This document shows, piece after piece, positions 1 through 50,026 of a stretch of 50,026 nucleotides of DNA (the stretch's first letter is position 1; the number at the start of each line of letters is the position of its first letter). This stretch comes from an uncultured Anaerolineales bacterium. Lineage in GTDB: Bacteria; Chloroflexota; Anaerolineae; UBA1429. The stretch spans positions 1-50,026 of the forward strand of contig CAYQDH010000002.1 of the NCBI GenBank assembly GCA_964416075.1, in the 5' to 3' direction. The translations under genes were made by a program, and so were the position numbers. The notes below the pieces were generated by a model that saw only the letters and a program-made list of their open reading frames with translations, ran no database searches and had not been told where the DNA came from.

Positions 1-1335
1 GCTCCCCATCCCGGGTACGCTCTCGGCCCACAGCCGGCCGCCGTGCATCTCCACAAATTGGCGGCTCAGGGCCAGCCCGAGCCCGGCCCCCGCTCCGCTC
101 CGGAAGCCGGCCTCAGCCTGAGAGAAGCGCTCGAACAGCTTGCCCAGTTGGTCCTCGGGGATGCCAACCCCTGTGTCGCGCACCTTGACTCGTACTGAGG
201 TATCGCTCAACTCGGCGCTCACTGTGATTCCGCCCTGGTTCGTATAGCGTACCGCGTTGTTCAGCAGGTTGAGCATGATTTGGCGCACTCGCGTACGATC
301 CACAAAGAGTTGTGGCAGGTCAGGCAAGGGCTCGAGAGTGCACTCCAGCTCGTGTTGCTTCGCCAGTGGCTGGATGGCTTTCACGGCATCGCGCAGGATC
401 GGAGCAATATCTTGGAGCTCGCGGAACATCGGCAGCCGCGAGGCATCGATGCGCGAGAGATCGAGGATGTCGTTGACCAAGCTCTGGAGGTGCTGGCTAG
501 CGCGATAGAGCTCGGCGACGTCGCTGACCAACTCGGGGGTCCAGCGCACCCCTTCATAGCCGTCGGCATCGAGGTACATCATCTCGGCAAAGCCCACCAC
601 GAGGTTGAGTGGCGTGCGCAGCTCGTGGCTCACGTTGGCGACGAACTGCTCCTTGAGCGCTCGCGCCTGTTCGGCCTCCTGGCGTGCCTGGCCCAGTTCG
701 CGGTTGACGCGTTCCAGGCGCCGCGAGGCCTCGGTGAGCGCCGTCAGCGTGCGATTGAGCTCGCCCTGGCGTCGCCGCAACTGCTTGAGCAGCAAGGCGG
801 CGCGCTGCTGGCTATTCTGAGACCAGGCGAGGGCCATTGAGAAGCCGCGCAAAGCGGTCCATTGCAGAATGGCGACGAGCCAGATCAGGACGAGTGCCGT
901 CACGGCGAGGGGGCCGAAACCCTGCATTCCCAGAAGCGCCGCGCTGCTTAGGAGCGTGGAGGCTACCCCCGCGAGCGGGTTGCTGGCAAAGTTGGCGATC
1001 ACGATCAACACCGCAAAGCAGGGCAGAATCGGGCTCGCGATCAAGCGTTGCGCCCACACAAAAGTGAGCACAGGCCCAACGATGAGCAGAATCTGTGAGA
1101 GAAACGGCAGGCGGCGACGGAAAGCATAGATGGACACCCCTTCGACGATCAGTGATAGATACACCACGAGTCGCCGCCACCAGCCGCTACCAGATTCGGG
1201 GCCCACGAGCAGAGCAAAGATGATGCCTAGGGCGATCAAGAAAAGGCTGATGAACATCAGCAGGTCTTTACGTACCTGCTCGATATCCTCCTTTTGGCGT
1301 TGAGCTGCGAGCTCTGCCTCGTTTTCGGTGACCAT
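1..1335 (-). CDS. Membrane sensor histidine kinase (C-terminal end truncated by window edge)
   Basis: My own minus-strand translation from ATG 1335: MVTENEAELAAQRQKEDIEQ... It has several hydrophobic TM segments and a coiled coil, then the H-box FVANVSHELRTPLN, the N-box IMLNLLNNAVRYT and the G-boxes DTGVGI and GAGLGLALS. The frame stays open to position 1, and it is absent from the ORF track because it runs off the edge. Confidence 0.9.
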   Translation of the reverse strand, partial: MVTENEAELAAQRQKEDIEQVRKDLLMFISLFLIALGIIFALLVGPESGSGWWRRLVVYLSLIVEGVSIYAFRRRLPFLSQILLIVGPVLTFVWAQRLIASPILPCFAVLIVIANFASNPLAGVASTLLSSAALLGMQGFGPLAVTALVLIWLVAILQWTALRGFSMALAWSQNSQQRAALLLKQLRRRQGELNRTLTALTEASRRLERVNRELGQARQEAEQARALKEQFVANVSHELRTPLNLVVGFAEMMYLDADGYEGVRWTPELVSDVAELYRASQHLQSLVNDILDLSRIDASRLPMFRELQDIAPILRDAVKAIQPLAKQHELECTLEPLPDLPQLFVDRTRVRQIMLNLLNNAVRYTNQGGITVSAELSDTSVRVKVRDTGVGIPEDQLGKLFERFSQAEAGFRSGAGAGLGLALSRQFVEMHGGRLWAESVPGMGS

Positions 1336-1480
1336 GTTCCTGCCTCCGGGACACGTCGCGCCCTCGAAAGCGCGCGAGGACGTTCGGGTTCGATGCATGC
1401 GCTGGAAACATGCTAGCACGGACTCCCCGGTACGTCTAGTGGCCCGGCGGCGCTGCCGATCTTTGGCCACCCTAACCAGG

Positions 1481-3607
1481 CTATTCCAGGTCGACTGCCA
1501 CCACTTCATGATCCAGGATCGTCGGCACCGTCACGGTCACATGACCCGGCTCCGCCTCGAACGGTACCACGCTGCCGGCCACGAGCAGTTGCGCCCGCGC
1601 GGCCCGCGCACCCTCAGGCAGGCGGATGCGCACCTGCTGCGTCCCCACCGGATATAGCTCGCGAAAGGGCCCCTTCATCATCATGGGATTCGTCAGGTTC
1701 ACCATGTGCACCGTGAGCGAGCTCTTTTGGCGCCACACCGTCACATCCAGCACACCCGGGCCGGTGACTGTCGCCGGGCGCTCCTCGTTCGTGGCCCAGC
1801 CCACGGCATTGCCCAGGATCCGGCCATGGTCCACGCAGAGCACCTCCCAGAAGATGCGGTCCGCATCCCATGGCAAATACACCACCCGTCCGCGGCCCAC
1901 CTCGCGCACGTAGGCCTCAGGGATGTCGGTCACCGGCTCTCGCGGGTATACCTCCTCCATCGGCAGGTCGGGATAGGAGGGAATCAGCGTCAAAGGCGCA
2001 TTGGGGAACGGTACCGTGCCCTTGACTCTGACGCGATAGGCGCCGTTGATGATGCGCTCCGTATCCTCCAGCCCTGCCAAAAGGGGATGGACCCCGTCCG
2101 TTTGCGGATCGCGTTCCACGCGCAGGTACGAGTTCTGCATGGGCCCTTCGATGCCCCCTTCGTACCGCACGCCATACAGGTCGCACAGGCCGAAATCGGG
2201 CCGGCGCACGCCCCACTCGTCATAGAGCGAGGTCTCGAAGGTGGCCACGAGGCTGCCGCCTCGCGCGACATAATCGCGCAGTTGCTCGCATTGGGCACCC
2301 GAGAGCGCCGCGATGTTGGGCAGGACCAGCGCCTTGTATCGATCGAGGTGTTCGGCGTCCAGCAGCCCATCATGTACCATCTCAAAGGGGATCCGCGCCT
2401 CCACCAGCGCCTGGTAATAGCCCAGGGTATGATCCTCGACCTTGGCCTGCGCCGACTCACCCCCATAATAGGTTGCCGTCTGCTGCGAATAGAGCATCGC
2501 CACGCGTGCGAGCGATTCCTCATTGCGCAGGTAGGGCTCTACCGCATGGTGCCAGCCATAAATATCCTCCACTACGCCGAGCCAGCGCCGGTCGTAGAGC
2601 ATGCCGCCGAACTTGGTGAACCACGGGCGCAGCCCGTTGGCGATTCCGTCGGCTACCCAGATGCGAATCTCGGCCGGGCTCTGCACCGAGTCCTTCCAGC
2701 GGTAATGCTCCTCTACTCCGACGCTAAAGATGCCCCCCGCTGGCTTGTTTCCGAGCGTCGCACGGTACTCTTTCGCGTTCTTGCCATTGGCCCAGGGGAC
2801 CATCAGCCCGCGGCGTGCCTGGCGGTCGGCAAAGAGGATGTCGGACAGTTCACCGATGGTCTTCATATCCAGCGAGCTTAGCGCGCCGCCGCCTGTATTG
2901 GGGATATAGCGCGCAGCGGGGTTGATCGCACGGATCTCCCTGTCCCACAGCTGCCAGAGCTCGAATAGACGCTCTTGGTGCCAGCGTAAGTAGGCGCGAT
3001 AGGCCGAGCCCTGCGGATCCCGCGTCCGGGGCAGGTCCATGCCGTAGGCCTCGCGGAAATTGCGCTGGCAGTGCTCGCAATAGCACATGCCGGAACCCGC
3101 CCAGCGATTGCTAAAGATCCCCTCCACTTGGTAGAGGCGCATGATCTCGCGATGGACCTCGGTCATGAACTCGAAATTGTACGGCCCCAGGGCGCAGGTC
3201 ACCCACAGCTCTGGCTGTGCCCAGTGGCGCCGCGGTTTCCCATCAGCGTCGACAGCGACCCAATCGGGATGGGCCTCGTACGCATCCTGATGCATGGCGT
3301 GCGGGTCGGTGCGAGCGATGACCACCATATCCATCTGCTTGCACCCCGCGACCAACTCGCCAAAGGGATCGGACTCGCCCATCCACTGGCTGCGGTAGTG
3401 CAGTGGAATCTGCGTCGGGTAGTAGCAGATGCACCCCCCCGCGCTCAGGCAGGCTGCGTCGGCATGCACTCGCTGAAAATAGTCCAGCCAAAAGGCAGGA
3501 TCGTACTGCGCGGGATCGTTCTCCACCAGCGTGAGCTGCGCCCAGCGCATGGGCCGGTCGAACCAACCGCCTTGCTCTTGCGATACCATACCCTTAGCCT
3601 CTGCCAT
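1481..3607 (-). CDS. Putative glycoside hydrolase (GHL6/GH42-like catalytic region plus beta-galactosidase-trimerisation-like C-terminal half)
   Basis: The track gives a 716-aa ORF (1481..3631). The likely start is ATG 3607, with GGAGG about 8 nt upstream. The TIM-barrel-like N-terminal pattern (RWAQLTLVENDP, IARTDPH, WVTCALGPYNFEFM, CYCEHCQ) recalls GHL6/GH42-type proteins. The family assignment is from memory only. Confidence 0.6.
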   Translation of the reverse strand: MAEAKGMVSQEQGGWFDRPMRWAQLTLVENDPAQYDPAFWLDYFQRVHADAACLSAGGCICYYPTQIPLHYRSQWMGESDPFGELVAGCKQMDMVVIARTDPHAMHQDAYEAHPDWVAVDADGKPRRHWAQPELWVTCALGPYNFEFMTEVHREIMRLYQVEGIFSNRWAGSGMCYCEHCQRNFREAYGMDLPRTRDPQGSAYRAYLRWHQERLFELWQLWDREIRAINPAARYIPNTGGGALSSLDMKTIGELSDILFADRQARRGLMVPWANGKNAKEYRATLGNKPAGGIFSVGVEEHYRWKDSVQSPAEIRIWVADGIANGLRPWFTKFGGMLYDRRWLGVVEDIYGWHHAVEPYLRNEESLARVAMLYSQQTATYYGGESAQAKVEDHTLGYYQALVEARIPFEMVHDGLLDAEHLDRYKALVLPNIAALSGAQCEQLRDYVARGGSLVATFETSLYDEWGVRRPDFGLCDLYGVRYEGGIEGPMQNSYLRVERDPQTDGVHPLLAGLEDTERIINGAYRVRVKGTVPFPNAPLTLIPSYPDLPMEEVYPREPVTDIPEAYVREVGRGRVVYLPWDADRIFWEVLCVDHGRILGNAVGWATNEERPATVTGPGVLDVTVWRQKSSLTVHMVNLTNPMMMKGPFRELYPVGTQQVRIRLPEGARAARAQLLVAGSVVPFEAEPGHVTVTVPTILDHEVVAVDLE

Positions 3608-3642
3608 GGGTCTATCCTCCATCACCAACATGTTGGATCCAG

Positions 3643-5124
3643 CTAACTAGGCCGCCTCAGTGATGCGAGGGCGGTGCCTGCATGCCGAAAGGCCTCCGCC
3701 GGTCCGTATGGAGCCAGGCCTACGGTGATGTAGGGATTGATGGCCGTGTCGCCTTCGGCATGGGCAAAGCGCCACATCCGCCCACACATCTCCTGTTTGA
3801 CAGTTTCGTAGGCCGGGTCGCTCGCCAGGTTTCTCATCTCGTGAGGATCGTTGCGCAGATCATAGAGCTCGTCGCAATCAAAACCGTTGTACACATACTT
3901 GTAATTGCGCGTCATCACGGAGCGCTGAGTGTAGTAGAGCTCCACGCCATTGCACTGAGAGTGCATCTCGTCACGCCAGACCTCCGGAGGCCGCCCCTCC
4001 ATGAACGGCAACAGGCTCATGCCCGTCAGGTGGTGTTCGGGCGCCACGCCGGCCAGGTCCATGAATGTCGGCCCGAAGTCGGCCAGGGAAACGAACTCCT
4101 CGATGCACCGTCCCGGTTGCTTCACCCCCTTGGGCCAGCGGATCACCGCTGGTACACGATAGGCGCCCTGGAAACAGGGGATCCCTTTTGCAAAGAGACC
4201 GTGCTCTCCGCAATAATCACCGTGGTCCGAGCAGTAGAGCACCAGGGTATCCTCCGCCTGGCCCGTCGCGTCCAATGCCCTTAGCAACTGGCCGAATAGG
4301 TCGTCGAGATATGAGCAGTAGGCCCAGAAGTGGAGAATGGCCGTACGAACCTCCCGCTCTGAGAGTTGGCCAAAGCGCGTGCGCCGCATCCGTTCGTAGA
4401 TGCGCGGCTTGTCGTTCATGTCGTCGGCGTAATTGGCGGGTAGGGACACATCGTCGAGGTTGTACAGGTCGAGGTACTTTTGCGGCACCATATAGGGGTC
4501 GTGTGGCCCGACCAAGCCTACGTATAGGCACCAGGGATCCTGGCCCCGGGCCAACTCGGGCAGCACCTCGAGCGCCTTCTGCACCGCCTTCTCATCGTGG
4601 GGCGTGCCTTCGTTTCGCATACCATAGAGGCAATAGGTGCCATAGCCGGGGCGCATGATCGCCCCTTCGCCTCGCTCGCCACCCTCGGGCTCGGCGGCAA
4701 TGCTACGGTAGCGATCCCAGGTAACGCCATGGTGGTCGCCGGCGCCGCCAGACACGAAATGCTCCCTCCAGCCCCGGTCCTTGGGCCCTTCCTCCACGCT
4801 CACATGCCACTTGCCCGAGAAATCGAGCCGGTAGCCTGCAGCAGCCAGTTCCTCGCTCCATAGCCTGACGCCCGGCCGCACCCCCCGGCTGAGCGCCTGA
4901 TCGTTGCAGATATTGTTCCACACGCCGTGCCTCGAAGGATAGAGGCCGGTGAAAAACGTCGCCCGTGAGGGGCAGCAGTGGGGTGAGGGACAAAAGGTGT
5001 TGCTAAAGGTAATCCCTGCGCGGGCTAAGGCGTCGACGTTGGGAGTGATCGCCGGGTGCTCGGGCAGCACCGTATCGGCGCGCTGGTGATCGGTCATGAC
5101 GATAAGGATATTAGGTTTGGGCAT
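3643..5124 (-). CDS. Formylglycine-dependent (Cys-type) sulfatase
   Basis: N-terminus MPKPNILIVMTDHQRAD is followed by the sulfatase signature CCPSRATFFTGLYPSRHG (C-x-P-x-R). Probable start is M18 of the track ORF (3643..5175). Confidence 0.9.
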   Translation of the reverse strand: MPKPNILIVMTDHQRADTVLPEHPAITPNVDALARAGITFSNTFCPSPHCCPSRATFFTGLYPSRHGVWNNICNDQALSRGVRPGVRLWSEELAAAGYRLDFSGKWHVSVEEGPKDRGWREHFVSGGAGDHHGVTWDRYRSIAAEPEGGERGEGAIMRPGYGTYCLYGMRNEGTPHDEKAVQKALEVLPELARGQDPWCLYVGLVGPHDPYMVPQKYLDLYNLDDVSLPANYADDMNDKPRIYERMRRTRFGQLSEREVRTAILHFWAYCSYLDDLFGQLLRALDATGQAEDTLVLYCSDHGDYCGEHGLFAKGIPCFQGAYRVPAVIRWPKGVKQPGRCIEEFVSLADFGPTFMDLAGVAPEHHLTGMSLLPFMEGRPPEVWRDEMHSQCNGVELYYTQRSVMTRNYKYVYNGFDCDELYDLRNDPHEMRNLASDPAYETVKQEMCGRMWRFAHAEGDTAINPYITVGLAPYGPAEAFRHAGTALASLRRPS

Positions 5125-5188
5125 CTCTTGTCGACCTTTTCGGCCCATTATAACATTTCCTGACCTTGCTCCCAATGCGCGAATTCCC

Positions 5189-5217
5189 TTGACCGCTCTC
5201 TATCCTCGGGCTAGAAT
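5189..5217 (+). promoter_or_regulatory. Sigma70-like promoter for the isomerase gene
   Basis: TTGACC (5189-5194), a 17-nt spacer, then TAGAAT (5212-5217), in the divergent intergenic region between the sulfatase and isomerase genes. Confidence 0.4.
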
Positions 5218-5329
5218 GGCCACTGTATCCGGATAGCCGTGCACAGGACAGCCTGTGCGTGCACCGTTCTTTCATCCATCCCTGATGTCCACGCCGTCGC
5301 CCAGGAGATCGAGATCCGGGAGGAATCAG

Positions 5330-6163
5330 ATGCATATAGGAATCATGTGTCGCACCTTCGTTCGTCCCACGTTGCAGGAGACGCTGGATGCCGTGGTCCA
5401 GCACGGCATTCATTCCATTCAGTTCGGCTTTAGCTGCGTGGGTCTACCGGAAATGCCGGAGCGCATCGACCCAGAGCTGTGCGATTTCATCCGGCAGGAG
5501 ATGGAAGCCAGAAAGATCGCCATGGCCTGCATTTCCGGCACGTTCAACATGATCGATCCCGACGTGGTGGCAAGACAGGATGGCCTGCGACGGCTGGATC
5601 AGCTAGCGGCCGCTTGCGGACGGCTCGGCACCTCGGTCATCACGCTCTGTACCGGGACGCGTGACCCCGATAACATGTGGCGACGACACCCTGAGAACGA
5701 CTCGCCGGAGGCCTGGGCTGATATGCTCGCCTCTACAAGCCAGGCATTGCAGAGCGCCGAACGCTATGGCGTCACACTCGCCTTCGAGCCCGAGGTATCC
5801 AACGTTGTGGATTCGGCCCGCAAGGGCCGCCGCCTGCTCGATGAGATGCGTTCGCCCTACCTGAAGGTGGTTATGGACGGCGCCAACATATTCCATGCCG
5901 GCGAGTTGCCGCGGATGCACGATATCCTGGATGAGGCTTTCGATCTGCTCGGCAAGGATATCGTGATCGCCCATGCCAAAGACCTCGACCACGATGGTGA
6001 GGCGGGGCATATCGCCGCGGGCAAGGGCCTGCTCGATTACGAGCGCTATCTATCCCTGCTCGCGGCTCTCGGGGGCGACCTGCCTCTCATCCTGCACGGG
6101 CTTGCCGAAGAGGAGGTGGACGACTGCGTGGCCTTTCTCGTTGCTAGCTCGCGTTTCTCTTGA
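5330..6163 (+). CDS. Sugar phosphate isomerase/epimerase (xylose-isomerase-like TIM barrel)
   Basis: MHIGIMCRTF... shows the typical AP-endonuclease-2/xylose-isomerase-like pattern (LAFEPE, VMDGANIF, IAHAKD). ATG 5330 is preceded by GGGAGG. The track ORF starts further upstream at 5255. Confidence 0.8.
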   Translation: MHIGIMCRTFVRPTLQETLDAVVQHGIHSIQFGFSCVGLPEMPERIDPELCDFIRQEMEARKIAMACISGTFNMIDPDVVARQDGLRRLDQLAAACGRLGTSVITLCTGTRDPDNMWRRHPENDSPEAWADMLASTSQALQSAERYGVTLAFEPEVSNVVDSARKGRRLLDEMRSPYLKVVMDGANIFHAGELPRMHDILDEAFDLLGKDIVIAHAKDLDHDGEAGHIAAGKGLLDYERYLSLLAALGGDLPLILHGLAEEEVDDCVAFLVASSRFS

Positions 6164-6349
6164 CCGGCGGTTAGTCTACCTCGCGCCGTGCTCCAAAACC
6201 TCAGCGCCCCCGCCAGCGCCCGGTAGCCCTCGATCCGCCTGGGTCTTGGCCTGTCCACCAATTCTCGCGGTGCGCTATGGTCGGTTCAGCCGCGTTGTAG
6301 AGCGCCCTGGAGCCACATGGGCCGCAACGCGGTGTTAGACGCCGGTTGC

Positions 6350-7645
6350 TCATATAGAGATGGCCTGGGGCCACGGCTCGCGGCGGGCTTGGGTCCAAAG
6401 CGTGTTGACGTAACTCAGCGCAAAGTGGTTCTGCACCAAGTGAAGCCAGAAGGCGCCCCGCTCGGTCAGTGTGACATAGTCGCCATCGCGAACCGCGAGC
6501 CCCGCGAGCTCCACGGCTCTCAGCCACCGGTAGGCCTTCAGCGCGTCATGGCCGAGAACTGCATCGAGGCTGTCCAATGGGATGCGGGTATCGTAGAGGC
6601 GCCAATACAGCCACCACCAACCGGGCATCTCACCGGAGAAAGGCATGCGCAGGGCGATAGCCATTCGCCCGTCACACGTTGCGCGAATCCAGCTGTTGAG
6701 ATCAAAGGTGTTGAGCACGAACCCATCGGGCAGGTGCGATCCGGCGCCGGGGCCGATCCCGATGTAGCCATCCCGGGTAACCGACGAGTAGCGCGGAACG
6801 GCGCCGCGCCGGAAGCCCCACACCGATACGCGCTCGTAGCCATGCTCCGCGCACCATGCGTTGATGGCGCGGTAGTGCGCCCGACGCGCGCGCAGATCCG
6901 GCATGCGCACATCTGTAAGGCGCAGGTACTCGCCGACCGAGGTGTAGGGGAAGGTGAAAAGCGGGTAGGTCGTGATCTGCGTTGCGCCAAGCTGCGCGGC
7001 GCGGGCCAGATCCGCGGTCACCTCGCTGGCTGTCTGGCCGGGCAGGGCGAACATGAGGTCCACATTCACCGAGGCAAAGCCGCTCTCCGCCAATAGCCCT
7101 AGCGCGTGTTCCGCGACGGATGGTGTGTAGCGGCGTCCGATCAGTCCCAGGTTCTCGGCACGGAACGACTGCACGCCCAGGGATACGAGGGCAACACCCG
7201 CATCGTGCATCCGCCGCACGGTTACGTCGTCCACGTCAGCGGGGTTCGTTTCGATGCAGATATCCCCCGTCAAGGGGAACCGCTCGCGCACCCGTGCCAG
7301 CACGCTGGCGATGCTGCCCAGTGCAAGCGTCGGTGTGCCGCCGCCGATGTAGACGCTCGTTATTTCGGCAGGCCCGATCCTATCAGCCCACCCATCCACC
7401 TCGGCGACTGCGGCCCGGGTGTAGGGTTTCAATAGCGCTTCGTCATACGGTACCTTGGTGTAGGGGCAATAGGGGCACAAGTTGTGACAGAACGGCACAT
7501 GCAGATACAGCGAGGTACGCTCGACGCGCGGCGGCGCCCAGTCCGCTGCCGGCGCTTCAAACACCCAACGCTGATCGGGTCCCACGAGATGCCTGCGTGC
7601 CACGCGCGTTACGAGGCGGGAGAGCTTGTGGCCCAGCTGGTTCAC
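6350..7645 (-). CDS. HemN-like (coproporphyrinogen-III-oxidase family) radical SAM protein
   Basis: Cluster motif LHVPFCHNLCPYCPY (CxxxCxxC) with a HemN-like downstream region (YIGGGTPT). The likely start is GTG 7645, which forms a GTGA overlap with the upstream stop. The track ORF extends to 7735 and would overlap the upstream gene by 94 nt. Confidence 0.8.
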   Translation of the reverse strand: MNQLGHKLSRLVTRVARRHLVGPDQRWVFEAPAADWAPPRVERTSLYLHVPFCHNLCPYCPYTKVPYDEALLKPYTRAAVAEVDGWADRIGPAEITSVYIGGGTPTLALGSIASVLARVRERFPLTGDICIETNPADVDDVTVRRMHDAGVALVSLGVQSFRAENLGLIGRRYTPSVAEHALGLLAESGFASVNVDLMFALPGQTASEVTADLARAAQLGATQITTYPLFTFPYTSVGEYLRLTDVRMPDLRARRAHYRAINAWCAEHGYERVSVWGFRRGAVPRYSSVTRDGYIGIGPGAGSHLPDGFVLNTFDLNSWIRATCDGRMAIALRMPFSGEMPGWWWLYWRLYDTRIPLDSLDAVLGHDALKAYRWLRAVELAGLAVRDGDYVTLTERGAFWLHLVQNHFALSYVNTLWTQARREPWPQAISI

Positions 7646-8592
7646 CAGTACCTCATCATGCCCAGCATGGCGCTCAAGCGCAGGCGCTGAAACTCGGTGA
7701 TCTCCGTGCAGGCCGCATAGCCGCACTCTGCGCAAATATCGTCAGTGGCGCGGCAGCACACATACTCGCCATCGACGTCCCTTACATAGGCTACCGGCAT
7801 GCGCCTTGGCCAGTCACCGGACTTGAGCGCGAGTAGGCCGGCCCGCGAATTGATCACGGGCAGCCCTGACTTGATACAGCGCAGCAGCCCGTCGATGATC
7901 GGCGCGCGCTCCTCGGCGGTCAGGAATAGCTCGTCGCGACCATAGTAGGGTGTGTGCCAGTAGAACATCACACCGATTACGGGGAACTTGGTCTCACGCA
8001 CCCAGCGCAGGAATGGCTCGATGCCAGGCGCGGTGTTGCGGTCAATCACATAGATCACCGCGACCTTGGGGTGCTGGCCCCCACGGATCGCATTTTCGAC
8101 CTGCTGGAAATGATCCCCGCGTCGCAACTCGAAGGTGCCGGGCAGCCCATCCATGCTGACCCACACCAGGTCGGCCGACGTGTCGAGCCCGAGTGTGCCG
8201 TTGGTGTACAAGTGCACATGGTAGAAACCGATCCGTTTCGCCTCCCCAATGGCATCTTCCAGCCTGTGCTGGCCGTCGCGCCACAGCATCGGCTCCCCGC
8301 CGCTGAGGTACAACTCGCGGAATCCGCGGCCCCAGGCATCTTGCATGGCGGCAACCAAATGGTCCCAGGTCATATCGGGACGGCCAGTGTTGGAGACACG
8401 ACAGCCACGACAGGCCAGGTTGCAGCGGTCCGTAACTGCAACGCCATAGATGAGCGGCTCCGGACGCCCCAGCACGAAAAAGCGCCACGCATACGGGATG
8501 TAGAATCGGAGCCTATCGGCAGCACAAACCAAAAGGCTAACCTCCCTCAGAACGTCATAACTCGGCCATCCTGACGGGTCAAATGCTGGCAC
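7642..8592 (-). CDS. Radical SAM protein with C-terminal Cys-rich auxiliary region
   Basis: Motif VTDRCNLACRGCRV (CxxxCxxC), the GGEP SAM-binding motif (YLSGGEPML), and a C-terminal CCRATDDICAECGYAAC. GTG start at 8592. Confidence 0.8.
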   Translation of the reverse strand: MPAFDPSGWPSYDVLREVSLLVCAADRLRFYIPYAWRFFVLGRPEPLIYGVAVTDRCNLACRGCRVSNTGRPDMTWDHLVAAMQDAWGRGFRELYLSGGEPMLWRDGQHRLEDAIGEAKRIGFYHVHLYTNGTLGLDTSADLVWVSMDGLPGTFELRRGDHFQQVENAIRGGQHPKVAVIYVIDRNTAPGIEPFLRWVRETKFPVIGVMFYWHTPYYGRDELFLTAEERAPIIDGLLRCIKSGLPVINSRAGLLALKSGDWPRRMPVAYVRDVDGEYVCCRATDDICAECGYAACTEITEFQRLRLSAMLGMMRYW

Positions 8593-8803
8593 CTACCCGA
8601 ACGTCGCCTGGCCGATCATCGCGACGTCTGCCGCGGCGACGAGCCCGCACGCGAGGCACCATAGGCCCAGCGTTAGGCCGCGCCCTGCAATATTAAGCAG
8701 CTCCGGCGCGCGGTGCCCTCTACCCGTCCAATCTCAGACAGGCCCTAGTGTAGATCGAGTCACTCCCGACGTCAATGCCTTTGCAAGGCCAGCTATTTTC
8801 CGT

Positions 8804-8832
8804 TTGACAAACGCCTCTGCTCGTGCTAAGTT
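8804..8832 (+). promoter_or_regulatory. Sigma70-like promoter upstream of the AOR leader
   Basis: TTGACA (8804-8809), a 17-nt spacer, then TAAGTT (8827-8832). Confidence 0.4.
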
Positions 8833-8949
8833 GGCCACGTATACTCTGGACAGGCCTAGCCTCAAGGAGGACGTCCCGGCAACCACACCGCTCAAGCCAC
8901 GCTAAGGCCTTTGGGTGCGCGCCTGCCCTCGCACCCCATAAAATAGGTC

Positions 8950-9036
8950 AAACCTCCGACTCATCACGCTCCCTCGAGGACGAATGAGCGTTAGGTGCGG
9001 GGAGCAATCCCCACGCCCGCCGTTAGCAAAGGAGGT
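8950..9036 (+). promoter_or_regulatory. Candidate Moco/Tuco (molybdenum/tungsten cofactor) riboswitch aptamer
   Basis: 5' CCUCCGA (8953-8959) pairs with 3' AAAGGAGG (9028-9035) as P1. An internal helix is CUCAU (8960-8964) with AUGAG (8984-8988). A hairpin is GGUGCGGGG (8994-9002) with CCCCACGCC (9009-9017). CCUCCGA...AAAGGAG matches my recollection of the Moco-motif consensus. It lies directly upstream of a W/Mo-pterin enzyme gene. Confidence 0.5.
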
Positions 9037-9082
9037 GGCCTCGTTGTGCCGATTCTGGCGCACGAAGGTCACCTCCTTTTTT
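9029..9082 (+). terminator. Intrinsic terminator / expression platform of the AOR leader
   Basis: AAGGAGGUGGCC (9029-9040) pairs with GGUCACCUCCUU (9067-9078) and runs into a U6 tract (9077-9082), whose first two U form the base of the stem, then AUUU. The 5' arm reuses the GGAGG that closes the putative aptamer P1. Confidence 0.6.
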
Positions 9083-9118
9083 ATTTCGGAAATCGGTAGT
9101 CTGTACAGAGGAGGAAAC

Positions 9119-10972
9119 ATGCAAGGCTATACTGGGAAAATGTTGGTCGTCGATCTGGGGCTGAGAACATTCGAGTCGCGGGCCATCCCAGAAGCATGGC
9201 TCAAGGATTTCCTGGGTGGTGAGGGAGTGGCGATGCGCCTCTTCTACGAACTGGTGCACCCCGACGCCGATCCCTTGGACGCCGTTCAGCCGATGATCTT
9301 TGCTACCGGGCCGCTCACGGGGACGGCAGCGCCATGCAGCGGGCGCTGCTGCGTCGTCTTTTACTCCCCCGCGACCGGCACACTCGGCGCGGCCAATGCT
9401 GGTGGGCACTTTGCCCCAGCGCTCAAGAGGGCAGGTTGGGACCTCTTGGTCCTACTCGGCCAAGCCGATAAGCCCGTCTACCTGTATGTTAACGATGATA
9501 AGGTAGAGTTCCGTGACGCAGCGCGGCTGTGGGGCCAGGGGGTGGCCGAAGCCGAAGATGCCATCGTGGCGGAGCTGGACGTAAAGGGGCTGCAGGTGGC
9601 TTCTATCGGCCCGGCCGGTGAAAAGGGCGTCAAGTTCGCCTCCATCATGACCGACAAACACCGTGCCTTTGGACGCGGTGGACCCGGCGCAGCGATGGGC
9701 AGCAAGCTGCTGAAGGCGGTCGCTGTCAAGGGCACGTTGCCCCTGCCGACTGCGGATCCTAAGGCGCTCCGTGAAGCGGCGACCCATGCCCGTGAAGAGC
9801 TCTTTGCCGAGGCCTTTGTCCGCGATGAGTTGCACCCCTTTGGCACCCCTTCCTTCTACGATTCTATCAACACCCTCGGTATCCTGCCTACCAAGAATTG
9901 GCAAAGGACCGAGTTCCCCCAATCGGTCGGTAAGTTGACCTACCACGACTACCACGAGACGCTACAGGTCAAGCCCTATGCCTGCTTTGGCTGCCCTATC
10001 GCCTGCGGGCGGTCCACCACCATTATCGAGGGCAAGTATGCGGGAATGCATGGGGGTGGGCCGGAGTATGAGACCTTGGCCGCTTTTGGCAGCAAGTGCC
10101 TGGTCACCGACATCAACGCTATAGCTGCTGCCAACCACACGGCAAACAACCTGGGGCTGGACGTAATCTCTTCGGGACAGGTGATTGCCACTGCTATGGA
10201 GTGGTACGAACAGGGGATCTTGACCAAGGACCTCACCGGCGGCCTGGAGCTCACTTGGGGCAACGGAGACGCCGTGGTCGAAGCCGTCAAGCTGATCGGC
10301 AAGCGCGAAGGAGTCGGCGATCTACTGGCGCTGGGCGTCAAGAGGGCCGCGGAGAAACTGGGGCCCGCTGCCGGCTATGCGGCCATGCATGTCAAAGGGC
10401 TGGAAATGGCGGCCGATGGGGTGCGGGCCAGTAAGGGCGAAGCCGTCGTGCACGCCACTTCGGCCCGCGGCGCCGACCACTTGCGGCCCTACGCCTCCAC
10501 CATCGATGCCTTTGGCTATCGTGAACCCCAATTGGGCATCGTCCAAGACGTCGACTACCTGGAGGATGGCCACAAGTCGTGGGTCAAGCCGCTCCAGGAA
10601 CTGAGCATGGCTACCAACATGTTGGGCGTGTGCCTCTTTGCCTCGATCACCCTGGCCATCAAGCCCGCCACCTGGGCCCGGTTGGCCTCGGCGGCCGTCG
10701 GCTATCCCATCTCCCAGGGCGATCTGCTCCTCGCCGCCGAGCGGGTGATCAATCTGGAGCGCATGGTCAACGCGCGCCTTGGATTTGATCGCAAGGATGA
10801 CACCTTGCCCCGGCGCTTCCTGGAGGAACGGGCTCCCGACGGGCGCGGCGAGGGCGAGGTCGTCGACCTGGCAGTAGCACTGGATAGCTACTATGAGTCC
10901 ATGGGTTGGGACCCAAAGACTGGACTCCCCACACGTGAGAAGTTGGCCAGCCTGGGCCTGGATTGGCTCTAG
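9119..10972 (+). CDS. aor: Aldehyde:ferredoxin oxidoreductase family (tungsto-/molybdopterin enzyme)
   Basis: MQGYTGKMLVVDLGLRTFESRAIP...FLGGEGVAMRL is a typical AOR N-terminal domain. It has a 4Fe-4S motif ACFGCPIACGR and long AOR domains 2/3. ATG 9119 is preceded by GAGGAGG. The track ORF starts at 8984, inside the leader. Confidence 0.9.
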   Translation: MQGYTGKMLVVDLGLRTFESRAIPEAWLKDFLGGEGVAMRLFYELVHPDADPLDAVQPMIFATGPLTGTAAPCSGRCCVVFYSPATGTLGAANAGGHFAPALKRAGWDLLVLLGQADKPVYLYVNDDKVEFRDAARLWGQGVAEAEDAIVAELDVKGLQVASIGPAGEKGVKFASIMTDKHRAFGRGGPGAAMGSKLLKAVAVKGTLPLPTADPKALREAATHAREELFAEAFVRDELHPFGTPSFYDSINTLGILPTKNWQRTEFPQSVGKLTYHDYHETLQVKPYACFGCPIACGRSTTIIEGKYAGMHGGGPEYETLAAFGSKCLVTDINAIAAANHTANNLGLDVISSGQVIATAMEWYEQGILTKDLTGGLELTWGNGDAVVEAVKLIGKREGVGDLLALGVKRAAEKLGPAAGYAAMHVKGLEMAADGVRASKGEAVVHATSARGADHLRPYASTIDAFGYREPQLGIVQDVDYLEDGHKSWVKPLQELSMATNMLGVCLFASITLAIKPATWARLASAAVGYPISQGDLLLAAERVINLERMVNARLGFDRKDDTLPRRFLEERAPDGRGEGEVVDLAVALDSYYESMGWDPKTGLPTREKLASLGLDWL

Positions 10973-10979
10973 ATAACCA

Positions 10980-11016
10980 GGGGGTTCCGCGAGCCGGCAG
11001 CGCTCGCGGAACCCCC
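10980..11016 (+). terminator. GC-rich hairpin after aor (possible terminator, no U-tract)
   Basis: GGGGGTTCCGCGAGC (10980-10994) pairs with GCTCGCGGAACCCCC (11002-11016), a 15-bp perfect stem 8 nt after the stop codon. Confidence 0.4.
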
Positions 11017-11146
11017 GCCCACACTCTATCTTGCGGCTGCATCGACTTGGACACAGCCCTGCTCCGCGCCCAGGTTTTTATGTTGCTCGCCCTCTCGATG
11101 GTATACTGTAAGTTGCTACAGGATATTCCAGTCATGAGGGGATAAC

Positions 11147-12475
11147 ATGAATACCCCCTGGAGCAGACCTACTAAATATATCGTCGGCGTTAGCTTGGCG
11201 CTCCTGGGGATCGCCCTCCTGTACCTGATTCGCTTAGTCATCCCCATGCTGATCATCGCCGCCCTCATCGCCGTGATCGTGCGGCCGATCGTCTTGTGGC
11301 TGCAACAGCGGGTGCGCCTGCCGCGCGGCTTGGCGGTGATGGTGGTCTACCTGGGCCTGGCCATCCTGGTCCCGCTGGCGCTCCTGTTCATCATCCCGGC
11401 CATTATCGATGCGCTGCGCTTTGTTCTCAACCTCGACTATCAAAGCATTCTCCAGGGCGGCCTGGACTGGCTAAGGTCATGGCTGGCCTCGGTCAAGGCC
11501 GCACAGCTACCGATGGCCGCCCTAGACGCCTGGATCGACCAGACTGTGGATGTGCTGCTCACAAACCTCCAGCAAGTAGAGCCCGCCGTGGCGCCGGCGT
11601 TGCCGTCGCTTGCCACGATCCTCCGCTCACTACGCTCGGTGGTGACGACAACGTTTGGTGTCGCCGCTGACCTGGTGGGGGCGGTGGTGTCCCAGGTCGC
11701 CCTGGTGATCTTTACCTTTCTGGCGTCGATCTATATGAGCCTGAGCGCGCATACCTACCGGGGCGCATTCCTACGCCTGGTCCCGGCTGCCTATCGGCCC
11801 GAGTTCGATGCGTTGCTGGGCCGAATCGAACACCTGTGGGGCGCCTTTTTCCGCGGGCAGTTGACCCTGATGCTCGTGATCGGGCTGGTCAGCGGCTTGG
11901 GATTGGCGGTGCTCGGCGTGCCCGGCGCGCTATACTTGGGGATCATCGCCGGCTTGCTCGAGCTGATCCCAAACCTGGGGCCGCTCATCGCCACCATCCC
12001 GGCGGTCATTGTGGCCTTGTTGCAGGGGTCGAGTTACCTCCCCTTCAGCCCTCTCTTTCTCGCCGTTGTGGTGCTTCTCTTTTACGTGTTATTGCAGCAG
12101 GTGGAGAACAACCTGATCGTCCCTCGCGTGCTGGGGGAAGCCGTCGAGCTTTCGCCGCTGGTCGTCATGATCGGCGTGCTGGTCGGCGCGTCGACAGCCG
12201 GAATCTTGGGCGCTCTGCTGGCCACCCCGGTCATCGCTACCGCTCGCGAAATAGTGCGCTATCTATATCGCAAGATGCTGGGCGAGGCCCCCTTCCCACC
12301 AGAGGATGTGTCAGCAGAGCCTGCGGCGCCCAGCTCGATAGGTTGGTATCAGAGGTTGCGCACGTGGGTTCAGCGGCTGGTCCAGTCTCGCCCACTCGCC
12401 TCTCTCCGCCACGTGTCGGATGTCCGCTCCACCCCGAACAACGAACCGGACATGAAAGACGATCCGCAGCGCTAG
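11147..12475 (+). CDS. AI-2E family transporter (PerM/UPF0118-type permease)
   Basis: 442 aa and polytopic. Typical AI-2E features: LIPNLGPLIATIPAVIVAL and NNLIVPRVLGEAVELSPLVVMIGVL. Confidence 0.85.
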   Translation: MNTPWSRPTKYIVGVSLALLGIALLYLIRLVIPMLIIAALIAVIVRPIVLWLQQRVRLPRGLAVMVVYLGLAILVPLALLFIIPAIIDALRFVLNLDYQSILQGGLDWLRSWLASVKAAQLPMAALDAWIDQTVDVLLTNLQQVEPAVAPALPSLATILRSLRSVVTTTFGVAADLVGAVVSQVALVIFTFLASIYMSLSAHTYRGAFLRLVPAAYRPEFDALLGRIEHLWGAFFRGQLTLMLVIGLVSGLGLAVLGVPGALYLGIIAGLLELIPNLGPLIATIPAVIVALLQGSSYLPFSPLFLAVVVLLFYVLLQQVENNLIVPRVLGEAVELSPLVVMIGVLVGASTAGILGALLATPVIATAREIVRYLYRKMLGEAPFPPEDVSAEPAAPSSIGWYQRLRTWVQRLVQSRPLASLRHVSDVRSTPNNEPDMKDDPQR

Positions 12476-12590
12476 ACGGTCATCGTTCGATCAGCGCGTG
12501 AACGCCTTGGTTGGACTGCGCTCCCCCGCACGTTCCGCTTGACTTGTGCCTTTTTGCCTTATACAGTGACGCTACATAAGGAGGTGCGTC

Positions 12591-15500
12591 ATGATACCGG
12601 AGCATGGCTCTCTTTCCCCTAGGACCGATCGGCATGCCGGGACGCAGGGAGGGGAAGCGGAGGCACTCCGTCGGGAGCGTGACCTGCTCTCGGCCGTGCT
12701 CGACACCGCTGGTTCGCTCGTGGTGCTCCTCGACCGCGAGGGTCGTATCGTCCGCTTCAACCGTGCCTGCGAGACGACGAGTGGATTCTCCTTCGCAGAA
12801 GCAAGAGGCCAGGCTCTCTGGGATCTATTCCTTGCCCCGGAAGAGGTCGATCCGGTCCGGGCGGTCTTTGAGCAGCTTCGAGCGGGCCAATTCCCCAACG
12901 AATACGAAAACCACTGGATAACTAAGGATGGGCAGCGCCGTCTGATCGCCTGGTCCAACACGGCCCTCCTGAGCCCCGACGGAGCGGTCGAATACATCGT
13001 TGGCACGGGCATCGACATCACCGACCGCCGGCAGGCTGAGGAGTTGCTACGCCAAGCCCGTGAAGCGCTTGAATCTCGCGTGGCTGAGCGGACCGCTGAA
13101 TTGCAGAGAGCGAGCGAGTTACTCGCCGCCCTGCACGAGACCGCCCTGGGTATACTAGGCCGCCTCGACCTGAACGAGTTACTGGAGGCTATCGTCACGC
13201 GCACGGCGAACCAGGTGGGGGGCTATGCGGCGATCTACCTGGTGGATCGTGCCACCGACGAACTCGTCGTCCGGGTCGTCAGCGGCGCCCCCAGCGATTT
13301 TGTCGGTTATCGGCTGAAGCGGGGCGAGGGCATGTGCGGCAAGATATGGCAGTTCGACCGGCCCATGCAGGTAGACCGCTACAACACATGGGACGGCCGC
13401 ACGGCCGTCTACCCCTACTCAAACCCCGACCCGCGGGTCGACCGGTCGATGGGGGTGCCGTTGCATTCCGGCCAAGAGGTCGTGGGGGTGCTGGGGATAT
13501 CACGGTCGAATACATCGCCGCCTTTTCGGCAGGATGAGCTAGATCTCGCCATCCGGCTGGCGCAATTGGCCTCCATCTCCCTGGACAACGCACGGCTATA
13601 TAGCTCGCTCCAACAGGGTTTTGCCCTGCAAAAGCTCGTCGGCCATATCTCTGCTCACTTTATCGACCTCGGCCCTTCGGAGGTCGACGCTGGCATCCAA
13701 TATGCGCTCCAGGCCATTGGCGAGTTCTCGGGCGTGGATCGCAGCTATGTGTTCCAGTTCTCGGGCGATGGCACGATCCTGGACAATACGCACGAGTGGT
13801 GCGCCGAAGGGATCCAACCGTACATAGATTCCCTCAGGGGCCTTTCCCGGGCGGCTTTTCCATGGTTCGTGGGCCAGCTGGAGCAGTTAAAAGTAGTGTC
13901 CGTGCCTCGCGTGGGCGATATGCCCCCGGAAGCGAGCATGGAGCGCGCGGAATGCGAGCGGGAGGCTATCCAGTCCATCATCCTCGTGCCCCTGGCGTAC
14001 CGTGGTATGCTGGTTGGATTCCTGGGCCTCGATTCCGTGCGGGTGGAGAAGCCCTGGACAGAAGACCTCACGACTCTGCTCACCATCGTCGGCGGCCTGA
14101 TCGTCAATGCCCTCGAGCACAAACGAGCGCAGGCCATCCAGGCCGGCCAGCGTCAGTTCTTGGAGCTGCTGGCCACCGGTGGGAGTTTTTCCGAGACGCT
14201 TCATACTCTGGTGCGCCTCATCGAAGATCAATGGCCGGGCATGCTCGGGCTCATCCTGCTCCTGGATGAGGATGGCAAGCACCTGCACATCGGCGCTTCG
14301 GTGAGCCTGCCGCAAGACTATGTCCGGTCCATCGAAGGGCTGGAGATCGGGCCCATGGTGGGGTCGTGTGGCACGGCCTGCTACCGCCGCGAGCGGGTGA
14401 TTGTGGAAGACACGGCCACCGACCCGCGCTGGGAAGGCCTGCGCGACCTGGCGCTCCGCTATAGCCTGCGCGCCTGCTGGTCGGAGCCGGTATTCTCCCC
14501 CAGCGGCCAGGTGGTGGGCACCTTTGCCATGTATTACCGCCAGCCCCGTGCGCCAAGCGAGACGGAGTTGCGCACCATCGAGATGGGTGCTCACCTGGTG
14601 GGGGTAGCTATTGAGCATGATCGGGCTGAGAGGGCACTGCGACAAAGTGAGGAAAGGTTCCGCAGTATCGTCGAACATGCCAATGTCGGAATAGCTATCG
14701 TTCAAGAGGCCCGCTTCCGGTTCATGAATCCTCACTACGCCGCCATGCTGGGCTACACCGTGGAGGAGATGCTCGGCACAGAGTTCATGGGGTACTGTAC
14801 GCCGGAAGAACGCGATCGCATCGTGGACTTTGATACGCGGCGGACCAGGGGCGAGCCCGTTCCCACGCGCTATGAGACATCCCTGGTGCACAAGAATGGT
14901 GGGTACGTCTATGCGGACGTGAGTGCCGGCCTTATTCCCTACGGCGGCCAAAAGGCCACCTTCGTCTTCCTGCGCGATATCACCGAGGAGCGGCGCACCC
15001 AGCAGGCCCTCCAGGAGGCCTACCGGACCTTGGAACTGCGCGTGGAGGAGCGCACGGGGGAATTGGCCGCGCTCAATGCGATTTCCGCTGTGGTCAGCCG
15101 CTCCCTCGATCTCCAAGAGATCATGAGCAGCGCCTTGGACAAGACTCTGGACGTCATGGGTCTCAGCGTGGGCGCGGTCTACCGCCTACAGGCAGAGCAT
15201 GGAGAACAGCCACCCAAGCCGCTGCTGCGCCTCATGGCGCAGCGGGGCTTGACCGAGGAGTTGGCGCGTCTTGTCGATCCCCTGCCGCTCTACGGGACCT
15301 TTGTCGAGAGCGCTGCCGTCCTTCAGCGGCCGGTCGTCTGGATGGTGGCCGACTATCCACAGGCGACCCTGATGCAGTACATGGAGAGGGTTGGCGTGCA
15401 CACAGCAGTCAGCGCGCCGCTCCTATCCAAAGAGACGATGGTGGGCGCGATGGTCGTGGGGTCCCCCAGCCAGCGCCTCTTCAGCGCGGAAGAGCTGTCG

Positions 15501-16742
15501 CTATTGTCGGCCATTGGCCAACAGATTGGCGTGGCTGTGGAGAATGCGCGCCTGTACGAGGCAGAACAGGCCCGTCGCCAAGAGGCCGAGCGGCGGCGGC
15601 AGGTAGCCGAAGGGCTGCGCGAAATCCTGGCCACTCTGAACTCAAGCCGCCCCTTGGGAGAGATCCTGAACTACATCGCGTCTCAGGCAAGTCATCTTCT
15701 CGGGAGCGATGCCACAGCCCTCTGCCGCTTGGACAGACAGACCCAGTTCCTGACCATCCAGGCTTCATATGGGCTGAGCTCCGAGTTCACGGAGCATATG
15801 GCCTTCCAAGTGGGCCGAGTGAGCATTATCGGCGAGGCTGTTCTCACGCGCAGGCCCACAACCACGTCGAACCTCGCCGAGCGGCTGTCTCGCGTAGATG
15901 TGGCACCAGAATTGAGAGAGTTGGTGGGGCGTTTTGCGGCACTGTACCAGACGGTGCTCGCCGTTCCCATGCTCATCAAAGACGAGACCTATGGAGCTCT
16001 TGCTCTTTACTACCGGTCTGCGCGCCAGTTCACAGAGGAAGAAGTCAACCTGGCGGTCACCTTTGCCGATCAGGCGGCCTTGGCGGTGGAGAACGCCCGG
16101 CTGCGCGGGCAGGCCGAGGAGGCAGCGGCTATGGAGGAGCGGGGCCGCCTGGCCCGCGAGCTGCACGATTCGGTGACCCAATCGCTCTACAGCGTGACCA
16201 TGTATGCAGAAGCCGCCGCCAGGCTCATGACGCCCGGGCACGAGGCTGCCGCCCAGCACTTGCGCGATGCACGGGACACGGCCCAGGAGGCGCTGCGCGA
16301 GATGCGGTTGATGATCTACCAACTTCGCCCGCCGGTGCTGGAGAAAGGCGGTCTGGCCGTCGCTCTCCAGGTGCGCCTGGACGCCGTGGAGCGGCGCGGC
16401 GGCATCCGCGCCGAGTTGTTAGTTGATGGCGAGGACCGGCTGCCGCCTGCCATTCAGGTGGAGCTCCACCAGATCGCCCAGGAGGCGCTTAACAATGCCC
16501 TCAAACACGCTCACGCCCACCAGGTTCAGGTGCGCTTGCGTTTTGGCCAGGCCCAAACCCGCCTGGAGGTCCAGGACGATGGCCTCGGGTTTGACCTTGC
16601 CGCTGCGCAGGCGGGAGGCGGGCTTGGCATCGCTGGGATGATGGAGCGCGCCCAGAAGATCGGTGGGCGACTCGAAATCGAGAGCGCCCCCGGCCGAGGG
16701 ACGCAAGTGTCTGTTGAGGTGCCTACCGGAGGTGGAAGATGA
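12591..16742 (+). CDS. Large soluble multi-PAS/multi-GAF sensor histidine kinase (HisKA_3 + HATPase_c)
   Basis: 1383 aa with no TM segments. It has a PAS-like N-terminus, repeated GAF-like blocks, a second PAS, further GAFs, the H-box LARELHDSVTQSLYS (NarX/DegS-type) and a C-terminal ATPase region (ALNNALKHA, DDGLGF, GGLGIAGM). RBS AAGGAGG precedes ATG 12591. Confidence 0.9.
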   Translation: MIPEHGSLSPRTDRHAGTQGGEAEALRRERDLLSAVLDTAGSLVVLLDREGRIVRFNRACETTSGFSFAEARGQALWDLFLAPEEVDPVRAVFEQLRAGQFPNEYENHWITKDGQRRLIAWSNTALLSPDGAVEYIVGTGIDITDRRQAEELLRQAREALESRVAERTAELQRASELLAALHETALGILGRLDLNELLEAIVTRTANQVGGYAAIYLVDRATDELVVRVVSGAPSDFVGYRLKRGEGMCGKIWQFDRPMQVDRYNTWDGRTAVYPYSNPDPRVDRSMGVPLHSGQEVVGVLGISRSNTSPPFRQDELDLAIRLAQLASISLDNARLYSSLQQGFALQKLVGHISAHFIDLGPSEVDAGIQYALQAIGEFSGVDRSYVFQFSGDGTILDNTHEWCAEGIQPYIDSLRGLSRAAFPWFVGQLEQLKVVSVPRVGDMPPEASMERAECEREAIQSIILVPLAYRGMLVGFLGLDSVRVEKPWTEDLTTLLTIVGGLIVNALEHKRAQAIQAGQRQFLELLATGGSFSETLHTLVRLIEDQWPGMLGLILLLDEDGKHLHIGASVSLPQDYVRSIEGLEIGPMVGSCGTACYRRERVIVEDTATDPRWEGLRDLALRYSLRACWSEPVFSPSGQVVGTFAMYYRQPRAPSETELRTIEMGAHLVGVAIEHDRAERALRQSEERFRSIVEHANVGIAIVQEARFRFMNPHYAAMLGYTVEEMLGTEFMGYCTPEERDRIVDFDTRRTRGEPVPTRYETSLVHKNGGYVYADVSAGLIPYGGQKATFVFLRDITEERRTQQALQEAYRTLELRVEERTGELAALNAISAVVSRSLDLQEIMSSALDKTLDVMGLSVGAVYRLQAEHGEQPPKPLLRLMAQRGLTEELARLVDPLPLYGTFVESAAVLQRPVVWMVADYPQATLMQYMERVGVHTAVSAPLLSKETMVGAMVVGSPSQRLFSAEELSLLSAIGQQIGVAVENARLYEAEQARRQEAERRRQVAEGLREILATLNSSRPLGEILNYIASQASHLLGSDATALCRLDRQTQFLTIQASYGLSSEFTEHMAFQVGRVSIIGEAVLTRRPTTTSNLAERLSRVDVAPELRELVGRFAALYQTVLAVPMLIKDETYGALALYYRSARQFTEEEVNLAVTFADQAALAVENARLRGQAEEAAAMEERGRLARELHDSVTQSLYSVTMYAEAAARLMTPGHEAAAQHLRDARDTAQEALREMRLMIYQLRPPVLEKGGLAVALQVRLDAVERRGGIRAELLVDGEDRLPPAIQVELHQIAQEALNNALKHAHAHQVQVRLRFGQAQTRLEVQDDGLGFDLAAAQAGGGLGIAGMMERAQKIGGRLEIESAPGRGTQVSVEVPTGGGR

Positions 16743-17414
16743 CATCATCCATTCGTGTCCTTATCGCTGACGACCACGCCATCCTGCGCAAGGGTATCCG
16801 CGCCCTGCTGAGCACGGAACCCGATATGCAGGTGGTGGGTGAGTCCTCCGACGGCTTGCAGACCGTGGCCCAGGCCCGCGCCTTGCGCCCCGACGTCATC
16901 CTCATGGACCTGGTGATGCCCAATATGGATGGCATCGAAGCGACGCGCCGGATCACCGCCGAGCAGCCCGGTGTGCGTATTCTGGTCCTGACCAGCTTTG
17001 CCGCCGACGACAAGGTCTTCCCAGCTATCAAGGCTGGGGCGTTGGGCTATATCCTCAAGGACTCGGGCCCGGCCGAGCTGGTGCAGGCCATTCACCAGGT
17101 TCGTCAGGGCCAGCCGTCGTTGGAGCCTGCTATCGCCCTCAAGATGCTGCACGAGCTCTCCCATCCCCCCCAGCAGCCCCCCACCTACTCCCGATCCGCT
17201 CAGCGCGCGCGAGCTGGAGGTGTTGCGCTTGCTGGCCCAGGGGAAAAGCAACCGCGAGATCGCCGACCAGTTGGTCATCACCGAGTTGACGGTGCGCACT
17301 CACGTGAGCAACGTCCTGGGCAAGCTGCACCTGGCCAGCCGTACCCAAGCCGCGCTCTATGCCCTCAAGGAGGGGCTGGCCTCTCTCGATGATATACCGA
17401 CGGACACGGGATAG
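16739..17414 (+). pseudogene. NarL/LuxR-family response regulator split by a +1 frame change (pseudogene or assembly error)
   Basis: The REC domain (MTSSIRVLIADDHAILRKG...DLVMPNMDG) is in the frame of ORF 16739..17392. The LuxR HTH (LSARELEVLRLLAQGKSNREIADQLVITELTVRTHVSNVLGKL) is in the frame of ORF 16998..17414. The switch must lie near the C7 (17165-17171) and C6 (17177-17182) runs. The start overlaps the kinase stop as ATGA. Confidence 0.75.
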
Positions 17415-17465
17415 AGCACCCCTACCACAAATGTAGCATCTTCCCGATACTCCTGCTGTGGGATA

Positions 17466-17492
17466 GGACCGCCTTGTCGGCGGTCCTTTTTT
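17466..17492 (+). terminator. Intrinsic terminator after the two-component operon
   Basis: GGACCGCC, loop ttgtc, GGCGGTCC, then TTTTTT. Confidence 0.7.
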
Positions 17493-17655
17493 GCTATCCC
17501 TCAACTAGCCATTCGGGTGATGGAACTTGGTCTGTAGCGTGATATCCTTGTGCACAGAGGGCGGCAGTCATGATTACCTTGGCTCGGGCGGACAGGTCCC
17601 ATTTGTAGGACAAGCCTATACTAGGTACACCAAGGCACGATATGGAGGTCAGCAC

Positions 17656-18438
17656 ATGAAGCGAGTCACCGTATTCGTCGGAACGGCCACCAAGCGGCAC
17701 ACCTACCGCGCCGTCGAGCAGTTCCTGAGCGTTCTCCGGTCACTGGGTGACGTGGAGACCGAGATCGTGCGCCTGAGCGACTATCACATCGAGGTGTGCA
17801 AAGGTTGCAGGGTATGCCTGGACAGGGGCGAGGAGCTTTGTCGCCTGGTGGATGACCGGGACCTACTCATCGAAAAGATGATGGCTTCCGACGGCGTCGT
17901 CTTTGCCTCCCCCAACTACTCGTTCCACGTCTCTGGCATGATGAAGCTCTTCCTGGACAGGCTGGCCTTTGTCTTTCACCGGCCGCGCTTTTTCGGCAAG
18001 ACCTTCACCAGCATCGTTGTTCAAGGGATCTATGGCGGCAACAAGATCGTCGGCTATTTCAACTTCATCGCCGGCGCCATGGGCTTTAACACCGTCAAGG
18101 GCACCTGCATCATGACCATGGAGCCGTTGTTGGAAAAACAGCAACAGAAGATCGATAAGCAGCTTGCCGAGTTGAGCAGGCGATTCTACAAAAGATTGGT
18201 GCAGCCGGCTTACCCGGTGCCATCACTGTTTGGGCTCATGGTCTTCAGGATGGGCCGCACGAGCAGGAAGCTGCTGCTCGATGACACGTCGCGAGACTAT
18301 ACATATATGAGGGACAAGGGCTGGTTTGAATCGGACTTTTACTATCCCACCCACGTGGGTCCGCTCAAGGCGGCAGCAGGCAAGCTGTTCGACTGGGCTG
18401 GGACGCGCTTGGCGGCGAGCCGGTTCGGCAATCGGTGA
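17656..18438 (+). CDS. Flavodoxin-like NAD(P)H-dependent FMN reductase / iron-sulfur flavoprotein-like
   Basis: MKRVTVFVGTATKRHTY..., CKGCRVC, VVFASPNYSFHVSGMMKLFLDR. ATG 17656 has GGAGG about 6 nt upstream. The track ORF starts at 17527. Confidence 0.7.
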   Translation: MKRVTVFVGTATKRHTYRAVEQFLSVLRSLGDVETEIVRLSDYHIEVCKGCRVCLDRGEELCRLVDDRDLLIEKMMASDGVVFASPNYSFHVSGMMKLFLDRLAFVFHRPRFFGKTFTSIVVQGIYGGNKIVGYFNFIAGAMGFNTVKGTCIMTMEPLLEKQQQKIDKQLAELSRRFYKRLVQPAYPVPSLFGLMVFRMGRTSRKLLLDDTSRDYTYMRDKGWFESDFYYPTHVGPLKAAAGKLFDWAGTRLAASRFGNR

Positions 18439-18509
18439 TGGGTGGCTCTCGTTCGCTGCCCACCCGGGTTCGGGCCACACAATAGAGCGCAGGGAAGGTG
18501 AAGGCTAGC

Positions 18510-19481
18510 ATGCCAATGGGAAACGAGCCGATTGCGCAGAAGACCCATGACGCCATGGGCACGGTGATGACCCACAAGGCGTTTGGCCCCCATGCCGAAG
18601 AGTGCCTGTCTGCGGTGTGTGAAGAGGTCGATCGCTTGGAGCAAGCCCTTAGTCGCTTTCTGCCCCGTAGTGACATCAGCCGTATCAACCGGTCTGCCGG
18701 GGTTCGGAGCGAAGAGGTGTCCTTGGACACGTACCAGGTCCTTACACAGGCCGCTGAGTTCTCCCGCACCTGCCGGGGATGCTTCGATGTCACCATTGGA
18801 CCTCTGGTCACGCTGTGGAGCTGCCACAAGGAGGCGTGCACCCCTCCCAATGAATCCAGCGTTCGGCAGGTCCTGCCTCTGGTGAACGCTCGGGACCTGG
18901 TGTTGGATCCAAGGCAAAGAACAGCCAGATTGGGAAAGGTGGGGCAGTCCATCGACCTGGGAGGGATCGGCAAGGGATATACCGGCGACAGGATCCTGGA
19001 GATCTACCAGCGGTATGGCGTCGCTTCGGCCTATTCCAACCTTGGCGGCAACGTCGTCACGCTGGGCTCAAAACCCGACGGCTCTCCCTGGCATATCGGC
19101 ATCCAGCACCCCCGGCAAGAGAACAAGATCATCGGAGCGGTCGCTGTGGAGGGCCAGACCGTGGTCACCTCCGGAGACTATCAGCGCTACTTTATCGACA
19201 GCCAGGGCAAAAGGCGCCATCATATCCTGAACCCTACCACCGGATATCCTGCGGAAGCTGGATTGATCAGCGTTTCCATCGTGGCGGACAGGTCGGTGGT
19301 AGCCGACGCCCTATCCACCATCTTGTTTGTGGAGGGAATGGACAAGGACCTTCATTTCCTGAGCAGGTTCCCTCGCACCGAAGCCATTCTCGTGGACTCG
19401 AGCTTGCAGGTCTATGTGACCCGAGGCCTGAGAAACCGCTTTCAAGCGGATCAGGGCATCGAGGTGACGATTCTGGATTGA
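18510..19481 (+). CDS. apbE: FAD:protein FMN transferase (ApbE family)
   Basis: AMGTVMT..., DISRINRSAG, DLGGIGKGYTGD, VTSGDYQRYF, HHILNPTTGYP. The start is either ATG 18510 or GTG 18498. Confidence 0.85.
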   Translation: MPMGNEPIAQKTHDAMGTVMTHKAFGPHAEECLSAVCEEVDRLEQALSRFLPRSDISRINRSAGVRSEEVSLDTYQVLTQAAEFSRTCRGCFDVTIGPLVTLWSCHKEACTPPNESSVRQVLPLVNARDLVLDPRQRTARLGKVGQSIDLGGIGKGYTGDRILEIYQRYGVASAYSNLGGNVVTLGSKPDGSPWHIGIQHPRQENKIIGAVAVEGQTVVTSGDYQRYFIDSQGKRRHHILNPTTGYPAEAGLISVSIVADRSVVADALSTILFVEGMDKDLHFLSRFPRTEAILVDSSLQVYVTRGLRNRFQADQGIEVTILD

Positions 19482-19499
19482 TCGAAAGGAGAAATCGCC

Positions 19500-19907
19500 A
19501 TGGTTGGTTGGATCATCGCGCTCATCGTTGTGGCCGGTTTGGGTGTAGCCGGAGGGATCGGCTGGTCAAAGCTATCCAAAGAGCACCGTGAAGCCAAGAA
19601 CCTTCCGCTCCAAGTTGTGGATTTCAGCACGCTGAAGGACGGCTCCTATCATGGGGACTATGCGGGTGGAATGTACAAATGGCGCGCCAACGAATGCCGG
19701 CTCACCGTGTCTTCAGGCCGAGTGACCGATATCCAGCTCGTTGGCACTCAAGACCCGGCTGCCAAGAATACGCAGCATCAGGAGCTCTATGATCGGGTCA
19801 TCCAGGCGCAGTCGCTGCAGGTGGACACCCTCAGCAGCGCCACCCTCACATCGAAAGCCTATCTGAAGGCGGTAGAGAGCGCACTGGTCCAGGCCCAGCA
19901 CAAATAG
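19500..19907 (+). CDS. Membrane-anchored FMN-binding domain protein (likely ApbE substrate)
   Basis: N-terminal TM segment MVGWIIALIVVAGLGVAGGIGW, then an FMN_bind-type domain with the flavinylation-type motif DTLSSATLTSKAY. Confidence 0.75.
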   Translation: MVGWIIALIVVAGLGVAGGIGWSKLSKEHREAKNLPLQVVDFSTLKDGSYHGDYAGGMYKWRANECRLTVSSGRVTDIQLVGTQDPAAKNTQHQELYDRVIQAQSLQVDTLSSATLTSKAYLKAVESALVQAQHK

Positions 19908-19930
19908 CAGCGCTCTACTGGAGGAGAAAC

Positions 19931-20965
19931 ATGCAGCTCAAACCTGTGCTCGCCAGCTACTCTGGCGAGTCGTTTGCCGCGATGCGGCGCTATCTGACCG
20001 ACGATGTCCTGCAGGTGATTGCCTGTGTGGCGCGTTCCCCCAAGCGTCGCGCGGAAATTTCGCCCGATGTGCTTGCCGAACTGGTCGAGATGCACGTGTT
20101 ACGCGAAGAGGACGACCGGGCGATGCTGGACACGTCGGTCTTCCTGCAAGAGGATATCGAGCGCATCGTAACCGCGGTCACGCCGCTGGCCCAGGAACTG
20201 TCCGGTCGCATCCTCGCCTGCGGCTCCGATTTTGCCGAGGCCGCTCCCCAAGTAACCCTCTTCCTGGGTGGGATCATCGGCGTGGTGCAGGGGCCGGGCG
20301 CATCACTCAAGCGAAAGAATGTCGGGGTGGAGTGGTGGAATTATCCGGGCCGCTATGCCCGGGCCAAGGTTGATTTCGATGAACTATGCGATGCCTATCA
20401 TGCCTTGGGGCCCGATTTCCTCAACAAGACAGTGCTCCAGGGCGAACGATACATCGCTGTGTTTATCGGTCCAGGGGGAGACAACTTTGAGTCGTTGCTC
20501 TACGGCAAGGACCCCTCGGACATGAACCGGCGGTATATCGCGTCCCTGAACCACTATTTGCCGGATCTCTACGCCGGGCTGGTGGCTGGTGAGTACGAGA
20601 GCCAGTCGCTGCAAGCGGCGGCGGAGATAGCCGGCCTCTATGATCACGGCAGGTCTCGCACCGCCGTGATCACCGCCGAGATGGTTCAGCGCTACGAGCC
20701 GGCCATCCGGGCGATCATCGAGACGGCCTCCGCCTACTATGAAGGCCAACTGGATCGCCTTGAGGTGCTGTTGCGCTCCACGACCCCGGGAAGACAGGGC
20801 GTGCCATTTGCCAACCTGGTGTTGAATCTATGGCGATATATCCGCAAGCTGACAGCCCGGGAGCTCTACACCGCGGGTTTCCTCACCGATGACCTCCCCA
20901 CCCAGGGGACTATCACCGTATTCTATGAGCGTAATATCCCCTTGCTCAAGCAACTCCTCCTGTAG
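19931..20965 (+). CDS. Hypothetical protein (344 aa), co-oriented with the flavinylation genes
   Basis: A long ORF with coding-like composition, 23 nt after the preceding gene, with GGAGGAG upstream. I recognise no family. Confidence 0.5.
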   Translation: MQLKPVLASYSGESFAAMRRYLTDDVLQVIACVARSPKRRAEISPDVLAELVEMHVLREEDDRAMLDTSVFLQEDIERIVTAVTPLAQELSGRILACGSDFAEAAPQVTLFLGGIIGVVQGPGASLKRKNVGVEWWNYPGRYARAKVDFDELCDAYHALGPDFLNKTVLQGERYIAVFIGPGGDNFESLLYGKDPSDMNRRYIASLNHYLPDLYAGLVAGEYESQSLQAAAEIAGLYDHGRSRTAVITAEMVQRYEPAIRAIIETASAYYEGQLDRLEVLLRSTTPGRQGVPFANLVLNLWRYIRKLTARELYTAGFLTDDLPTQGTITVFYERNIPLLKQLLL

Positions 20966-21220
20966 GTCAATTATGTCGCTCGTTCTTATGTGGCAGGAGG
21001 CAGATACCACGAATGTGGTAGGGCGACCGTACCACGTGCGTAGGATCGGACCGTGAGCCCAGCGCTCCTTTTTCACCAGTCAGGAACCCCTCATTCAAGC
21101 GATGACGTCCAAGAGGGAATCTGCCATGATGGAGCTATCACGCGTCTAGGAGATTGAAATGCACACACCTCTTATTGTAGTCAGTCGCCCTCTCGGCACG
21201 GCGAGCTAGGCGGCGCGAGC

Positions 21221-21592
21221 ATGGCGAAACCATTGTTAGTGCTCGTCGTCGACGATCAGCCGCGAGCTCGCAAGAGCCTGAAGGCATTGCTGTCCACCTG
21301 GCCGCGGGTGGGAGCGATCCACGAGGCTAGCAACGGCCGCGAAGCAATTGAACGCGTGCAGGAGCGTCAGCCCGATGTGGTACTGATGGATGTGCGTATG
21401 CCCGAGATCGACGGCCTGCAGGCCACCAGGCAGATCGTGGTGTGTTGGCCCCAAGTGAAGGTTGTCGTCCTGTCCATGTACGCCGAACATCGGAGCGAAG
21501 CTTTGGCCGCTGGCGCCATCGCCTTTGTCGGCAAGGAAGAAGCTCCGGACAGACTGCTGGACGTACTGTCGAGTGTTCTGCAAGGAGCCTGA
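21221..21592 (+). CDS. Stand-alone response-regulator receiver (CheY-like)
   Basis: LVLVVDDQPRARKSL...VVLMDVRMPEIDGLQATRQI...VVVLSMY...AIAFVGKE, which contains the canonical DD/D/T(S)/K receiver residues. Confidence 0.85.
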   Translation: MAKPLLVLVVDDQPRARKSLKALLSTWPRVGAIHEASNGREAIERVQERQPDVVLMDVRMPEIDGLQATRQIVVCWPQVKVVVLSMYAEHRSEALAAGAIAFVGKEEAPDRLLDVLSSVLQGA

Positions 21593-21697
21593 GTTGAGCA
21601 ACCACTATGCGAGCCAAGTGCATGGCCTGCACATCGGCATGGCCAACCTCGTTCGGCTCGAGTGGCAGTAGACCGGGCAAAAGGAGTGAATGTTCCC

Positions 21698-21868
21698 ATG
21701 GTACAAAAAAACAAGCCCTGGGAGGTTGCTAGGTCCGCCGTCTCAGGGATGGCCATAGGCGCCGCGTTGGGCCTGCTCTTCGGCCTGATGTTGGCTGACG
21801 GTGCTACACTCTTCCTAGTCGCCGGGGCGGTCTTCGGCGCCGTGATCGGCGCGGTCTGGGAGCTATAG
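21698..21868 (+). CDS. Small Gly/Ala-rich membrane protein (about 56 aa)
   Basis: MVQKNKPWEVARSAVSGMAIGAALGLLFGLMLADGATLFLVAGAVFGAVIGAVWEL has two glycine-zipper-like TM segments. AAGGAG lies about 12 nt upstream of ATG 21698. Confidence 0.4.
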   Translation: MVQKNKPWEVARSAVSGMAIGAALGLLFGLMLADGATLFLVAGAVFGAVIGAVWEL

Positions 21869-21970
21869 GCTCAGGGGATGGCGCAGCACGATCTCTTCCT
21901 CGCGCTCGCGGCGCCTCAGTCACACCGACCGCCGGGGCATTCTACTTGAGTGGCTTGGGTTGGCCCGATC

Positions 21971-22666
21971 TCAGCTTGGCGCGGATGCCACTGTCGCCGT
22001 CTGTGGCCACGTGGCCGTGATCTTCGCGATCCGCTCCTTGAACTCATCGTAAACCCGCTCCGCCTCTTCGCGGCTCTCGACCCCCGTCACGTGGAGCGCG
22101 CAGCGCAGGTCGGGCGCCAGCAAGCGCTCCAACAACGCGACCTCTCCCTTGTTGATCCGCACCTTGAGGATTATGCCGCTCCCGCGGTAGCCATCGCGCA
22201 GCGATTCGGGCGCATTGGGCGATGGGTCCGAGTCGCGTACCAGGATGCTGGCCGATGTCTCCATCTGTTGTAGATGTGGCGTTCGCCGTTGTGCCGGGAT
22301 GTTGTGCCCGATGACGCCGCACGAATGGATCGCCAGGCCGCCGAAATGGCGCGCCAGGTGCGCGTTGTAGGGCATGGCCGCGGTCTCGTAGGCGCACGGG
22401 GACAGGATCGCCATGTTGTCGTCGCTGATCGATATCCCCACCCACGCCGGGTGGCAAATCATCTGGTGGCCGGGCAGCGACAGGTGTTGTCGTTCCACAT
22501 GTCCCAGGCCGGGATGATCATCACCGGCACCTCGCGCGGGCGGCGCCCCTGAGCCCATTCCCCGAGGTACGCCTCGCGCTCCGCCTTTACGGCGAGATAC
22601 CGGTCATACGGAAACGCGCGCGGATCGATCTGTTTGTCGTCCATGTCATACCCCCTCGTCGATGCT
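21971..22666 (-). pseudogene. Frameshifted gene of uncertain family (weak URO-D/methyltransferase-like TIM-barrel pattern)
   Basis: The N-terminal part MDDKQIDPRAFPYDRYLAVKAEREAYLGEW...VPVMIIPAWDMWNDNT is in the frame of ORF 22459..22710. The continuation LSLPGHQMICHPAWVGISISDDNMAILSP...IHSCG is in the frame of ORF 21971..22558. The junction is near 22472-22486. Confidence 0.5.
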
Positions 22667-22874
22667 CCCAAGATGGGCGCCCCAATCCCCATGCCAGGTT
22701 GCGCCGGCACCCCAACGGGCCGCGCGGTAACCTTCGGGCGTCACCATTATCGTACATGGCTGACCCGGATGTGTGAACTTGAACGGGTCACGTGGCTGTG
22801 CAACGTCACCTGGACGGCGGGTAGCCCTTCGTGCTATAGTGGATGGACCACACTTTCCACTCGAGGAATGACCC

Positions 22875-24176
22875 GTGACCCAACCACTCACCGCCGTCAT
22901 CGTCGGCGCGGGACACCGCGCCCTTACCTATGCCTCTTACGCCCAGAGCCATCCACAGGAGCTGCGCATCGTGGGCGTGGCTGACCCCATCTCGTTGCGC
23001 CGTGAAAAGGTAGCGGCCTTGTACAACCTGCCGCCGGAGCGCTGCTACGCCACCGCCGAGGATCTGGCCGCGCAGCCCAAGTTGGCCGACTGCGTGATCA
23101 ACGGCACCATGGATCATCAGCACGTGCCCACCTCGCTGCCCTTGCTCGAGGCGGGCTATGACATGCTGCTGGAAAAACCCTTTGCCACCCACGAGGCTGA
23201 GATGTGGACGCTGGTGCAGGCCGCGCGGCGGTTGGAGCGCACCATCGCCATCTGCCATGTGCTGCGCTATGCTCCCTTTTACGCGGCCATACGCCGCGCC
23301 GTGCTCGGCGATGCCATCGGCCAGATCATCAACATCCAGGCCGTCGAGCATGTCTCCTACCATCACATGGCCGTCGGTTTTGTGCGCGGCAAGTGGGCAC
23401 GCAAAGACCTCTGCCATTCCAGCATGCTCATGGCCAAGTGTTGCCACGACCTGGATCTGATCGCCTGGATGAAGAGCGGCGTGCGCCCGCAGCGAGTCGC
23501 CAGCGTGGGCAGCAACGTGCAATTCCGCCCCGAGCGCGCCCCGGCCGGCGCCGGCACGCGCTGCCTCGTGGATTGCCCCATCGAGCCCACCTGTCTCTAT
23601 TCCGCCCGCAAGCACTACCTCGACCATCCCCATCGCTGGGCCTTTTACGTCTGGCAGCCCCTCGAGCACCTCGCCTCGCCCACCATGGACGATATGGTCG
23701 CGTCCCTTAAAGGGGATAGTCCCTATGGTCGTTGTGTGTACAAGTGCGACAACGACGTTGTCGACCACCAATCGGTGGTCATCGAGTTCGCCGATGGCTG
23801 CACCGCCACCCTCAACATGGTCGGCGGAAGCAGCAAGCCCTCGCGCTCGTTGCATCTCATCGGCACGCACGGCGAGATACAGGGCGTCCTGGAGGATTCG
23901 CACTTTGTGATCCGTCACATCAACCCACGTCCGGGCTACGAATACTCGGAGGATCTGGTCGATCTGACGGTGCAAGGCGACGCGAGCGGCGCCTTTGGCG
24001 GTCACGCCGGCGGCGATATGCGCCTGGTCGCCGATTTCCTGCGCGAGCTGCGCGGCGAGCCCCGCTCCATCTCTTCCACCCGCCTGGAGGACTCGGTCAC
24101 GGGCCACCTGCTGGGGTTCTGTGCCGACCGCGCCATGGAGGAGCGCCGCATGGTGGAGGTGGTCTACCGCGTCTGA
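22875..24176 (+). CDS. Gfo/Idh/MocA family oxidoreductase
   Basis: Rossmann N-terminus TAVIVGAGHRALTYA...RIVGVADP and the EKP motif (MLLEKPFA). GTG 22875 has GAGGAA upstream. Confidence 0.85.
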   Translation: MTQPLTAVIVGAGHRALTYASYAQSHPQELRIVGVADPISLRREKVAALYNLPPERCYATAEDLAAQPKLADCVINGTMDHQHVPTSLPLLEAGYDMLLEKPFATHEAEMWTLVQAARRLERTIAICHVLRYAPFYAAIRRAVLGDAIGQIINIQAVEHVSYHHMAVGFVRGKWARKDLCHSSMLMAKCCHDLDLIAWMKSGVRPQRVASVGSNVQFRPERAPAGAGTRCLVDCPIEPTCLYSARKHYLDHPHRWAFYVWQPLEHLASPTMDDMVASLKGDSPYGRCVYKCDNDVVDHQSVVIEFADGCTATLNMVGGSSKPSRSLHLIGTHGEIQGVLEDSHFVIRHINPRPGYEYSEDLVDLTVQGDASGAFGGHAGGDMRLVADFLRELRGEPRSISSTRLEDSVTGHLLGFCADRAMEERRMVEVVYRV

Positions 24177-24200
24177 CGAAACACGCGCCCGCCGTGCCGG

Positions 24201-25583
24201 CTACAACGCGATGGCCTTGACGCCCGTCAGCTCGCAAAAAGCGAGCAGGTCCTCGTACAGCTGTGCGCCATAGCCCAGGCAGGCATACTCGTTGTTCCAC
24301 GCCTCCACCAGGGCGTCCATATCGCAATGCGTGGTGACGAATGCATGAGGCCAGAACGGGATGCCGCACTCGTTCCGGCGCGCCTCGAGCTGCTCCGCCG
24401 GCGGCTCAAACACCGTGCAACGTGTCAACACCATCTCGAATTGGCCATCGTTTCGCCCCAGCCTGGCCAGGACGCCCTCGCCCGCCTTGCATACCAGCTT
24501 GACCGACAGGCCGCCTGCCTGGCCCTCCGTCGGGATGCCATGCTCCGCAAAGCCGGCCGGCTCCAGCTTGCCCGCCAACGAGGGGGGACAGGCGCCGTCG
24601 CCGATGATCTTGATCTCTTTTTTGGCCTTGTCGATGTGCTGTAAATCGCCATAGTAGACGCGCTCCCCGCTCAGGTCGGTGAGCAGTTTGACGGTCATGG
24701 CCGTGTTGAAATCACTCAGCGTCGAAGCGCCGATCCCGTCCTCCAGCATCATGCTCTGCGCAAAACAGGTGGCGCTATACTCATCGCCCAACCCGGGGAA
24801 GGACTGGATGGTGTACCAGTCGAAACCCTCACGTGCTACCAGCTTTTTCAGCGCCAGGTAGAGGCGGATAGAACGGTCCGCCACCTCGCCCTGGGGTATC
24901 GGGTCACGAAAGAGCCCCTGGATCCTCTGGCGCGCGTCGCTCAGCTCCTGGTCTGTGACACCACTCGCCGTTCTGATCAGGTCGGTCGTGTCTCGCGAAT
25001 CGATGTCCACACCAAAGACCTTCATCCATTGCGAAGGGTCGGCCACGCCGCAGCTTTGCCCCATGCCGCGACCGCCGAATACGCCGATGGTGCTCATGTT
25101 GAGCCGGTTTCGCTCGTGACTGGCGCGGCAGTAGGCGGCTATGCGCTCGATGGCCTTCGGATCGTCGTAGCTGCCATACACGAAGCGATGCGGCAGGCCG
25201 ATCTCCTTCAACGCCCCGTGCATCACCAGGCCCCCGACCGGCCGCCACCCCTGCGACCCTGGGTTGGTCCAAAGGATGATCCCCTTCCCCGTCATGCCGA
25301 AATCGCGCAGCGCGGCAACCAGATGCGCGGCCCACACCCATGTTCCCGAATAGAGCACCACGGCGTCGAGATCGTCCATCGCCTTGAACTTGCGAAAGCA
25401 ATCCCGCGCCTCTTGCTTGGTGGCCAGGATCACATCGTGTCCGATAAGCTCTAGGCCGGCCTTCTGCAGAGCCATCTTGGCGCTACCGACCAACCTGTCG
25501 TCGATAAAGGGGTTCCCCATAGGATCCAGGAGACCGTCTTTGTGCACGCCGTATACGATGAATCCCACCCGAGGTCTGATCAT
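24201..25583 (-). CDS. L-fucose/L-arabinose isomerase family protein
   Basis: 460 aa. RVGFIVYGVHKDG..., the AVVLYSGTWVWAAH pattern and the overall length are typical of the family. The call is from memory. Confidence 0.7.
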   Translation of the reverse strand: MIRPRVGFIVYGVHKDGLLDPMGNPFIDDRLVGSAKMALQKAGLELIGHDVILATKQEARDCFRKFKAMDDLDAVVLYSGTWVWAAHLVAALRDFGMTGKGIILWTNPGSQGWRPVGGLVMHGALKEIGLPHRFVYGSYDDPKAIERIAAYCRASHERNRLNMSTIGVFGGRGMGQSCGVADPSQWMKVFGVDIDSRDTTDLIRTASGVTDQELSDARQRIQGLFRDPIPQGEVADRSIRLYLALKKLVAREGFDWYTIQSFPGLGDEYSATCFAQSMMLEDGIGASTLSDFNTAMTVKLLTDLSGERVYYGDLQHIDKAKKEIKIIGDGACPPSLAGKLEPAGFAEHGIPTEGQAGGLSVKLVCKAGEGVLARLGRNDGQFEMVLTRCTVFEPPAEQLEARRNECGIPFWPHAFVTTHCDMDALVEAWNNEYACLGYGAQLYEDLLAFCELTGVKAIAL

Positions 25584-25606
25584 TATTGCTTAATCCTTTC
25601 CCCAAA

Positions 25607-26692
25607 CTATGCCTTGTCAAGCCCGATCTTGCTCAACTCCCTCAAGCCGGGCACGAGCTTCAGCGCGTTCTCATAGTATATCTTGCGCAACACCTCGGCC
25701 GGCAGGCCGAGGCCGTAAATGGGCCATCGATGCCTCCCAAAGGTTCCATCATAGTCGGGTGCGTAAAAGAACTCGTCGAACGTTTCCAAGAACCGGAAAT
25801 AACAGCGGTACATTTCCGGGGAGACCGGCATGTCGGTGCCAAAGATGATTCGGTCCTGATAGCGAATCATGAATTCGCGCGCGGCATAGGGCTGGCGACC
25901 CAGCTCGTCGAGGCGCGCCGAAAAATCGATGTAAGCATTGGGGTTTTCATCCAAGAGCCGACCGACGTAGCCCAGATCCTCGGGATAATTCGCCACGTGC
26001 GCCAGTATAAAGGTGGTGTTGCGGTGACGGCGAATGAGATTGTCGCGGCGCTGCATGAGCTCCGCTTTGCGCGGGAATTTGGGGTCGGCAAAGCTCCACG
26101 AAGGATACTTGCTCAGCGTCTCATAGTGCTCGTTCTCGGGTGTGATCGGATCGAAAAAGGCCGCCGGGTCCGACTGGTGGATGAGCACGGGGATGCCCAG
26201 CCTGCCAGGCTCTTCCCAGATGGGGGCCAGCCGAGGATCATCCACGGTGACCAGGTCCCCTTCACCGTCTCGGTAATGCAGCCCGAGTTCTTTGAGCACC
26301 TTCAGCCCACGGGCGCCGAGGGCCACGTGCCTGCGCAAAAGCGCGAGGGTCTCGGCCACGAATTGCCCTGCATCGCGGAATAGCGGCTCGTTTCCGGGCT
26401 GTGCCAAGGTGGCTGTGGTGAAACCGTAGAACCGTCCAGGGTGGCGCTCGACGCAGCTGGCGAGAAACCCCTCGAAACTGCCTTGGCTCACCATGTAGCC
26501 GCCCTCGACCCAGGCCAGCGACACGTTCGCCGTCAGGTCGCAGTAGCTTACGACGCCCACCTGATCCATCATGCCCACCATGCTGTCCACGCCAGCCCAG
26601 TTACCCCATAGATGGTTATGCGCATCGATGACCGGAAACGCCGCTCTCTCTGGAATATGTTCTTCGCGAACCAAATAGGATCTGGTCTTCAT
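25607..26692 (-). CDS. Amidohydrolase-2 family metal-dependent hydrolase (TIM barrel)
   Basis: The VIDAHNHLW metal-binding motif near the N-terminus, later IPVLIHQSD and ILAHVANYP, and FGTDMP near the C-terminus. Confidence 0.8.
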   Translation of the reverse strand: MKTRSYLVREEHIPERAAFPVIDAHNHLWGNWAGVDSMVGMMDQVGVVSYCDLTANVSLAWVEGGYMVSQGSFEGFLASCVERHPGRFYGFTTATLAQPGNEPLFRDAGQFVAETLALLRRHVALGARGLKVLKELGLHYRDGEGDLVTVDDPRLAPIWEEPGRLGIPVLIHQSDPAAFFDPITPENEHYETLSKYPSWSFADPKFPRKAELMQRRDNLIRRHRNTTFILAHVANYPEDLGYVGRLLDENPNAYIDFSARLDELGRQPYAAREFMIRYQDRIIFGTDMPVSPEMYRCYFRFLETFDEFFYAPDYDGTFGRHRWPIYGLGLPAEVLRKIYYENALKLVPGLRELSKIGLDKA

Positions 26693-26741
26693 CGCCTGCC
26701 ACTCCTGTTCACGAGTATGGATTCATCGGCTTCAGTGTTCC

Positions 26742-26803
26742 CATGGGGTCGATGCGCCGCATGGGGTTCATGCGCCGCATGGGGTTCATGCGCCGCATGG
26801 GAC
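26742..26803. repeat. 18-bp tandem repeat (about 3.3 copies), each junction forming the palindrome ATGCGCCGCAT
   Basis: CATGGGGTCGATGCGCCG, CATGGGGTTCATGCGCCG, CATGGGGTTCATGCGCCG, then CATGGGAC.... It sits in the 270-bp divergent intergenic region between the amidohydrolase and heparinase-like genes. Confidence 0.9.
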
Positions 26804-26962
26804 ATTGTAGTATGCTACGGTGTAAAAAAGCAATCCTGCGGACCGCTACAGAGCGATGGCCCTTGCCACCTTTTAGGCCCTGATTGTGGCAGGCTTGCCG
26901 TTGACACCGCGGGAGCAGCATCGTATAGTCACGTGGTACGAATCCCCGAGTGCGAGACGAAT

Positions 26963-29440
26963 ATGCCAATACCAGAACGTTTCGTAGAAAAGCCGCCGCA
27001 CATCGATGAGCGACGCATGCGGCACATCTCCGACGAGGACCTTTGCGCGGCCCTCGCCCTTCCTCAACCCGTGTCGGGCTTGACCCGAAGGGCCGCTCGT
27101 CGCGGCGAGCGGATCGATGCGCCCGTCACCCTCGATGCATGGTCCCCGCACTTTGCTGGACGCCAGCGACCCTTGCCGGTCACCGACGTGCAGGGCTGGG
27201 CCCGACACATCGGTGCCGCGGGCAGCTCGCAGGCCGAGACGATCATCCGCCAGGCCACGCGCCTGCACGCCGAGCCCCTAGACTATGCCGATCCCAGCAA
27301 GGGCAAATCGGGCCTCTATGGGTTCCACTATATGCAGTGGATGCGTCCGCTGATCGATGCTTACGCCCTGACGCGCGACGAGGCCCATGTGCAGGCCTTT
27401 GCCCGTTTGTTCAACGATTGGTACGAAACGCGCGACCGCGTGCGCGGCCAGTGGCAGCCCGACGTTATCTGGTATACCCTGGGGCTGGCCATCCGCTCCA
27501 CGCTGTTCACGTTGGCCTACCACACCTTCCGCGGCTCGCCCGCGCTCGACATTGCCACGCAGGCGCGCCTGCTCAAGACCGTCTTGGGCGCCTGCCGCTG
27601 GTTGGCCGAGGAACACGATACCTTCCGCTATGGCAACTGGCAGCTGCATGGCGTGGCGCACCTGTTGCAGCTGGCGCTCTTCTGGCCCGAGTTTCGCGAG
27701 GCCCCGGCCTGGCGCGCCATCGCCGAGGCTCGTCTGTGGGATCACCTGGCGCTCGACGTCTACCCCGACGGCGGCCACCACGAGCGTTCTGCCGGCTACC
27801 ACAGCGGCGTGGTCGAGAACTATGGCCAGGCTGCGCTGGCCCTGGATCTGGCCGGCGATCCGCGCCTGCGCCAGGCGATTGCGCCCCTCTACCACTGGCT
27901 CGTGCAGCAGTGCAGTCCCCTCGGATGGGCGCAGGCCTCCAACGACTCGGGGTTCGTGTGGGTGGGGCCGTTTGCCGCGCGCGGCGCTGTGATCTGCGCC
28001 GACCCCGAGCTCAAGTCTGTTGCCGAGCAACTCGGTTCTCCTGAGGAGATCGCCGCCGCCCTGGCCACCATTCCCACCCTCCCCGATGGACGCACGCCCC
28101 AGCAGTCCTGGAACGCCCTCGTCAGCCGTCCTATGCATGCGGGGAGCGTGCTCTTGCCTACGTCCAAGTTTGCCATCATGCGCTCGGGCCTCGGGCCGGA
28201 TGACCTGTTTATGGCCATCACCTATGGGCCGTGGATCGAGCACGAGCTCGAGTCGCACAGCCACAACGACCCGCTCAGCTTCGTCTGTGCCGGCCTGGAT
28301 GTGCCGTTGGCGGTCGAGGCCGGCGGACCCGCCACCTACGATGACCCGGAATACTACCAGTGGTACCAGGCGGCGCGCGCGCACAACGTCGTGCTGGTCG
28401 ACGGCCAGGATCCCAACACCCACCAGCGCGATGCCCAGTTGCTGCACTGGTCTACATCGCCAGTAGCTGATCTGTTCGCGGCAGAGCATGGTGGCTATCT
28501 CGAGAGCAAGGGGATCACCCACCGGCGAACAATCCTCTTCGCGCGCTCAACCCCTGCGGCTGAGCAGGCAGCCACAGGGATGGCTGCCACCTACTGGGTG
28601 GTGCATGATGAGCTCGAGCAGCCCAAGAATTTGCATCGCTTCGGCTGGCTCCTGCATTTGCCCAACGAGTTTACCCTGAAGGATGGCGCTGCCTTCCCCA
28701 CCGCAGGGCCGGGGTTGGCCGTGCTGCCTGTGGCCCCACGCGGCGGACGTTTAGAAGAAAGAGCCGCGGGGATGATGCTTGTCCCTGGGCCGCGCGCCTA
28801 TTCCGGTGCCGCGGAGCGGCGCATGGTGCGCGCCGTGCAGCACGTCGTTACCAGCGACGCGCCACGCGTGGCACTGATGCATATCCTGTACCCTCTCCGG
28901 GCTGGAGAAGAGCCGGATGCGATTCGCGTCCAGCCTCTTGCGCTCACAGGGGCGCCCGGCGAAGCCTGCTACGTCCACACGCCGGCTGGCGCCGATTTGG
29001 TGGTCCTGAGGGATACATCGGACGCCTCCCCATTTGTAGTAGCGCCATTAGGCGCGTCCCCCGCCGCAGACCATTGGGCCGGCGACGCCCTGGCCTGCCT
29101 GGTGCGCGCCGACGGTCGCCTGGCGGCCTACGAGGCTAGCTCGCTCTATCACGCGGGGGTGTCGCTCTTTTCCGCATCCGCGCCCCTGAAGTCGATTGCC
29201 CTCTGGCCCGTTGAGGAGGGTCTCGCTGGCGAGATCGTGGCCCACCGCAAGACGACCCTGCGTTTGCGTGTGCCATGGCCCTGGGGCCAGGTGCGCCTGA
29301 ACGACGTCGCGGTTCCGTCAGACGAAGGCGCCTCGCCACAGGACCGCGAGGCGCCCGATCCCTCCTTCCGGCTGCCCTACGGCGGGGTGTTTCGTCTCCT
29401 GATTACGACCAACGTGCCTCAGGTCGAGACGCAAGGTTGA
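26963..29440 (+). CDS. Heparinase II/III-like (alginate-lyase-fold N-domain) polysaccharide lyase family protein
   Basis: From MPIPERFVEK. The central NWQLHGVAHLLQLALFWPEF...YPDGGHHERSAGYH is typical of heparinase II/III-like proteins. The track ORF start at 26612 lies inside the upstream gene and the repeat. Confidence 0.75.
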   Translation: MPIPERFVEKPPHIDERRMRHISDEDLCAALALPQPVSGLTRRAARRGERIDAPVTLDAWSPHFAGRQRPLPVTDVQGWARHIGAAGSSQAETIIRQATRLHAEPLDYADPSKGKSGLYGFHYMQWMRPLIDAYALTRDEAHVQAFARLFNDWYETRDRVRGQWQPDVIWYTLGLAIRSTLFTLAYHTFRGSPALDIATQARLLKTVLGACRWLAEEHDTFRYGNWQLHGVAHLLQLALFWPEFREAPAWRAIAEARLWDHLALDVYPDGGHHERSAGYHSGVVENYGQAALALDLAGDPRLRQAIAPLYHWLVQQCSPLGWAQASNDSGFVWVGPFAARGAVICADPELKSVAEQLGSPEEIAAALATIPTLPDGRTPQQSWNALVSRPMHAGSVLLPTSKFAIMRSGLGPDDLFMAITYGPWIEHELESHSHNDPLSFVCAGLDVPLAVEAGGPATYDDPEYYQWYQAARAHNVVLVDGQDPNTHQRDAQLLHWSTSPVADLFAAEHGGYLESKGITHRRTILFARSTPAAEQAATGMAATYWVVHDELEQPKNLHRFGWLLHLPNEFTLKDGAAFPTAGPGLAVLPVAPRGGRLEERAAGMMLVPGPRAYSGAAERRMVRAVQHVVTSDAPRVALMHILYPLRAGEEPDAIRVQPLALTGAPGEACYVHTPAGADLVVLRDTSDASPFVVAPLGASPAADHWAGDALACLVRADGRLAAYEASSLYHAGVSLFSASAPLKSIALWPVEEGLAGEIVAHRKTTLRLRVPWPWGQVRLNDVAVPSDEGASPQDREAPDPSFRLPYGGVFRLLITTNVPQVETQG

Positions 29441-29588
29441 TTGACCAAGTGCGTTGGACGGCACTTTTTTTCTTTACGTGATTTACTGCGTTTTATTTAT
29501 CAGCCTCGAATTCACTCGACGAACGACTGTCATCATTCGACGCTTCGAGGAACGCTGATACGGGGCCGCATTCCCCCAAGGAGACACT

Positions 29589-30758
29589 ATGCGCATCACC
29601 GCCATCAAGACGCTGATCTGCCACGCCTACCGCTGCAACTGGGTCTTTGTCAAGGTGCTCACCGATAGTGAGCTCTATGGCGTGGGCGAAGCCACCACCG
29701 AGACGCGCGAGCTGACCGTGGCTCAGGCTGTGCAGGAGCTGGAGCGGATCGCCGTGGGCCGCGACCCCCACGCTGTCGAGGCTTTCTGGCACGATGCCCA
29801 CCGCGATACCTATTTCCGCGGTGGGCCCGTCCTGATGAGCGCCCTGGCTGGCGTCGAGATGGCCCTGTGGGATATCAAAGGCAAGGACCTGGGTGTGCCG
29901 GTCTATCAACTCCTCGGAGGCAAGGTGCGCGATGCCGTGCCCTGCTACGCCAACGGCTGGTTCGCCCCGGCCAGGACCCCCGACGAGTTTGCCGCCAAGG
30001 CTCGCCTCGCGGTCGATGCCGGGTGGAAGGGGCTCAAGTGGGACCCCTTCGGCCAGGCCTACATGAACCTCACACGGCAGGAGTTACACCAGGCCCTGGC
30101 TTGCGTGGAGGCGGTGGTGGGCGCCGTGGGCGACCGCGCCGATGTGCTCATCGAGGGGCATGGCCGTTTCAACGTGCCCACCGCCATCCGCATCGGCCGG
30201 GCCTTGGAAACGTTCGGAGTGCTTTGGTTCGAGGAGCCGATCCCCCCCGATAGTATGGCCGAGTTGGCCGAGGTGCGGCGCAGCGTGCGCGTGCCCATCG
30301 CAGCGGGCGAGCGCCTCTATAGTCGCTGGGACTATATCGAGTTCCTGCGGCAAGGGTGCGCCGATTTCGTCCAGCCCGACGTGAGTCACGCCGGGGGGCT
30401 GTTGGAGATGATCAAGATCGCCGCGTTGGCCGAGTGTCACTATATCCCGCTCTGCCCGCACAACCCTAGTGGGCCGGTGGCCAATGCGGCCACTCTGCAC
30501 ATCGCCGCCTGCACCCCCAGCTTTCAGGTGCTGGAGATCATGAATACCGATGTGCCCTACCGGCGCCAGGTGACCACCGAGAGAGTGCCTTTCAAGGCTG
30601 GTCAGATCGCCATCCCCACGGGCCCAGGCCTGGGGATCGACCTCAACGAGGAGGTCATCGCCCAGCACCCCTACCAGCCGCGCGATTTGCGCCACTACAA
30701 AGGCACCCTCACGGACATCCGGCCGCCGGACGCCACGAGCTATTTCGACCGCGACTAG
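29589..30758 (+). CDS. Enolase-superfamily dehydratase (mandelate racemase/muconate lactonizing family, galactonate/mannonate-dehydratase-like)
   Basis: MRITAIKT...GVGEAT...ALWDIKGKDLGVPVYQLLGGKVRD, then EEP and the metal-ligand pattern. RBS AAGGAG. Confidence 0.85.
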   Translation: MRITAIKTLICHAYRCNWVFVKVLTDSELYGVGEATTETRELTVAQAVQELERIAVGRDPHAVEAFWHDAHRDTYFRGGPVLMSALAGVEMALWDIKGKDLGVPVYQLLGGKVRDAVPCYANGWFAPARTPDEFAAKARLAVDAGWKGLKWDPFGQAYMNLTRQELHQALACVEAVVGAVGDRADVLIEGHGRFNVPTAIRIGRALETFGVLWFEEPIPPDSMAELAEVRRSVRVPIAAGERLYSRWDYIEFLRQGCADFVQPDVSHAGGLLEMIKIAALAECHYIPLCPHNPSGPVANAATLHIAACTPSFQVLEIMNTDVPYRRQVTTERVPFKAGQIAIPTGPGLGIDLNEEVIAQHPYQPRDLRHYKGTLTDIRPPDATSYFDRD

Positions 30759-30783
30759 AGACCTCTGGCAGGCCCTGGCCCTT

Positions 30784-31554
30784 CTAACGATAGCGATCCA
30801 GGTTGCCACGGTAGGTCAGCCCCAACACCTGCCGCGCCCGGGCGCTGTTGCACGTCCTGTCGGCCTCGGGCGAGCCCACGATGTGTAGCACGTCGAAATC
30901 CACGGTCGTCGACTCCACGGCCAGCCGGCAGGCCTCGGCTAGATCGTGGCGACAGACCCAACCAACTCTCCACGGATGACCCTCGGCGCCCAGTTTTTCC
31001 CGGTGTCGGCCAATGCCCAAGCGGCTGTCGACGATATAGTCGGGCCGCAGCACTACGATGCGCGTGCCGAATGCGTCGTGGAACTGGCGGCACATCTCCT
31101 CTTGCAAGCGCTTGCAGACGGCATAGAGGCTGCCATCGGGCCGCCGCACTTCCGAGGTAAAGAACACCCCCTTGGGATGAACCGTCTGGCACGACCCCAC
31201 GTGCACCACGCGCCGGAGGCCCCGTCGCCGGGCCGCTTCGAGCACGTTCCATAGCCCCTTCAGGTTAACGAGAAACGCCCCCTCATCGTCCACCCCATAA
31301 GCGCCCGGCATGGTCGATGGGTGCACTGCCAGGTGGATCGCGGCGTCCATCCCTTCCATCACTGCATCGACGCTCGCAAAATCGACGATATCGCCATAGA
31401 CCTTTTCGCCGTCCTGCCAATCGCCATCGATCTCTTGCCAGGCGCCCCAGGCTTGGGGATCACGCTCGAAAGCGCGGATCCCATGCTCGCCTGCCAGGCT
31501 GGCTAGGACCGCTCGACCCGTGAACCCGGCCGCCCCGAATACCACCACCTTCAT
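30784..31554 (-). CDS. NAD-dependent epimerase/dehydratase family (SDR) protein
   Basis: MKVVVFGAAGFTGRAV has the GxxGxxG Rossmann motif. ATG 31554 has GGAGAAAG upstream. The track ORF extends to 31614. Confidence 0.8.
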   Translation of the reverse strand: MKVVVFGAAGFTGRAVLASLAGEHGIRAFERDPQAWGAWQEIDGDWQDGEKVYGDIVDFASVDAVMEGMDAAIHLAVHPSTMPGAYGVDDEGAFLVNLKGLWNVLEAARRRGLRRVVHVGSCQTVHPKGVFFTSEVRRPDGSLYAVCKRLQEEMCRQFHDAFGTRIVVLRPDYIVDSRLGIGRHREKLGAEGHPWRVGWVCRHDLAEACRLAVESTTVDFDVLHIVGSPEADRTCNSARARQVLGLTYRGNLDRYR

Positions 31555-31903
31555 CGGCTTTCTCCTTGTGTGGCCACCCTGCATGTGCACACCTTCCATC
31601 TGTACCGCGGGCATCTTGCCCGCGAACTCCCAATCTCACCAAGCACGTCAGCGCCTGCGGGAGTATACCCACGCATGCCATCCCGTCAATGCCCTGGACC
31701 AGGCCAAGGACGCGGCGCCATCGCAGCGAACGGACGCCAGAATCCGCGGGCCAAGGGGCACTGCAAGCCAATCCCGGGGTGACCCAGGCCCCATAATCCT
31801 GTATACTGGGGAGCACTTGCTGCGAGATGTCACGGGTCTCGTCCGGGGACGAGGCTGAGTTTGGGGAACAAGCCTGGCAGAAAGGTTGAAAAGGGGGATC
31901 GCT

Positions 31904-33052
31904 TTGAAGATCAGAGCCATAGAAACCTACCTGGCGCGTGTCGGGGTGCAGAACCGACCCCACGTGCGCGTGTTGACGGATGAAGATATCTACGGTATCG
32001 GGGAAGCCTACCCTTGCGGCCCGGACTTGGCCACGGTACAGGCCATCCACTACTTCGGAGAGTGGCTGGCCGGGCGCGATCCGATGGATATCGAGGGGCT
32101 GTGCCAGCTGATGCACGTAGGCTCGCGCTTTCCGGGAGGGTCGATCCTCAATGCGGCGATCAGCGGCATCGAACAGGCCCTATGGGACATTAAAGGCAAA
32201 GCACTGGGCGTCCCGGTCTACCAGTTAGTCGGAGGCAAGTGCCGCGACAAGGTGCGCGCCTACGAGAGCATTGGAGGCGAAACGCCCGCTGAACTCGCCG
32301 ACGAGGCACAGCGCCTCCTCGACAAATACCACTATACCGGCCTAAAGATGGGCCCCTTCCCGCATGATGATGGCCTGTGGCACGATATGGGCATCGCCGC
32401 CTGGATCCGCGCCTCCGAAGCCCGCATCGCCTCGGTACGCCAGACGGTTGGCGATAACGTGGATATCGCCCTGGACGCGCATGCCCAGATCTTTGAGCCG
32501 GCCAAGGCCGTGGAGCTCTGCGACATGCTACAACCCTATCATCCCCTCTTTCTCGAGGAGCCGCTGCGGCCGGAGAATCGCGCGGCCATGGGCTATCTGC
32601 GCGGCAAATCGCGCATTCCCATCGCCACGGGTGAGATGCTGTACACCATCTACGAATTCCGAGATCTGATCGCTGCCGCGGGCGCGGACATCCTGCAGCC
32701 CGATATCTGTTTGGTGGGCGGGTTGTGGGAGATGAAAAAGATCGCGGCCATGGCGGAAGCAGAGTATTTGATGGTCGCGCCACACAACCCCTGTGGGCCG
32801 GTCGCCACGGCAGCCAGCGTGCATTTTGCCCTGAGCACTCACAATTTCCTGATCCTGGAGTATCATCCCGATGACACTCCCTCTCGGCGTGAGATGGTCG
32901 ATGAACCCATCGCTTTCCAGGATGGCTATCTACTCCCGCCCACCAGGCCTGGGCTGGGCTTGGATCTCAATTTGGAAGCCTACCAGCACGTCTACCAATC
33001 CTGGCATCGGCCCTTCCTCTGGCGTGTGGACGGCGGTCTTGGCCATCAATAG
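31904..33052 (+). CDS. Enolase-superfamily dehydratase, second paralog
   Basis: KIRAIETY...GIGEAY...ALWDIKGKALGVPVYQLVGGKCRD...FLEEP. The probable start is TTG 31904 after AAGGGGG; the track start is 31886. Confidence 0.85.
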   Translation: MKIRAIETYLARVGVQNRPHVRVLTDEDIYGIGEAYPCGPDLATVQAIHYFGEWLAGRDPMDIEGLCQLMHVGSRFPGGSILNAAISGIEQALWDIKGKALGVPVYQLVGGKCRDKVRAYESIGGETPAELADEAQRLLDKYHYTGLKMGPFPHDDGLWHDMGIAAWIRASEARIASVRQTVGDNVDIALDAHAQIFEPAKAVELCDMLQPYHPLFLEEPLRPENRAAMGYLRGKSRIPIATGEMLYTIYEFRDLIAAAGADILQPDICLVGGLWEMKKIAAMAEAEYLMVAPHNPCGPVATAASVHFALSTHNFLILEYHPDDTPSRREMVDEPIAFQDGYLLPPTRPGLGLDLNLEAYQHVYQSWHRPFLWRVDGGLGHQ

Positions 33053-33236
33053 CCCGCACTACTTCCTGCCGCCATCCTCGTAGAGCCGGGCAACCCCTGA
33101 CCCGCGGCTCTTTGCTCACGCTGCGTCTGAACGGGGGACGGGGATGCACGTCCCCGCCCCTCGCCCAGGAACCCGATACGGCGGAGAGACTCCCAGTCTG
33201 GTAGTCATTCCCTCATCTCAGTCCGTGGGCTTGGGC

Positions 33237-33265
33237 TTGTGCGCTCCGCCGTAGCTGGCTATAAT
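33237..33265 (+). promoter_or_regulatory. Sigma70-like promoter of the SWIM/MoxR/vWA operon
   Basis: TTGTGC (33237-33242), a 17-nt spacer, then TATAAT (33260-33265). It lies only about 20 nt before ATG 33286, so the leader would be very short or absent, with no SD. Confidence 0.4.
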
Positions 33266-33285
33266 AGAGTCATATCGTAGATCAC

Positions 33286-34677
33286 ATGACGGAATTCTAC
33301 ATGGCCTCGACCTTTAGCCAACAGCGGATCTTGGGCTTGGCTCCTGATACCCAGGTCGCCCATGCCGCCCGGAGTTTGGCCCACCCCGGCAAGTGGCAGA
33401 ACCTCGGTCTGGATGAGGGAGTCGCCTGGGGAGAGTTCCAAGGCTCGGGCAACAAGCCCTACCAGGTAGCAGTAGGCCTGGAGGGGCCTGCCTTTAAATG
33501 CAATTGTCCCAGCCGCAAGCGCCCCTGCAAACACGCCCTCGCCCTATTCATGCTCGCTGCCTACCAGGATAGCGCCATCCCTGCAGGCGAACGCCCTGTG
33601 TGGGTTGCGCAGTGGTTGGCCGGGAGGGCCAGCGTCAGGGAGCAAGAGAAGCGCGAGCCCCTAGCGGCCCAAGATACTCCCAACGAGGCCCCCTCACTCC
33701 CGATCGAGCCGGTGCGTGCATCCAAGCGCGGGGCGCAGCGGGAAAAACGGGTTCGGGAAGGGACTGGAGCGCTGGCACACTGGATGGAGGACCTGGCCCG
33801 GCAGGGGCTGGGCAGTGCTCAGAGCCAGCCTCCGGCTTTTTGGGATGAACAGGCTGCCCGGCTTGTGGATGCCCAGGCGCCGGGGCTGGCGCGGAGGGTT
33901 CGCGAGTTATCGACGTTTGCCCATTCCGGAGAGGATTGGCCTGCCCGCCTCCTCGATCACTTGGGACGGCTGCACCTCCTGCTAGAAGCCTATGCTCGCC
34001 TCGATCGCTTGCCCCTCGAGCTGCGTGAAGAGATCCGCTCACAGATCGGCTGGACGCAGGACCAGAGCGCCCTGCGGGACCAGGCCGGAGAGCGAGACGA
34101 TTGGCTGGTCGTCGGGCAGCGTATTACCGAAGAGGAACGCTTGCGCGTGGCCCGTACATGGCTCTGGGGCGTGCGCTCTCAAGTCGGGGTATTCACCCTG
34201 GACTTTGCTCCCCCAGGCAGACCTATCGAGTGCGCAATGATCCCGGGCACCCATCTCGATGCGACCTTGGTCTTTTGGCCGGGGCCCGTGCGGCAGCGCG
34301 CGTTGGTCAAGGTGCAACACGCCATCTCGCCCATGCAGGCCTTGCCCGGTTACTGCAACTTGGAAGTAGCCCTGGCGACCTTTGGCGCTGCCCTGGCCGG
34401 CGTTCCCTGGCTCGACCGCTTTCTCATGCCCCTGGCCGACGTGATCCCGGTGCGCCAGGGAAGCAATTGGCTGGTCTGCGATGTGGATCATCACGCCCTA
34501 CCCCTGGCGGTGGGCGAGATGGATGGCTGGCGCCTGACAGCGCTGAGCGGGGGATCTCCCCTCACGTTGGCCGGTGAGTGGGACGGAGAGCACTTGTCTC
34601 CCCTCAGCGCCTGGACGGCTAACCAGCTGATCCTGCTCACGGGCGAGAGCCTGCCCGATGGCGGGGGGCAGCGATGA
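33286..34677 (+). CDS. SWIM zinc-finger domain protein
   Basis: The SWIM signature CxCx(n)CxH is seen as FKCNCPSRKRPCKHALALF near the N-terminus. 463 aa. The stop overlaps the next start as ATGA. Confidence 0.8.
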   Translation: MTEFYMASTFSQQRILGLAPDTQVAHAARSLAHPGKWQNLGLDEGVAWGEFQGSGNKPYQVAVGLEGPAFKCNCPSRKRPCKHALALFMLAAYQDSAIPAGERPVWVAQWLAGRASVREQEKREPLAAQDTPNEAPSLPIEPVRASKRGAQREKRVREGTGALAHWMEDLARQGLGSAQSQPPAFWDEQAARLVDAQAPGLARRVRELSTFAHSGEDWPARLLDHLGRLHLLLEAYARLDRLPLELREEIRSQIGWTQDQSALRDQAGERDDWLVVGQRITEEERLRVARTWLWGVRSQVGVFTLDFAPPGRPIECAMIPGTHLDATLVFWPGPVRQRALVKVQHAISPMQALPGYCNLEVALATFGAALAGVPWLDRFLMPLADVIPVRQGSNWLVCDVDHHALPLAVGEMDGWRLTALSGGSPLTLAGEWDGEHLSPLSAWTANQLILLTGESLPDGGGQR

Positions 34678-36299
34678 GTGCTTGGGACGACCTCGTCGCC
34701 GTGGCGCTGGTGGGCACGGGCCAGGCCAGACCGGCTTCCCCGTTATTCGCTGGAAAGACCCGCTTGGACTTGCTCCTGACCAAGTTGGAGGATCAGCCCG
34801 TGGAGCAGCGGACGCTGGCCGCGGCGTCCGTGTTTTCCACCTGGCGCCGAGCCGGTATGCAGCCCCTCGAGTTCTCGGCGACGCCGGCAAAGGCCCCTGC
34901 GGAGGATCGCTCGCCCTGCCCCGAGGCAGCCGCCGGGCACCTGGAGCGCATCCTCCGGGATGAGACGCTCATGCCCGTGCTGCCCCAATGGCTCGCCGCC
35001 CTGGCCGCGGCGGCGCACAACCTGCCCCATCGTTGGCTGCCCGAGATCCTGGACCTGGCTTGCCGCCAGAAAGACCTACGGCCCTTGGTGCGCAACGTCC
35101 TTGGCCCGCGTGGGACATGGTTGGCTTGGCAGCGAGAGAGTTGGGTCGCTCTGCTGCTCCCCACGACACGCGAGGCGATCACCGATCGCTGGCAGAACGG
35201 CATCCTGCCCGAGCGCGCCGAGCTCTTGCAGCACGTGCGCCAGACAGACCCGGCGCTGGGACTGGAACTGGTCAGCGCAACGTGGGGGCAGGAGTCGCCC
35301 CGCGAGCGTGAGGCCTTCCTCCAGGTCCTGAGCGCGGGCCTGAGCATGGCTGACGAACCCTTCTTGGAAACCGCCCTGGACGACCGGCGCAAGGATGTGC
35401 GGCTGGCCGCCGCAGAGCTGTTGGCCGCCCTGCCCGGCTCGCGCCTGTGCCGACGCATGCTGGACCGGCTGGCGCCTCTGCTCCATTTCACCCCCGGAGG
35501 GCAGTCCGGTCTGGCCCGGCTGGGGTTGGGACGCAAGCTTGCCGTGGAGGTGATCCTTCCCGGCGAGTGCGACAAGGCTATGCTTCGCGATGGCCTGGAC
35601 CCCCACGGCATCGAGGGACTGGGGCCGCGTCAGGGCTGCTTGGTCCAGATGCTCAGCATGGTGCCACCCGAGATGTGGTGCGTGCGTTGGGACGTCGACC
35701 CGCAACGGGCGCTGGCTGCTTTCGTCAAAACCGAGTGGGAAGAAACGTTTCTCACCGGCTGGGCATTTGCCGCCGCACGTTACCGCGATGCGGCCTGGGC
35801 CGACGCCGTGATCTCTGTCCTCCTGCACAAGGTCCCGCAGTGGCGCGAGCAACCGACTCTCCAGGCCGGCACCGCTGCCCAACGGGCCGTGAAGCTGCTC
35901 TATCTCCTGTGGCCGGTGCTCTCGCCGGCGCGCCTGGAGGCCCGGGCGTTGGAATCACTGGGCTCTCGCTTGCCCCTCCAGAACACCCACGTCGTGGTGT
36001 CGTTGCTGGGGCGGTGTCGCCATCCGTGGAGTGAAACGTTGGGCCGGGCGATGCTTCAAGCCCTGCAGAGGGTGGTGCGTGAAGGGGATTCCTCCTTCGA
36101 TACCACATGGCCCCTCCGCCAGGATTTGAAGGAATACGCCCTGTATATGCCGCCCTCATTGGCTGTGCAGTCCGCCGAGGGATGGGATCGGAGCGGGTCG
36201 ATGTGGAACACCTGGAGTAGCGCCGTAGAGCAGTTCCAGATTATCCTGCAATTCCGCCACGATATGCTGGCGGCATTGCCACCGGCCGCGCCTGCCTGA
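34674..36299 (+). CDS. HEAT-repeat-containing protein (DUF5691-like partner of the SWIM protein)
   Basis: 541 aa, helical and Leu/Ala-rich, with a HEAT/PBS-lyase-like repeat DDRRKDVRLAAAELLAALPGS. It is translationally coupled to the SWIM gene. The DUF5691 label is from my memory of similar actinobacterial clusters. Confidence 0.6.
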   Translation: MSAWDDLVAVALVGTGQARPASPLFAGKTRLDLLLTKLEDQPVEQRTLAAASVFSTWRRAGMQPLEFSATPAKAPAEDRSPCPEAAAGHLERILRDETLMPVLPQWLAALAAAAHNLPHRWLPEILDLACRQKDLRPLVRNVLGPRGTWLAWQRESWVALLLPTTREAITDRWQNGILPERAELLQHVRQTDPALGLELVSATWGQESPREREAFLQVLSAGLSMADEPFLETALDDRRKDVRLAAAELLAALPGSRLCRRMLDRLAPLLHFTPGGQSGLARLGLGRKLAVEVILPGECDKAMLRDGLDPHGIEGLGPRQGCLVQMLSMVPPEMWCVRWDVDPQRALAAFVKTEWEETFLTGWAFAAARYRDAAWADAVISVLLHKVPQWREQPTLQAGTAAQRAVKLLYLLWPVLSPARLEARALESLGSRLPLQNTHVVVSLLGRCRHPWSETLGRAMLQALQRVVREGDSSFDTTWPLRQDLKEYALYMPPSLAVQSAEGWDRSGSMWNTWSSAVEQFQIILQFRHDMLAALPPAAPA

Positions 36300-36322
36300 C
36301 CTGTCACGCCTGAGGCTCCGTC

Positions 36323-36409
36323 ATGGCGAGAAACCCACGGGCTGCCGCCCCTGCGGTCTCAGATGACGTCCCAAGTACCGCAAGTTGCCTAACTTGCGGA
36401 TCTTGGTAA
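36323..36409 (+). CDS. Candidate mini-ORF 1 (28 aa) MARNPRAAAPAVSDDVPSTASCLTCGSW
   Basis: A complete ATG...TAA within repeat unit 1, with GAGG about 7 nt upstream. Whether it is coding is unproven, because the hairpin could explain the conservation instead. Confidence 0.3.
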   Translation: MARNPRAAAPAVSDDVPSTASCLTCGSW

Positions 36410-36414
36410 ACGTC

Positions 36415-36501
36415 ATGGCGAGAAACCCACGGGCTGCCGCCCCTGCGATCTCAAATGACGTCCCAAGTACCGCAAGTTGCCTAACTTGCGGATCTTGGTA
36501 A
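36415..36501 (+). CDS. Candidate mini-ORF 2 (28 aa) MARNPRAAAPAISNDVPSTASCLTCGSW
   Basis: A complete ATG...TAA within unit 2. The ATG is 5 nt after the previous TAA. It differs from copy 1 by V12I and D14N. Confidence 0.3.
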   Translation: MARNPRAAAPAISNDVPSTASCLTCGSW

Positions 36502-36506
36502 ACGTC

Positions 36507-36593
36507 ATGGCGAGAAACCCACGGGCTGCCGCCCCTGCGGTCTCAGATGACGTCCCTCGTACCGCAAGTTGCCTAACTTGCGGATCTTGGTAA
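36507..36593 (+). CDS. Candidate mini-ORF 3 (28 aa) MARNPRAAAPAVSDDVPRTASCLTCGSW
   Basis: A complete ATG...TAA within unit 3. It differs from copy 1 by S18R plus one synonymous change. Confidence 0.3.
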   Translation: MARNPRAAAPAVSDDVPRTASCLTCGSW

Positions 36594-36653
36594 ACGTCAT
36601 GAGCAGGAGCGGGTTTCGCGACGACGCATTCTCAGTTCACTGAGGAGTATACT

Positions 36654-37736
36654 ATGCCGGATATCCTACGCCAACATGCCGAACAGCAATTCGCCGAGGA
36701 GTTGGACCACCTGGCTCGTGCGGATACCCGGCCGCGCCCGCCCAATTGGCGCCTTTCTCCTTGGGCGGTGGCCACCTATGTTTTGGGCGGCGAGTTGCCG
36801 GACGGCTACCACATCACGCCCAAATACGTCGGCAGCCGGCGCCTGGTGGAGATCGCCATCGCCACGTTGGCTACGGACCGGGCGCTCCTCTTGTTTGGGG
36901 TGCCGGGCACCGCCAAGACCTGGCTCTCCGAGCACCTGGCCGCCGCCATCGCCGGCGATTCGACGCTCGTCGTCCAGGGCACGGCGGGCACCAGCGAGGA
37001 TGCCATCCGCTACGGTTGGAATTACGCCCGGCTGCTGACCGACGGCCCCTCCGAAGCTGCCCTGGTGCCTAGCCCCGTCATGCGCGCCATGCTGGAGGGC
37101 AAGATCGCCCGCGTCGAGGAGCTGACGCGCATCCCTTCGGACGTGCAAGATGCCCTCATCACCATCCTCTCTGAGAAAACCCTGCCGGTGCCTGAGCTGA
37201 AATCGGAGGCCCAGGCCATCAAGGGGTTCAATGTCATCGCCACGGCCAACAACCGCGACCGGGGGGTCAACGAGCTATCCAGCGCCCTCAAGCGTCGCTT
37301 TAACACGGTGGTGCTGCCGCTCCCCGCCACAGCCGAGGAGGAGACGAGCATCGTGTTGACCCGGGTGGAGGCCCTGGGCCAGGTGCTGGAGCTGCCCGCC
37401 GAAAAGCCGCCCCTGGAGGAGGTGCGGCGCGTGGTAACTATCTTCCGCGAGCTGCGCGAGGGCGTAACCTCCGACGGTAAGACCAAGCTCAAGTCGCCGA
37501 CCAGCACCCTGAGCACCGCCGAGGCCATCTCCGTGGTCAATAGCGGCCTGGCCATGGCTGGGCATTTTGGCGACGGGTATATGCGGGCCTCCGACATGGC
37601 CCCCGGCATCACGGGGGCCGTCATCAAGGACCCGGTGCAGGACCGTGTCGTATGGCTGGAATACCTGGAGACGGTGCTCAAGGAGCGCAACGGCTGGAAG
37701 GATCTGTACCGCGCCTGCCGGGAAGCTGTTATGTGA
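36654..37736 (+). CDS. MoxR-like AAA+ ATPase (AAA_5 type)
   Basis: Walker A LLFGVPGTAKTW. The Walker-B-region is KIARVEELTRIPSDVQDALITILSEK, with EE where DE is usual. Sensor-1 VIATANN and an RRF arginine are present. RBS GAGGAG is 6 nt upstream. Confidence 0.85.
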   Translation: MPDILRQHAEQQFAEELDHLARADTRPRPPNWRLSPWAVATYVLGGELPDGYHITPKYVGSRRLVEIAIATLATDRALLLFGVPGTAKTWLSEHLAAAIAGDSTLVVQGTAGTSEDAIRYGWNYARLLTDGPSEAALVPSPVMRAMLEGKIARVEELTRIPSDVQDALITILSEKTLPVPELKSEAQAIKGFNVIATANNRDRGVNELSSALKRRFNTVVLPLPATAEEETSIVLTRVEALGQVLELPAEKPPLEEVRRVVTIFRELREGVTSDGKTKLKSPTSTLSTAEAISVVNSGLAMAGHFGDGYMRASDMAPGITGAVIKDPVQDRVVWLEYLETVLKERNGWKDLYRACREAVM

Positions 37737-37744
37737 GGTCCTAG

Positions 37745-40102
37745 ATGACTGTCCACGTCTTTGGCATCCGCCACCATGGTCCAGGTTCGGCACGTACCCT
37801 GCTGGCTGCGCTGGAGAGCCTGCGCCCCGATGCCATCCTCGTCGAGGGGCCACCTGAGGGGGAGGAGCTATTGGGCGCGGTGCTCCATCCCGACATGCAA
37901 CCCCCTGTAGCCCTGCTGGTCTATGTCCCTGATGAGCCGCGCCGAGCGGGCTTTTACCCCTATGCCCTGTTTTCGCCCGAGTGGCAAGCCATCCGCTATG
38001 GCCTGGAGCACGGCGTCCCGGTGCGGCTGATCGATCTGCCGCAGAAGCATTGGCTGGCCCTGCGCCAGGAAGAGGCGCAGGCTCCACCGGCGCCAAGCGC
38101 CTCGGCACCCAGTGCCGCGCCCGATGATGCCCCGACGCCGGCGCCCCCACCGCAGCCCGTGGACCCCTTGGATGCGTTGGCCCTGGCCGCGGGCTATGAG
38201 GATGGCGAGAACTGGTGGGAGCATCTCATCGAGGAGCGTCCCACCGGTGGGGAGAACCGGGCCGCCGCAGCCCTGGATGTCTTTGCGGCGGTCCAGGAGA
38301 TGATGGGTGCCCTGCGTTCCAGTGCGCCACTGGATGGGCAGAGCCCCGAGGCCGTGCAATCACTAATGAGGGACCCCTTACAGCCACTGCGCGAGGCGGC
38401 GATGCGCCGGTCGATCCGTATCGCCGAGCAGGCCGGGTACCAGCGGATCGCCGTGGTGTGCGGGGCCTGGCACGTGCCGGCCCTCGTCTCTACAGCGCCT
38501 GGAGACGACGACCTGTTGGCAGGCTTGCCCGAGGTCCCGGTCAAGCTCACCTGGGTGGCCTGGAGTTACGAGCACCTGTCGCGTTTCAGCGGTTACGGTG
38601 CGGGGGCCATCTCGCCCGCCTGGTACGAGCACTTGTGGCGCACGGCGCCATCGGGCCATGTCGCCGTGCTCTGGCTGACGCGCGTTGCCCAGTTGTTGCG
38701 CCAAGAGGACCTGGACGCCTCGGCGGCCCAGGTCATCGATGCCGCCCGCTTGGCCGATGCCCTGGCCGGCGTGCGCGGGCGCTCCCGCCCGGGTTTGGCG
38801 GAGCTGCGCGACGCGTGCCTGGCCGTCTTTTGCTTTGGCAATCCCGCGCCCATGCGCCTGATCTCACACCAGTTGATCATCGGCGACCGCCTGGGCCAGG
38901 TGCCGGCGGGGCTGCCGATGGTGCCGCTCTACCAGGACCTCGTGGCGACCGAGGGCCGGCTGCGTTTCCCGCGCCAGATGAGCGCCAAGCAACACGATCT
39001 CGACCTTCGCCAGCCGAATGATCTCGCACGCAGCCGGCTGCTCCACCGCCTGCTCGCCCTGGATGTGCCATGGGGCAAGCTTGAGGCCGCCAGGCATGGT
39101 GTCAAAGGTACATTTCACGAAGTGTGGACCCTGCAATGGCAGCCGGAATTCACCATCCGGGTGATCGAGCGGGCCATCTGGGGCAACACCATAGCCCAGG
39201 CCGCCAACACGTATCTCGTGCACCAGGGTGAGACGGCCCCGGAATTGGCCGCCCTCATGGAATTGCTGGACTGTGCGCTCCTGGCTGACCTGCCTGCGGC
39301 GGCGGCTCATCTCATCGCCCTGTTCCAGGCTCGTTCGGCCCTATCGGGCGACGTCGGGCGCTTGATGGACGCCTTTCCCCCTTTGGCCCGGGCGTTACGC
39401 TATGGCACCGTGCGGCAGAGTGCCGCTCTGGTGGGGGGAGGAGAGATGGCTGCCCTTGGCCCCAGCGCCATCGCCCCCATCCTCAACGGCTTGGGGGCGC
39501 GCATCTGCATTGGGCTCCCCATAGCCTGTGCCTCTTTGGACGATGACGCCGCGCAGCAGATGTTGCAGCGCATCGAGGCGGTGCAGAGCGGCCTAGCGGT
39601 GGTAGACCTGCCGGAGCTAACGGCAAGCTGGCAGGCCACATGCCGACAGTTGGTCGACCAAGGAGGCTTGCATGGGCTGCTCGCCGGCCGCTGCTGCCGG
39701 TTGTTGCTCGATCAGCGCCTTCTGAGCGCGGAGGAGGTTGCCCGCCGCTTGAGCCTGGCCTTGTCGCGCGGCAACGACCCGGCCCAGGGCGCAGCCTGGT
39801 TGGAGGGCCTGCTCCGTGGCAGCGGCCTGCTGCTCATCCACCAGGGTGGGCTGTGGAGCGTCCTGGATCAGTGGCTCGCGGGATTGGCCCCCGAGGCTTT
39901 TGTCGCCGTGCTGCCCTTGCTGCGCCGCACCTTTTCCGCCTTTCCGGCTCCCGAGCGCCGCCAGATGGGCGAGCGCGTGCGCCGAGGGCCGGCGCACATG
40001 GTGCTCGGCGACCGGGATACGAATATCGACACGCACCGTGCAGATGCCACTCTGCCGCTGCTGGCCCGCTTGCTGGGCCTACAAGAGGATGGCTCACCAT
40101 GA
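37745..40102 (+). CDS. Large DUF5682-like protein (785 aa) with TraB/TIKI/ChaN-like N-terminal pattern
   Basis: N-terminus VHVFGIRHHGPGSARTLLAALESLRPDAILVEGPPE, then a Pro/Ala-rich linker (QAPPAPSASAPSAAPDDAPTPAPPPQPVDP), then a long helical region. The stop overlaps the next start (ATGA). The DUF5682 label is from memory. Confidence 0.65.
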   Translation: MTVHVFGIRHHGPGSARTLLAALESLRPDAILVEGPPEGEELLGAVLHPDMQPPVALLVYVPDEPRRAGFYPYALFSPEWQAIRYGLEHGVPVRLIDLPQKHWLALRQEEAQAPPAPSASAPSAAPDDAPTPAPPPQPVDPLDALALAAGYEDGENWWEHLIEERPTGGENRAAAALDVFAAVQEMMGALRSSAPLDGQSPEAVQSLMRDPLQPLREAAMRRSIRIAEQAGYQRIAVVCGAWHVPALVSTAPGDDDLLAGLPEVPVKLTWVAWSYEHLSRFSGYGAGAISPAWYEHLWRTAPSGHVAVLWLTRVAQLLRQEDLDASAAQVIDAARLADALAGVRGRSRPGLAELRDACLAVFCFGNPAPMRLISHQLIIGDRLGQVPAGLPMVPLYQDLVATEGRLRFPRQMSAKQHDLDLRQPNDLARSRLLHRLLALDVPWGKLEAARHGVKGTFHEVWTLQWQPEFTIRVIERAIWGNTIAQAANTYLVHQGETAPELAALMELLDCALLADLPAAAAHLIALFQARSALSGDVGRLMDAFPPLARALRYGTVRQSAALVGGGEMAALGPSAIAPILNGLGARICIGLPIACASLDDDAAQQMLQRIEAVQSGLAVVDLPELTASWQATCRQLVDQGGLHGLLAGRCCRLLLDQRLLSAEEVARRLSLALSRGNDPAQGAAWLEGLLRGSGLLLIHQGGLWSVLDQWLAGLAPEAFVAVLPLLRRTFSAFPAPERRQMGERVRRGPAHMVLGDRDTNIDTHRADATLPLLARLLGLQEDGSP

Positions 40103-41268
40103 GCGATACGTTGCAGCCCAGCACCGTCCCTGGGGAGGACGAGCGTCTGCGTCGCTGGCGGCTTGTCCTGGGTGGCGGCGATGCCGACAGCATCGCTCTC
40201 CCCCTCGATGATCTGGATCTGGGGATGGATCGCACGCTGAGCGCCCTCTATGACTCGGAGCGCAGGGGAGGGCTCGGCGCATCGGCCCCACACGTGGCGC
40301 GCTGGCTGGGGGATATCCGCACCTATTTTCCCTCCTCCGTCGTCCGCATCTTGCAGCGCGATGCCATGGAGCGACTAGGGCTTCGGCAGATGCTCGCCCA
40401 GCCCGAGCTGCTGGCCTCCATCGAGCCGGACATCCACCTGGTGGCCTCGTTGGTGATGCTCAAGGACGTCCTGCCGGCCAGAACCAGGGACACGGCCCGC
40501 CAGGTGATTCGCCAGGTGGTGGAAGAGGTCGAGCGGCGGCTGGCCCAGCCGCTGCGCCAGGCCGTGCAGTCGAGCCTGGACCGCGCGGCCCGCACCCGCC
40601 GCCCGCGCCACCACGAGATCGACTGGCAGCGCACCATCCGCGCCAACCTAAAGCACTATCAGCGCCGCTACCGCACCATCATCCCCGTTCAACGCATAGG
40701 CTTTGCCCGCAAAGGGACGGGCCTGCGAGACATTATCGTCTGCATCGATCAAAGTGGCTCGATGGCTGCTTCAGTGGTCTATGCTGGTATCTTGAGTTCT
40801 GTGCTGGCCTCGCTGCGGGCCATCCATACGCGCGTCGTCGCTTTCGATACCTCAGTGGTGGACCTCAGCGATCTGCTTTCCGATCCCGTCGAGCTGCTCT
40901 TTGGCACCCAGCTGGGTGGCGGAACCGATATCGACCAGGCCCTGGCCTATTGCCAATCCCTGATCCGGAGCCCCCACGATACCATCCTCGTACTGCTCAG
41001 CGACCTGTACGAGGGGGGCGACCAGGGCGCCATGGTGGGCCGCATCAGAACGATGGTCGATATGGGTGTGCAGGTCATAGCCTTGTTGGCGCTGAACGAC
41101 CGGGGTGCGCCCTCCTACAACCATCCCCTGGCGAGCGCCCTGTCGAGCATGGGTGTCCCGGCCTTTGGGTGTACGCCCGACCAATTCCCCGACTTGATCG
41201 CGGCGGCTATCCAGCGCCAGGACCTCACGGTCTGGGCCACAAGCAGCGGCATCGCACCCGCAAGGTGA
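40099..41268 (+). CDS. von Willebrand factor A domain protein (CoxE-like), complete MIDAS
   Basis: From MSDTLQPST. MIDAS residues are DQSGSM (DxSxS), GGGTDI and LLSDLYEGG. The track ORF (39640..) is an artefactual 5' extension over the preceding gene. Confidence 0.85.
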   Translation: MSDTLQPSTVPGEDERLRRWRLVLGGGDADSIALPLDDLDLGMDRTLSALYDSERRGGLGASAPHVARWLGDIRTYFPSSVVRILQRDAMERLGLRQMLAQPELLASIEPDIHLVASLVMLKDVLPARTRDTARQVIRQVVEEVERRLAQPLRQAVQSSLDRAARTRRPRHHEIDWQRTIRANLKHYQRRYRTIIPVQRIGFARKGTGLRDIIVCIDQSGSMAASVVYAGILSSVLASLRAIHTRVVAFDTSVVDLSDLLSDPVELLFGTQLGGGTDIDQALAYCQSLIRSPHDTILVLLSDLYEGGDQGAMVGRIRTMVDMGVQVIALLALNDRGAPSYNHPLASALSSMGVPAFGCTPDQFPDLIAAAIQRQDLTVWATSSGIAPAR

Positions 41269-41507
41269 CAGGAAAAAGGATCATGGACAGCATCTTCTGA
41301 CAGGACTAACAGGATTTGCAGGATTCAGAAAGGAAGCCTCAACGAATCCATGGTATGACAGCATTCAGAACGGTGCATGAGCCTCCATCGGTTGCCACAG
41401 TGCGCCACGGTGTTTTCCCGCTATGCTCGCTCGTGCTATAGTATCCCCGTGCCCAGCAAACGGGCGCGCATCTCGTGCCAAATCCTCACCATAGGAGTGT
41501 GTTCACC

Positions 41508-42692
41508 ATGGACCAGATCCGCATGGCTGTCATCGGTGCCACGGGCCGAGGCTTTCTCGCCCGGCATTGGCATAATCCGCAGGGTCGTTCCGTTGTCGTC
41601 GCCGCCGCTGACACCTCCGACGACGCCCTGGCCTCCTTCCGCGCTCACATCAACCCTGATGGCTACGTCACCCACGACTACCGCGAGCTCCTCGACCGCC
41701 AGGATATCGACGCCGTCGCCGTGACCAGCCCCGACTATACCCACGAGCAATACGTCTGCGACGCCCTCAGCGCGGGCAAGCACGTCTTCAGTGAAAAGCC
41801 GATGGCCATCACCACCGAGGGCTGCGACCGCATGCTGCGCGCCTGGGTCGAATCGGGCAAGCAGTACATGGTCGGGTTCAACATGCGTTACATGAACATC
41901 TTTCGGGTGATGAAGGACGCCGTCGATGCCGGCATGATTGGGGAGGTCAAGGTGGTCTGGGTGCGTCACTTTGTGGGCACCGGCGGCAACTGGTACTACC
42001 ACGACTGGCACGGCGCCTCGCGCAATTCCACCAGCCTGCTCCTGCAAAAGGCCTCGCATGATATCGATATGATCCACTGGATCACCGGGCGCTATAGCAA
42101 CCGCGTGGCGGGGTTCGGCAGCCTCGACTATTACGGCGGAGACAAGCCAAACGACCTCCATTGCCCTGCCTGCCCCGAGCGTGACACCTGCATCGAGTAC
42201 CAGTACGCCGATGATCCCCAGCGCGCCAACAAGATGGATATGTGCGTCTTTCGCCAGGAGATCGATGTGGAGGACAACTCGACCGTCCTGATGCAGCTGG
42301 ATGGCGGTATCAAGGCCACCTACATGCAATGCCACTATGCGCCCGAATACTGGCGTAACTATACCTTCATCGGCACCGAGGGGCGCATCGAGAACCTGGA
42401 CGACGGGAGCAAGGTCATCGTCAACCTGCGCAACCGCTCCAATCGCTGGCGCAACCTGGCGAACTATGACCTATCGGTCAAGCCTGCCAGCGGCACGCAC
42501 GGCGGCGCCGACCCCATCATCTGCCAGGACTTTATCGATATGGTCCTCACCGGCAAGCGTCCCATCTCCACCCCCTTGGCCGGACGGATGAGCGTTGCCG
42601 TGGGCGTCGCCGCCACCTGGTCGATCCGTCATGCCTGGCAACCCGTCGACCTGCCGCCGGTTCCCGCCGACATCCGCGACCAAGTGTACTAA
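41508..42692 (+). CDS. Gfo/Idh/MocA family oxidoreductase
   Basis: MDQIRMAVIGATGRGFLARHW Rossmann start, and FSEKPMA as the EKP motif. AGGAG lies upstream of ATG 41508. Confidence 0.85.
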   Translation: MDQIRMAVIGATGRGFLARHWHNPQGRSVVVAAADTSDDALASFRAHINPDGYVTHDYRELLDRQDIDAVAVTSPDYTHEQYVCDALSAGKHVFSEKPMAITTEGCDRMLRAWVESGKQYMVGFNMRYMNIFRVMKDAVDAGMIGEVKVVWVRHFVGTGGNWYYHDWHGASRNSTSLLLQKASHDIDMIHWITGRYSNRVAGFGSLDYYGGDKPNDLHCPACPERDTCIEYQYADDPQRANKMDMCVFRQEIDVEDNSTVLMQLDGGIKATYMQCHYAPEYWRNYTFIGTEGRIENLDDGSKVIVNLRNRSNRWRNLANYDLSVKPASGTHGGADPIICQDFIDMVLTGKRPISTPLAGRMSVAVGVAATWSIRHAWQPVDLPPVPADIRDQVY

Positions 42693-42693
42693 T

Positions 42694-42738
42694 CTTAAGC
42701 CAGGGCTGGCGCCACCGTGGCGCCAGCCCTGGCTTAAG
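42694..42738. terminator. Perfect 20-bp-stem hairpin between convergent genes (bidirectional terminator candidate)
   Basis: CTTAAGCCAGGGCTGGCGCC, loop accgt, GGCGCCAGCCCTGGCTTAAG. No U-tract on either side. Confidence 0.55.
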
Positions 42739-42754
42739 TTGGAGTCGTTCAGAA

Positions 42755-43306
42755 TCATCGTTTCTCGGCGAGGTAGGCAAAGAAGCCTGCCCGCCTCAAA
42801 GCTTGCAGCGTCAGCGCCCCCAGCACCCCGCCGAGAGCGCCGAAAACGATGTACCCGATCAACGCTTTGAGCAGCCCCAGCGCCACAAACCCCACCGGCG
42901 CGCCCGTGATGCTCGCCATACCCCATTTGACCAAGAACTTGGCCATGTGGCCCAAGGTCGCCGCCAGCCCCGCCACGACCAGGCTCTCCGGACGACCCAG
43001 CAGCCATAGGGCCAGGTCAGTGCCCACGCCTACCGCTGTATAGGACAGCAGTGTGTTTAGCGCGCCGAAATCGCCCAATCCCATAAAGGCCGCCATGATG
43101 CCGGAGCTTAGGCCCACCAGGCTGGCCGCGCCGCGCTTGGGGACGATCCCCGCGCCCACGATGATGATCGCCATCCAAAAGATGCCGGAATGACCCGACA
43201 GCTGCAGCGGCAGCCGCAACGTGATCTTGGCTACCACGACCAGCGCGGCGAACAGCGCTAGCAAGACAAGCTCAAAGGTGGAGAAATATCGCTCCTTCAT
43301 GGCCAT
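42755..43306 (-). CDS. ECF-transporter substrate-specific (S) component-like membrane protein
   Basis: About 183 aa from MAMKERYFSTFELVLLALFAALVV, with 5-6 TM segments. It is last in the gene string with EcfT and the fused EcfA. The start shares one nt with the upstream stop. Confidence 0.6.
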   Translation of the reverse strand: MAMKERYFSTFELVLLALFAALVVVAKITLRLPLQLSGHSGIFWMAIIIVGAGIVPKRGAASLVGLSSGIMAAFMGLGDFGALNTLLSYTAVGVGTDLALWLLGRPESLVVAGLAATLGHMAKFLVKWGMASITGAPVGFVALGLLKALIGYIVFGALGGVLGALTLQALRRAGFFAYLAEKR

Positions 43307-43809
43307 CACTCCGATTCTGGTGGGGTGTTGATTTCGATAGCATCCACGTCCTGCACCCACTCGTCGCGGATGTCCAACTGGGGCAAGAGCGAGACCAGCT
43401 TGAGCGTGCCGCGCCCCGATAGATCGAACAACACCATGTTCGCAGGGTCATCGACCTCGGCCCAGGTCAGGTCCGCAATCTTGCTGCTGCTGCCGCTGGA
43501 TACATGCACCCGCGTCGTGGGCCCGAGGGCATTGCGCTCGATGTGCCGCAAGATCACATCTCGCAGCATCCAGCCCTGCTGCGTCTTGCCCTCCTCCGCG
43601 TCCACAAACTGGGCTTCTTCCAGGTTGGCTAGATCGTCGGGCGTAAAGCCCCCTACGAGGCGACCATCCATGCGGATAGGGATGCTCCCCGGCGCCAGCT
43701 CCGGCTCCGGGCCGAGCCGCGAACGCTGCCAGGCATCTACGCCGAGGACCAGGGCCACCAGCGCCACGAGGATGCCTAGCCCGATGAGAATCCGTGTTCC
43801 TTGTGTCAT
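43306..43809 (-). CDS. Membrane-anchored extracytoplasmic protein, unknown function
   Basis: N-terminal anchor ILIGLGILVALVALVLGV, then a soluble domain of about 130 aa. It lies between the EcfT and S-component genes. Confidence 0.5.
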   Translation of the reverse strand: MTQGTRILIGLGILVALVALVLGVDAWQRSRLGPEPELAPGSIPIRMDGRLVGGFTPDDLANLEEAQFVDAEEGKTQQGWMLRDVILRHIERNALGPTTRVHVSSGSSSKIADLTWAEVDDPANMVLFDLSGRGTLKLVSLLPQLDIRDEWVQDVDAIEINTPPESE

Positions 43810-43830
43810 ATCTCTACCTGTGCCGTGTTC

Positions 43831-44517
43831 TTAGCGCCAGATTAACAGCGCCACCATAGAGGCCGCCGATCCGGCCAGCAGCCAGCTGTCGAACGATGTC
43901 CAGATGAGGCGGCGGTAGGGCCGCCGATGCGGCGAGTCAAAGCCTCGGGTATAGGCGGCCTCCGTCAAGGCCCAGGCGCGCTTGGTCGTAAGGGTGATAG
44001 CGGGCACTGCCAGGGCCACCATATCGCGCAAGCGGCCCCCCAGGTTCCGCCAGCCAGAGGATGGCGCCCAGGCCCCGCGCGCCTGCTGCGCTTCCAGGAT
44101 GGCGCGCCACTCCTCGCCTAATAACCCGAGGCTCTGAAAGGCTAAACCCAAGCTAAAGGCGTAGCGGTACGGAAGACGCATCCATTCCAGCGCCAGGCGT
44201 AACTCGCCCGGCGTGGTGCTGGCGAAGAACAGGGAGAACGCCCCGGCCAGCAGCACCAGCCGCAGGGTGATCACGATGGCCAGATCCAGGCTGACCACCA
44301 CCCAATCCACCACAAAAAGGACCAGCAAGATCCACTTGAGCCTCCAGGCCTGTCGTGCCGCTTCCGGCAACAGCCGTGCCCAGAGCAACAAGCCGATATA
44401 TAGTGCCATGAAGACAGCCAGTCGCTCTAGCGGTAGCATCACCGCCAGGGATGCACATAGGCTCAGCGCCAACTTGGTGCGCGGGTCGGCGCGGCGCAGA
44501 GGCGAGTCCTCCACCAT
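43831..44517 (-). CDS. ecfT: ECF transporter transmembrane (T) component (EcfT/CbiQ family)
   Basis: From MVEDSPLRRADPRTKLALSL, with the conserved ARG motif (EAQQARGAW). The track ORF (to 44901) runs through an intrinsic terminator and so is over-extended. GAGGG lies 8 nt before ATG 44517. Confidence 0.75.
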   Translation of the reverse strand: MVEDSPLRRADPRTKLALSLCASLAVMLPLERLAVFMALYIGLLLWARLLPEAARQAWRLKWILLVLFVVDWVVVSLDLAIVITLRLVLLAGAFSLFFASTTPGELRLALEWMRLPYRYAFSLGLAFQSLGLLGEEWRAILEAQQARGAWAPSSGWRNLGGRLRDMVALAVPAITLTTKRAWALTEAAYTRGFDSPHRRPYRRLIWTSFDSWLLAGSAASMVALLIWR

Positions 44518-44748
44518 CGCCAGCCCTCGCACGCCCAGGCCAGTTCGTCTTCGCTGGGGCTTCGCACTCACCGACTTGCCTCGTTTCAGGATTGTGATCT
44601 GCTCCTTGCCCAGCGAAAACACCGACCGAGCGCGTCGCTTCGGCCGCTCGCTATGCATGGCTTGGCACAAAGGCGCTACGACAGGGTCAGCGCTGGCCTC
44701 TCCGCAATAGCGTGAGGGCAACGATGGCCACTGGCCGAGTACTGAAGC

Positions 44749-44788
44749 AAAAAAACGGCGTTTCCCCATCCATACGCGGGGAAACGCC
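44749..44788 (-). terminator. Strong intrinsic terminator inside the Mop-EcfT spacer
   Basis: Minus-strand RNA reads GGCGUUUCCCC, loop GCGUAUGGAU, GGGGAAACGCC, G, UUUUUUU: an 11-bp perfect stem and U7. Confidence 0.8.
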
Positions 44789-44975
44789 GACTGATTCGCC
44801 GCCGTTACCGTTCTCCTTTCCAAGGATGGGGGGCGTGACTGTTTCCGGCCACACCTTCTTGACGGTCCACAAGACCGCCAGCGATCACAGGCCCTAGCCA
44901 TCGCTGGACATCGTCACACCAACGAGCGCGTTAGGCTATGTGATTCGGAGAACAAGATATCCTGTTGTGAACGAA
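44789..44975 (-). promoter_or_regulatory. Riboswitch-like leader (multi-helix element plus antiterminator) upstream of ecfT
   Basis: On the minus strand GGUGUGAC (44920-44913) pairs with GUCACGCC (44839-44832). That helix encloses the CCAGCGAU/AUCGCUGG hairpin (44907-44900 with 44885-44878) and GACGAUGUCC/GGACCGUC. CCCCAUCC (44831-44824) is complementary to GGAUGGGG (44771-44764) in the terminator. I recognise no known riboswitch class. Confidence 0.45.
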
Positions 44976-44979
44976 AGCC

Positions 44980-45007
44980 ATTATAGTTTGATCGCGCACA
45001 AACGCAA
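44980..45007 (-). promoter_or_regulatory. Possible internal promoter for the ecfT leader
   Basis: On the minus strand, TTGCGT (45007-45002), a 16-nt spacer, then TATAAT (44985-44980). It is followed by the imperfect palindrome AACAGGATATCTTGTT (44966-44951). Confidence 0.35.
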
Positions 45008-45039
45008 GGACATCAAGGCGGGTTTTGGCCCAGAGCTAG

Positions 45040-45249
45040 CTAATCGACAGCAACCATGACACTGGACGCCTTGATCACGGCATAAGCTTCCTTGCCCACC
45101 TTCAGCCCGAGGCTCTCGGCGGATGTCTTGGTGATGATAGACACCACCTCGAGGCCCCCTGGTAGCTCAATAACCACCTCAGAATTCACCGCGCCGGGGG
45201 TTATCTTCTTCACCACACCCTTTAAAACGTTGCGAGCGCTGAGTCTCAT
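45040..45249 (-). CDS. mop: Molbindin (Mop/TOBE-domain molybdate/tungstate-binding protein)
   Basis: 69 aa: MRLSARNVLKGVVKKITPGAVNSEVVIELPGGLEVVSIITKTSAESLGLKVGKEAYAVIKASSVMVAVD, a textbook Mop/TOBE pattern. RBS GGGAGG. Confidence 0.85.
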   Translation of the reverse strand: MRLSARNVLKGVVKKITPGAVNSEVVIELPGGLEVVSIITKTSAESLGLKVGKEAYAVIKASSVMVAVD

Positions 45250-45280
45250 AATACGGACCTCCCTATCATATACGATTGTA

Positions 45281-45298
45281 GCTCTTCAGCTGAAGAGC
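45281..45298. promoter_or_regulatory. Perfect 18-bp palindrome between the mop promoter and its RBS (operator or 5'-UTR hairpin)
   Basis: GCTCTTCAGCTGAAGAGC is exactly self-complementary. It lies downstream of the -10 box and upstream of GGGAGG. Confidence 0.5.
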
Positions 45299-45310
45299 CT
45301 TACATATCAT

Positions 45311-45339
45311 ATTATACTACTATTACGATCAAATTTCAA
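45311..45339 (-). promoter_or_regulatory. Near-consensus sigma70 promoter of mop
   Basis: On the minus strand, TTGAAA (45339-45334), a 17-nt spacer, then TATAAT (45316-45311), in an AT-rich island. Confidence 0.6.
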
Positions 45340-45375
45340 TACTTTCAAAGGAGCTTCGATTCCTCGCCCCGCTTT

Positions 45376-46833
45376 TCATAACGCCGGACTATCAGCCGCA
45401 GGTGCCGCCGGCCGACTGCCTTCGCGCAGCCACGGTGGCACCAGCAGCCCGGCCTCGCACCAGGCCGCCGCGTGGCCCAATACCTCCGCCACAGGCCCAT
45501 CATCCAACACTCGTCCATCGCCGAGCAGGATCAAGCGATCCACGTACCTGGCCACCCAATCCAGATCGTGTGTGGCGGCGACGACGACATAGCCCGCCTG
45601 CGCCAGGGCGCGCGCTGCGCCACCCACGATGGCGCGGTGGCCGTCATCCTGTCCTAGCGTCGGCTCGTCGAGCAGCAGGCCGTGCCTGGGCTGGCGCATG
45701 AGCAGGATGGCCAGGGCCAGTCGCTTCTTTTCTCCCTCGCTCAGCAGTAGCGGCGGCGTTTGCTCGTATGGGGCCAGGCCCAGCGCCTGCAATGCCCAGT
45801 CATACATGGCATCGTCGGGGTGCGCCAGCCGGTAGCGCATCTCCATCTCCACAGTCGGGTTGAAAAGCTGCCAATCGGGGTTCTGGAACATCAGCCCCAG
45901 GTCGGGTCGCGTCCCATCCGCCGCCGCGATCTGCCCCGTATAGGGGTGCAGCCCCGCACAAGCCCGCAGCAGCGTCGTCTTCCCTACGCCATTGCGCCCC
46001 ACCAGTGCCACTACCTCGCCGCCCGGTAGCTGCAGATCGAGGCCCTCGAAGAGCCTGCGCTCGCCATGCCCCAGTTCCAGCCCCCTAATGGCTATCTCCA
46101 CCTGCCGTTGGTAGAGAGGAGGAAGGACTTGAGCCTGCTCCGTGCCTGCCTCGAGCGACGGGTTTTCGGCCCGGTGGCCGCCGGCCATGGCATAGCGGTG
46201 GATGGCCCCACCGTGAAAGTATGCGTCGCGGTGCTCGCAGACAACCACCGTGCCGCCCTGTGCTCTCAAGTCGGCCAGGTCGGCGACGAGCTGGGTTGCG
46301 GCGGCGGTATCCAGCATGGAGAGTGGCTCGTCCAGGACCAGGGCGCCGGTCTGCCGGGCCAGGGTAGCGGCCAGCATCAGCCGCTGCTGTTCCCCACCGC
46401 TGAGGGTCTGGGGGGAACGCTCGCCCAAGCCTGTCAGCCCAAAGCGCTGCAGACTGGATGTGATCCTTGATTCGATCTCTTTCGCGGGCAGCCCGAGGTT
46501 CTCCAGGCCGAAGGCGACTTCTTCCTCCACGGTGGATGCGACGGACTGCACAGCGGGATTCTGGAACATCAGCCCCACCCGCTCGGCGATCTGCCACATC
46601 TCGGCCTGGTCGGTGCGCAGGTCGCCGACCCACACCTGGCCGCGCATCTCTCCTCGGTAGAGGTGGGGAATGAGGCCCGCCAGGCAGCGTGCCAGAGTGC
46701 TCTTGCCGCACCCCGAAGGCCCGGTAATGACCCATGTCTCGCCGGGAGCAGCCAATAGGTCGATATCCTGCAGGCCCAGGCCATGCTGTGGATAGCGGTA
46801 GCTCAGGCCCTCGGCGCGCAGTGAAATAGACAT
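45376..46833 (-). CDS. ecfA: Fused double ABC ATPase of an ECF-type transporter (EcfA-EcfA')
   Basis: Two ABC cassettes. Walker A motifs are GPSGCGKS and GRNGVGKT, Q-loops are MFQNP twice, and signatures are LSGGEQQR and LSEGEKKR. The start MSISLRAEGL is at 46833. Confidence 0.85.
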   Translation of the reverse strand: MSISLRAEGLSYRYPQHGLGLQDIDLLAAPGETWVITGPSGCGKSTLARCLAGLIPHLYRGEMRGQVWVGDLRTDQAEMWQIAERVGLMFQNPAVQSVASTVEEEVAFGLENLGLPAKEIESRITSSLQRFGLTGLGERSPQTLSGGEQQRLMLAATLARQTGALVLDEPLSMLDTAAATQLVADLADLRAQGGTVVVCEHRDAYFHGGAIHRYAMAGGHRAENPSLEAGTEQAQVLPPLYQRQVEIAIRGLELGHGERRLFEGLDLQLPGGEVVALVGRNGVGKTTLLRACAGLHPYTGQIAAADGTRPDLGLMFQNPDWQLFNPTVEMEMRYRLAHPDDAMYDWALQALGLAPYEQTPPLLLSEGEKKRLALAILLMRQPRHGLLLDEPTLGQDDGHRAIVGGAARALAQAGYVVVAATHDLDWVARYVDRLILLGDGRVLDDGPVAEVLGHAAAWCEAGLLVPPWLREGSRPAAPAADSPAL

Positions 46834-46840
46834 AGCCGCG

Positions 46841-47527
46841 TCAATCCAGCTTGAGCGGCACCCAATTGGGATCACCGCGCTCCACGTACAGCACGGGACG
46901 TCCATCGCGCAGGGCGGGGCGCAGTTTCCCGCCCGTGTCGATCAGCCCTTCCACGATGGGGTCCCCTGCCATATTCAGCACCGCCACGATTCCCGACGCC
47001 AATATTGCCTCGACGGACTGGATGCCCGCGAGTTCGCGGATCGTGCCTACCAAAATGAAACGCCCGTCTTGGCCTGATGCGCCCAGTCCCACGGCCGATA
47101 GGGCGCCGATCACGCCATCCTCCGTGCCTCCCAGGCCGCGCAGAAACAGGCCATACGCTGCGGCCAGCTGTCGCGCCTCACCCTGGCCCACCAACTCGGT
47201 CTGTGCGCGGTGCCCAAAGCGAGTGATGGCCGCTGGAACCTGGCGCGCGATGCATACGCCGGGATCGCTGCCCTCGGGACTTTCATTCTTCACATAATCT
47301 GAGACGAAATCTCCTAACTCGTTCAGGTCGGCCTCGCTCTGCAAGTGAATGCAGGCCGAGCTGTTGCGCTTCGTCATCGGCACGCGGGGATCGACGAGAA
47401 GCTGGTGGCGCGAGATGCCGAACAGGTCGCCGAATCGCCCCAGGTGATCGACCATCTGCCGCGCCAGCTTGCCCGTGCCGCGCTCCCAGTCAACGATATC
47501 CGTATCATCCAACCCGATGTAGATCAT
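46841..47527 (-). CDS. Stand-alone protein resembling the TiaS N-terminal kinase (TCKD/DUF1743-like) domain
   Basis: MIYIGLDDTDIVDWERGTGKLA..., VDPRVPMTKRNSSACIHL, SDPGVCIA and GVIGALSAVGLG parallel my recollection of archaeal TiaS blocks (VGIDDTDS..., NPTIPYKTRGNGA, NPG, GLIGALAAVG). The CDS itself is solid but the family call is tentative. Confidence 0.5.
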   Translation of the reverse strand: MIYIGLDDTDIVDWERGTGKLARQMVDHLGRFGDLFGISRHQLLVDPRVPMTKRNSSACIHLQSEADLNELGDFVSDYVKNESPEGSDPGVCIARQVPAAITRFGHRAQTELVGQGEARQLAAAYGLFLRGLGGTEDGVIGALSAVGLGASGQDGRFILVGTIRELAGIQSVEAILASGIVAVLNMAGDPIVEGLIDTGGKLRPALRDGRPVLYVERGDPNWVPLKLD

Positions 47528-47612
47528 GCTTTCCCCTCGTTATGGCGGGACGTGCAGCGCCCGACACTCGTAGTGAAGTGGTCGAGGCATTCTGCCTCGT
47601 CCCGCATTGACA

Positions 47613-48971
47613 CTAGACCTTGGCGTGTAGCGCCTGTGACTCGCGCAAACGTTCGATCGCTTGTCCCAGCTCATCATCGGACACGGGGCAACCACGCAGC
47701 CACAGGATATCGACTCCGGGCGCCATACCCAATTGCGGAGCGCGCTCCAACACAGCATGGGCATAGGACGCGCTGCAGTCCCCTAGGATGAGCTCCTGGT
47801 GCCAGGCATTGCGCTCCACGTCAGCCCCCACGAACACCTGATCTCCCGCCGCGCTCACCCGCAGATAAGAGATATCGGCCGGATCGTGCCCGGCCAGCGC
47901 CTGGCGGCCCAGCTCCAGGCAGCGCTGACAGACAGCCCCCGACCCTTGGAGCGCCTCGATGATCGCGGGCACAGGGGCCGGGCAGCCGGCGATCATCGTG
48001 CCCAGGTGGCTGCAATCCTTGGCGCAGTCGCCGATGGCGATGACCGTGCCCTCGACCTGGGGCGCGTCCCCCTCGGAACCGACGATGATATGGAGCGGCT
48101 TGAGCAGCTTCTGGCGCGCAAAACGGTGCAGGGCCGTGTTGGCAAACGCCCTGCACCCGCTGCAGGCGTTGCGGTCGTGAACCTGCAGGCCAGGCAAGGC
48201 CTGTTGCAGCTCTTCGGCAGCCCCGATAAAGCGCCGCTTGGCACAGTCCGCGACCGTCTCGCCCACCACCTCGATGCGCTGCGGGTCGCCGATCCCCAGG
48301 CCCTCCTCGATGGCCCATTGCAGGTTGCGGGTGCGCCAGGTCATCATCATCAGCTCTCTCGCCACCACATCCACCGCCACGGGATCATCCCCGGCCAACA
48401 TCACCTGGGCGTGCACCGGATGCTGAAAGCCAACGCCCCCGGCGATCCCTTCGGCCCCCACCAGGCCGTCGACGATGATCAGGTCGGGGCTGCGCACGCG
48501 GTTCAGGTCCACCAGGAACTCTTCCAGCAGGTATTGGCTGTGCACCTCGGAGCGTTTCCATTGCGGTGTGCAGCCAAAGCTGTTCTTCAGTGTCACGGTA
48601 TGGTCGGCGTGGGGGCCGGCATCCAGGTTGTAGAGCTCGACCCCGCTCCGAGCCGCCATCTCCCGCCACCCTCCAGTAGGAAAGCCGCTATCTATGGCGA
48701 GGCCGAACCCCGGCGTTCCTTCGGCGACGATGATCCGCGCCGGAGAGCAGCGGCGCACTTGCTCGATCAGCGCTTCTACCAGCTCGACATGCGTCGTGCC
48801 CCCGGAACTGGCAGGACCGCTGCTGACGATATTCGGCTTGATGAGCACCGTTTGCCCGGGCCGTACGTAACGCTCGATTCCTCCCAGTTCGGCCAAGCAC
48901 TTGTCCAATACTTGCGCAGCCTGGCCGAGCTCGATCCACTTGTGCAACGCAACACTTGTGGTTTCCTTCAT
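47613..48971 (-). CDS. DUF362 domain protein with Cys-rich C-terminal extension
   Basis: From MKETTSVALHKW. VRPGQTVLIKPNIV and TLKNSFGC are typical of DUF362. C-terminal cysteines are CSGCRAF, GDCAKDC, AGCP and CQRC. GACGAGG lies upstream of ATG 48971. Confidence 0.7.
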   Translation of the reverse strand: MKETTSVALHKWIELGQAAQVLDKCLAELGGIERYVRPGQTVLIKPNIVSSGPASSGGTTHVELVEALIEQVRRCSPARIIVAEGTPGFGLAIDSGFPTGGWREMAARSGVELYNLDAGPHADHTVTLKNSFGCTPQWKRSEVHSQYLLEEFLVDLNRVRSPDLIIVDGLVGAEGIAGGVGFQHPVHAQVMLAGDDPVAVDVVARELMMMTWRTRNLQWAIEEGLGIGDPQRIEVVGETVADCAKRRFIGAAEELQQALPGLQVHDRNACSGCRAFANTALHRFARQKLLKPLHIIVGSEGDAPQVEGTVIAIGDCAKDCSHLGTMIAGCPAPVPAIIEALQGSGAVCQRCLELGRQALAGHDPADISYLRVSAAGDQVFVGADVERNAWHQELILGDCSASYAHAVLERAPQLGMAPGVDILWLRGCPVSDDELGQAIERLRESQALHAKV

Positions 48972-49025
48972 AATGACCTCGTCAATTTGTCTTTTCCTCT
49001 TGATCGGCGGTGCCATGCGTCGACC

Positions 49026-50026
49026 CTATCCCAACCGTCCGATGCGCGCCAGCCCGTCGGCCACATCACCCATCCCCAGCGCCTCCAGGCTCGCGCGGGT
49101 CGGGTACCCGTTGCTGGGACTCCAGCCGCGCATCTCGTAATAGCGGTCCAGCATCGGACTAAAGCGCTCCAGGTCGAGCACCACGCCATCGCTAAGGGCG
49201 GGTTCGGTCATCGTCTGGGCCGCGGACCAATCCACGGTGCGGTTGCGGTCGTGGTTGCGCACATCGACAGCCCGTAGTTGGTTAAAGATGCGCGAGCCTG
49301 CCTCCGTGAGCGTGGCTAAATCGGTCTCCTGGCCCGTGCAGGCCGAATAGAGCTTGGCCATCATCTCCGTATCCGCCGCGCGATCCTCGCTCTCCATGCT
49401 AAAGATGCGTGGCTGTTCATAGTCGCACAGCGTCAGCGATTCTAATAGCATCCCCCAGTTGTGATGCAGGATGGCCGGGATCACCTTCGTATCCGGCTTG
49501 TCGTATGTGTACGCGGGGTTATACACATCCGGCTCCCCATACACTCGCTCGCAGATGGCCCGCGCCTGTTCGGCGGTCACCGGCCCGCGGTTCGGACCGT
49601 GCTCTGGCAGGTAACTGAGCAGATGGGTCGTATAGGCGTGGGTTGAATCGCTGGCCGGATCGCGCGTATCCACGCAGAACTGCAGCACGGGCACCAGCCA
49701 AAAAGGAAAGTAGGGCCGTCCGCCCGTGCCCCAGTGGGCATTCCAATGGTTTGTCTGCCCAAAGCGCCGGGGGTAGATCCGGTCGAGGAGTGGCGCTCCC
49801 GCACCGCCAAAGAGGCGCTCCGCGGCATAGCAAGCGCCATCGGCCAGCGCGTCGCCCAACTCCCCCTCTCTCAGCGCTATCGTGCGCACCATGTTGATCG
49901 TGAACTCCGGCGACTGTCGCGGCACATCCTCCAGATAGTGGATCTCCTTATCCGGCACGGGGATGGGGATGCCGTCGATCGTATCGATCAGGCCATGTTG
50001 CTTGCACATCATCAGCCAGGGGATGA
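49026..50026 (-). CDS. Second aldehyde:ferredoxin oxidoreductase family gene (C-terminal two thirds; N-terminus beyond window)
   Basis: The frame is open to the window end (…IPWLMMCKQHGL…). The AOR domain 2/3 pattern runs to ...YYEMRGWSPSNGYPTRASLEALG, mirroring the end of the first AOR (YYESMGWDPKTGLPTREKLASLG). Confidence 0.85.
   Translation of the reverse strand, partial: IPWLMMCKQHGLIDTIDGIPIPVPDKEIHYLEDVPRQSPEFTINMVRTIALREGELGDALADGACYAAERLFGGAGAPLLDRIYPRRFGQTNHWNAHWGTGGRPYFPFWLVPVLQFCVDTRDPASDSTHAYTTHLLSYLPEHGPNRGPVTAEQARAICERVYGEPDVYNPAYTYDKPDTKVIPAILHHNWGMLLESLTLCDYEQPRIFSMESEDRAADTEMMAKLYSACTGQETDLATLTEAGSRIFNQLRAVDVRNHDRNRTVDWSAAQTMTEPALSDGVVLDLERFSPMLDRYYEMRGWSPSNGYPTRASLEALGMGDVADGLARIGRLG

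Follow-up and report, generated by a model that had tools for sequence, protein, structure and literature searches.

A compact Moco/Tuco-type RNA with a predicted ON-type terminator platform in the leader of an AOR-family gene from an Anaerolineales bacterium

Coenzyme-sensing riboswitches almost all switch biosynthesis or uptake genes off. The window analyzed here, a stretch of 50,026 nt from contig CAYQDH010000002.1 of an uncultured Anaerolineales bacterium, raises the question of whether a riboswitch of the Moco/Tuco class may also stand in front of an enzyme that uses the cofactor, and may switch its gene on. A first-pass annotation of this DNA had proposed a Moco/Tuco-like aptamer with an apparently ON-type terminator platform upstream of a gene of the aldehyde:ferredoxin oxidoreductase (AOR) family. 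We asked whether the RNA belongs to this class, whether the overlap between aptamer and terminator is conserved among its relatives, and which ligand and direction of regulation would best fit the locus.

Layout of the AOR leader

The AOR gene in the window is full-length, with both the AFOR_N and the AFOR_C domains, and its AFOR_N match in Pfam starts at residue 6. The CCUCCGA and AAAGGAGG segments, the hairpin, the U tract, the ribosome-binding site (RBS) and the ATG were all found where the first-pass annotation had placed them, the RBS and the ATG (9119) lying downstream of the terminator. It had also described the U6 tract as starting inside the 3' arm of the hairpin, which is the case, but it had counted two paired U residues, whereas three can be paired (with A9028–A9030). 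The features of the locus are as follows.

8953–8959 and 9028–9035, plus strand: CCUCCGA and AAAGGAGG, which close a multi-helix element of ~83 nt (sequence inspection)
8953–9035, plus strand: aptamer of compact Moco/Tuco type, with P1, P2, P4 and P5, and without P3 or a tetraloop receptor (match to model R2, see below; homologues; covariation)
8953–8957, plus strand: P1 5' strand CCUCC, inside the conserved CCUCCGA (8953–8959); A8952–U9036 is a possible sixth pair
8960–8988, plus strand: P2, short form without receptor, pairing CUCAU (8960–8964) with AUGAG (8984–8988) and, in the inner part, UCC (8970–8972) with GGA (8978–8980)
8989–8993, plus strand: junction J2/4, CGUUA; the consensus is CGAUA plus one further base, and the junction is one base shorter here
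8994–9017, plus strand: P4, 10 bp, capped by a GCAA tetraloop (9004–9007) and containing one C–A mismatch (covariation)
9019–9027, plus strand: P5 mini-helix, G9019–C9027 and C9020–G9026, with a loop of 5 nt here versus 7–8 nt in relatives
9026–9035, plus strand: GCAAAGGAGG, containing AAA (9028–9030) and GGAGG (9031–9035)
9028–9035, plus strand: shared (switching) strand AAAGGAGG, made up of the conserved AAA of the junction plus GGAGG, the 3' strand of P1; the terminator has its 5' base here too
9028–9079, plus strand: intrinsic terminator hairpin, 52 nt, −36.6 kcal/mol (strict terminator search and folding)
From 9028, plus strand: terminator 5' arm, AAAGGAGGUGGCCUCGUUGUGCC (sequence inspection)
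To 9079, plus strand: terminator 3' arm, GGCGCACGAAGGUCACCUCCUUU (sequence inspection)
9072–9076, plus strand: CCUCC within the terminator 3' arm, competing with 8953–8957
9077–9082, plus strand: terminator U6 tract, adjoined by the hairpin, with U9077–U9079 able to pair with A9028–A9030
9110–9115 and 9119–9121, plus strand: RBS GGAGGA and start codon ATG; the start codon and the N-terminus align with those of orthologues
9119–10972, plus strand: AOR-family gene, 617 aa (Pfam AFOR_N, 4e-76; AFOR_C, 2e-124)

The 186-nt leader folds at −79 kcal/mol (z = −5.6), and none of 200 shuffled sequences folded as well. The upstream gene (7642–8592), which encodes a radical SAM protein, lies on the strand opposite to AOR, and the hairpin at 9028–9079 was therefore ruled out as the terminator of a preceding gene. 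The only Rfam match at the locus, of this hairpin to mir-1255 in a permissive scan (E = 2), is meaningless. A promoter scan of the plus strand between 8500 and 9300 found no sigma-70-like promoter; by eye only, TTGACA (8804–8809), followed after 17 nt by TAAGTT, is a weak promoter candidate.

A compact sub-lineage of Moco/Tuco RNAs

The first-pass annotation had suggested a check with the Rfam model of the Moco motif, RF01055, and had taken a score below its gathering threshold (36 bits) as refuting the assignment. RF01055 gave no match within 8800–9200, even at E ≤ 10 with lax filters, nor did the gathering scan of the whole window return one at this locus. The window does contain a canonical Moco riboswitch elsewhere (44797–44962, minus strand, 50.2 bits), and 12 RF01055 RNAs score above the threshold in the genome to which it belongs. 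Several RF01055 RNAs of this genome lack P3 and still score 63–72 bits; lack of this stem therefore does not explain why RF01055 fails on the AOR leader.

A DNA search of 60 related genomes recovered six homologues, from other Anaerolineae families, that span exactly 8953–9035 with 75–81% identity. With RF01055, two of these pass at 48.7 and 40.0 bits, and one more reaches 33.1 bits; the homologues thus fall on both sides of the cut-off, and the element can therefore be placed in a sub-lineage that straddles the Rfam threshold. When RF01055 was applied to 20 clear relatives, seven reached the gathering score, two just missed it, and 11 were undetected at E ≤ 1. The RF01055 threshold is therefore too strict a criterion for this compact sub-lineage, as most of its clear members also fail it, and Rfam misses about two thirds of the copies.

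A model built from seven sequences, run on 401 genomes of the class Anaerolineae, yielded about 90 compact copies of 92–97 nt (63–106 bits). We also built a covariance model, R2, from 101 relatives (86 distinct), with the window excluded. It matched the window at 8948–9040 with 75.0 bits (E = 1.7e-19), the other members scoring 43–106 bits, and it also detected the canonical Moco RNA at 44.8 kb (32.6 bits). Relative to the R2 alignment, the window copy deviates at no column that is at least 95% conserved. The proposal of a Moco/Tuco-like aptamer thus finds support in the identity to relatives that pass RF01055, in the score from a window-free model and in the retention of the conserved positions. 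Judged by sequence comparison, the element truly belongs to a known riboswitch class, as a divergent member, and its gene context is likewise of a known kind.

The secondary structure is supported by covariation. In the 86 distinct sequences, 95.6% of the cells were paired versus 43–57% with the partners slid, compensatory changes were found in 18 of the 28 pairs, and none of 500 shuffles reached the observed value; the alignment was fitted to the model and these counts lean towards the structure, but the independent RNAalifold result agrees. The RNAalifold consensus fold consists of P1 (CCUCC/GGAGG), a short two-part P2, a 10-bp P4 with a GCAA loop and a 2-bp P5. The P1 helix is 98.6% paired across the compact members and its outer pair covaries. 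All seven outer P2 pairs display compensatory changes, as do seven of the 10 pairs of P4, in which 97.9% of the cells are paired.

In the window copy, the gap between P2 and P4 is only 5 nt (CGUUA) and the P3 stem is absent. The tetraloop receptor of the P2 bulge (CCUAAG ... UAUGG) is also absent, P2 being a short hairpin. This copy is somewhat eroded. In the family register, mismatches are present in two of the seven outer and one of the four inner P2 pairs, and RNAfold favours another P2 register (ACGCUC/GAGCGU), which recruits the conserved junction GCG; the P5 loop and J2/4 are 2 nt and 1 nt shorter, respectively, than in relatives.

A pattern scan of named genomes located the compact type mainly in Anaerolineae and other Chloroflexota, with scattered copies in Bacillota, Syntrophaceae, Actinomycetota, Armatimonadota and Coprothermobacterota. 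Cultured bacteria that carry it include Caloramator quimbayensis USBA 833 and Sinanaerobacter chloroacetimidivorans BAD-6. No further copy was found in the window's genome, apart from a partial match (82% identity) to the 3' half of a Moco RNA detected by RF01055 (C491).

Gene partners and expression platform

Downstream sequence was sufficient for 79 of the 86 distinct compact members (seven had too little), and an AOR-family gene lay within 1.5 kb in 74 of them (94%), the other five having none. The distance from the aptamer to the AOR gene has a median of about 150 nt, and all six of the first homologues have an AOR gene downstream. The exceptions are a DUF362 gene followed by AOR, a selenocysteine (Sec)-containing formate dehydrogenase gene, a CooS-like gene, an inserted HicA-like gene and, in one case (L077), an ORF without a Pfam match after the aptamer. 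A small ORF was also seen between the aptamer and the AOR gene at some other loci; at one of them (L045) it looks MoaD-like by eye and has no Pfam match.

Conservation of the element among orthologues of the window's AOR was considered and rejected, as it is absent from all 29 of the closest homologues of this protein, whose leaders are unrelated; these 29 include five orthologues with 76–78% identity. The usual AOR partners of the aptamer are only 27–42% identical to the window's AOR. The comparison thus places conservation in the RNA family and in the AOR superfamily, not in the orthogroup of this AOR. The RNA is better conserved than its cargo, and its behaviour looks like that of a portable cassette. 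The window's genome has at least 20 AOR-family loci and only one compact copy.

P3-less Moco RNAs have been linked to tungsten-cofactor genes, with 58 of 176 RNAs described as 'Tuco-type' (Regulski 2008, PMC2408646). In at least eight Chloroflexota genomes, we found P3-bearing compact variants (106–109 nt) that have the same compact P2, the GCAA loop and an ON-type terminator, and that also precede AOR-family genes. One such variant lies on C491 in the window's genome, and L062 2061–2168 is another P3-bearing sibling. As P3-bearing siblings with the same platform precede AOR genes, the rule that absence of P3 denotes tungsten is weakened.

To examine the expression platform, we used strict criteria to locate the strongest hairpin adjoining a U-run. 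A strong terminator was found in 76 of 87 compact members, and in 72 of these 76 its 5' boundary fell inside AAAGGAGG; in the window, the boundary is position 0 of this segment. A minority of members, L138 among them, lack a recognizable terminator. A simpler overlap metric gave 73 of 87 members, versus 24 of 261 shuffled tails. In the canonical RF01055 RNAs of the same genome, by contrast, the terminator starts 20–94 nt beyond P1 in 10 of 12 cases; these RNAs precede moaA, transporter and xanthine-dehydrogenase-family genes, and some have a visible OFF-type anti-terminator. Our initial metric, GGAGG pairing just before any U-run, was dropped as a contrast, since it also flags the OFF-type anti-terminators of canonical Moco RNAs.

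The downstream hairpins vary widely in sequence and length, while the overlap with the P1 strand is kept. The shared strand is GGAGA in 13 cases, many of them probably related and therefore representing few independent events. All 13 carry the matching U in the terminator arm, and 12 of them have UCUCC as the 5' strand of P1. Both competing strands thus covary with the shared strand. The ON-type platform put forward in the first-pass annotation is supported by this three-way covariation and by the conservation of the P1/terminator overlap in 72 of 76 members with hairpins of differing sequence.

For the aptamer-only transcript, the minimum free energy (MFE) structure has P1 closed (−37.3 kcal/mol). 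For the full leader, the terminator fold (−64.9 kcal/mol) is ahead of the P1-enforced fold (−56.6 kcal/mol) by 8.3 kcal/mol, and the upper part of the hairpin (9036–9071) is compatible with P1. Mandal and Breaker reportedly described, in 2004 (cited in PMC9481103), a pbuE (ydhL) adenine riboswitch that activates its gene by terminator disruption. In pbuE, a single strand serves both as the 3' side of P1 and as the 5' side of the terminator, ligand-stabilized P1 blocks termination, and the switch is kinetic, the terminator being more stable. According to the folding predictions, the window's platform fits this layout: the strand 9028–9035 can belong to P1 or to the terminator but not to both, and the terminator is the more stable of the two. 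In the predicted layout, we see no way in which ligand-stabilized P1 could promote termination.

Proposed switch and its relation to known systems

We consider it quite probable that the RNA at 8953–9035 is a compact Moco/Tuco member that acts in the AOR leader as a switch, most likely a kinetic, transcriptional ON switch; what the ligand is, that it binds and which way the switch acts in vivo are what we infer. In the nascent leader, the aptamer would fold first, with P1 closed (CCUCC 8953–8957 with GGAGG 9031–9035). Binding of a pterin cofactor would then hold P1 closed; this would most likely be the tungsten form, given the AOR gene downstream and the lack of P3. Closed P1 would resist the incoming CCUCC (9072–9076), and only a truncated hairpin (9036–9071), 5 nt away from the U tract, could form, so that RNA polymerase would read through into the AOR gene. 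With no ligand, the favoured full hairpin (9028–9079) would form against U6 and transcription would stop. The apo-enzyme would consequently be made only when the cofactor is available.

On the broader reading, we are evenly divided. Under it, the AOR-linked compact aptamers would constitute a distinct variant of the Moco/Tuco class, ~83 nt long, receptor-less, portable and sharing P1 with a terminator, that licenses enzyme transcription by the cofactor and is widespread in Anaerolineae and scattered over at least five other phyla. Its occurrence with as well as without P3 upstream of one gene family would, if this is true, overturn the simple rule that RNAs with P3 sense Moco and those without it sense Tuco.

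The ligand may nevertheless be different with the RNA and the mechanism unchanged: Moco, metal-free molybdopterin or a pterin intermediate could be sensed, and the switch would then report the general supply of pterin cofactor rather than tungsten status. We regard this as unlikely, given that AOR-family enzymes are, by general knowledge, almost all tungsten enzymes and that an AOR gene follows 94% of the testable compact members. The P3-bearing ON-type variants upstream of AOR-family genes, including the one in the window's genome, would fit a wider specificity, as would the compact members preceding a Sec-containing formate dehydrogenase or CooS-like gene. The ligand specificity of Moco/Tuco RNAs has never been measured directly, but the near-perfect correlation between P3-less RNAs and tungsten-cofactor metabolism (PMC2408646) argues for the tungsten form. 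The erosion of the window copy bears on a different reading, in which this copy is a decaying relic whose aptamer no longer binds a ligand and whose hairpin attenuates the AOR gene partially and constitutively. The three P2 mismatches, the competing P2 register and the shortened J2/4 and P5 loop would all be compatible with decay, as would the lack of the element at orthologous AOR genes elsewhere and its occurrence as the sole compact copy among so many AOR-family loci. However, all the positions conserved at 95% or more are intact, as are P1, P4, P5 and the terminator overlap, and other members score both below and above the 75 bits of this copy. Without anti-termination, moreover, it would be costly to keep an intact 617-aa gene behind a strong constitutive terminator (−36.6 kcal/mol, U6), and we find this reading very hard to credit.

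The proposed ON switch might also be more complex at the level of translation, as the read-through mRNA would contain a spare CCUCC able to pair with the GGAGG (9110–9114) of the Shine–Dalgarno (SD) sequence, so that translation would be damped or separately gated and the net effect would not be simply ON. The spare strand would be 9072–9076 if P1 is held, or 8953–8957 if the terminator hairpin re-forms. The MFE structure of 8940–9125 does pair CCUCCGACU (8953–8961) with AGUC (9098–9101) and GGAGG (9110–9114), and CCUCCU (9072–9077) is complementary to AGGAGG (9109–9114). Yet the long-range SD pairing is missing from the centroid structure, and the alignment shows no conservation between the terminator and the RBS. 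Complementarity to the SD sequence is, furthermore, unavoidable where P1 uses an SD-like GGAGG, and selection is not required to account for it. We therefore consider such an effect improbable.

The riboswitch class, its association with AOR-family genes and the existence of a minority aptamer form with GCAA and no receptor were already known. What appears to be new is the conservation of an ON-type platform, as revealed by the comparison of its members, together with the apparent breakdown of the P3 rule at AOR genes, which weakens the use of P3 as a simple marker of molybdenum versus tungsten here. Also new are the size of the compact sub-lineage, in which the minority aptamer form is abundant, and its poor coverage by Rfam. 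A coenzyme riboswitch that turns on an enzyme needing the coenzyme would follow a different logic, with no apo-protein produced without the cofactor. As Rfam misses so many copies, AOR regulation is under-annotated in Chloroflexota and other anaerobes. The 83-nt aptamer without a long-range tetraloop contact is an attractive minimal construct for binding and structural studies, and the matched P3-less and P3-bearing siblings, which have their platform and gene family in common, provide a natural way to ask how, if at all, the tungsten cofactor is discriminated from the molybdenum one.

The window copy shares with the Moco motif (RF01055) the core CUCCGA, P4 with a GNRA loop, the CC.GCC mini-helix and the AAAGGAG closing P1, in this order; it also adjoins a gene for a pterin-cofactor enzyme, and some of its relatives pass RF01055. 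It resembles the 'Tuco-type' RNAs in lacking P3, and its GCAA loop and missing receptor match the four Moco RNAs with GCAA loops, all of which lack the tetraloop receptor (PMC2408646). Unlike canonical Moco RNAs, it is undetected by RF01055 and its P2 is cut to a short hairpin. Regulski 2008 treats repression only, and direct ligand binding was not demonstrated for any Moco/Tuco RNA (PMC2408646). In the tested example, E. coli moaA, a biosynthesis operon is switched off at translation. P1 in the window, by contrast, competes with a terminator in front of the gene of an enzyme that uses the cofactor, a layout that predicts an ON switch. Chloroflexota were not among the taxa listed in 2008 (PMC2408646).

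Tuco riboswitches have also been described in Eubacterium limosum, for WOR1, tupABC, fetABC1/2 and focA (PMC11725836). They are likewise P3-less RF01055 RNAs, one of them located upstream of the AOR-family WOR1 operon, and some are of the terminator type. However, translational control through an RBS sequestor was proposed for WOR1, and two operons with terminator-type RNAs rose under tungsten limitation, corresponding to OFF switches and differing from our prediction for the window; no overlap of P1 and terminator predicting ON was described in that paper (PMC11725836). A survey of tandem riboswitches gives Moco + Wco arrangements without the direction of regulation. Our literature search, which covered papers other than those available by subscription only, turned up no account of a Moco/Tuco switch of the ON type. 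A counterpart of the proposed mechanism exists in another class: pbuE and the window share the same platform logic, with unrelated aptamers and ligands, and the likeness is one of mechanism only.

Reading frame and other RNA elements of the window

The AOR frame in the window is open upstream as far as an ATG at 8984 (8984-10972, + strand), a codon lying within P2 of the aptamer. The orthologue alignment and the RBS show the true start to be 9119 rather than 8984; gene callers may nevertheless predict a 662-aa AOR that swallows the riboswitch. Two further structured regions were found in the window:

8907-8935, + strand: G+C-rich hairpin of 7 bp (GGGUGCG ... CGCACCC), just 5' of the aptamer
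44797-44962, - strand: canonical RF01055 Moco riboswitch, 50.2 bits
44757-44788, - strand: separate, OFF-type terminator of this riboswitch, with its U-run at 44749-44755

No U-run follows the hairpin, which also lacks conservation among homologues. CbiQ/ECF-type transporter genes (43831-44730 and 42755-43360) lie downstream of the canonical riboswitch.

Moco RNAs and AOR loci in the same genome

Matches to the window AOR in tblastn searches were distributed over 22 contigs of the genome from which the window derives, a MAG with 8.5% contamination and at least 20 AOR-family loci. The compact riboswitch was found at only one of these loci, that of the window. Other Moco RNAs in this genome include the following:

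C491:41-189, - strand: Moco RNA (locus L012), 40.8 bits
C601:1037-1168 (- strand) and 1363-1505 (+ strand): two divergent Moco RNAs, back-to-back
C461:206-348 and 528-646: two Moco RNAs in tandem, preceding the gene for a molybdopterin-dehydrogenase FAD subunit

The L012 RNA has the compact P2 of the window aptamer plus a P3 hairpin, with a GAGA loop; over its 3' half it shares 82% identity with the window aptamer, and its terminator is of the ON type (GGAGGCG ... CGCCUCUUGUUAUUU), in which the P1 3' strand forms the 5' base of the terminator. The contig ends before the regulated gene. One of the two RNAs of C601 lacks P3, has a clear anti-terminator and is of the OFF type; it precedes a xanthine-dehydrogenase-family gene, and a TPR protein gene lies downstream of the other. 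Repression of a molybdo-enzyme gene through an RNA without P3 would agree with the idea that the tungsten cofactor represses the Mo isoenzyme.

Compact aptamers and AOR leaders in other genomes

RF01055 reached its gathering score for 7 of 20 compact members sampled from loci L031-L060, and 11 of the 20 went undetected at E<=1; those with the P5 loop GCCAGUGYGC failed consistently. AOR leaders are therefore under-annotated in Chloroflexota. Tandem arrangements were identified at the following loci:

L034 1342-1424 and 1506-1588: compact aptamers in tandem, the same pair as L098 690-783 and 854-947
L098 7181-7288: third copy
G046:C155 (contig of another genome) 8109-8202, 8262-8355 and 14538-14645: compact aptamers

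The tandem copies, spaced by about 160 nt, lie upstream of AOR loci and have one ON-type terminator apiece; such tandem ON switches would sharpen the response and make it dependent on occupancy of both aptamers.

Partners other than AOR were also found. In an Actinomycetes MAG (L123), the compact aptamer is 5' of a Tat-signal formate dehydrogenase gene split by an in-frame TGA, probably encoding selenocysteine, and in an Armatimonadota MAG (L089) it lies upstream of a CooS/Prismane-family gene. Among orthologues of the window AOR from one genus (L182-L185), a block about 200 nt upstream of the AOR start, TATAATTGTGAT(4 nt)TGCACTATCGTTTCTC, is conserved, and GAGGGGAGGTGATGCACCACAGGA occurs within a shared leader about 190 nt long. 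These constitute a putative control region of a different kind for the same AOR enzyme, because the Moco-like motif is absent from these leaders.

Compact aptamers of 106-109 nt with both P3 and the GCAA loop were found at eight loci:

L062 2061-2168
L069 1067-1175
L075 1195-1303
L081 2548-2655
L090, L097, L102 and L128

At every one of these loci an ON-type terminator (AAAGGAGGCAAUCC...GGAUUGCCUCUUUUUU) and an AOR-family gene lie downstream of the aptamer. The presence of P3-bearing compact aptamers on AOR genes is at odds with simply reading P3 as the sign of a Moco sensor.

Follow-up and report, generated by a model that had tools for sequence, protein, structure and literature searches.

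An intact five-gene MoxR-vWA operon of the ddrTUVWX/YehL type in an uncultured Anaerolineales bacterium

Pairs of MoxR ATPases and vWA proteins act as remodelling or cofactor-insertion machines, among them CoxD/CoxE, NorQ/NorD, CbbQ/CbbO and RavA/ViaA. Class I chelatases join an AAA+ protein (BchI/CobS) and a vWA protein (BchD/CobT) to a large substrate subunit (BchH/CobN), and in midasin, AAA_5 modules are joined to a MIDAS domain, which holds on to substrates so that they are stripped off a large particle. In Deinococcus, the operon ddrTUVWX (Deide_18730-Deide_18690; Blanchard et al. 2017, PMC5552922) encodes a SWIM, a DUF5691, an AAA, a DUF5682 and a VWA protein. Its induction by radiation is under IrrE/DdrO control; ddrT is induced more than 10-fold in an IrrE-dependent manner, and its RDRM site is conserved in several Deinococcus species (PMC5552922). 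E. coli possesses the operon yehLMPQ, and YehL represents a subfamily of the MoxR ATPases, a subdivision cited in PMC3893208 as its reference 1.

The DNA analysed here (50,026 nt from contig CAYQDH010000002.1, hereafter the window) almost certainly holds an intact member of this ddrTUVWX/YehL-subfamily MoxR-vWA module. Five co-directional genes, all on the + strand, encode a DdrT-like SWIM zinc-finger protein (33286..34677, 463 aa), a DdrU-like DUF5691 protein (34674..36299, 541 aa), a DdrV/YehL-like MoxR AAA+ ATPase (36654..37736, 360 aa), a DdrW/YehM-like DUF5682 protein (37745..40102, 785 aa) and a DdrX/YehP-like CoxE-type vWA protein (40099..41268, 389 aa when counted from the ATG overlapping the DUF5682 stop). 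All five families predicted in the first-pass annotation were found with Pfam (SWIM, DUF5691, AAA_5, DUF5682 and VWA_CoxE), and the motifs quoted there (SWIM, Walker A, VEEL at Walker B, MIDAS) are all present in the translations. Its sole coordinate error was the operon start at 33237, a position that is out of frame and not a start codon; in frame, the first start lies at 33286. The two ATGA overlaps (34674-34677 and 40099-40102) and the 8-nt gap between the AAA+ and DUF5682 genes (37737-37744) could be read from the sequence as described; of the four junctions, only that between genes 2 and 3 is not tight, with a spacer of 355 nt. None of the five products has a hydrophobic segment typical of a membrane span, and the module is therefore cytoplasmic.

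The order of the families is the same as in ddrTUVWX, and the window products share 36% (SWIM, DdrT), 34% (DUF5691, local), 70% (AAA, DdrV), 40% (DUF5682) and 47% (VWA, DdrX) identity with their D. taeanensis counterparts. In the D. taeanensis locus, a gene of 78 aa separates the AAA gene from the DUF5682 gene, exactly the one reported between ddrV and ddrW (PMC9510100). Unlike ddrTUVWX, the window operon has no RDRM-like site in its upstream region, resides in a host that is not a Deinococcus, and has a tandem repeat of 283 bp inserted between its second and third genes. A LexA box was not found upstream of 57 homologous operons, the window and E. coli promoters included. The operon is missing from D. 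radiodurans (PMC6300522), which means that radioresistance as such does not require it. In the same species, mitomycin C induces the DUF4132 and WGR proteins, which are targets of DdrO (PMC8533742). Based on transcription in one genus, the module is possibly linked to DNA damage. The first-pass annotation missed both the name ddrTUVWX and the published regulatory phenotype; it was right about function, since no experimentally assigned one turned up for the module in the literature searched. The window copy is an ordinary member of an already known, functionally unsolved family.

The first-pass annotation also equated the set with yehLMPQ of E. coli. This holds for YehL, YehM and YehP, to which the window AAA+, DUF5682 and vWA proteins are 41, 27 and 34% identical, respectively. 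It does not hold for DUF5691, which E. coli lacks, for the gene order, which is AAA-DUF5682-VWA-SWIM in E. coli and SWIM-first in the window, or for YehQ (614 aa), which gave nothing significant against the window SWIM protein by BLAST and has just the Pfam SWIM finger in common with it. In place of DUF5691, genes encoding a DUF4132 (YehI) and a WGR (YehF) protein are located upstream in E. coli. Both operons include a SWIM gene, and their products share the EE Walker B and the His/Glu/Arg set of the DUF5682 N-terminal domain. The module is near-core in E. coli: matches to yehLMPQ occur in 5353 of 5426 genomes, 5210 of which have at least 80% of the region, and apart from three places the operon is single-copy and chromosomal.

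Gene order was counted in the 56 loci whose flanks were long enough. Of these, 49 have the five families in the window's order and two more have it with a SWIM-DUF5691 fusion (51/56), and the full five-gene set is spread over at least 14 bacterial phyla, which bears out the predicted conservation of the gene neighbourhood. Four-nucleotide overlaps are the commonest junction type among homologous loci. No gene family recurs in the flanks of 40 other loci; the module is a self-contained five-protein system, inherited as one unit, and the catabolic and W-enzyme genes around the window copy, pointed out earlier, are uninformative because such genes are not kept in these loci. In five Chitinophagaceae loci, as in E. 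coli, the module has a DUF4132 gene next to it, which counts towards the DNA-damage link. That the five genes are chance neighbours or decaying remnants and form no functional unit has next to no probability: a repeat-filled 355-nt spacer does break up the operon, but none of the five ORFs is broken, their Pfam matches are full-length and their motifs complete, and the closest relative (L083) has the same five genes without the insertion. The Pfam matches and the cross-phylum gene order refute chance adjacency or decay.

The insertion consists of a 92-bp unit repeated 3.1 times (36319-36601, 283 bp; TRF score 538, 96% matches), which within the window is confined to this spacer and has a predicted RNA fold z-score of -6.8. 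In L083, the spacer measures 68 nt and has no repeat. The tandem repeat is a lineage-specific insertion outside the conserved module; in the window it may break the coupling of genes 1 and 2 to genes 3 to 5.

The AAA+ protein (Pfam AAA_5, E = 8.4e-38) has the Walker A motif G82VPGTAKT89, R153-V-E155-E156-L at the Walker B position, sensor-1 N199/N200 and the Arg finger candidates R214/R215. Its best PDB sequence matches are midasin AAA domains (E = 1e-12) and NorQ; GvpN and MadB are matched weakly. VEEL at Walker B had been pointed out as a departure from the usual hDE. The residues are indeed present, but all 64 homologues compared, E. coli YehL among them, have EE, which is therefore a family trait and no local peculiarity. 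The vWA protein (Pfam VWA_CoxE, E = 3.2e-50) has a complete MIDAS (D217QSGS221, i.e., D217-x-S219-x-S221, with T276 in GGGTD and D302 in SDL), whose residues are at least 95% conserved among 59 vWA sequences. The same level of at least 95% applies to Walker A, sensor-1 and the Arg pair, most of these positions being invariant. Judged from these conserved motifs and the family-wide EE Walker B, the motor looks active, although with Glu where Walker B normally has Asp, the ATPase activity could be slow or regulatory.

The first two proteins are more variable. Median identities are 72% for AAA, 58% for VWA, 45% for DUF5682, 39% for SWIM (across 52 loci) and 30% for DUF5691, the fastest-evolving component; this gradient is in line with an engine that is conserved and a targeting part that varies. 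In the SWIM protein, the finger C72-x-C74-x6-C81-x-H83 (residues 72-83; Pfam SWIM 22.6 bits, cut-off 19.6) is followed by a low-complexity linker (~105-165) and a poorly conserved C-terminal part. Pfam DUF5691 covers the full length of the gene 2 product (E = 3.5e-125). The label "HEAT" given to it earlier is weak, with no Pfam HEAT model at E <= 0.01; the lone hint is a match with E = 0.65 to 4xvp "BGFP-C", which we take to be an artificial HEAT-like repeat protein, and a helical or HEAT-like character is presumed from this one weak match. SWIM and DUF5691 are fused into a single polypeptide in L062 and L041.

The DUF5682 protein (Pfam E = 7.2e-249) was predicted by AF2 (pLDDT 84.5 and 81.5 for the models) to consist of an alpha/beta domain, residues 1 to ~285 (37745-38599), and an all-helical scaffold from ~300 to 785. 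Positions kept also in YehM fall mostly in the N-terminal domain, and H10, E34, E79, R216, E217 and H243 are invariant in 82 DUF5682 sequences including the distant YehM. Foldseek placed EreC and ChaN among the three best full-length matches of this domain (E = 0.08-1.7); Foldseek E-values ranged over 0.06-1.7 and TM-scores over 0.22-0.32. Among foreign Pfam families, TraB_PrgY_gumN (PF01963) alone recurred, with hits in 4 of 82 fragments (best E = 1.3e-4) that stayed below the gathering score. The alignment with the YbaP TraB family is colinear with four motifs in register (hhalign P = 0.19): a His after the first strand, a Glu after the second, an Arg, and G-x-x-H after a late strand, the motif residues all being invariant. 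Members of the TIKI superfamily have, by definition, a parallel-sheet core and a 2His/2Glu site with a basic residue (PMC6254334), and the signature of the DUF5682 N-domain agrees with this description. Together, sequence and model are suggestive of a TIKI/TraB/EreA-type hydrolase, an assignment that is newly proposed here and not statistically significant.

Two other readings of the whole module had both been raised earlier. In the first, which we consider unlikely, the module would be dedicated to the maturation of, or cofactor insertion into, an enzyme whose gene lies elsewhere, much like CoxD/CoxE, NorQ/NorD and CbbQ/CbbO or the class I chelatases, with DUF5682 as the large subunit that holds the cofactor or client. 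The triad of AAA, large protein and vWA mirrors the chelatase organisation, the vWA protein belongs to the CoxE family, the AAA+ protein matches NorQ structures and weakly GvpN and MadB, and the TIKI-fold ChaN, which binds haem, is among the fold matches; a housekeeping role would also fit the constant architecture and the near-core status in E. coli. However, no client or cofactor-pathway gene recurs beside the module in the 40 loci, unlike in cox, nor and cbb, and the invariant His, Glu and Arg residues resemble a catalytic set rather than a chelatase site. The literature searched gave no report linking yehLMPQ to a metalloenzyme defect in E. coli, and a maturation role leaves the radiation induction under DdrO and the associations with SWIM, WGR and DUF4132 unexplained.

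Alternatively, the module could be a MoxR-vWA "ternary" conflict or defence system, in which SWIM/DUF5691 senses an invader or damage signal and AAA+/vWA sets a threshold for the release of DUF5682 as a TIKI-like toxin or protease, causing cell death or arrest. Four conflict systems built around a MoxR-vWA pair have been described (PMC7159879), TIKI-superfamily toxins include RRSP, with the toxin proteins PMT and HopBA1 sharing the fold (PMC6254334), and the putative sensors evolve fastest. In one Trueperaceae locus, a 1125-aa WD40 protein replaces SWIM/DUF5691 and a NADAR domain gene is inserted. Furthermore, H-NS/StpA silence yehL and yehM (PMC3686432), and prolonged DdrO depletion leads to apoptosis-like death (PMC6300522). 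Against these points, PADLOC gave generic ATPase/SWIM similarity only (AAA+ to IetA over the P-loop, E = 3e-4; SWIM weakly to PDC-S62) and no match for the DUF5691, DUF5682 or vWA protein, bpMoxR scored 22.7 bits (cut-off 27), and the flanks of 40 loci showed no defence enrichment. The module was absent from 2.9 million viral contigs and occurred in 1 of 50,697 phage records and 32 of 72,556 plasmids, most of them non-mobilizable. Effector swapping marks genuine conflict systems (criteria of PMC7159879), but the module hardly varies in architecture, and it is near-core in E. coli. A defence function is therefore improbable as well.

We tentatively favour an ATP-gated hydrolase or remodelling machine, a reading that as a whole is plausible though far from assured. 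The MoxR AAA+ ring and the MIDAS-bearing CoxE-type vWA adaptor would form an ATP-driven remodelling pair that acts on, or jointly with, DUF5682. The N-domain of the latter would most likely be a TIKI/TraB/EreA-type peptidase or esterase with a centre of two His, two Glu and one Arg, mounted on the 500-residue helical scaffold. SWIM and DUF5691, at times one polypeptide, would be the fast-evolving subunit pair that selects or senses the target. The machine may have a stress-linked, possibly DNA-damage-linked role on an unlinked protein or nucleoprotein substrate; this biological role is the weakest step of the explanation, as DNA-damage induction in Deinococcus is the only experimental handle.

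Several known systems resemble parts of the module. With TIKI, TraB-PrgY-GumN, erythromycin esterase and ChaN proteins, the DUF5682 N-domain shares an alpha/beta fold with a helical insert; it differs in a similarity below significance in every test, in its fusion to a unique 500-residue helical region and in an AAA+/vWA operon setting not described for the superfamily. The VMAP, iSTAND, FtsH and beta-propeller ternary systems (Kaur et al. 2020, PMC7159879) likewise combine a MoxR AAA+/vWA pair with dedicated components, including helical-repeat proteins, and their hydrolase effectors would be a further parallel if the TIKI reading is true. In contrast, the window module has no VMAP, iSTAND, FtsH or propeller component, is fixed in architecture, falls below the bpMoxR threshold and lies outside defence neighbourhoods. 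Midasin/Rea1 is the top PDB sequence match of the window AAA+ protein, but in the window two small proteins carry ATPase and MIDAS separately, and nothing points to a ribosome link. Finally, CoxD/CoxE, NorQ/NorD, CbbQ/CbbO, RavA/ViaA and the class I chelatases share with the window the AAA_5-type ATPase and the MIDAS-bearing CoxE-family vWA protein, whereas the window module has no linked client enzyme and comes with three extra obligatory partners, SWIM, DUF5691 and DUF5682.

The window operon consists of five open reading frames on the + strand, which encode a SWIM protein (gene 1, 33286-34677, 463 aa), a DUF5691 protein (gene 2, 34674-36299, 541 aa), a MoxR AAA+ ATPase (gene 3, 36654-37736, 360 aa), a DUF5682 protein (gene 4, 37745-40102, 785 aa) and a vWA protein (gene 5, 40099-41268, 389 aa). 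The first-pass annotation had placed the start of the operon at 33237, which is out of frame; the earliest in-frame start is 33286. Both ATGA overlaps that it reported and the 8-nt gap between the AAA+ and DUF5682 genes are present in the window sequence, and for every product Pfam agrees with the family it had predicted: SWIM (22.6 bits vs a cut-off of 19.6), DUF5691 (E = 3.5e-125, 419.7 bits) and DUF5682 (E = 7.2e-249, 828.4 bits), both matched at full length and above the gathering score, AAA_5 (E = 8.4e-38) and VWA_CoxE (PF05762; E = 3.2e-50, 171 bits vs a cut-off of 26.4). Four of the five proteins lack an NCBIfam model, and a membrane-like segment was found in none of the five. The closest PDB sequence matches of the ATPase were the AAA modules of midasin (E = 1e-12), with NorQ also matched; PDB sequence searches with the other four proteins gave no usable match. 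Gene 2, labelled HEAT-repeat in the first-pass annotation, was not matched by any Pfam HEAT model at E <= 0.01, and the one hint of such repeats was a weak PDB match (E = 0.65) to 4xvp "BGFP-C", presumably an artificial protein with HEAT-like repeats.

All previously quoted motifs (SWIM, Walker A, the Walker B position and MIDAS) were found in the translations. The SWIM finger of gene 1 reads C72-x-C74-x6-C81-x-H83, and its four signature residues are kept across 56 homologues. In gene 3, the Walker A motif is GVPGTAKT, and N199/N200 and R214/R215 are conserved; in gene 5, the MIDAS is formed by DQSGS, GGGTD and SDL, with D217, S219, S221, T276 and D302 conserved to at least 95% in the homologue alignment. 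The same level of at least 95% applies to the ATPase motifs (Walker A, sensor-1 Asn, RR pair), and most of these ATPase and MIDAS positions are invariant. The Walker B motif of gene 3 (residues 153-159) is R-x-E-E-L-T-R, in which Glu replaces the usual Asp. This VEEL sequence had been noted as a deviation and is indeed present, but it is not local: the EE pair is invariant in 64 of 64 homologues examined, E. coli YehL among them, and judging from this alignment it is a signature of the YehL-type MoxR subfamily.

At 33260-33265, 20 nt before the start codon of the SWIM gene, stands a perfect TATAAT. Neither a -35 element nor a Shine-Dalgarno sequence could be recognised upstream of that start, a hint that the transcript is leaderless or has only a very short leader. 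The TATAAT was absent from the output of the consensus promoter scan, and Rfam as well as promoter and terminator scans across the operon returned nothing meaningful. The 355-nt spacer between genes 2 and 3 is atypical, because the corresponding junction is a 4-nt overlap in 25 of 65 loci. It contains a tandem repeat (36319-36601, a 92-bp unit in 3.1 copies) with two hairpins per unit, and the spacer is predicted to fold far better than shuffled sequences (z = -6.8). No further copy of the 92-bp repeat occurs within the window. The closest relative (locus L083, DUF5682 91% identical) has the same five genes with a spacer of 68 nt, from which the tandem repeat is absent; a different short palindromic element is found there at the corresponding spot. 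The repeat of the window is a lineage-specific insertion.

We searched a single genome of each species for DUF5682 patterns, which gave at least 583 confirmed loci, and kept the best 80, with groups assigned from record titles. These 80 came from Cyanobacteria and their non-photosynthetic relatives, Chloroflexota, Acidobacteriota, Armatimonadota, Clostridia, Actinomycetota, Gamma- and Betaproteobacteria, Deinococcota, Planctomycetota, Verrucomicrobiota, Myxococcota, Bacteroidota and Desulfovibrionales, and overall the operon was found in at least 14 phyla. The exact order SWIM, DUF5691, AAA, DUF5682, VWA occurs in 50 loci, and the exceptions are mostly contig ends. Where the flanks were sufficient (56 loci), all five genes were present in 49, and two more carried a SWIM-DUF5691 fusion, so the proposed conservation of gene order across phyla holds in 51 of 56. 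At every junction the commonest arrangement is a four-nucleotide overlap. The window locus is intact and typical of an already known operon family, the ddrTUVWX/YehL-type operons.

Conservation is distributed unevenly among the five parts. Median identity to the window protein across 52 loci is 72% for AAA, 58% for VWA, 45% for DUF5682, 39% for SWIM and 30% for DUF5691, a steep drop from the engine to the periphery. The two fusions, a 994-aa protein in a Planctomycetota MAG (L062, 5634-8618) and a 965-aa protein in a Chloroflexia MAG (L041, 5997-8894), constitute Rosetta-stone evidence that SWIM and DUF5691 work together, and the pair may serve as a single, variable targeting component. A Trueperaceae MAG (L025, 8515-17481) carries neither a SWIM nor a DUF5691 gene; in its locus AAA is followed by a 122-aa ORF, then by DUF5682, a gene with a NADAR domain, VWA and a WD40 beta-propeller protein of 1125 aa, which hints that the SWIM/DUF5691 pair is an exchangeable module. 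Small ORFs between AAA and DUF5682 were seen in two Deinococcota loci, L085 (6768-7004, 78 aa) and the Trueperaceae MAG (9636-10004, 122 aa), whereas the window has its 8-nt gap at this junction. The operon is sometimes split, since DUF5682 stands alone among unrelated neighbours in a Leptolyngbyaceae genome (L043), two Bacteroidota (L055, L056) and an unclassified MAG (L022), and in two cyanobacterial loci, L006 and L007, a gap of 1.1-2.4 kb lies between AAA and DUF5682.

The first-pass annotation held that the same gene set occurs in E. coli as yehLMPQ, which proved three-fifths correct. The window proteins include homologues of YehL, YehM and YehP, with identities of 41% (full length, E = 6e-79, YehL alone having been compared among the MoxR subfamilies), 27% and 34%, and gene 3 homologues are syntenic with DUF5682 (YehM-like) and VWA (YehP-like) genes; however, the match of YehQ to the window SWIM protein is confined to the SWIM finger, and DUF5691 is absent from E. 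coli. With hhalign, comparisons of the SWIM and DUF5691 profiles with YehQ and YehI were not significant and gave no sign that either protein replaces DUF5691. In K-12 the order is yehL (AAA), yehM (DUF5682), yehP (VWA) and yehQ (SWIM), and upstream lie yehF (WGR), the molR/yehH pseudogene, yehI (DUF4132) and yehK, the DUF4132 and WGR genes being just upstream of yehL (L001, 5280-8912). yehLMPQ matched 5353 of 5426 complete E. coli genomes, in 5210 of them over at least 80% of the region, and it is usually single-copy and chromosomal in all but three places. In an hns/stpA mutant, expression of both yehL and yehM is increased (PMC3686432). YehL is the namesake of one of seven MoxR subfamilies (PMC3893208, after an earlier classification), and no function is recorded for it.

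A published name for the family already existed and had been missed by the first-pass annotation. Blanchard et al. 2017 (PMC5552922) described for D. deserti an operon of five genes (Deide_18730 to Deide_18690), with the SWIM protein first and a CoxE-like VWA protein last, in which radiation induced the SWIM gene more than 10-fold and three other genes more than 5-fold in an IrrE-dependent manner. They named it ddrTUVWX, reported that the RDRM operator precedes it and that gene and motif are kept in several Deinococcus species, and stated its function as unknown (PMC5552922), as was restated in later reviews (PMC6300522, PMC8072749). The radiation induction is shown for D. deserti only. The earlier claim of no assigned function stands in the searched literature, where DUF5682, DUF5691 and yehLMPQ yielded no paper on function. 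Plasmid p_TS293_3 of D. taeanensis carries SWIM, DUF5691, AAA, a 78-aa ORF, DUF5682 and VWA, and because the description of this species places a 78-residue gene between ddrV and ddrW (PMC9510100), we equate DdrT with SWIM, DdrU with DUF5691, DdrV with AAA, DdrW with DUF5682 and DdrX with VWA. The window operon shares this gene order, with BLASTP identities to DdrT-X of 36, 34 (local), 70, 40 and 47% (E from 4e-7 to 0). An RDRM-like palindrome is found just upstream of D. taeanensis ddrT and is absent upstream of the window SWIM gene; the site is a regulon feature of Deinococcus and not of the protein machine.

The genes around the module offered little guidance. Among 699 clustered flanking ORFs, no family recurs except DUF4132 in five Chitinophagaceae loci (L042, L054, L057, L072, L076), where a gene for a product of about 980 aa directly follows the VWA gene (about 13420-16430); the one such protein scanned, that of L057, contains HEAT_2 repeats. 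The 145 nearest neighbours, analysed with Pfam and PADLOC, are a mix of transporters, regulators and glycosidases. In the window, the surroundings comprise polysaccharide and sugar-acid catabolism and an ECF transporter; the polysaccharide-degradation set includes GH, sulfatase and heparinase II/III genes and two enolase-superfamily dehydratases. Aldehyde:ferredoxin oxidoreductase (tungsten enzyme) genes are located at 8984-10972 and 49026-50012, the second cut by the window end, and a radical-SAM gene and a 1383-aa PAS/GAF histidine kinase occur elsewhere in the window. None of these surrounding genes is conserved beside the module in other loci, and the catabolic and tungsten-enzyme setting, previously pointed out, is thus uninformative.

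Two rival explanations were weighed. A defence or conflict system of the MoxR-vWA type would find its precedent in four "ternary" conflict systems, in which a MoxR-vWA pair has extra parts (PMC7159879). However, Pfam detected none of the ternary third components (VMAP, iSTAND, FtsH, beta-propeller) in the five window proteins, the WD40 variant of L025 being a single case, and the window AAA+ fails the bpMoxR threshold. PADLOC 2.0 returned generic matches only (SWIM to PDC-S62, E = 1.4e-4 over 74 residues, and the P-loop to IetA), and the 145 nearest neighbours show no defence enrichment by PADLOC or Pfam. Conflict systems swap effectors, whereas this architecture is fixed in 51 of 56 loci. The module is also near-core in E. 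coli; it does not occur in 2.9 million viral contigs and is seldom found on plasmids, with phage or plasmid carriage negligible overall. We regard a defence role as unlikely. We are equally doubtful of a dedicated metalloenzyme maturation machine, to which a CoxE-type vWA protein and a NorQ-like ATPase would be suited and whose plan of AAA, vWA and large subunit would echo the class I chelatases. Maturation systems of the Cox, Nor and Cbb type are client-linked, whereas no conserved client enzyme was found next to the module among the 699 clustered flanking ORFs and the 145 Pfam-scanned nearest neighbours, and membership of a radiation regulon would be left unexplained.

A possible activity emerged from the large subunit. 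For DUF5682, AlphaFold2 modelling with 45 sequences (pLDDT 84.5, pTM 0.77) gave an alpha/beta domain (residues 1 to ~285, here the N-domain) followed by an all-helical region. As Foldseek searches of the PDB with the full-length model gave only generic helical repeats, we modelled the N-domain alone (pLDDT 81.5). No Foldseek match of this domain was significant (none at E <= 0.001, TM-scores 0.22-0.32); the top matches spanning the domain were a Tetrahymena complex IV subunit (E = 0.06), EreC (6xcq, E = 0.078) and ChaN (2g5g, E = 1.7). EreC, an erythromycin esterase, and ChaN, a haem-binding protein, are both members of the TIKI/TraB/EreA/ChaN superfamily. Among 82 N-domain fragments, four matched TraB_PrgY_gumN (PF01963; best E = 1.3e-4, below the gathering score), the sole foreign Pfam family with more than two matching fragments. 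Aligned by hhalign with the family of YbaP, the E. coli TraB-family protein, the N-domain is colinear with four motifs in register (FGIRHHG/LIGSIHMG, ILVEGP/LIVEAD, REAxMR/RNxAWR and VVCGAWH/VAVGALH), at a non-significant P = 0.19; with YbaP alone the alignment was also colinear and not significant. A profile of the 82 N-domains gave only spurious matches in the PDB, in which YbaP itself found no solved TraB relative.

Eleven residues (G7, R9, H10, E34, E79, D97, R216, E217, C239, G240, H243) are invariant in the 82 N-domains, including that of the distant YehM, and the DUF5682 residues also kept in YehM fall mostly within this domain. The TIKI superfamily is defined by a parallel-sheet core and a 2His/2Glu site with a nearby basic residue (PMC6254334), a definition that H10, H243, E34, E79 (and E217) and R216 fit; in the AlphaFold2 model these residues are placed after strands 1 and 2 and the late strand. 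Taken together, this is suggestive of a TIKI/TraB/EreA-type hydrolase, which we consider the somewhat likelier identity of the N-domain, and DUF5682 may carry a hydrolase centre of this type. A metal cluster in the C-terminal part was not supported, the cysteines there not being conserved across 80 sequences.

A connection with DNA damage has three independent but indirect supports: ddrTUVWX belongs to the RDR regulon, the module has DUF4132 genes next to it in Chitinophagaceae and E. coli, and the molR pseudogene adjoins yehI, MolR being described as LexA-regulated according to a remark in PMC8533742. D. radiodurans, which is without ddrTUVWX, has a DUF4132 protein (DRA0166) and a WGR protein (DR2173), both of them DdrO targets whose induction by mitomycin C depends on IrrE (PMC8533742). 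A generalised SOS link was not supported: four kinds of LexA box were sought upstream of 57 homologous operons, the window and E. coli promoters included, with nothing found above chance, and the E. coli yeh region contained neither a CTGTN8ACAG match above chance nor a canonical LexA box. This counts against extending the DNA-damage link to the family as a whole.

The family, a genuine puzzle of long standing, has a tractable homologue in E. coli; its operon is present in almost every genome of that species and in at least 14 phyla. This analysis joins three lines that stood apart in the searched literature: the two Pfam DUF families, yehLMPQ of E. coli and ddrTUVWX of Deinococcus. The value lies in the family, of which the window is one more typical member, with no special handle beyond prompting this synthesis.

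The initial observation of the operon was confirmed with minor corrections, and its interpretation is partly supported. We prefer an ATP-gated hydrolase or remodelling machine with SWIM and DUF5691 as a variable targeting pair, because it would account for a unit of five fixed parts, for the SWIM-DUF5691 fusions, for the graded conservation and for invariant residues that look catalytic. A more specific and quite improbable form of this ATP-gated machine would be a bacterial one that removes proteins from damaged chromatin and so, following genotoxic stress, clears trapped complexes or DNA-protein crosslinks. SWIM and DUF5691, in some lineages together with WGR and DUF4132, would then recognise a DNA-bound or damaged nucleoprotein target. 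With the vWA MIDAS gripping this target and the MoxR ring pulling on it, cleavage would fall to the TIKI-like domain of DUF5682. By analogy, such a machine would resemble eukaryotic p97/Cdc48 acting with SPRTN/Wss1, or midasin.

Follow-up and report, generated by a model that had tools for sequence, protein, structure and literature searches.

The closest described counterparts of the repeat reported here are the GTAG-tagged REPs, which were catalogued together with their clusters (BIME, SMAG and the GTAG-23 elements of Thermomicrobium/Roseiflexus) by Di Nocera, De Gregorio and Rocco (2013; PMC3733652). GTAG-type REPs have stems of 5-13 bp and loops of 2-20 nt and their tags can be degenerate, with degeneracy allowed at positions 2-3 and not explicitly at position 4 (PMC3733652). 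Chloroflexi are among their hosts and have them mostly in clusters at few loci, and the head-to-tail order is the rare one for REPs (PMC3733652). An influence of REP elements on mRNA stability is also known (PMC3733652). The REPIN-RAYT systems were described to be inherited vertically within lineages (Nunvar et al., 2010, PMC2817692; Bertels and Rainey, 2011, PMC3116915).

Here, we analysed a stretch of 50,026 nt (the window) from an uncultured Anaerolineales bacterium of the Chloroflexota, in which a head-to-tail array of 92-nt units is located in the spacer between a DUF5691 family gene and the gene of a MoxR-type AAA+ ATPase (Table 1). The reading that we favour, and hold to be probable, is that the array represents a cluster of REP-like (BIME-like) selfish DNA specific to this lineage, which was inserted in the DUF5691-AAA+ spacer and amplified head-to-tail to three copies.

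Architecture of the array and its host operon

Tandem Repeats Finder delimited the array as given in Table 1 with a period of 92, 3.1 copies, 96% matches and a score of 538, which agrees with the exact 92-nt period of the original prediction. CGTCATG is present on both sides of every 85-nt segment and the array can be written as CGTCATG-[85 nt]-CGTCATG, reiterated. The copies differ by exactly four substitutions in total, at positions 38 and 44 in copy 2 and at positions 55-56 in copy 3, the same four that had been reported as V12I, D14N, S18R and one synonymous change, the silent one being at Pro17. A CRISPR array was rejected, as it had been before, because the direct repeats adjoin one another and the contiguous units are the same throughout, without unique spacers. 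The window contains exactly three occurrences of the core CCGCAAGTT-GCCT-AACTTGCGG, all of them in the array, and the core was matched in none of 100 shuffles; with up to four mismatches allowed, the 50-kb window holds no further member of this hairpin family beyond the three adjacent copies.

Each unit is predicted to be a two-hairpin module and not a single hairpin. The RNA fold returned the 5+9-bp hairpin already described for each unit (hairpin B), the 9-bp stem of which is perfect and carries a 4-nt loop in all three units. An ACGTCAT/ATGACGT pair had also been assigned to each unit and is indeed present, but it closes a second, imperfect hairpin at unit positions 1-50 (hairpin A), of which the inner 37 nt alone show no significant structure (z = -1.5). 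Three of the four substitutions disrupt predicted pairs without compensation, namely the change at position 38, which affects a C-G pair of hairpin A, and the two changes of copy 3, for which the fold bears out the predicted loss of outer hairpin pairs; position 44 is unpaired.

The genes on either side of the array point in the same direction and, in relatives, are tightly coupled. They belong to an operon whose five-gene order is identical in contigs L062, L064 and L069-L071, the nearest homologues of the AAA+ protein are from Chloroflexota, and the RBS and the AAA+ gene downstream of the array are intact. PADLOC assigned none of the five operon proteins to a defence system, NCBIfam and PDB sequence searches with the operon proteins returned nothing informative, and a literature search for DUF5691/DUF5682 found no papers.

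Table 1. Coordinates of the repeat array, its parts and the surrounding operon within the window.
Feature	Position	Strand	Basis	Remarks
Host operon	33286..41268	+	Pfam	Five genes, SWIM–DUF5691–AAA_5–DUF5682–VWA
SWIM gene	33286-34677	+	Pfam	
DUF5691 family gene	34674..36299	+	Pfam PF18944, E = 3.5e-125	Upstream of array
Left part of ancestral spacer	36300..36318	+	Alignment, blastn	Conserved with L062
Tandem array	36319..36601	+	Tandem Repeats Finder	Three full 92-nt units and a fourth copy of the 7-nt junction motif CGTCATG
Unit 1	36319..36410	+		Reference copy; two-hairpin fold, -41.6 kcal/mol, z = -5.3
Unit 2	36411..36502	+		G>A at unit positions 38 and 44
Unit 3	36503..36594	+		AA>TC at unit positions 55-56, hairpin B outer stem; fold weakened to -36.0 kcal/mol
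Hairpin A	36319..36368, 36411-36460, 36503-36552	+	RNA fold	Imperfect stem-loop, closed by CGTCAT/ATGACG, loop TGCC
Hairpin B	36371..36406, 36463-36498, 36555-36590	+		CCAAG-TA-CCGCAAGTT-GCCT-AACTTGCGG-AT-CTTGG; REP-like palindrome, GTA immediately 5' of the 9-bp stem
28-codon mini-ORFs, one per unit	36323..36409, 36415-36501, 36507-36593	+	Six-frame translation	ATG...TAA, product MARNPRAAAPAVSDDVPSTASCLTCGSW
Ancestral spacer remnant	36595..36653	+		Includes the AAA+ gene RBS GAGGAG at 36642-36647
MoxR-type AAA+ ATPase gene (AAA_5)	36654..37736	+	Pfam PF07728, E = 8.4e-38	Downstream of array
DUF5682 gene	37745-40102	+	Pfam	
VWA_CoxE gene	40099-41268	+	Pfam	

Insertion of the array relative to orthologous operons

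The array is missing from all orthologous operons retrieved, including that of L062, and the DUF5691-AAA+ spacer measures 354 nt here versus -4, 0, 12, 13, 68 and 78 nt in the orthologues. Contig L062, the closest orthologue, is collinear with the window on both sides of the array and into the next gene at 86.9-90.9% nucleotide identity, and its AAA+ protein is 97% identical. By alignment and blastn, 291 nt of the window (36331-36621) stand against 5 nt in L062, the empty site of which has one GTCAT(T)G; the 7-mer CGTCATG that bounds the array likewise occurs a single time at the ancestral site. These comparisons show that the array of roughly 276 nt is an insertion with respect to every orthologous operon retrieved, and the insertion appears to be recent and lineage-specific. 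A recent amplification is suggested because the copies differ by only 2-4%, whereas the flanks have diverged from the nearest relative by about 10-13%.

The tail of the spacer (36595-36653) had been taken for a fourth, degenerate unit. Its similarity to the L062 spacer is significant (p<0.0005) and its likeness to the repeat unit is confined to CGTCATG and TCTCAG (p=0.85 without those ends), which identifies it as ancestral spacer. Half A of the unit was also considered as a copy of the ancestral spacer; this was rejected, as the similarity was gone once the shared ends were removed.

The L062 spacer contains an exact 23-nt copy of a widespread, long palindromic repeat with a CGTCAT head (CGTCATTGCGAGCGAAGCGAAGCAATCCAG...CTGGATTGCTTCG...CTCGCAATGACG), a decayed copy of which lies in the window tail and which resembles the CGTC-tagged REP superfamily (PMC3733652). 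The same CGTCATG head opens, and ATGACG closes, in every array unit, and the typical element, at about 86 nt, is of a length similar to that of the 92-nt unit. The interiors, in contrast, are unrelated to that of the array unit and only the 6-7-nt head is common to both. A membership of hairpin A in the widespread CGTCATTGCGAG... repeat was unsupported (nhmmer family profile, E>1).

Relatives of hairpin B in other genomes

A 26-nt core of hairpin B (GTACCGCAAGTTGCCTAACTTGCGGA) is identical to copies in L051, an Acidobacteriota MAG, and it was also found in a virus-like contig and in soil and sludge contigs. In a pattern scan of a genome collection for the hairpin-B core the matches were chance terminators and L051, and in the Chloroflexota genomes scanned the stem was seen only as an ordinary terminator. 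The 26-nt identity extends 8 nt past the constraint of the search pattern, and about 0.002 such matches are expected among 61 loci. L051 carries at least 10 GTAG/GTAC-tagged CGCAAGTT palindromes in two intergenic clusters, including 2.8 copies in tandem over 163 nt as well as inverted pairs; more copies are present in L065-L067, and the virus-like contig L068 has two. All 16 family members compared have the GTA without variation, followed by G or C in the tags of the relatives, and both-sided compensatory changes at three stem positions (copies from L051, L067, L068 and the window) maintain the stem across family members, as it is in REPs of the GTAG type. The palindrome relatives elsewhere are also like these REPs in being multi-copy, intergenic, clustered and present in either orientation; the multi-copy intergenic behaviour was seen in L051, L067 and L068, while the host of the array is known from the 50-kb window with its three adjacent copies. 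What connects the array with the Acidobacteriota palindrome family is a stretch of 26 nt.

Neither the complete 92-nt unit nor hairpin A had a match in GTDB genomes, JGI metagenomes, viral contigs, plasmids or called proteins, the GTDB genome and JGI metagenome scans being keyed to the hairpin-B core and not to the full unit. BLASTN of the array against 72,556 plasmids and a search of viral contigs with the hairpin-A half were equally without a match. No Pfam domain of Y1_Tnp, RAYT or other transposases was detected among the ORFs scanned of the window, which were not all of its ORFs, or among those scanned of L051, and the genes between the two L051 repeat clusters are housekeeping genes with no RAYT among them. 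RAYT genes are single-copy per genome, and their absence from 50 kb says little.

Comparison with known repeat classes

Hairpin B shares with GTAG-type REPs that it is a short perfect palindrome and that the array sits between co-directional genes, and the conserved, unpaired GTA(G/C) motif at one end of it may correspond to their tag; the tandem reiteration of a REP together with flanking DNA is moreover known from their clusters. It differs in that the window tag is GTAC, with the C paired as the ninth pair, compared with the canonical GTAG, that the array is strictly head-to-tail, and that the repeat unit contains a further, imperfect hairpin with no relation to hairpin B. GTAG-type REPs have many dispersed copies and an associated RAYT gene, whereas the window offers three adjacent copies and, among the ORFs scanned, no RAYT. 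In contrast to a BIME with its alternating REPs, all copies of hairpin B have the same orientation at 92-nt spacing, and it is only the 7-nt CGTCAT/ATGACG motif that alternates in orientation within the array.

The array resembles the REPIN/RAYT systems (PMC3116915, PMC2817692) as a non-autonomous palindromic element, and the relatives in L051 and L067 carry inverted hairpin doublets as REPINs do. The hairpins of the window, however, are direct repeats and not inverted doublets, no RAYT was seen, and, unlike the vertically inherited REPIN-RAYT systems, the hairpin-B core is common to contigs labelled as different phyla.

Origin of the array and alternative explanations

Three readings had originally been proposed for the array, i.e., small peptide genes, a structured RNA and a REP/MITE-like insertion, and the last one is the best supported, since the array is missing from orthologous operons and the GTA-tagged palindrome family is multi-copy and intergenic elsewhere. 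Either transposition or a microhomology-mediated recombination, with the CGTCATG head of a palindromic repeat already present there as its site, could have brought in the unit, and unequal recombination or slippage between CGTCATG copies could have multiplied it. As the flanking genes are co-directional and tightly coupled in relatives, the operon mRNA presumably includes the array, in the form of six stable hairpins. The likeliest effect, if there is any, would be that of a 3'-5' exonuclease barrier or a partial attenuator shifting the ratio of upstream to downstream cistron, as known for REP/BIME in operons. The array may at most modulate mRNA stability, and any effect on the mRNA is hypothetical.

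It is rather unlikely that replication slippage or unequal recombination produced the array in a single local event of tandem duplication, with a source sequence of unknown origin and no mobile or dispersed family behind it, and that the 26-nt match reflects convergence on a stable hairpin. The unit is indeed confined to this one locus within the window and was absent from every database searched, and slippage would make use of just such a microhomology as the CGTCATG at the junctions. Such a duplication, however, leaves the origin of the first 85 nt unexplained, the unit interior being unlike the ancestral spacer, and the 26-nt identity extends to the loop and to the unpaired GTA tag, neither of which would be kept by hairpin stability alone.

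The original prediction also allowed for a structured RNA that sets the expression ratio of the operon halves. A selected cis-acting element, with triplicated hairpins kept for this ratio, for processing or as a protein-binding platform, is unlikely: the operons of the nearest relatives do without the array, promoter and terminator consensus scans of the array gave no signal, and Rfam at permissive thresholds (36000-36900) returned only sub-threshold, chance miRNA-like matches, the best reaching 25 bits compared with a gathering score of 80. The uncompensated disruption of predicted pairs by three of the four substitutions also argues against selection on the structure. What speaks for such an element is that the array lies on the sense strand inside the operon with a very stable predicted structure, that the downstream RBS is preserved, and that effects of REPs on mRNA stability are known (PMC3733652); a role of this kind is conceivable only as a side effect.

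We regard as doubtful the further-reaching idea of a horizontally mobile two-hairpin element, which would move between phyla, perhaps on phages, target the CGTCAT heads of palindromic repeats that are already present, multiply head-to-tail and have been co-opted as a copy-number-tunable RNA barrier uncoupling the SWIM–DUF5691 and MoxR–DUF5682–VWA halves. It is based on the 26-nt GTA-tagged core that is common to Chloroflexota, the Acidobacteriota MAG and the virus-like contig.

The array also has features of MITEs and Correia/ERIC-type repeats, as it is a small, non-coding structured insert in an operon with a short direct repeat flanking it, and CGTCATG-[85 nt]-CGTCATG in repetition opposite the single GTCAT(T)G of the L062 empty site is what a 7-bp target-site duplication would give. 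A MITE mobilised by a DDE transposase and later amplified by recombination between the duplicated targets is nevertheless very unlikely, as neither the array nor the 85-nt segment has terminal inverted repeats and no transposase family was found among the window ORFs scanned, which did not include all of them. The array also differs from MITEs and Correia/ERIC-type repeats in that no dispersed full-length copies were seen. The direct repeat need not be a target duplication, since CGTCAT belongs to the stem of hairpin A and also heads the repeat that was already present there.

The mini-ORFs are, as had been stated, complete 28-codon ATG-TAA frames in every unit, with 5 nt from each TAA to the next ATG. 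Only the first ATG is preceded by a GAGG, at a distance of 7 nt. Sequence and six-frame translation agree on these points. Their CAI of 0.35 and GC3 of 0.46 (0.60-0.76 and 0.74-0.85 in the genes) are off-frame-like and below those of all 167 in-frame 28-codon windows of real genes. The Pfam search gave no match, and a six-frame peptide concatenate of the unit yielded 260 word-sharing candidates among 5.8 billion protein clusters, none with E<=10. It is therefore highly improbable that the units are three consecutive genes of a CxxC peptide of 28 residues which would serve the downstream MoxR/DUF5682/VWA machinery as precursor or substrate: the in-frame start and stop, the GAGG, the CxxC motif and a gap that could permit re-initiation are outweighed by the non-coding codon usage, by substitutions of which three are non-synonymous (V12I and D14N in copy 2, S18R in copy 3) and one is synonymous, by copies 2 and 3 without an SD sequence and an AUG inside the hairpin A stem, by an ORF on the opposite strand of every unit that is as long (31 codons), by the lack of homologues in these searches, and by the orthologous operons examined, which have neither the unit nor space for such a gene. 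The mini-ORFs were judged, from sequence, to be most probably a by-product of the repeat and not genes.

Biological implications

The feature is real but fairly ordinary. Its value is mainly corrective, in that apparent tandem micro-peptide genes in an uncharacterised MoxR/VWA operon are probably a recent selfish-DNA insertion; the array should neither be annotated as genes nor guide ideas on the function of the operon. The DUF5691-AAA+ spacer in this clade is a repeated host of palindromic repeats, and the relatives of hairpin B show that soil phyla which have been poorly sampled carry a family of GTA-tagged palindromes. For the operon itself, the array would offer a natural insertion in which the effect of six intercistronic hairpins on the expression of the two operon halves may be tested.

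Genomic context

The array is located between the DUF5691 gene and the gene for an AAA_5/MoxR-type ATPase, within an operon whose domains were assigned with Pfam. PADLOC assigned no defence system to the operon, its proteins yielded no NCBIfam equivalog and, by sequence search, no solved structure, and in the literature search no paper mentions DUF5691 or DUF5682. The closest homologues of the AAA+ protein carry names of Chloroflexota or Anaerolineae, which places the window in a Chloroflexota genome. In two orthologous operons (L069 14492-16669 and L070 7644-9821), a 725-aa protein with eCIS_core domain (PF13699) is encoded directly after the five genes; its presence beside the operon in distant Chloroflexota relatives may bear on the function of the operon.

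Elsewhere in the window, a molybdenum/tungsten cofactor (Moco) riboswitch (50.2 bits, gathering score 36) precedes membrane and ABC-type genes on the minus strand, and two aldehyde:ferredoxin oxidoreductase genes are present. An unannotated minus-strand ORF (25607-26692) and a heparinase II/III-like gene diverge from an intergenic region that contains the 18-nt tandem repeat CATGGGGTTCATGCGCCG (3.3 copies, 95% identity). Two long perfect palindromes, which share no sequence relationship with the 92-nt repeat, immediately follow the stop codons of GFO_IDH_MocA and AFOR genes and have no T-tract.

Coordinates of the array, its host operon and further features of the window
Feature	Position	Strand	Remark
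Operon SWIM – DUF5691 – AAA_5 – DUF5682 – VWA_CoxE	33286-41268	+	Pfam
DUF5691 gene	34674-36299	+	upstream of array
Tandem array	36319-36601		Tandem Repeats Finder
Units 1, 2 and 3	36319-36410; 36411-36502; 36503-36594		92 nt each
22-nt core CCGCAAGTTGCCTAACTTGCGG	36378; 36470; 36562		pattern search
28-codon ORFs	36323-36409; 36415-36501; 36507-36593		six-frame translation
Hairpin A	unit positions 1-50		CGUCAU/AUGACG closing an imperfect stem, loop UGCC; RNA fold
Hairpin B	unit positions 53-88		5+9-bp stem-loop; RNA fold
Tail	36595-36653
Small tail hairpin	36632-36647		UCUCAG-UUCA-CUGAGG
AAA_5/MoxR-type ATPase gene	36654-37736	+	downstream of array
Aldehyde:ferredoxin oxidoreductase genes	8984-10972; 49026-50012
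Perfect palindromes	42694-42738; 10980-11016		stems 21 bp; 15 bp
18-nt tandem repeat	26742-26801
Moco riboswitch	44797-44962	-

Insertion of the array into the operon spacer

The 92-nt repeat described in the original prediction is real and was well described there; its interpretation has to be narrowed. It forms a single tandem array (period 92, 3.1 copies, 96% matches, score 538) with the layout CGTCATG-(85 nt)-CGTCATG-(85 nt)-CGTCATG-(85 nt)-CGTCATG. The 22-nt core occurs three times in the window and nowhere else in it, even if three mismatches are allowed, and 100 shuffles gave 0 matches. Exactly four positions vary among the copies, G>A at unit positions 38 and 44 in copy 2 and AA>TC at 55-56 in copy 3; these substitutions and their effects at protein level (V12I, D14N, a silent Pro, S18R) had been predicted correctly.

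Orthologous operons, retrieved via the AAA+ protein, were compared with the window. The DUF5691-to-AAA+ spacer measures -4 nt, i.e., the genes overlap, in L069-L071 (AAA+ identity 82%), 0 nt in L073 (84%), 12 nt in L072 (83%), 13 nt in L064 (83%), 78 nt in L063 (92%), 68 nt in the nearest relative L062 (97%) and 354 nt in the window. L062 and the window are collinear into the next gene (86.9% identity over 33783-36330, 90.9% over 36622-41268), and at the array site 291 nt of the window are aligned with 5 nt of L062. CGTCATG frames this insertion; L062 has GTCATTG at its empty site. The unit, for which peptide genes, a structured RNA or a REP/MITE-like insertion had been proposed, is absent from all orthologous operons retrieved, an outcome that the original prediction had named among those that would refute it; the array is a lineage-specific insertion. 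Its triplication is recent: divergence is 2-4% among the units against 9-13% between the flanks and L062, so the amplification took place long after the lineage had separated from its nearest known relative.

The tail was thought to be a fourth, degenerate unit, and its translation MSRSGFRDDAFSVH was reproduced. As a decayed copy of the unit it did not hold up, because the resemblance consists of the shared ends CGTCATG and TCTCAG only and vanishes upon their removal (p=0.85), and the tail is significantly similar to the L062 spacer (p<0.0005). This spacer holds the 23-mer ATTGTGAGCGAAGCGAAGCAATC, for which the viral-contig collection alone yields 118 matches, usually as one arm of an ~86-nt hairpin CGTCATTGCGAG...CTCGCAATGACG. 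The very widespread form of the repeat, CGTCATTGCGAGCGAAGCGAAGCAATCCAG...CTGGATTGCTTCG...CTCGCAATGACG, typically an ~86-nt hairpin, looks like a CGTC-tagged REP dimer; one of its arms sits in the L062 spacer (L062 2537-2566). The tail of the window is a decayed copy of the repeat in the L062 spacer; the spacer already hosted a palindromic repeat before the array arrived. Each unit opens with the CGTCATG head of this repeat and hairpin A closes with ATGACG; hairpin A was not recognised by nhmmer with a profile of this family, and the head alone is common to both. The small tail hairpin overlaps the first bases of the Shine-Dalgarno sequence GAGGAG of the AAA+ gene, and L062 differs in sequence at this place.

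Kinship with REP-like palindromes

Hairpin B is kin to a REP-like family. A scan of 185,579 species-representative genomes with the pattern CCGCAAGTT-N4-AACTTGCGG yielded 61 loci, nearly all of which are terminator-like hairpins that occur singly and whose loops and flanks are unrelated. The exception is L051, an Acidobacteriota MAG, in which two intergenic clusters between housekeeping genes contain at least 10 palindromes GTAG-CGCAAGTT-GCCT-AACTTGCG or GTAC-CGCAAGTT-... in both orientations, including inverted doublets and a 163-nt unit tandemly repeated 2.8 times. Two copies equal the window hairpin over 26 nt (GTACCGCAAGTTGCCTAACTTGCGGA), 8 nt beyond the search pattern, for which the chance expectation over 61 loci is ~0.002. 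At L051 170-757, a REP-like hairpin with 100% complementary arms (TTCCGTACCGCAAGTTGCCT / AGGCAACTTGCGGTACGGAA) is interrupted by a 548-nt insert that has imperfect terminal inverted repeats of 50 nt itself and looks like another small mobile element targeting the palindrome.

A metagenome scan for the 24-mer gave three further contigs, one with a second, diverged hairpin, inverted, 33 nt away. The viral-contig scan revealed L068, a virus-like contig with two hairpins GTAC-CGCAAGTT-GCC(T/A)-AACTTGCG (1391-1416 and 2141-2166), each just ahead of a purine-rich, opposite-strand RBS, a placement that may point to regulation or processing in L068. The 5' GTA is invariant in 16 of 16 family members, and both-sided compensatory stem changes occur at three positions (G-C>T-A, T-A>C-G, C-G>G-C).

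GTAG-type REPs have stems of 5-13 bp, loops of 2-20 nt and, at one end, a GTAG-like tag in which degeneracy occurs, and they frequently form dimers and clusters (Di Nocera et al., PMC3733652); the window hairpin family matches these properties of stem, loop and clustering, and its members carry GTAG or GTAC in the place of the tag. We favour a REP-like array, with moderate confidence, since the window contains no hairpin copy beyond the array and no transposase family among the subset of ORFs scanned against Pfam, the tag is GTAC instead of GTAG, head-to-tail layout is rare for REPs, and the full unit was found nowhere else in plasmids, protein clusters, genomes and metagenomes (via the hairpin-B core) or viral contigs (via the hairpin-A half).

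Folding and coding potential

One unit folds into two adjacent hairpins (-41.6 kcal/mol, z = -5.3). The predicted 5+9-bp stem-loop was recovered as hairpin B, so that a single hairpin per unit becomes two, and the ACGTCAT/ATGACGT pair is present as the outer stem of hairpin A; in an alternative pairing it lengthens hairpin B to 7+5+9 bp (-29.4 kcal/mol, z = -7.3). The array folds well on both strands, matches no Rfam family and, in consensus scans, contains no sigma-70-like promoter or intrinsic-terminator-like site. As three of the four substitutions disrupt predicted pairs and none is compensated, there is no sign of selection on peptide or outer RNA structure.

The 28-codon ORFs, the 5-nt gap from TAA to ATG and the GAGG 7 nt ahead of the ATG of the first copy only were confirmed in raw sequence and six-frame translation; a Shine-Dalgarno sequence is missing from copies 2 and 3. 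The mini-ORF has a CAI of 0.35 and a GC3 of 0.46 (eleven window genes: 0.60-0.76 and 0.74-0.85). All 167 in-frame 28-codon windows taken from real genes score higher (minimum CAI 0.41), and off-frame windows have a median CAI of 0.40. The AUG sits within the hairpin A stem, and every unit has an equally good 31-codon ORF on the opposite strand. Neither peptide matched Pfam, and the six-frame concatenate of the unit's open segments matched nothing at E≤10 among 5.8 billion protein clusters. The spacers of the orthologous operons leave no room for a 28-codon gene. The ORFs were rejected as genes by non-coding codon usage, the substitution pattern (three non-synonymous against one synonymous), missing homologues and absence from orthologous operons, with much higher confidence than attaches to the REP-like assignment.

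Origin and possible role

The unit may have been mobilised, or captured by microhomology, at the CGTCATG head, which would have provided homology or a target for integration and later multiplication; expansion would then have proceeded by unequal recombination or slippage. Since the genes on either side point the same way and, in relatives, overlap or lie almost end to end, the array is probably transcribed as part of the operon mRNA. The transcribed hairpins would be either neutral or act as exonuclease barrier or attenuator, roles proposed for REPs (PMC3733652). That a hairpin element shared across phyla, and possibly carried by phages, was co-opted here as a tunable intercistronic barrier seems improbable; the array is best read as selfish palindromic DNA that recently inserted into an operon spacer.

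Follow-up and report, generated by a model that had tools for sequence, protein, structure and literature searches.

An uncharacterised ECF-type importer conserved in Anaerolineae and associated with Moco/Tuco riboswitches: a candidate uptake system for molybdopterin-related pterins

The locus described here raises the question of what substrate is carried by an ECF-type importer encoded among genes of molybdenum and tungsten metabolism, and which of the neighbouring genes belong to it. The window, i.e., the whole stretch of 50,026 nucleotides that was analysed, derives from an uncultured Anaerolineales bacterium. An earlier note had described in it a minus-strand gene string running from a second AOR to an S component, and every gene that it named was located there (Table 1).

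Table 1. Positions of the genes and regulatory elements of the locus within the window.
Feature	Position	Strand	Basis or remark
AOR-family enzyme, second copy, C-terminal part, runs off the window	49026..50026+	-	PF01314, E 4.8e-29
DUF362 protein with Cys-rich C-terminal part	47613..49016	-	PF04015, 93 bits
TCKD-like protein, 228 aa: TiaS kinase domain and small C-terminal beta domain (predicted)	46841..47527	-	AF2 model, Foldseek
Fused EcfAA' double ATPase, 485 aa from ATG 46833	45376..46833	-	TIGR04520, two ABC_tran domains
Sigma-70-like promoter upstream of mop	45311..45339	-	TTGAAA-17-TATAAT, 11/12 positions, consensus match only
Mop molbindin, 69 aa, single TOBE/Mop domain	45040..45249	-	TIGR00638; PF03459
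Moco/Tuco riboswitch aptamer, P3 stem present	44797..44962	-	RF01055
Intrinsic terminator, riboswitch expression platform	44746..44789	-	13-bp stem with 9 G-C pairs, then seven U
EcfT, transmembrane coupling component	43831..44571	-	PF02361 (CbiQ); start GTG 44571 or ATG 44517
P167, 167 aa: N-terminal membrane anchor and extracytoplasmic domain (predicted)	43306..43809	-	AF2 model, Foldseek
S component, 181 aa, hydrophobic integral membrane protein	42755..43300	-	weak PF09819

The gene arrangement of the window recurs in 80 species-level Anaerolineae genome loci and is thus not due to chance. Co-occurrence was counted among the 64 loci with enough upstream DNA (63 for the TCKD-like gene): P167 was present in 61 of them, EcfT in 60 and EcfAA' in 58, while the TCKD-like gene was found, upstream of EcfAA', in 56 of 63 and is also present in the distant locus L086. 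The S gene directly followed the P167 gene in 77 of the 80 loci. The conserved module consists of the TCKD-like protein, the fused EcfAA', EcfT, P167 and the S component, and all five parts were kept, in a different gene order, in a low-GC relative whose S component is 40% identical. The earlier note had anchored its interpretation in the embedding of mop and AOR and had treated the TCKD-like and 167-aa proteins as incidental; however, the latter two proved to be the conserved partners. AOR matches occurred in just two of the 80 loci (27–31% identity), away from the module, and DUF362 had no homologue among any of the 80. Both genes adjoin the ECF module in this window only and are therefore outside the conserved unit, and Mop recurred near the module in only three of the 80 loci (L048, L062, and L073).

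The T component and the ATPases of the transporter were recognised from their sequences. EcfT matched PF02361 with 59.8 bits (cut-off 25) and carries the two xRG coupling motifs of CbiQ-family T components, QQARGAW and AYTRGF. In both ATPase domains of EcfAA', the Walker A, Walker B and signature motifs typical of EcfA are intact (Walker A and signature being GPSGCGKST/LSGGEQQR and GRNGVGKTT/LSEGEKKR); the TIGR04520 (ECF_ATPase_1) score was 259 bits, below the equivalog cut-off of 315, and that of TIGR01166 (cbiO) was 220.5 bits against 211.8. The putative S component is constantly found near EcfT, and its constant partnership with an extracytoplasmic binding-type protein, P167, departs from the ECF rule. 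The earlier note had named grouping of the S component with a family of known substrate as evidence that would count against its proposal; no such grouping was found, the sole link being a weak one to YkoE. PF09819 matched with 23.2 bits and so fell short of its gathering score (25.2), and the only PDB match of the family profile was YkoE (5edl, E 2.5e-4). Assignment to the YkoE family was rejected on this sub-threshold score and on the context of a Moco riboswitch and Mo/W genes, and assignment to the CbiM/NikM metal type was rejected since Pfam and NCBIfam scans gave no CbiM-family match. With 1286 homologues (222 representatives at 50% clustering), the S component appears to form a new subfamily that is distantly related to YkoE.

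The two conserved partners were characterised mainly by structure prediction. P167 has a single hydrophobic segment (residues 7–25) and no Pfam or NCBIfam match. In Foldseek searches, its AF2 model (pLDDT 86) matched best the PruR proteins 7kom (E 1.4e-5), 7kp2, and 7rkb in the PDB, with TM values of 0.51–0.65; the Moco domains of sulfite oxidase and YedY ranked next. One of the PruR structures was solved with neopterin bound. In addition, an hhalign comparison of P167 with the PF00174-type domains of related loci gave an E value of 7.7e-5 (probability 62%). The outer domain of P167 is thus predicted to adopt the PruR/sulfite-oxidase (SUOX) fold. Cysteine is absent from P167, and the Cys that serves as molybdenum ligand is missing from PruR as well (PMC11194511); each would be a small exported SUOX-fold domain lacking this ligand. 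However, PruR, a soluble protein of Proteobacteria, controls c-di-GMP and signals to DcpA (PMC11194511), whereas P167 is membrane-anchored, occurs in Chloroflexota and is encoded within an ECF operon, and no sequence similarity between the two could be detected.

For the TCKD-like protein, the best Foldseek match of the AF2 model (pLDDT 90) was TiaS, the archaeal tRNA(Ile2) agmatidine synthetase (3amt_A, E 1.6e-8, 154 columns of the 417-aa target). Its profile also matched TiaS sequences (E 1.8e-9) in an alignment that pairs DDTD and the Thr18 position, and the predicted fold, the DDxD motif and Thr18 of the N-terminal TCKD kinase domain of TiaS are all present. The DDTD, G-T18-G, RHQ and GSD motifs are invariant, DDTD and the Thr across 32 homologues. 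Because the TiaS catalytic motifs are kept, including the Thr18 position, the protein is probably an active enzyme. It is not a full TiaS: only residues 1–148 align, and NF040849 scored 36.7 bits against a cut-off of 600. TiaS comprises about 420 aa rather than 228, and beyond approximately residue 150 its C-terminal tRNA-binding part has no counterpart in the TCKD-like protein, which moreover is bacterial and tied to an ECF transporter.

The regulatory elements of the locus link the module to the Mo/W cofactors. The promoter proposed upstream of mop was found as a consensus match. Of the proposed "leader/terminator," the terminator was recovered and is also present in the minimum-free-energy fold, while the leader turned out to be more than had been claimed, namely a Moco riboswitch aptamer directly upstream of ecfT-P167-S. 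It matched RF01055 over its full length with 50.2 bits (gathering score 36, E 3.9e-9; Rfam) and scored 79 bits with a covariance model built for this analysis; its MFE fold shows P1–P5 (z-score -3.7), and P1, P2, P4, P5 and the conserved core of the family are present. The terminator geometry suggests an OFF switch, in which plentiful finished cofactor would bind the riboswitch, the terminator would form, and ecfT, P167 and S would be turned off. In other genomes, RF01055 lies ahead of the whole TCKD-ECF operon (L054, L059, L067, and L077), of a lipoprotein-TCKD-ECF operon (L047 and L052) or of tupBCA-ecfT-P167-S (L002). According to the rule that P3 marks the Moco type (PMC2408646), the riboswitches fall into two kinds, the module standing behind P3-containing ones in three genomes and behind P3-lacking ones in six (L054, L059, L067, L077, L066, and L002, the last shared with tup).

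Comparative genomics showed that other genomes share the linkage to Mo/W genes. Further genes of this kind were detected in 46 of the 53 loci of at least 12 kb, including TupABC-like transporters with their TupA-like binding proteins, MoSto-like storage proteins, moaA/moaC/moeA, MogA/MoaB, Mop, and small lipoproteins with a sulfite-oxidase fold. Homologues of MoSto (E 1e-73 to 2ogx_B) adjoin the module in 20 loci. A TupABC-like tungstate importer lies within 10 kb in 34 of the 80 loci, and in L002 it shares the riboswitch-controlled operon. SUOX-type domains related to P167 are fused, in one or two copies, to the N- or C-terminus of a TupA-like tungstate-binding protein. The Mop of the window has the single Mop/TOBE domain of about 70 aa that defines molbindins (TIGR00638, 81.5 bits, cut-off 55; PF03459, 68 bits). 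Together with the riboswitch control, these neighbours back the earlier proposal of a dedicated, undescribed ECF module of W/Mo-pterin metabolism, and a text search of open-access papers found no ECF transporter tied to a Moco riboswitch. The module is an uncharacterised ECF-type importer that is conserved in 80 or more species of Anaerolineae, in several of which Moco/Tuco riboswitches control it; it is best explained as a group I (dedicated) ECF importer within the Mo/W-cofactor supply regulon.

As for the substrate, the earlier note had left a choice between an oxyanion and a pterin or cofactor precursor, and these two remain the leading candidates. We tentatively favour import of a molybdopterin-related pterin that is caught by P167 and phosphorylated in the cytoplasm. 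P167 would be exported unfolded by the Sec route and then stay membrane-anchored; its PruR/SUOX-fold domain would catch the pterin outside the cell (Moco/Tuco itself, molybdopterin, cPMP, or a dephosphorylated breakdown product) and pass it to the S component, and EcfT with EcfAA' would drive its import with ATP. The TCKD-like enzyme would phosphorylate or otherwise activate the pterin, which would thereby be trapped and returned to the cofactor pathway. Vitamin kinases act likewise on other ECF substrates. A bolder and slightly less probable form of the proposal is that the module might be the first bacterial uptake and salvage system for Mo/W cofactor or pterin precursors, with a membrane-anchored PruR-like receptor and a TiaS-like kinase; the pterins captured would be of the molybdopterin type and released by other cells in anoxic habitats, and the kinase would phosphorylate them anew or activate them in the cytoplasm.

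Pterin import is suggested by the riboswitch control, the co-occurrence of the five parts and the Mo/W neighbours, by the order of the P167 matches (PruR pterin binders, then Moco-binding domains), by the TiaS catalytic motifs retained in the TCKD-like protein, and by YkoE, the nearest known relative of the S component, which carries an organic heterocycle. Control by both P3-containing and P3-lacking riboswitches agrees with a substrate that both the Mo and the W cofactor share, and the Tup-type importers in 34 loci would make a second oxyanion pump partly redundant. However, free Moco is very labile, and this counts against the proposal, as does the presence of moaA/moaC/moeA in many loci, since these organisms can make the pterin themselves. 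The riboswitch was detected in just about 15 of the 83 sources searched, and the PruR pocket is too short to hold Moco (PMC11194511). In Eubacterium limosum, iron transporters are also under Tuco riboswitches (PMC11725836); thus, riboswitch control does not fix the substrate.

The main rival, somewhat less probable, is an ECF-type importer of molybdate and/or tungstate. P167 would then be a CbiN/NikK-like helper that catches the oxyanion and loads S, the TCKD-like enzyme would handle the anion inside the cell, e.g., by activating it with ATP or passing it on to Mop, MoSto, or MoeA, and uptake would be repressed through the riboswitch when cofactor is plentiful. The riboswitch and the Mo/W neighbours count for it as they do for pterin import, and the Mop within the module in the window (and near it in three loci), the adjoining MoSto-like proteins and the TupA fusions point towards oxyanions, the fusions also speaking against a pterin. 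To our knowledge, extra extracytoplasmic ECF subunits are otherwise found only in metal systems (CbiN, NikK/NikL), and CbiMNQO, a metal ECF importer under a B12 riboswitch, is an exact precedent for such an importer under a cofactor riboswitch; both points favour an oxyanion over a pterin. Like CbiMNQO and NikMNQO, the module encodes its own T and A components beside S, together with an extra small membrane-anchored subunit that has an extracytoplasmic part, and with CbiMNQO it shares control by a finished-cofactor riboswitch (B12 and Moco, respectively). However, its S component is unrelated to CbiM/NikM, having only a weak PF09819/YkoE-like signal, and its sole known relative carries thiamine/HMP. 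The accessory subunit is a folded, predicted PruR/SUOX-type domain rather than CbiN, a fold known from pterin binders and not from any known oxyanion-binding protein. The ATPases are fused, and the conserved fifth member, the TiaS-kinase-like protein, has no obvious role with an oxyanion. ModABC, TupABC and WtpABC belong to the same Moco/Tuco regulon and neighbourhood and possibly share the task of metal supply, but they are ABC importers of type I, which combine a BPD_transp_1 permease with a binding protein that is either soluble or anchored to lipid, whereas the module is of the ECF type (type III), and a TupABC-like importer already stands in many of the same operons. The P3 stem of the window riboswitch, set against the P3-lacking riboswitches at Tup operons elsewhere, would fit a division in which the ECF module supplies Mo and Tup supplies W; however, with the module behind P3-lacking riboswitches in six genomes, this split is not clean.

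It is still less probable that the module acts on behalf of the small extracellular SUOX-fold proteins that leave the cell through Sec, or that it transports some other cargo required by W/Mo enzymes. In one version, a pterin would be exported or loaded onto P167, OxMo lipoproteins and the TupA fusions. In about 30 loci, the gene that directly precedes TCKD does encode a SUOX-fold lipoprotein, and these lipoproteins have Sec-type lipobox signals without a twin-arginine motif and therefore could not carry the cofactor through the Sec route. However, all characterised ECF transporters are, as far as we know, importers, and a terminator-type switch that is off at abundant cofactor fits uptake rather than export. 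In the other version, iron or sulfur compounds would be imported, for which the Tuco-controlled iron transporters of E. limosum (PMC11725836) offer a parallel, but genes related to iron or sulfur did not recur around the module in the related loci.

An ordinary YkoEDC-type thiamine/HMP importer that lies near Mo/W genes by coincidence is very improbable: the weak PF09819 and YkoE profile matches, the common plan of a dedicated ECF module under a cofactor riboswitch and the JGI label "thiamin/hydroxymethylpyrimidine transport permease" of some homologues are outweighed by a marginal YkoE similarity (about 24 bits, below the Pfam gathering score), by the Mo/W neighbourhood, by P167 and TCKD, which YkoEDC lacks, and by a Moco instead of a TPP riboswitch, Rfam gathering-score scans having found RF01055 alone in the window and L001–L003 and, besides RF01055, just an L10 leader in seven further loci.

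The module may thus be the first bacterial uptake system for molybdopterin-type pterins or a new kind of molybdate/tungstate importer. The only prokaryotic routes of Mo/W supply known to us are the oxyanion importers ModABC, TupABC, and WtpABC. With an ECF system in the Moco/Tuco regulon, these would be joined either by a fourth metal importer that works by a different mechanism or by a route for cofactor/pterin salvage, the first of its kind; a 2026 review describes the passage of pterins across bacterial membranes as unknown (PMC13259868). If salvage of pterins proved true, Moco would become an exchangeable "vitamin" in microbial communities, and Moco auxotrophy and cross-feeding would have to be reread in anaerobic communities such as those of digesters and sediments, where Anaerolineae are abundant. 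Two kinds of accessory subunit would also be new to ECF systems, namely an extracytoplasmic domain of ligand-binding type and a kinase dedicated to the transporter. The five genes of the module are all small and contiguous, which makes the system directly testable. In addition, bacterial TiaS-like proteins, now misnamed "TiaS" or "ABC transporter substrate-binding protein," would gain a function.

The gene string that the earlier note had read on the minus strand was confirmed, and the case is stronger than described there, since its leader proved to be a molybdenum cofactor (Moco) riboswitch. The element called a "leader/terminator" consists of an RF01055 aptamer and a terminator hairpin, and the separate promoter proposed in front of mop is near-consensus (TTGAAA-17-TATAAT). 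Unconstrained minimum-free-energy folding of the aptamer reproduced all of P1-P5, the P3 stem among them (z-score -3.7). On inspection of the sequences, EcfT contained both Arg-Gly coupling motifs, and the Walker A and signature motifs were intact in each ATPase half of EcfAA'. Judged by the T- and A-component features tested, the module is predicted to work like a group I ECF importer.

Features of the minus-strand gene string (window 42755-50026; first eleven rows, in order of transcription), of the rest of the window, and of numbered loci (L) of related genomes
Feature	Source	Position	Strand	Evidence or remark
AOR-family enzyme, C-terminal 332 codons	window		-	PF01314, E 4.8e-29
DUF362 protein, 467 aa	window		-	PF04015, 93 bits
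TCKD-like protein, 228 aa	window		-	weak matches to TiaS TCKD domain, TiaS equivalog model and methanogenesis marker 11
EcfAA', fused double ATPase, ECF type	window		-	TIGR04520, 259 bits; TIGR01166, 220.5 bits vs cut-off 211.8
Mop molbindin, 69 aa	window		-	TIGR00638, 81.5 bits vs 55
Moco aptamer	window	44797-44962	-	Rfam RF01055, full length, 50.2 bits vs gathering score 36, E 3.9e-9
Terminator hairpin, 3' of aptamer	window	44789-44756	-	13 bp, G+C-rich, then seven U
Apparently non-coding stretch, terminator to ecfT start	window	44572-44745	-	about 180-240 nt, long for a leader; no feature found
EcfT, CbiQ family	window		-	PF02361, 59.8 bits
P167, 167 aa	window		-	no family match
S component, 181 aa, hydrophobic	window		-	PF09819, sub-threshold
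P3-lacking Moco-like aptamer	window	8942-9087	+	own model, 37 bits, E 7e-7; no Rfam match at E<=1
First AOR gene	window	9120-10972	+	true start ATG 9120
Sensor histidine kinase, 1383 aa, and 217-aa ORF	window	12591-17392	+	kinase with several PAS and GAF domains, HisKA_3
Five-gene cluster	window	33286-41268	+
PF00174 fusions	L002; L017; L025	7218-8585; 3723-5039; 4738-6450
Stand-alone PF00174 protein	L001	6018-6485
MoSto homologue	L075	5767-6594		and 19 other loci
DUF134 protein and 83-93-aa protein	L034; L084	5792-6430; 9132-9828	-	and 17-20 other loci
Aptamer found by Rfam, missed by own model	L047	7419-7549
Putative module remnants	L066; L083	9400-10534; 7946-10594
TCKD-like gene, then EcfAA'-like gene	L084	10001-11833		5.2-Mb contig, GCA_041300525.1

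The S component had 1286 homologues in a large protein collection; the top 120 were 77-90% identical to it, and those named were from Chloroflexota. Clustering at 50% left 222 representatives, and thus the S component forms a small, distinct family. A survey of one genome per species, queried with an alignment of close S relatives and hence biased towards Anaerolineae, returned 80 loci, nearly all of them from Anaerolineae, onto which the window proteins and molybdenum/tungsten (Mo/W) reference proteins were mapped. The gene order TCKD-like, EcfAA', EcfT, P167, S was essentially invariant. Where at least 3.6 kb of upstream DNA was available, P167 was encoded in 61 of 64 loci, EcfT in 60 and EcfAA' in 58; for the TCKD-like gene the figure was 56 of 63, counted over loci with 4.4 kb or more. 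A single metagenome scan, for which a distant S homologue served as query, yielded one example, a 4.4-kb contig of a low-GC organism that encodes all five parts; its S component is 40% identical to that of the window, the outer domain of P167 is duplicated, and the gene order differs, with both strands in use. The near-invariant order, the co-occurrence and the distant relative with all five parts strongly support a joint function of the five proteins, as a dedicated ECF module to which two extra subunits constantly belong. AOR and DUF362, which the earlier note had included in the cluster, were rejected as members: DUF362 occurred in none of the 80 related loci and AOR in two, weakly matching and not adjacent to the module, so that both are neighbours in this window only.

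In L066, a riboswitch precedes the first ~120 codons of a TCKD-like gene, which continue directly into an almost complete S gene; the genes for the ATPase, T and P167 are missing. In L083, a ModB/ModC-like pair is followed by an S gene whose N-terminus is replaced. In each of the two loci, moaA-moaC-moeA come next. Both arrangements resemble remnants of a decayed module. L084 has a TCKD-like gene and, behind it, an EcfAA'-like gene shortened to 368 aa; EcfT, P167 and S are lacking downstream. With 4807 homologues, the TCKD-like family exceeds the S family in size, and its members may therefore also work outside this module.

Riboswitches were sought across the loci with Rfam and with our own covariance model; the latter failed to detect at least one Rfam-supported site, and the counts are thus lower bounds. 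RF01055-type aptamers lie directly 5' of the TCKD-ECF operon in L054, L059, L067, L077 and the degraded locus L066; 5' of lipoprotein-TCKD-ECF in L047 and L052; 5' of tupBCA-ecfT-P167-S in L002; and 5' of ecfT-P167-S in the window. At other loci they also precede moaA, tupB and a MoSto-like gene. The P3 stem is present in the window, L047 and L052 and absent from most other aptamers, including those of the Tup operons seen here. Regulski et al. (PMC2408646) linked P3-containing RNAs to Moco and P3-lacking ones to the tungsten cofactor (Tuco), a rule also applied in PMC11725836; by this rule, the ECF module sits behind either riboswitch type, depending on the species. Moco/Tuco riboswitches are predicted to control the module in at least 10 genomes, and we infer the direction of this regulation from geometry alone. 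A riboswitch was seen in about 15 of the 83 sources surveyed, and other regulators probably exist. Genes for a DUF134 (sigma-70 region-4-like) protein and for an 83-93-aa protein without a family match often lie in divergent orientation to the TCKD-like gene; where a genome has no riboswitch, these proteins could act as its regulator. Upstream of the first AOR gene of the window lies a further Moco-like aptamer, detected by our own model only, whose P1 3' arm GGAGG (9031-9035) also opens a terminator hairpin as its 5' arm (GGAGGTG...CACCTCC, then a T run). With this geometry, the tungsten enzyme gene would be on when the cofactor is bound.

The module has a Mo/W neighbourhood in most genomes: among the loci of at least 12 kb, 46 of 53 carried at least one further Mo/W gene within 10 kb. 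TupA/B/C-like transporters were encoded in about 34 loci; the best NCBIfam match of the TupA-like binding protein, a PF12849 member, was tung_bind_TupA (216 bits, under the equivalog cut-off). The genes moaA (14 loci), moaC (11) and moeA (11) were found near the module, as were MogA/MoaB and MOSC genes, and Mop was encoded in three loci besides the window. A 275-aa protein similar to the beta subunit of the Azotobacter molybdenum storage protein (2ogx_B, E 1e-73) occurred in 20 loci; in Anaerolineae, these MoSto homologues adjoin the module, mostly as one gene instead of an alpha/beta pair. Directly 5' of the TCKD-like gene, about 30 loci encode small lipoproteins of the Sec type with an Oxidored_molyb domain (PF00174, 34 bits vs a Pfam threshold of 24), and the same domain is fused, in one or two copies, N- or C-terminally, to the TupA-like binding protein. 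The small Sec-exported domains of this sulfite-oxidase (SUOX) type contain an invariant CxxC pair.

The sequence of P167 shows a single hydrophobic anchor at the N-terminus and lacks a twin-arginine motif; its domain should therefore reach the outside unfolded, without a cofactor. The best structural matches of its AlphaFold2 model (pLDDT 86) were PruR of Vibrio and Klebsiella, namely 7kom (E 1.4e-5), then 7kp2 and 7rkb, the last determined with neopterin bound; next came Moco-binding domains, those of sulfite oxidase, nitrate reductase and YedY. PruR, a periplasmic binder of small pterins, is a truncated sulfite-oxidase fold in which the Mo-ligand cysteine is missing (PMC11194511). P167 contains no cysteine at all. 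A first hhalign comparison of P167 with the SUOX lipoproteins, based on small alignments, was not significant; larger alignments matched it to the PF00174-type domains (E 7.7e-5, probability 62%, 101 columns). Neither the P167 profile nor the SUOX-lipoprotein profile matched any PDB entry.

The model of the TCKD-like protein (pLDDT 90) resembled the TiaS kinase domain (3amt_A, E 1.6e-8, 154 columns); the DDTD motif and Thr18 of TiaS both have aligned counterparts that are invariant in 32 homologues, and the protein is probably an active ATP-using enzyme. It was rejected as a true TiaS, with 36.7 bits against a cut-off of 600 and no counterpart of TiaS beyond about residue 150. Bacteria use TilS instead of TiaS for the corresponding tRNA modification. 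In public records the protein is misnamed, as "ABC transporter substrate-binding protein" or as "TiaS".

The earlier note had regarded grouping of the S component with a family of known, unrelated substrate as an argument against its uptake proposal. No such grouping emerged: the sole match of the S family profile among solved structures was YkoE, a thiamine/HMP S component (E 2.5e-4), and the S component constitutes a new subfamily. By the structural models, the domain exposed outside the cell folds like a pterin binder, and the TCKD-like protein inside like a kinase. Our preferred, still tentative explanation is that the module imports a molybdopterin-related pterin; it is favored by the fold of P167, the presence of a kinase, the frequently co-encoded Tup importer and the predicted control by both riboswitch types. 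P167 would take up the pterin and hand it to S, EcfT and EcfAA' would drive the import, the TCKD-like enzyme would phosphorylate or activate the imported pterin, and the finished cofactor would stop synthesis of the membrane parts via the terminator. P167 bends the rule that ECF transporters have no binding protein.

The main rival, an ECF-type molybdate/tungstate importer, is a less likely but serious candidate: Mop and MoSto adjoin the module, an SUOX-type domain like that of P167 is fused to the tungstate-binding protein, and CbiMNQO with CbiN, a metal ECF importer under a B12 riboswitch, offers a precedent. Loading of exported SUOX-fold proteins, or transport of another cargo, is improbable; in Eubacterium limosum, iron transporters are under Tuco riboswitches (PMC11725836). 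A plain thiamine/HMP importer was rejected as very implausible given the RF01055 riboswitch, the marginal YkoE match and the Mo/W neighbourhood.

The regulon and the S family of this ECF transporter are new, as are its two accessory components; should it carry a Moco-type pterin, the biological consequence would be categorically new. Text searches of open-access papers found none in which ECF transporters and the Moco riboswitch both figure, and combining ECF transporter with molybdate and tungstate returned general ABC-transporter reviews and one unrelated study only. ECF transporters were absent from the passages retrieved for selected terms from the first description of the Moco riboswitch (Regulski 2008, PMC2408646) and from the 2013 riboswitch-regulon survey (PMC3766115).

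Elsewhere in the window, the five-gene cluster encodes an unknown 463-aa protein, DUF5691, a MoxR-like AAA_5 ATPase, DUF5682 (785 aa) and a VWA CoxE-like protein; it is an ATPase/VWA system unrelated to the ECF module. The very large histidine kinase gene lies just downstream of the first AOR gene and an AI-2E family transporter gene and is followed on its 3' side by a 217-aa ORF of unknown family.

Follow-up and report, generated by a model that had tools for sequence, protein, structure and literature searches.

A probable P3-containing Moco RNA motif member with a terminator platform between mop and ecfT in an Anaerolineales bacterium

The leader RNA between mop and ecfT is very probably an ordinary P3-containing member of the Moco RNA motif (RF01055) with a transcription-termination expression platform. 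It is encoded on the minus strand of a 50,026-nt stretch of DNA (the window) from an uncultured Anaerolineales bacterium. The evidence comes from family membership, architecture, covariation, alternative-fold energetics, and gene context. The RNA itself belongs to a known class, and the part that may be new is the set of genes it gates. This result corrects the first reading of the RNA, and its value is in the set of controlled genes, where a cofactor riboswitch of known type marks a widespread uncharacterised cluster encoding a predicted ECF transporter, two pterin-binding-fold proteins, and a TiaS-like enzyme. The original prediction of an OFF-switch riboswitch leader ahead of genes for the T and S components of a putative ECF importer, and for an anchored protein between them, is supported.

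In a cmscan against Rfam, the leader matches RF01055 (Moco/Tuco riboswitch) at 44962-44797 of the minus strand with 50.2 bits (gathering score 36; E 3.9e-9), and the alignment covers model positions 1-135 of 135. With our own covariance model, CM R1, the window aptamer scores 43.5 bits. A homologous leader (88% identity) at the related locus L081 reaches 56.6 bits with RF01055. The earlier view that the leader lacks Moco consensus features and is an unclassified, perhaps new, class does not agree with these matches to a known family. The window aptamer has the lowest Rfam score of the set (50 bits versus 55-76 in relatives) because P2 carries a 29-nt insert, the P3 loop is 8 nt longer, the core reads CCCCCC rather than CCUCCC, and the 3' half of the tetraloop receptor is UAGGG rather than UAUGG. 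The insert and the longer P3 loop disguise the aptamer, so the consensus was missed when the sequence was first read. The parts of the aptamer are as follows.

44797..44962, minus strand: Moco/Tuco aptamer, full length, P3-containing (RF01055 cmscan, CM R1, constrained fold).
44808..44955, minus strand: P1, UCUCC (44951-44947) with GGAGA (44816-44812); 9 bp are possible (44955-44947 with 44816-44808) (Rfam alignment, constrained fold, covariation in relatives).
44884..44944, minus strand: P2, AUCACA (44944-44939) with UGUGAU (44889-44884) (Rfam alignment, MFE).
44927-44899, minus strand: P2-tip hairpin insert of 29 nt, lineage-specific (Rfam alignment).
44860..44880, minus strand: P3 hairpin of 9 bp, UGGCGGUCU (44880-44872) with GGACCGUCA (44868-44860) (MFE, Rfam P3 columns).
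44832..44855, minus strand: P4, GGUGUGGC (44855-44848) with GUCACGCC (44839-44832), GAAA tetraloop at 44845-44842 (Rfam alignment, MFE).
44812..44833, minus strand: core, CCCCCC (consensus CCUCCC), AUCC, and UUGGAAAGGAGA including P5 and the P1 3' strand (Rfam alignment, relatives).

The unpaired core elements CUCCGA and UUGGAAAGGAG match the consensus exactly. P2 bears a tetraloop-receptor bulge whose 5' half, CCUAA, is present and whose 3' half is one base off (UAGGG); L081 has the canonical UAUGG. The U-to-C change in the core goes together with G-to-A at its partner position in the P4 base, which turns G-U into A-C, and the CCCCCC variant is also found at L066, L081, and L088. The 29-nt insert is common to the window and L081 only and is absent from 14 related aptamers of the genome loci. 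The leader is more stable than 200 of 200 shuffled sequences (z = -3.83). The window MFE structure recovers P2, P3, P4, and the terminator, and together with the constrained fold all of P1 to P5 are recovered. Forcing the Moco architecture costs 0.4 kcal/mol (-97.3 versus -97.7 kcal/mol for the MFE; ViennaRNA).

Covariation was counted in 16 related aptamers. Paired cells make up 87.3% of the alignment, versus 30-50% when the partners are slid, and both sides have changed in 22 of the 32 pairs; none of 500 shuffles reaches the observed values. These counts come from a CM-fitted alignment of P1, P2, P4, and P5, which leans towards the model structure. A MAFFT alignment of 15 aptamers misplaced P2 and P3, and the CM-guided alignment was used instead. 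P3 is outside the counting model, and its covariation support is the comparison of the window with L081: one compensatory change (C-G to U-A) is found, and two one-sided changes (G-U to G-C and U-G to C-G) leave the bases paired. In P4, which also covaries in relatives, two pairs swap between G-C and G-U and are still paired in L081. Over the aptamer and terminator, eight changed pairs remain paired between the two leaders; the two pairs that are lost lie in the non-canonical bulge of the receptor.

The original prediction folded the leader differently, as an outer helix GGUGUGAC/GUCACGCC enclosing GACGAUGUCC/GGACCGUC and the 8-bp hairpin CCAGCGAU/AUCGCUGG. All of the quoted strings are present on the minus strand.

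44920-44913, minus strand: GGUGUGAC.
44839-44832, minus strand: GUCACGCC.
44915-44906, minus strand: GACGAUGUCC.
44868-44861, minus strand: GGACCGUC.
44907-44900, minus strand: CCAGCGAU.
44885-44878, minus strand: AUCGCUGG.

The three helices cannot coexist since their strands share bases 44915-44913 and 44907-44906, and they are not the conserved structure. Forcing the outer helix (seven Watson-Crick pairs and one G-U) is 7.5 kcal/mol worse than the MFE, and 9.8 kcal/mol worse with the 8-bp hairpin added (ViennaRNA). In the MFE, GUCACGCC pairs with the nearby GGUGUGGC, its conserved partner in P4, and not with GGUGUGAC. The nested helices were rejected as the functional fold for the overlap of their strands, the energy penalty, and the position of the outer 5' strand, which lies inside the insert missing from the 14 related aptamers. 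It is true that the outer helix can pair in L081 too (A-U to G-C) and that the insert matches the 3' strand of P4 somewhat better than expected by chance (623 of 20000 shuffles). Against the full-length RF01055 match above the gathering score, the probability that these helices form a new riboswitch class sensing the substrate of the transporter is close to negligible.

The insert has also been considered as an extra switch, in which GGUGUGAC would copy the P4 5' strand and an "anti-P4" misfold would tune ligand sensitivity. The 8-bp match (shuffle p ~0.03) is kept in L081 through a two-sided change, a comparison of two sequences that are 88% identical. We consider this role very unlikely: the insert has its own stable hairpin in the window MFE, whose pairs can still form in L081, the alternative fold bears the 7.5 kcal/mol penalty, and P2 tips of variable length are frequent among the RF01055 relatives compared.

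As a Moco RNA motif member with a terminator platform, the leader carries the following elements around the aptamer.

44980..45007, minus strand: promoter-like element, TTGCGT (45007-45002), 16-nt spacer, TATAAT (44985-44980) (sequence).
45311..45339, minus strand: stronger promoter-like site upstream of mop, TTGAAA-17-TATAAT (promoter scan, 11 of 12 matches).
44764..44831, minus strand: antiterminator, CCCCAUCC (44831-44824) with GGAUGGGG (44771-44764), eight Watson-Crick pairs (MFE of truncated transcript).
44749..44789, minus strand: intrinsic terminator, 13-bp stem-loop (44789-44756) followed by U7 (44755-44749) (terminator scan, full-length MFE).

The promoter proposed just after mop is present in the sequence and falls below the threshold of the promoter scan, because its -35 box matches TTGACA at only 3 of 6 positions. 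L081 keeps the -10 box, the spacing, and a -35 box in the form TTGCAT-16-TATAAT, located 3' of a terminator-like hairpin after mop. The weak -35 box counts against the proposed promoter and switch reading.

The terminator was correctly recognised, including its U7 tract; the stem is scored as 13 bp in the scan, not 11 bp. The proposed switching between CCCCAUCC/GGAUGGGG and the terminator is borne out by the folding energies. When the transcript is cut short at 44764 or 44760, the antiterminator gives the MFE structure (-86.5 versus -84.9 kcal/mol for the closed aptamer), and at full length the terminator is favoured (-97.7 versus -90.0 kcal/mol). The folds are mutually exclusive because CCCCAUCC sits in the conserved aptamer core/P5 beside the P1 3' strand; GGAUGGGG lies inside the terminator. 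The reason first given, two C residues shared by the outer helix and the antiterminator strand, was wrong, since GUCACGCC and CCCCAUCC are adjacent without overlap. In L081 two terminator pairs change from C-G to U-G with pairing kept, and both antiterminator strands are unchanged. Because these strands are invariant between the only two known copies of the leader, the antiterminator helix has no covariation support. A metagenome scan for CCCCCCATCCTTGGAAAGGAG, seeking further leader copies, found only the unrelated locus L088; therefore the antiterminator and the P4 mimicry of the insert rest on two sequences.

From these modelled folds, the leader is expected to be a transcriptional OFF switch that terminates in vivo. 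Transcription would start a short way behind mop, at the promoter-like site with the TATAAT box, or arrive by read-through from the mop promoter, and the nascent RNA would fold P2 (with its lineage-specific hairpin), P3, and P4. When the cofactor is scarce, the core strand CCCCAUCC would pair with GGAUGGGG and sequester the 3' arm of the terminator; with this arm held, RNA polymerase would continue into ecfT, X167, and the S-component gene. Binding of the cofactor would lock the core, P5, and P1 and release GGAUGGGG. The 13-bp/U7 terminator could then form, ending transcription at about 44749. The net effect would be that the finished cofactor feedback-represses the membrane half of an ECF-type importer, and this importer would belong to the gene set with which Anaerolineae-type Chloroflexota acquire Mo/W.

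The genes next to the leader and in the rest of the window are listed below.

45040..45249, minus strand: mop (TOBE/molbindin, 69 aa), directly upstream of the riboswitch (Pfam TOBE E 7.7e-19; NCBIfam Mop 81.5 bits versus cutoff 55).
44518..44748, minus strand: spacer between terminator and ecfT, 75% identical to 144-480 of L082, which follows the tupA C-terminus.
43831..44517, minus strand: ecfT (T component), start uncertain between ATG 44517 and the upstream ATG 44658 (Pfam CbiQ, PF02361, E 6.4e-17).
43306..43809, minus strand: X167, membrane-anchored, predicted SUOX/PruR pterin-binding fold (AF2, Foldseek).
42755..43300, minus strand: predicted ECF S component, YkoE-like (PF09819; Pfam 23.2 bits, just under GA 25.2).
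45376..47527, minus strand: the half of the ECF cluster that lies upstream of the riboswitch; TiaS-like gene (47527-46841) and fused double ECF ATPase (about 46830-45376).
9119-10972 and 49026-50012: two AOR-family (tungstoenzyme-type) genes.

The same ECF cluster is found in 80 related genomes, with ecfT conserved in more than 80 loci and the gene order TiaS-like/ATPase/EcfT/X167/S kept in nearly all of the 80; the relatives are Anaerolineae/Chloroflexota MAGs. In 60 of the 80 a Moco aptamer or a Mo/W-type gene (tupA/tupB, moaA, or a SUOX-fold lipoprotein gene) is found within 6 kb of the cluster, and TupA-like binding-protein genes often adjoin it. A Moco aptamer is ahead of the cluster in 12 of the 80, most often followed by a terminator-like hairpin and a U-run, and in several relatives it directly heads the ECF operon. 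An Rfam scan of the first 11 related loci gave no Moco match; the aptamers of the 12 loci were found by a core-motif regular expression, further Rfam scans, and our own covariance model. The homologous leader of L081 is followed by a gene for a TupA-like binding protein. In L013 and L084-87 the aptamer at this junction lacks P3 and lies ahead of tupBCA.

The missing tup genes of the window raise the question of whether its leader is a decaying relic, that is, the riboswitch of a deleted tupA/tupBCA cassette that is now without useful regulation. The low Rfam score would fit this, and so would the spacer at 44748-44518, which is homologous to the tupA-ecfT junction of relatives such as L082. 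By comparison of the sequences, which includes an in-frame indel and amino-acid conservation, the spacer may also encode an N-terminal extension of EcfT from the ATG at 44658-44656. Decay is nevertheless highly improbable: the family-invariant positions, P1 to P5, and both antiterminator strands are preserved, the terminator is strong and intact, and several relatives have the aptamer at the head of the ECF operon. In the ancestral arrangements, too, the aptamer lies ahead of ecfT, X167, and the S-component gene, which therefore have always been part of the regulated unit. The distance from the terminator to the start of ecfT is 90-230 nt, which counts against the Moco-family switch reading.

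The Moco RNA motif is said to go back to Weinberg 2007. Regulski et al. 2008 (PMC2408646) describe the Moco/Tuco riboswitch family, with a GNRA tetraloop on P4 and its receptor in the bulge of P2, and report for RF01055 both terminator-type OFF switches and a P3 rule, by which P3-containing RNAs are found exclusively with MPT/Moco genes and P3-less RNAs with Tuco. The association with Mo/W genes holds for the window aptamer, with mop upstream, AOR genes in the window, and tupA/tupBCA behind orthologous leaders. The presence of P3, maintained by a compensatory change, suggests Moco rather than Tuco as the ligand. The same family and mechanism with Tuco/Wco as the ligand, or with both accepted, is possible though somewhat doubtful. 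The two AOR-family genes, the TupA-like gene behind the L081 leader, the P3-less aptamers before tupBCA, and the occurrence of P3-containing and P3-less aptamers ahead of the same ECF cluster in different species all favour Tuco. The P3 rule speaks for Moco, and the TupA-like proteins are under the NCBIfam TupA equivalog cutoff (215.8 versus 400). The setting of the window is tungsten-flavoured, with its AOR genes and the tupBCA/tupA of the sister-genome junction, an odd fit with a "Moco-type" aptamer. The two kinds of aptamer on one cluster form a natural test set for the Moco/Tuco selectivity rule.

Compared with the Moco RNA motif, the leader has the same P1-P5, GAAA on P4, CCUAA-type receptor bulge in P2, conserved CUCCGA and CC(U/C)CCC...UUGGAAAGGAG core, P3 as in the Moco-type subgroup, intrinsic-terminator platform with OFF logic, and site among Mo/W genes. 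It differs in the P2-tip hairpin insert, the longer P3 loop, and the CCCCCC core with G-to-A at the P4 base. It also lies within a cluster, after the A component and before the T component of the transporter, and not at its head. The regulated genes are of the ECF type, which was not found in the gene set of the retrieved part of PMC2408646 or in the other literature retrieved. The host of the window is of a Chloroflexota lineage, and this phylum is not mentioned in the text of PMC2408646.

Among the gated genes, X167 has no match in Pfam or NCBIfam. Its AF2 model (pLDDT 87.7, pTM 0.76) is matched by Foldseek to PruR (7kom, E 2.5e-5, probability 1.00) and also to sulfite oxidase and YedY. The prediction for X167 is thus a protein anchored in the membrane that has the PruR/sulfite-oxidase pterin-binding fold. 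In relatives, a lipoprotein encoded beside the ECF cluster has a domain that passes Pfam PF00174; an hhalign comparison of X167 with the PF00174-like lipoprotein profile was not significant (E 0.17), so the likeness comes from predicted structure only. The predicted fold is shared with the PruR proteins, which bind pterins in the periplasm (PDB 7KOM, 7KP2, 7RKB), and with the Moco domain of the SUOX fold. Unlike these, X167 has a predicted N-terminal transmembrane helix anchor and is encoded inside an ECF operon; identity is 13-15%. A PDB sequence search with the S component gave no meaningful match; its homologues have precomputed PF09819 matches, and "ECF transporter S component" is among their names. 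ECF_ATPase models match the fused double ATPase. By definition, an ECF transporter needs no binding protein and is built from ABC ATPases, a T component of the CbiQ/EcfT type, and a small S component integral to the membrane. In public data, the S component and X167 have more than 1,300 homologues each.

Several ECF vitamin importers are controlled by riboswitches: TPP with ykoEDC/thiT, FMN with ribU, THF with folT, and preQ1 with queT. An ECF regulon survey (PMC3766115) is cited for importers of this kind. As in these systems, a cofactor-sensing riboswitch would repress an importer, here with a YkoE-like S component, a YkoD-like fused ATPase, and a CbiQ-type T component. Unlike them, the sensor in the window is a Moco motif, two extra genes are conserved (for a TiaS-like cytoplasmic protein and the PruR-fold X167), and clusters of this type are set among tupA/tupB/moaA-type genes. 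With the Moco-riboswitch modABC/tupABC importers the leader would share feedback of the finished cofactor on Mo/W acquisition, and the sister genomes L013 and L084-87 have their Moco-family aptamer before tupBCA at the same junction. In contrast to these importers, no tup or mod permease is behind the window aptamer and the regulated transporter would be of the ECF type.

The chance that the TiaS-like protein, fused ATPase, EcfT, X167, and YkoE-like S component make up a so far undescribed importer of the ECF type that serves Mo/W nutrition specifically is about even or slightly better. A literature search for ECF transporters tied to Moco, molybdate, or tungstate gave general reviews or unrelated papers only. 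To our knowledge, no bacterial Moco importer is known. By analogy with the riboswitch-controlled ECF vitamin importers, the substrate could be a cofactor of the pterin type or its precursor (Moco, Tuco, or molybdopterin salvage) and not an oxyanion, but this seems unlikely. If an ECF route for tungstate, molybdate, or the cofactor is real, it would be a new substrate class for ECF transporters and would open a way to study how Anaerolineae-type Chloroflexota acquire Mo/W.

Another aptamer-like element may be present in the window. Rfam at E<=1 over 8700-9300 gave nothing for it; our own family-specific covariance model alone detects it.

8942-9050, plus strand: second, divergent Moco-like aptamer with ON-switch geometry, ahead of an AOR gene.

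The leader between mop and ecfT on the minus strand is a Moco RNA motif, the aptamer of molybdenum/tungsten-cofactor riboswitches. When the whole window is searched with cmscan against Rfam 15, the sole match above the gathering score is RF01055 at 44962-44797 (-), which spans model positions 1-135 (50.2 bits, gathering score 36, E 3.9e-9). The original prediction, having seen no Moco likeness by eye, had called the leader unclassified and had named an Rfam hit to a known class as what would overturn this; such a hit is what the search returns. The leader is a further member, real and well formed, of an already known riboswitch class. The match is masked by an insert of 29 nt at the P2 tip (44927-44899), a P3 loop that is 8 nt longer, and a core that reads CCCCCC, not CCUCCC. 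The strings quoted in that prediction are all found in their places when the minus strand is read directly.

Features of the leader
45007-45002 (-), -35-like TTGCGT, then a 16-nt spacer and -10-like TATAAT at 44985-44980
44920-44913 (-), GGUGUGAC, quoted strand of the proposed outer helix
44915-44906 (-), GACGAUGUCC, quoted strand of the proposed inner helix
44907-44900 and 44885-44878 (-), CCAGCGAU and AUCGCUGG, quoted strands of the proposed 8-bp hairpin
44868-44861 (-), GGACCGUC, quoted strand of the proposed inner helix
44839-44832 (-), GUCACGCC, quoted strand of the proposed outer helix; 3' strand of P4
44831-44824 (-), CCCCAUCC, quoted antiterminator strand
44771-44764 (-), GGAUGGGG, quoted partner of the antiterminator strand
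44755-44749 (-), quoted U7 run

The 231-nt leader has a minimum free energy (MFE) of -97.7 kcal/mol (z = -3.83 against dinucleotide shuffles, 0 of 200 being as stable), and a consensus scan detects a terminator with a 13-bp stem (44789-44756) and a T7 run after it. With the quoted strings present as well, these features are real and beyond chance. The proposed nested helices, however, cannot all coexist, because nucleotides 44915-44913 and 44907-44906 would be used twice, and they are not the conserved ones. The outer helix, when forced, lies 7.5 kcal/mol above the MFE, and 9.8 with the 8-bp hairpin added. The unconstrained MFE fold holds P2 (AUCACA/UGUGAU), the insert as a separate hairpin, P3 (UGGCGGUCU/GGACCGUCA), and P4 (GGUGUGGC/GUCACGCC) with a GAAA loop; P1, P2, and P4 can be forced together at a penalty of only 0.4 kcal/mol.

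The OFF logic first proposed for the terminator and antiterminator appears correct, and the calculated energies of the competing folds fit it. It does not depend on two shared C residues as had been thought, since GUCACGCC and CCCCAUCC adjoin without overlap. CCCCAUCC lies outside P4 and consists of the conserved CC(U/C)CCC core and the 5' half of P5. Directly downstream of it, UUGGAAAGGAGA includes the 3' strand of P1. For a transcript ending at 44764, just past GGAUGGGG, the antiterminator is the MFE fold (-86.5 kcal/mol, versus -84.9 for the closed aptamer), whereas in the full-length transcript the terminator is favored (-97.7 versus -90.0 kcal/mol for the antiterminator). On these calculations the leader is built in a way consistent with an OFF switch under kinetic control. 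When ligand is absent, the core would be free to pair with the terminator's 3' arm; when it is present, the core, P5, and P1 would be locked and the 13-bp/U7 terminator would form. Terminator-type platforms and repression by Moco are described for this family by Regulski et al. 2008 (PMC2408646).

The leader's own promoter-like element has a weak -35 and a perfect -10, and a stronger promoter-like site is found upstream of mop (TTGAAA, 17-nt spacer, TATAAT; 45339-45311). With this site present and no terminator found between mop and the aptamer by a scan of the window, transcription could enter the leader from its own promoter as well as by reading through from mop. In L081, a JGI contig with the orthologous leader, mop and the conserved TATAAT element have a terminator-like hairpin between them, which favors an independent start of transcription there. 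The ATPase and TiaS-like genes are located upstream of the riboswitch. Downstream, as originally described, are the genes for the T component, the protein X167, predicted to be membrane-anchored, and the S component of a predicted ECF importer; the riboswitch would gate this membrane half only.

A homologous leader and covariation among related aptamers back the Moco structure. L081 encodes an S protein 89% identical to that of the window, and window 45007-44751 and L081 2968-3222 are 88% identical when aligned; the L081 leader matches RF01055 at 56.6 bits. The -10 box and its spacing are retained, with TTGCAT as the -35. P3 carries one compensatory change (C-G to U-A) and two one-sided changes that still pair (G-U to G-C and U-G to C-G), two pairs of P4 alternate between G-C and G-U, and the terminator has two C-G to U-G changes; both antiterminator strands are identical. 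The insert holds an oddity: its GGUGUGAC nearly copies the P4 5' strand GGUGUGGC and can form seven Watson-Crick pairs and one G-U with the P4 3' strand, a run reached by 623 of 20,000 insert shuffles (p ~0.03). L081 keeps this pairing by a two-sided A-U to G-C change. The near copy may be the scar of a duplication, or it may provide a competing fold; as it is seen in two sequences and the fold lies 7.5 kcal/mol above the MFE, it is a weak lead and not a feature.

The wider comparison covers 80 loci, one per species, recovered with the S-component protein and nearly all from Anaerolineae/Chloroflexota MAGs. Common to them is a five-gene cluster (TiaS-like protein, fused ECF ATPase, EcfT, X167, and S). 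Rfam scans, a core-motif regular expression, and our own covariance model, built from six compact aptamer copies, detect Moco aptamers in 12 of these loci. In L029, L033, L047, L072, L057, L040, L041, and L054 the aptamer immediately precedes the cluster or a small lipoprotein gene at its head. A terminator-like hairpin and U-run are visible just downstream in the first four, the L057 aptamer overlaps the start of the TiaS-like gene, and inspection of the sequence identified no terminator downstream in the last three. In the closest genome, L013, the aptamer lies at the ATPase/ecfT junction as in the window, ahead of an inserted tupB-tupC-tupA cassette. Covariation was counted on a covariance-model-guided alignment of 16 aptamers, with a model that covers P1, P2, P4, and P5 but not P3. 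Standard pairs occupy 87.3% of cells for the Moco structure versus 30-50% when the 3' partners are slid by 1-3 columns, and both-sided changes occur in 22 of 32 pairs versus a mean of 12.6 in shuffles, none of 500 matching the observed values; the alignment was fitted to the model structure and so leans towards it. An unrelated metagenomic contig, L088, has two Moco aptamers, at 1355-1476 (-) and 3126-3252 (-). One of them shares the CCCCCCAUCC core variant, has its own terminator, and is upstream of a secreted protein; the CCCCCC core is thus not limited to the window's lineage.

The ATPase gene and ecfT are close neighbors in almost all relatives, 40-100 nt apart. Within the window's own clade, four arrangements of this junction exist.

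Arrangements of the ATPase/ecfT junction
L013 and L084-87: P3-less aptamer, tupBCA, ecfT
L081: mop, P3-containing aptamer, tupA-like gene, ecfT
L082 (a further contig of the clade): tupA C-terminus, spacer, ecfT
Window: mop, P3-containing aptamer, spacer, ecfT

At 75% identity, the spacer of the window (44744-44518) matches the tupA-ecfT junction of L082, and in the simplest reading of these sequences the window lineage lost tupA from between terminator and ecfT. An in-frame indel, together with conservation at the amino-acid level, points to an N-terminal extension of EcfT that starts at ATG 44658 and is encoded in part of the spacer; ATG 44517, with a GAGGG Shine-Dalgarno sequence, is a possible alternative start.

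According to Regulski et al. (PMC2408646), P3-containing RNAs accompany MPT/Moco genes and P3-lacking ones tungsten-cofactor genes. By this rule the window aptamer, with a 9-bp P3 maintained in L081, is of the Moco type. Sensing of Tuco, or of both cofactors, is somewhat unlikely, against the P3 rule as it is, but two AOR-family genes in the window, the TupA-like gene behind the L081 leader, and the P3-less aptamer with tupBCA at the corresponding junction in L013 and L084-87 speak for it. It is kept as a live rival because the ECF cluster appears to be controlled both by aptamers with P3 (window, L081, L040, L041, L054) and by aptamers lacking it (L013, L029, L033, L047, L057, L072).

What makes the locus interesting is less the RNA than the ECF module that it would regulate and the partners with a pterin fold. 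EcfT is a T component of the CbiQ family, and S is a distant relative of YkoE/PF09819 (23.2 bits in the window) whose homologues are annotated as ECF S components. X167 has no match in Pfam or NCBIfam and 1,341 unnamed homologues. Its confident AlphaFold2 model (36 homologues; pLDDT 87.7, pTM 0.76) predicts an N-terminal transmembrane helix and a beta-rich domain, which in the PDB most resembles PruR pterin-binding proteins (7KOM, E 2.5e-5, TM 0.65; also 7KP2, and 7RKB with neopterin), followed by sulfite oxidase and YedY Moco domains. A second domain of ~115 aa occurs in relatives, either fused to the TupA C-terminus or as a lipoprotein of its own, encoded right after the aptamer and putatively under its direct control. 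This domain exceeds the Pfam threshold for PF00174 (molybdopterin-binding, SUOX fold; 30-31 bits versus 24), and PDB entries for SorA and PruR are weak matches to its profile (E 0.01-0.03). Copies are located at L013 3146-4513, L081 from 3284, and L082 3-146, and downstream of aptamers in L020, L040, L041, L047, and L054; the window has none.

Features found in the 80 genomes no more than 6 kb from the ECF cluster are a PF00174-like domain (45), TupA-like (28), TupB-like (20), and AA-kinase (20) proteins, moaA (11), mop (2), and a Moco aptamer (12), with at least one of these in 60. These counts place the cluster in the gene set for Mo/W acquisition and the cofactors. We give an even chance to the module being a Mo/W importer of the ECF type that has yet to be described and that might serve cofactor salvage; a full-text literature search found no paper tying an ECF transporter to Mo/W or a Moco riboswitch, which does not in itself prove novelty. 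The module may move an oxyanion, as moaA adjoining S and the nearby TupA-like proteins suggest. Transport of a pterin cofactor, and hence its salvage, is quite unlikely in our estimate, although two predicted pterin-binding-fold proteins and the analogy with other riboswitch-controlled ECF vitamin importers point that way.

Several neighbors deserve mention. The AA-kinase-family protein (PF00696) adjoins the cluster at L003 351-1175, where a P3-less Moco aptamer with terminator immediately precedes it, and in 19 other loci. Molybdenum-storage proteins share the amino-acid-kinase fold. The TiaS-like protein (46841-47527 (-), 228 aa) is weakly similar to the kinase (TCKD) domain of TiaS, a tRNA-modifying enzyme, and to 'methanogenesis marker 11'; among those of the 80 loci whose contig extends far enough upstream, most have its gene as the conserved first one of the cluster. 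On the strand of the cluster and upstream of it, 47613-50012 (-) contains a gene for a 467-aa DUF362 protein and a second AOR-family gene, which is truncated at the window end and present as its C-terminal part. No counterpart of either gene lies close to the cluster in the 80 relatives. In L028, a Spirochaetes MAG, a NiCo (nickel/cobalt) riboswitch at 9690-9771 (+), ~3 kb downstream of the ECF cluster, is probably unrelated.

Another Moco-like aptamer, a divergent one, is found at 8942-9050 (+) by our family-specific covariance model (42.2 bits, E about 1e-9), with no Rfam match even at E<=1. It lacks P3 and has a GCAA tetraloop without receptor, a combination reported for a few Moco RNAs (Regulski 2008, PMC2408646). 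A long hairpin (9028-9079) and U6 follow, extending the element to 8942-9085. The hairpin's 5' arm includes the P1 3' strand GGAGG, which gives the geometry of an ON switch; the terminator fold has -79.8 kcal/mol versus -70.2 with P1 forced. The gene downstream (9119-10972) encodes a full-length aldehyde:ferredoxin oxidoreductase, AOR (AFOR_N and AFOR_C).
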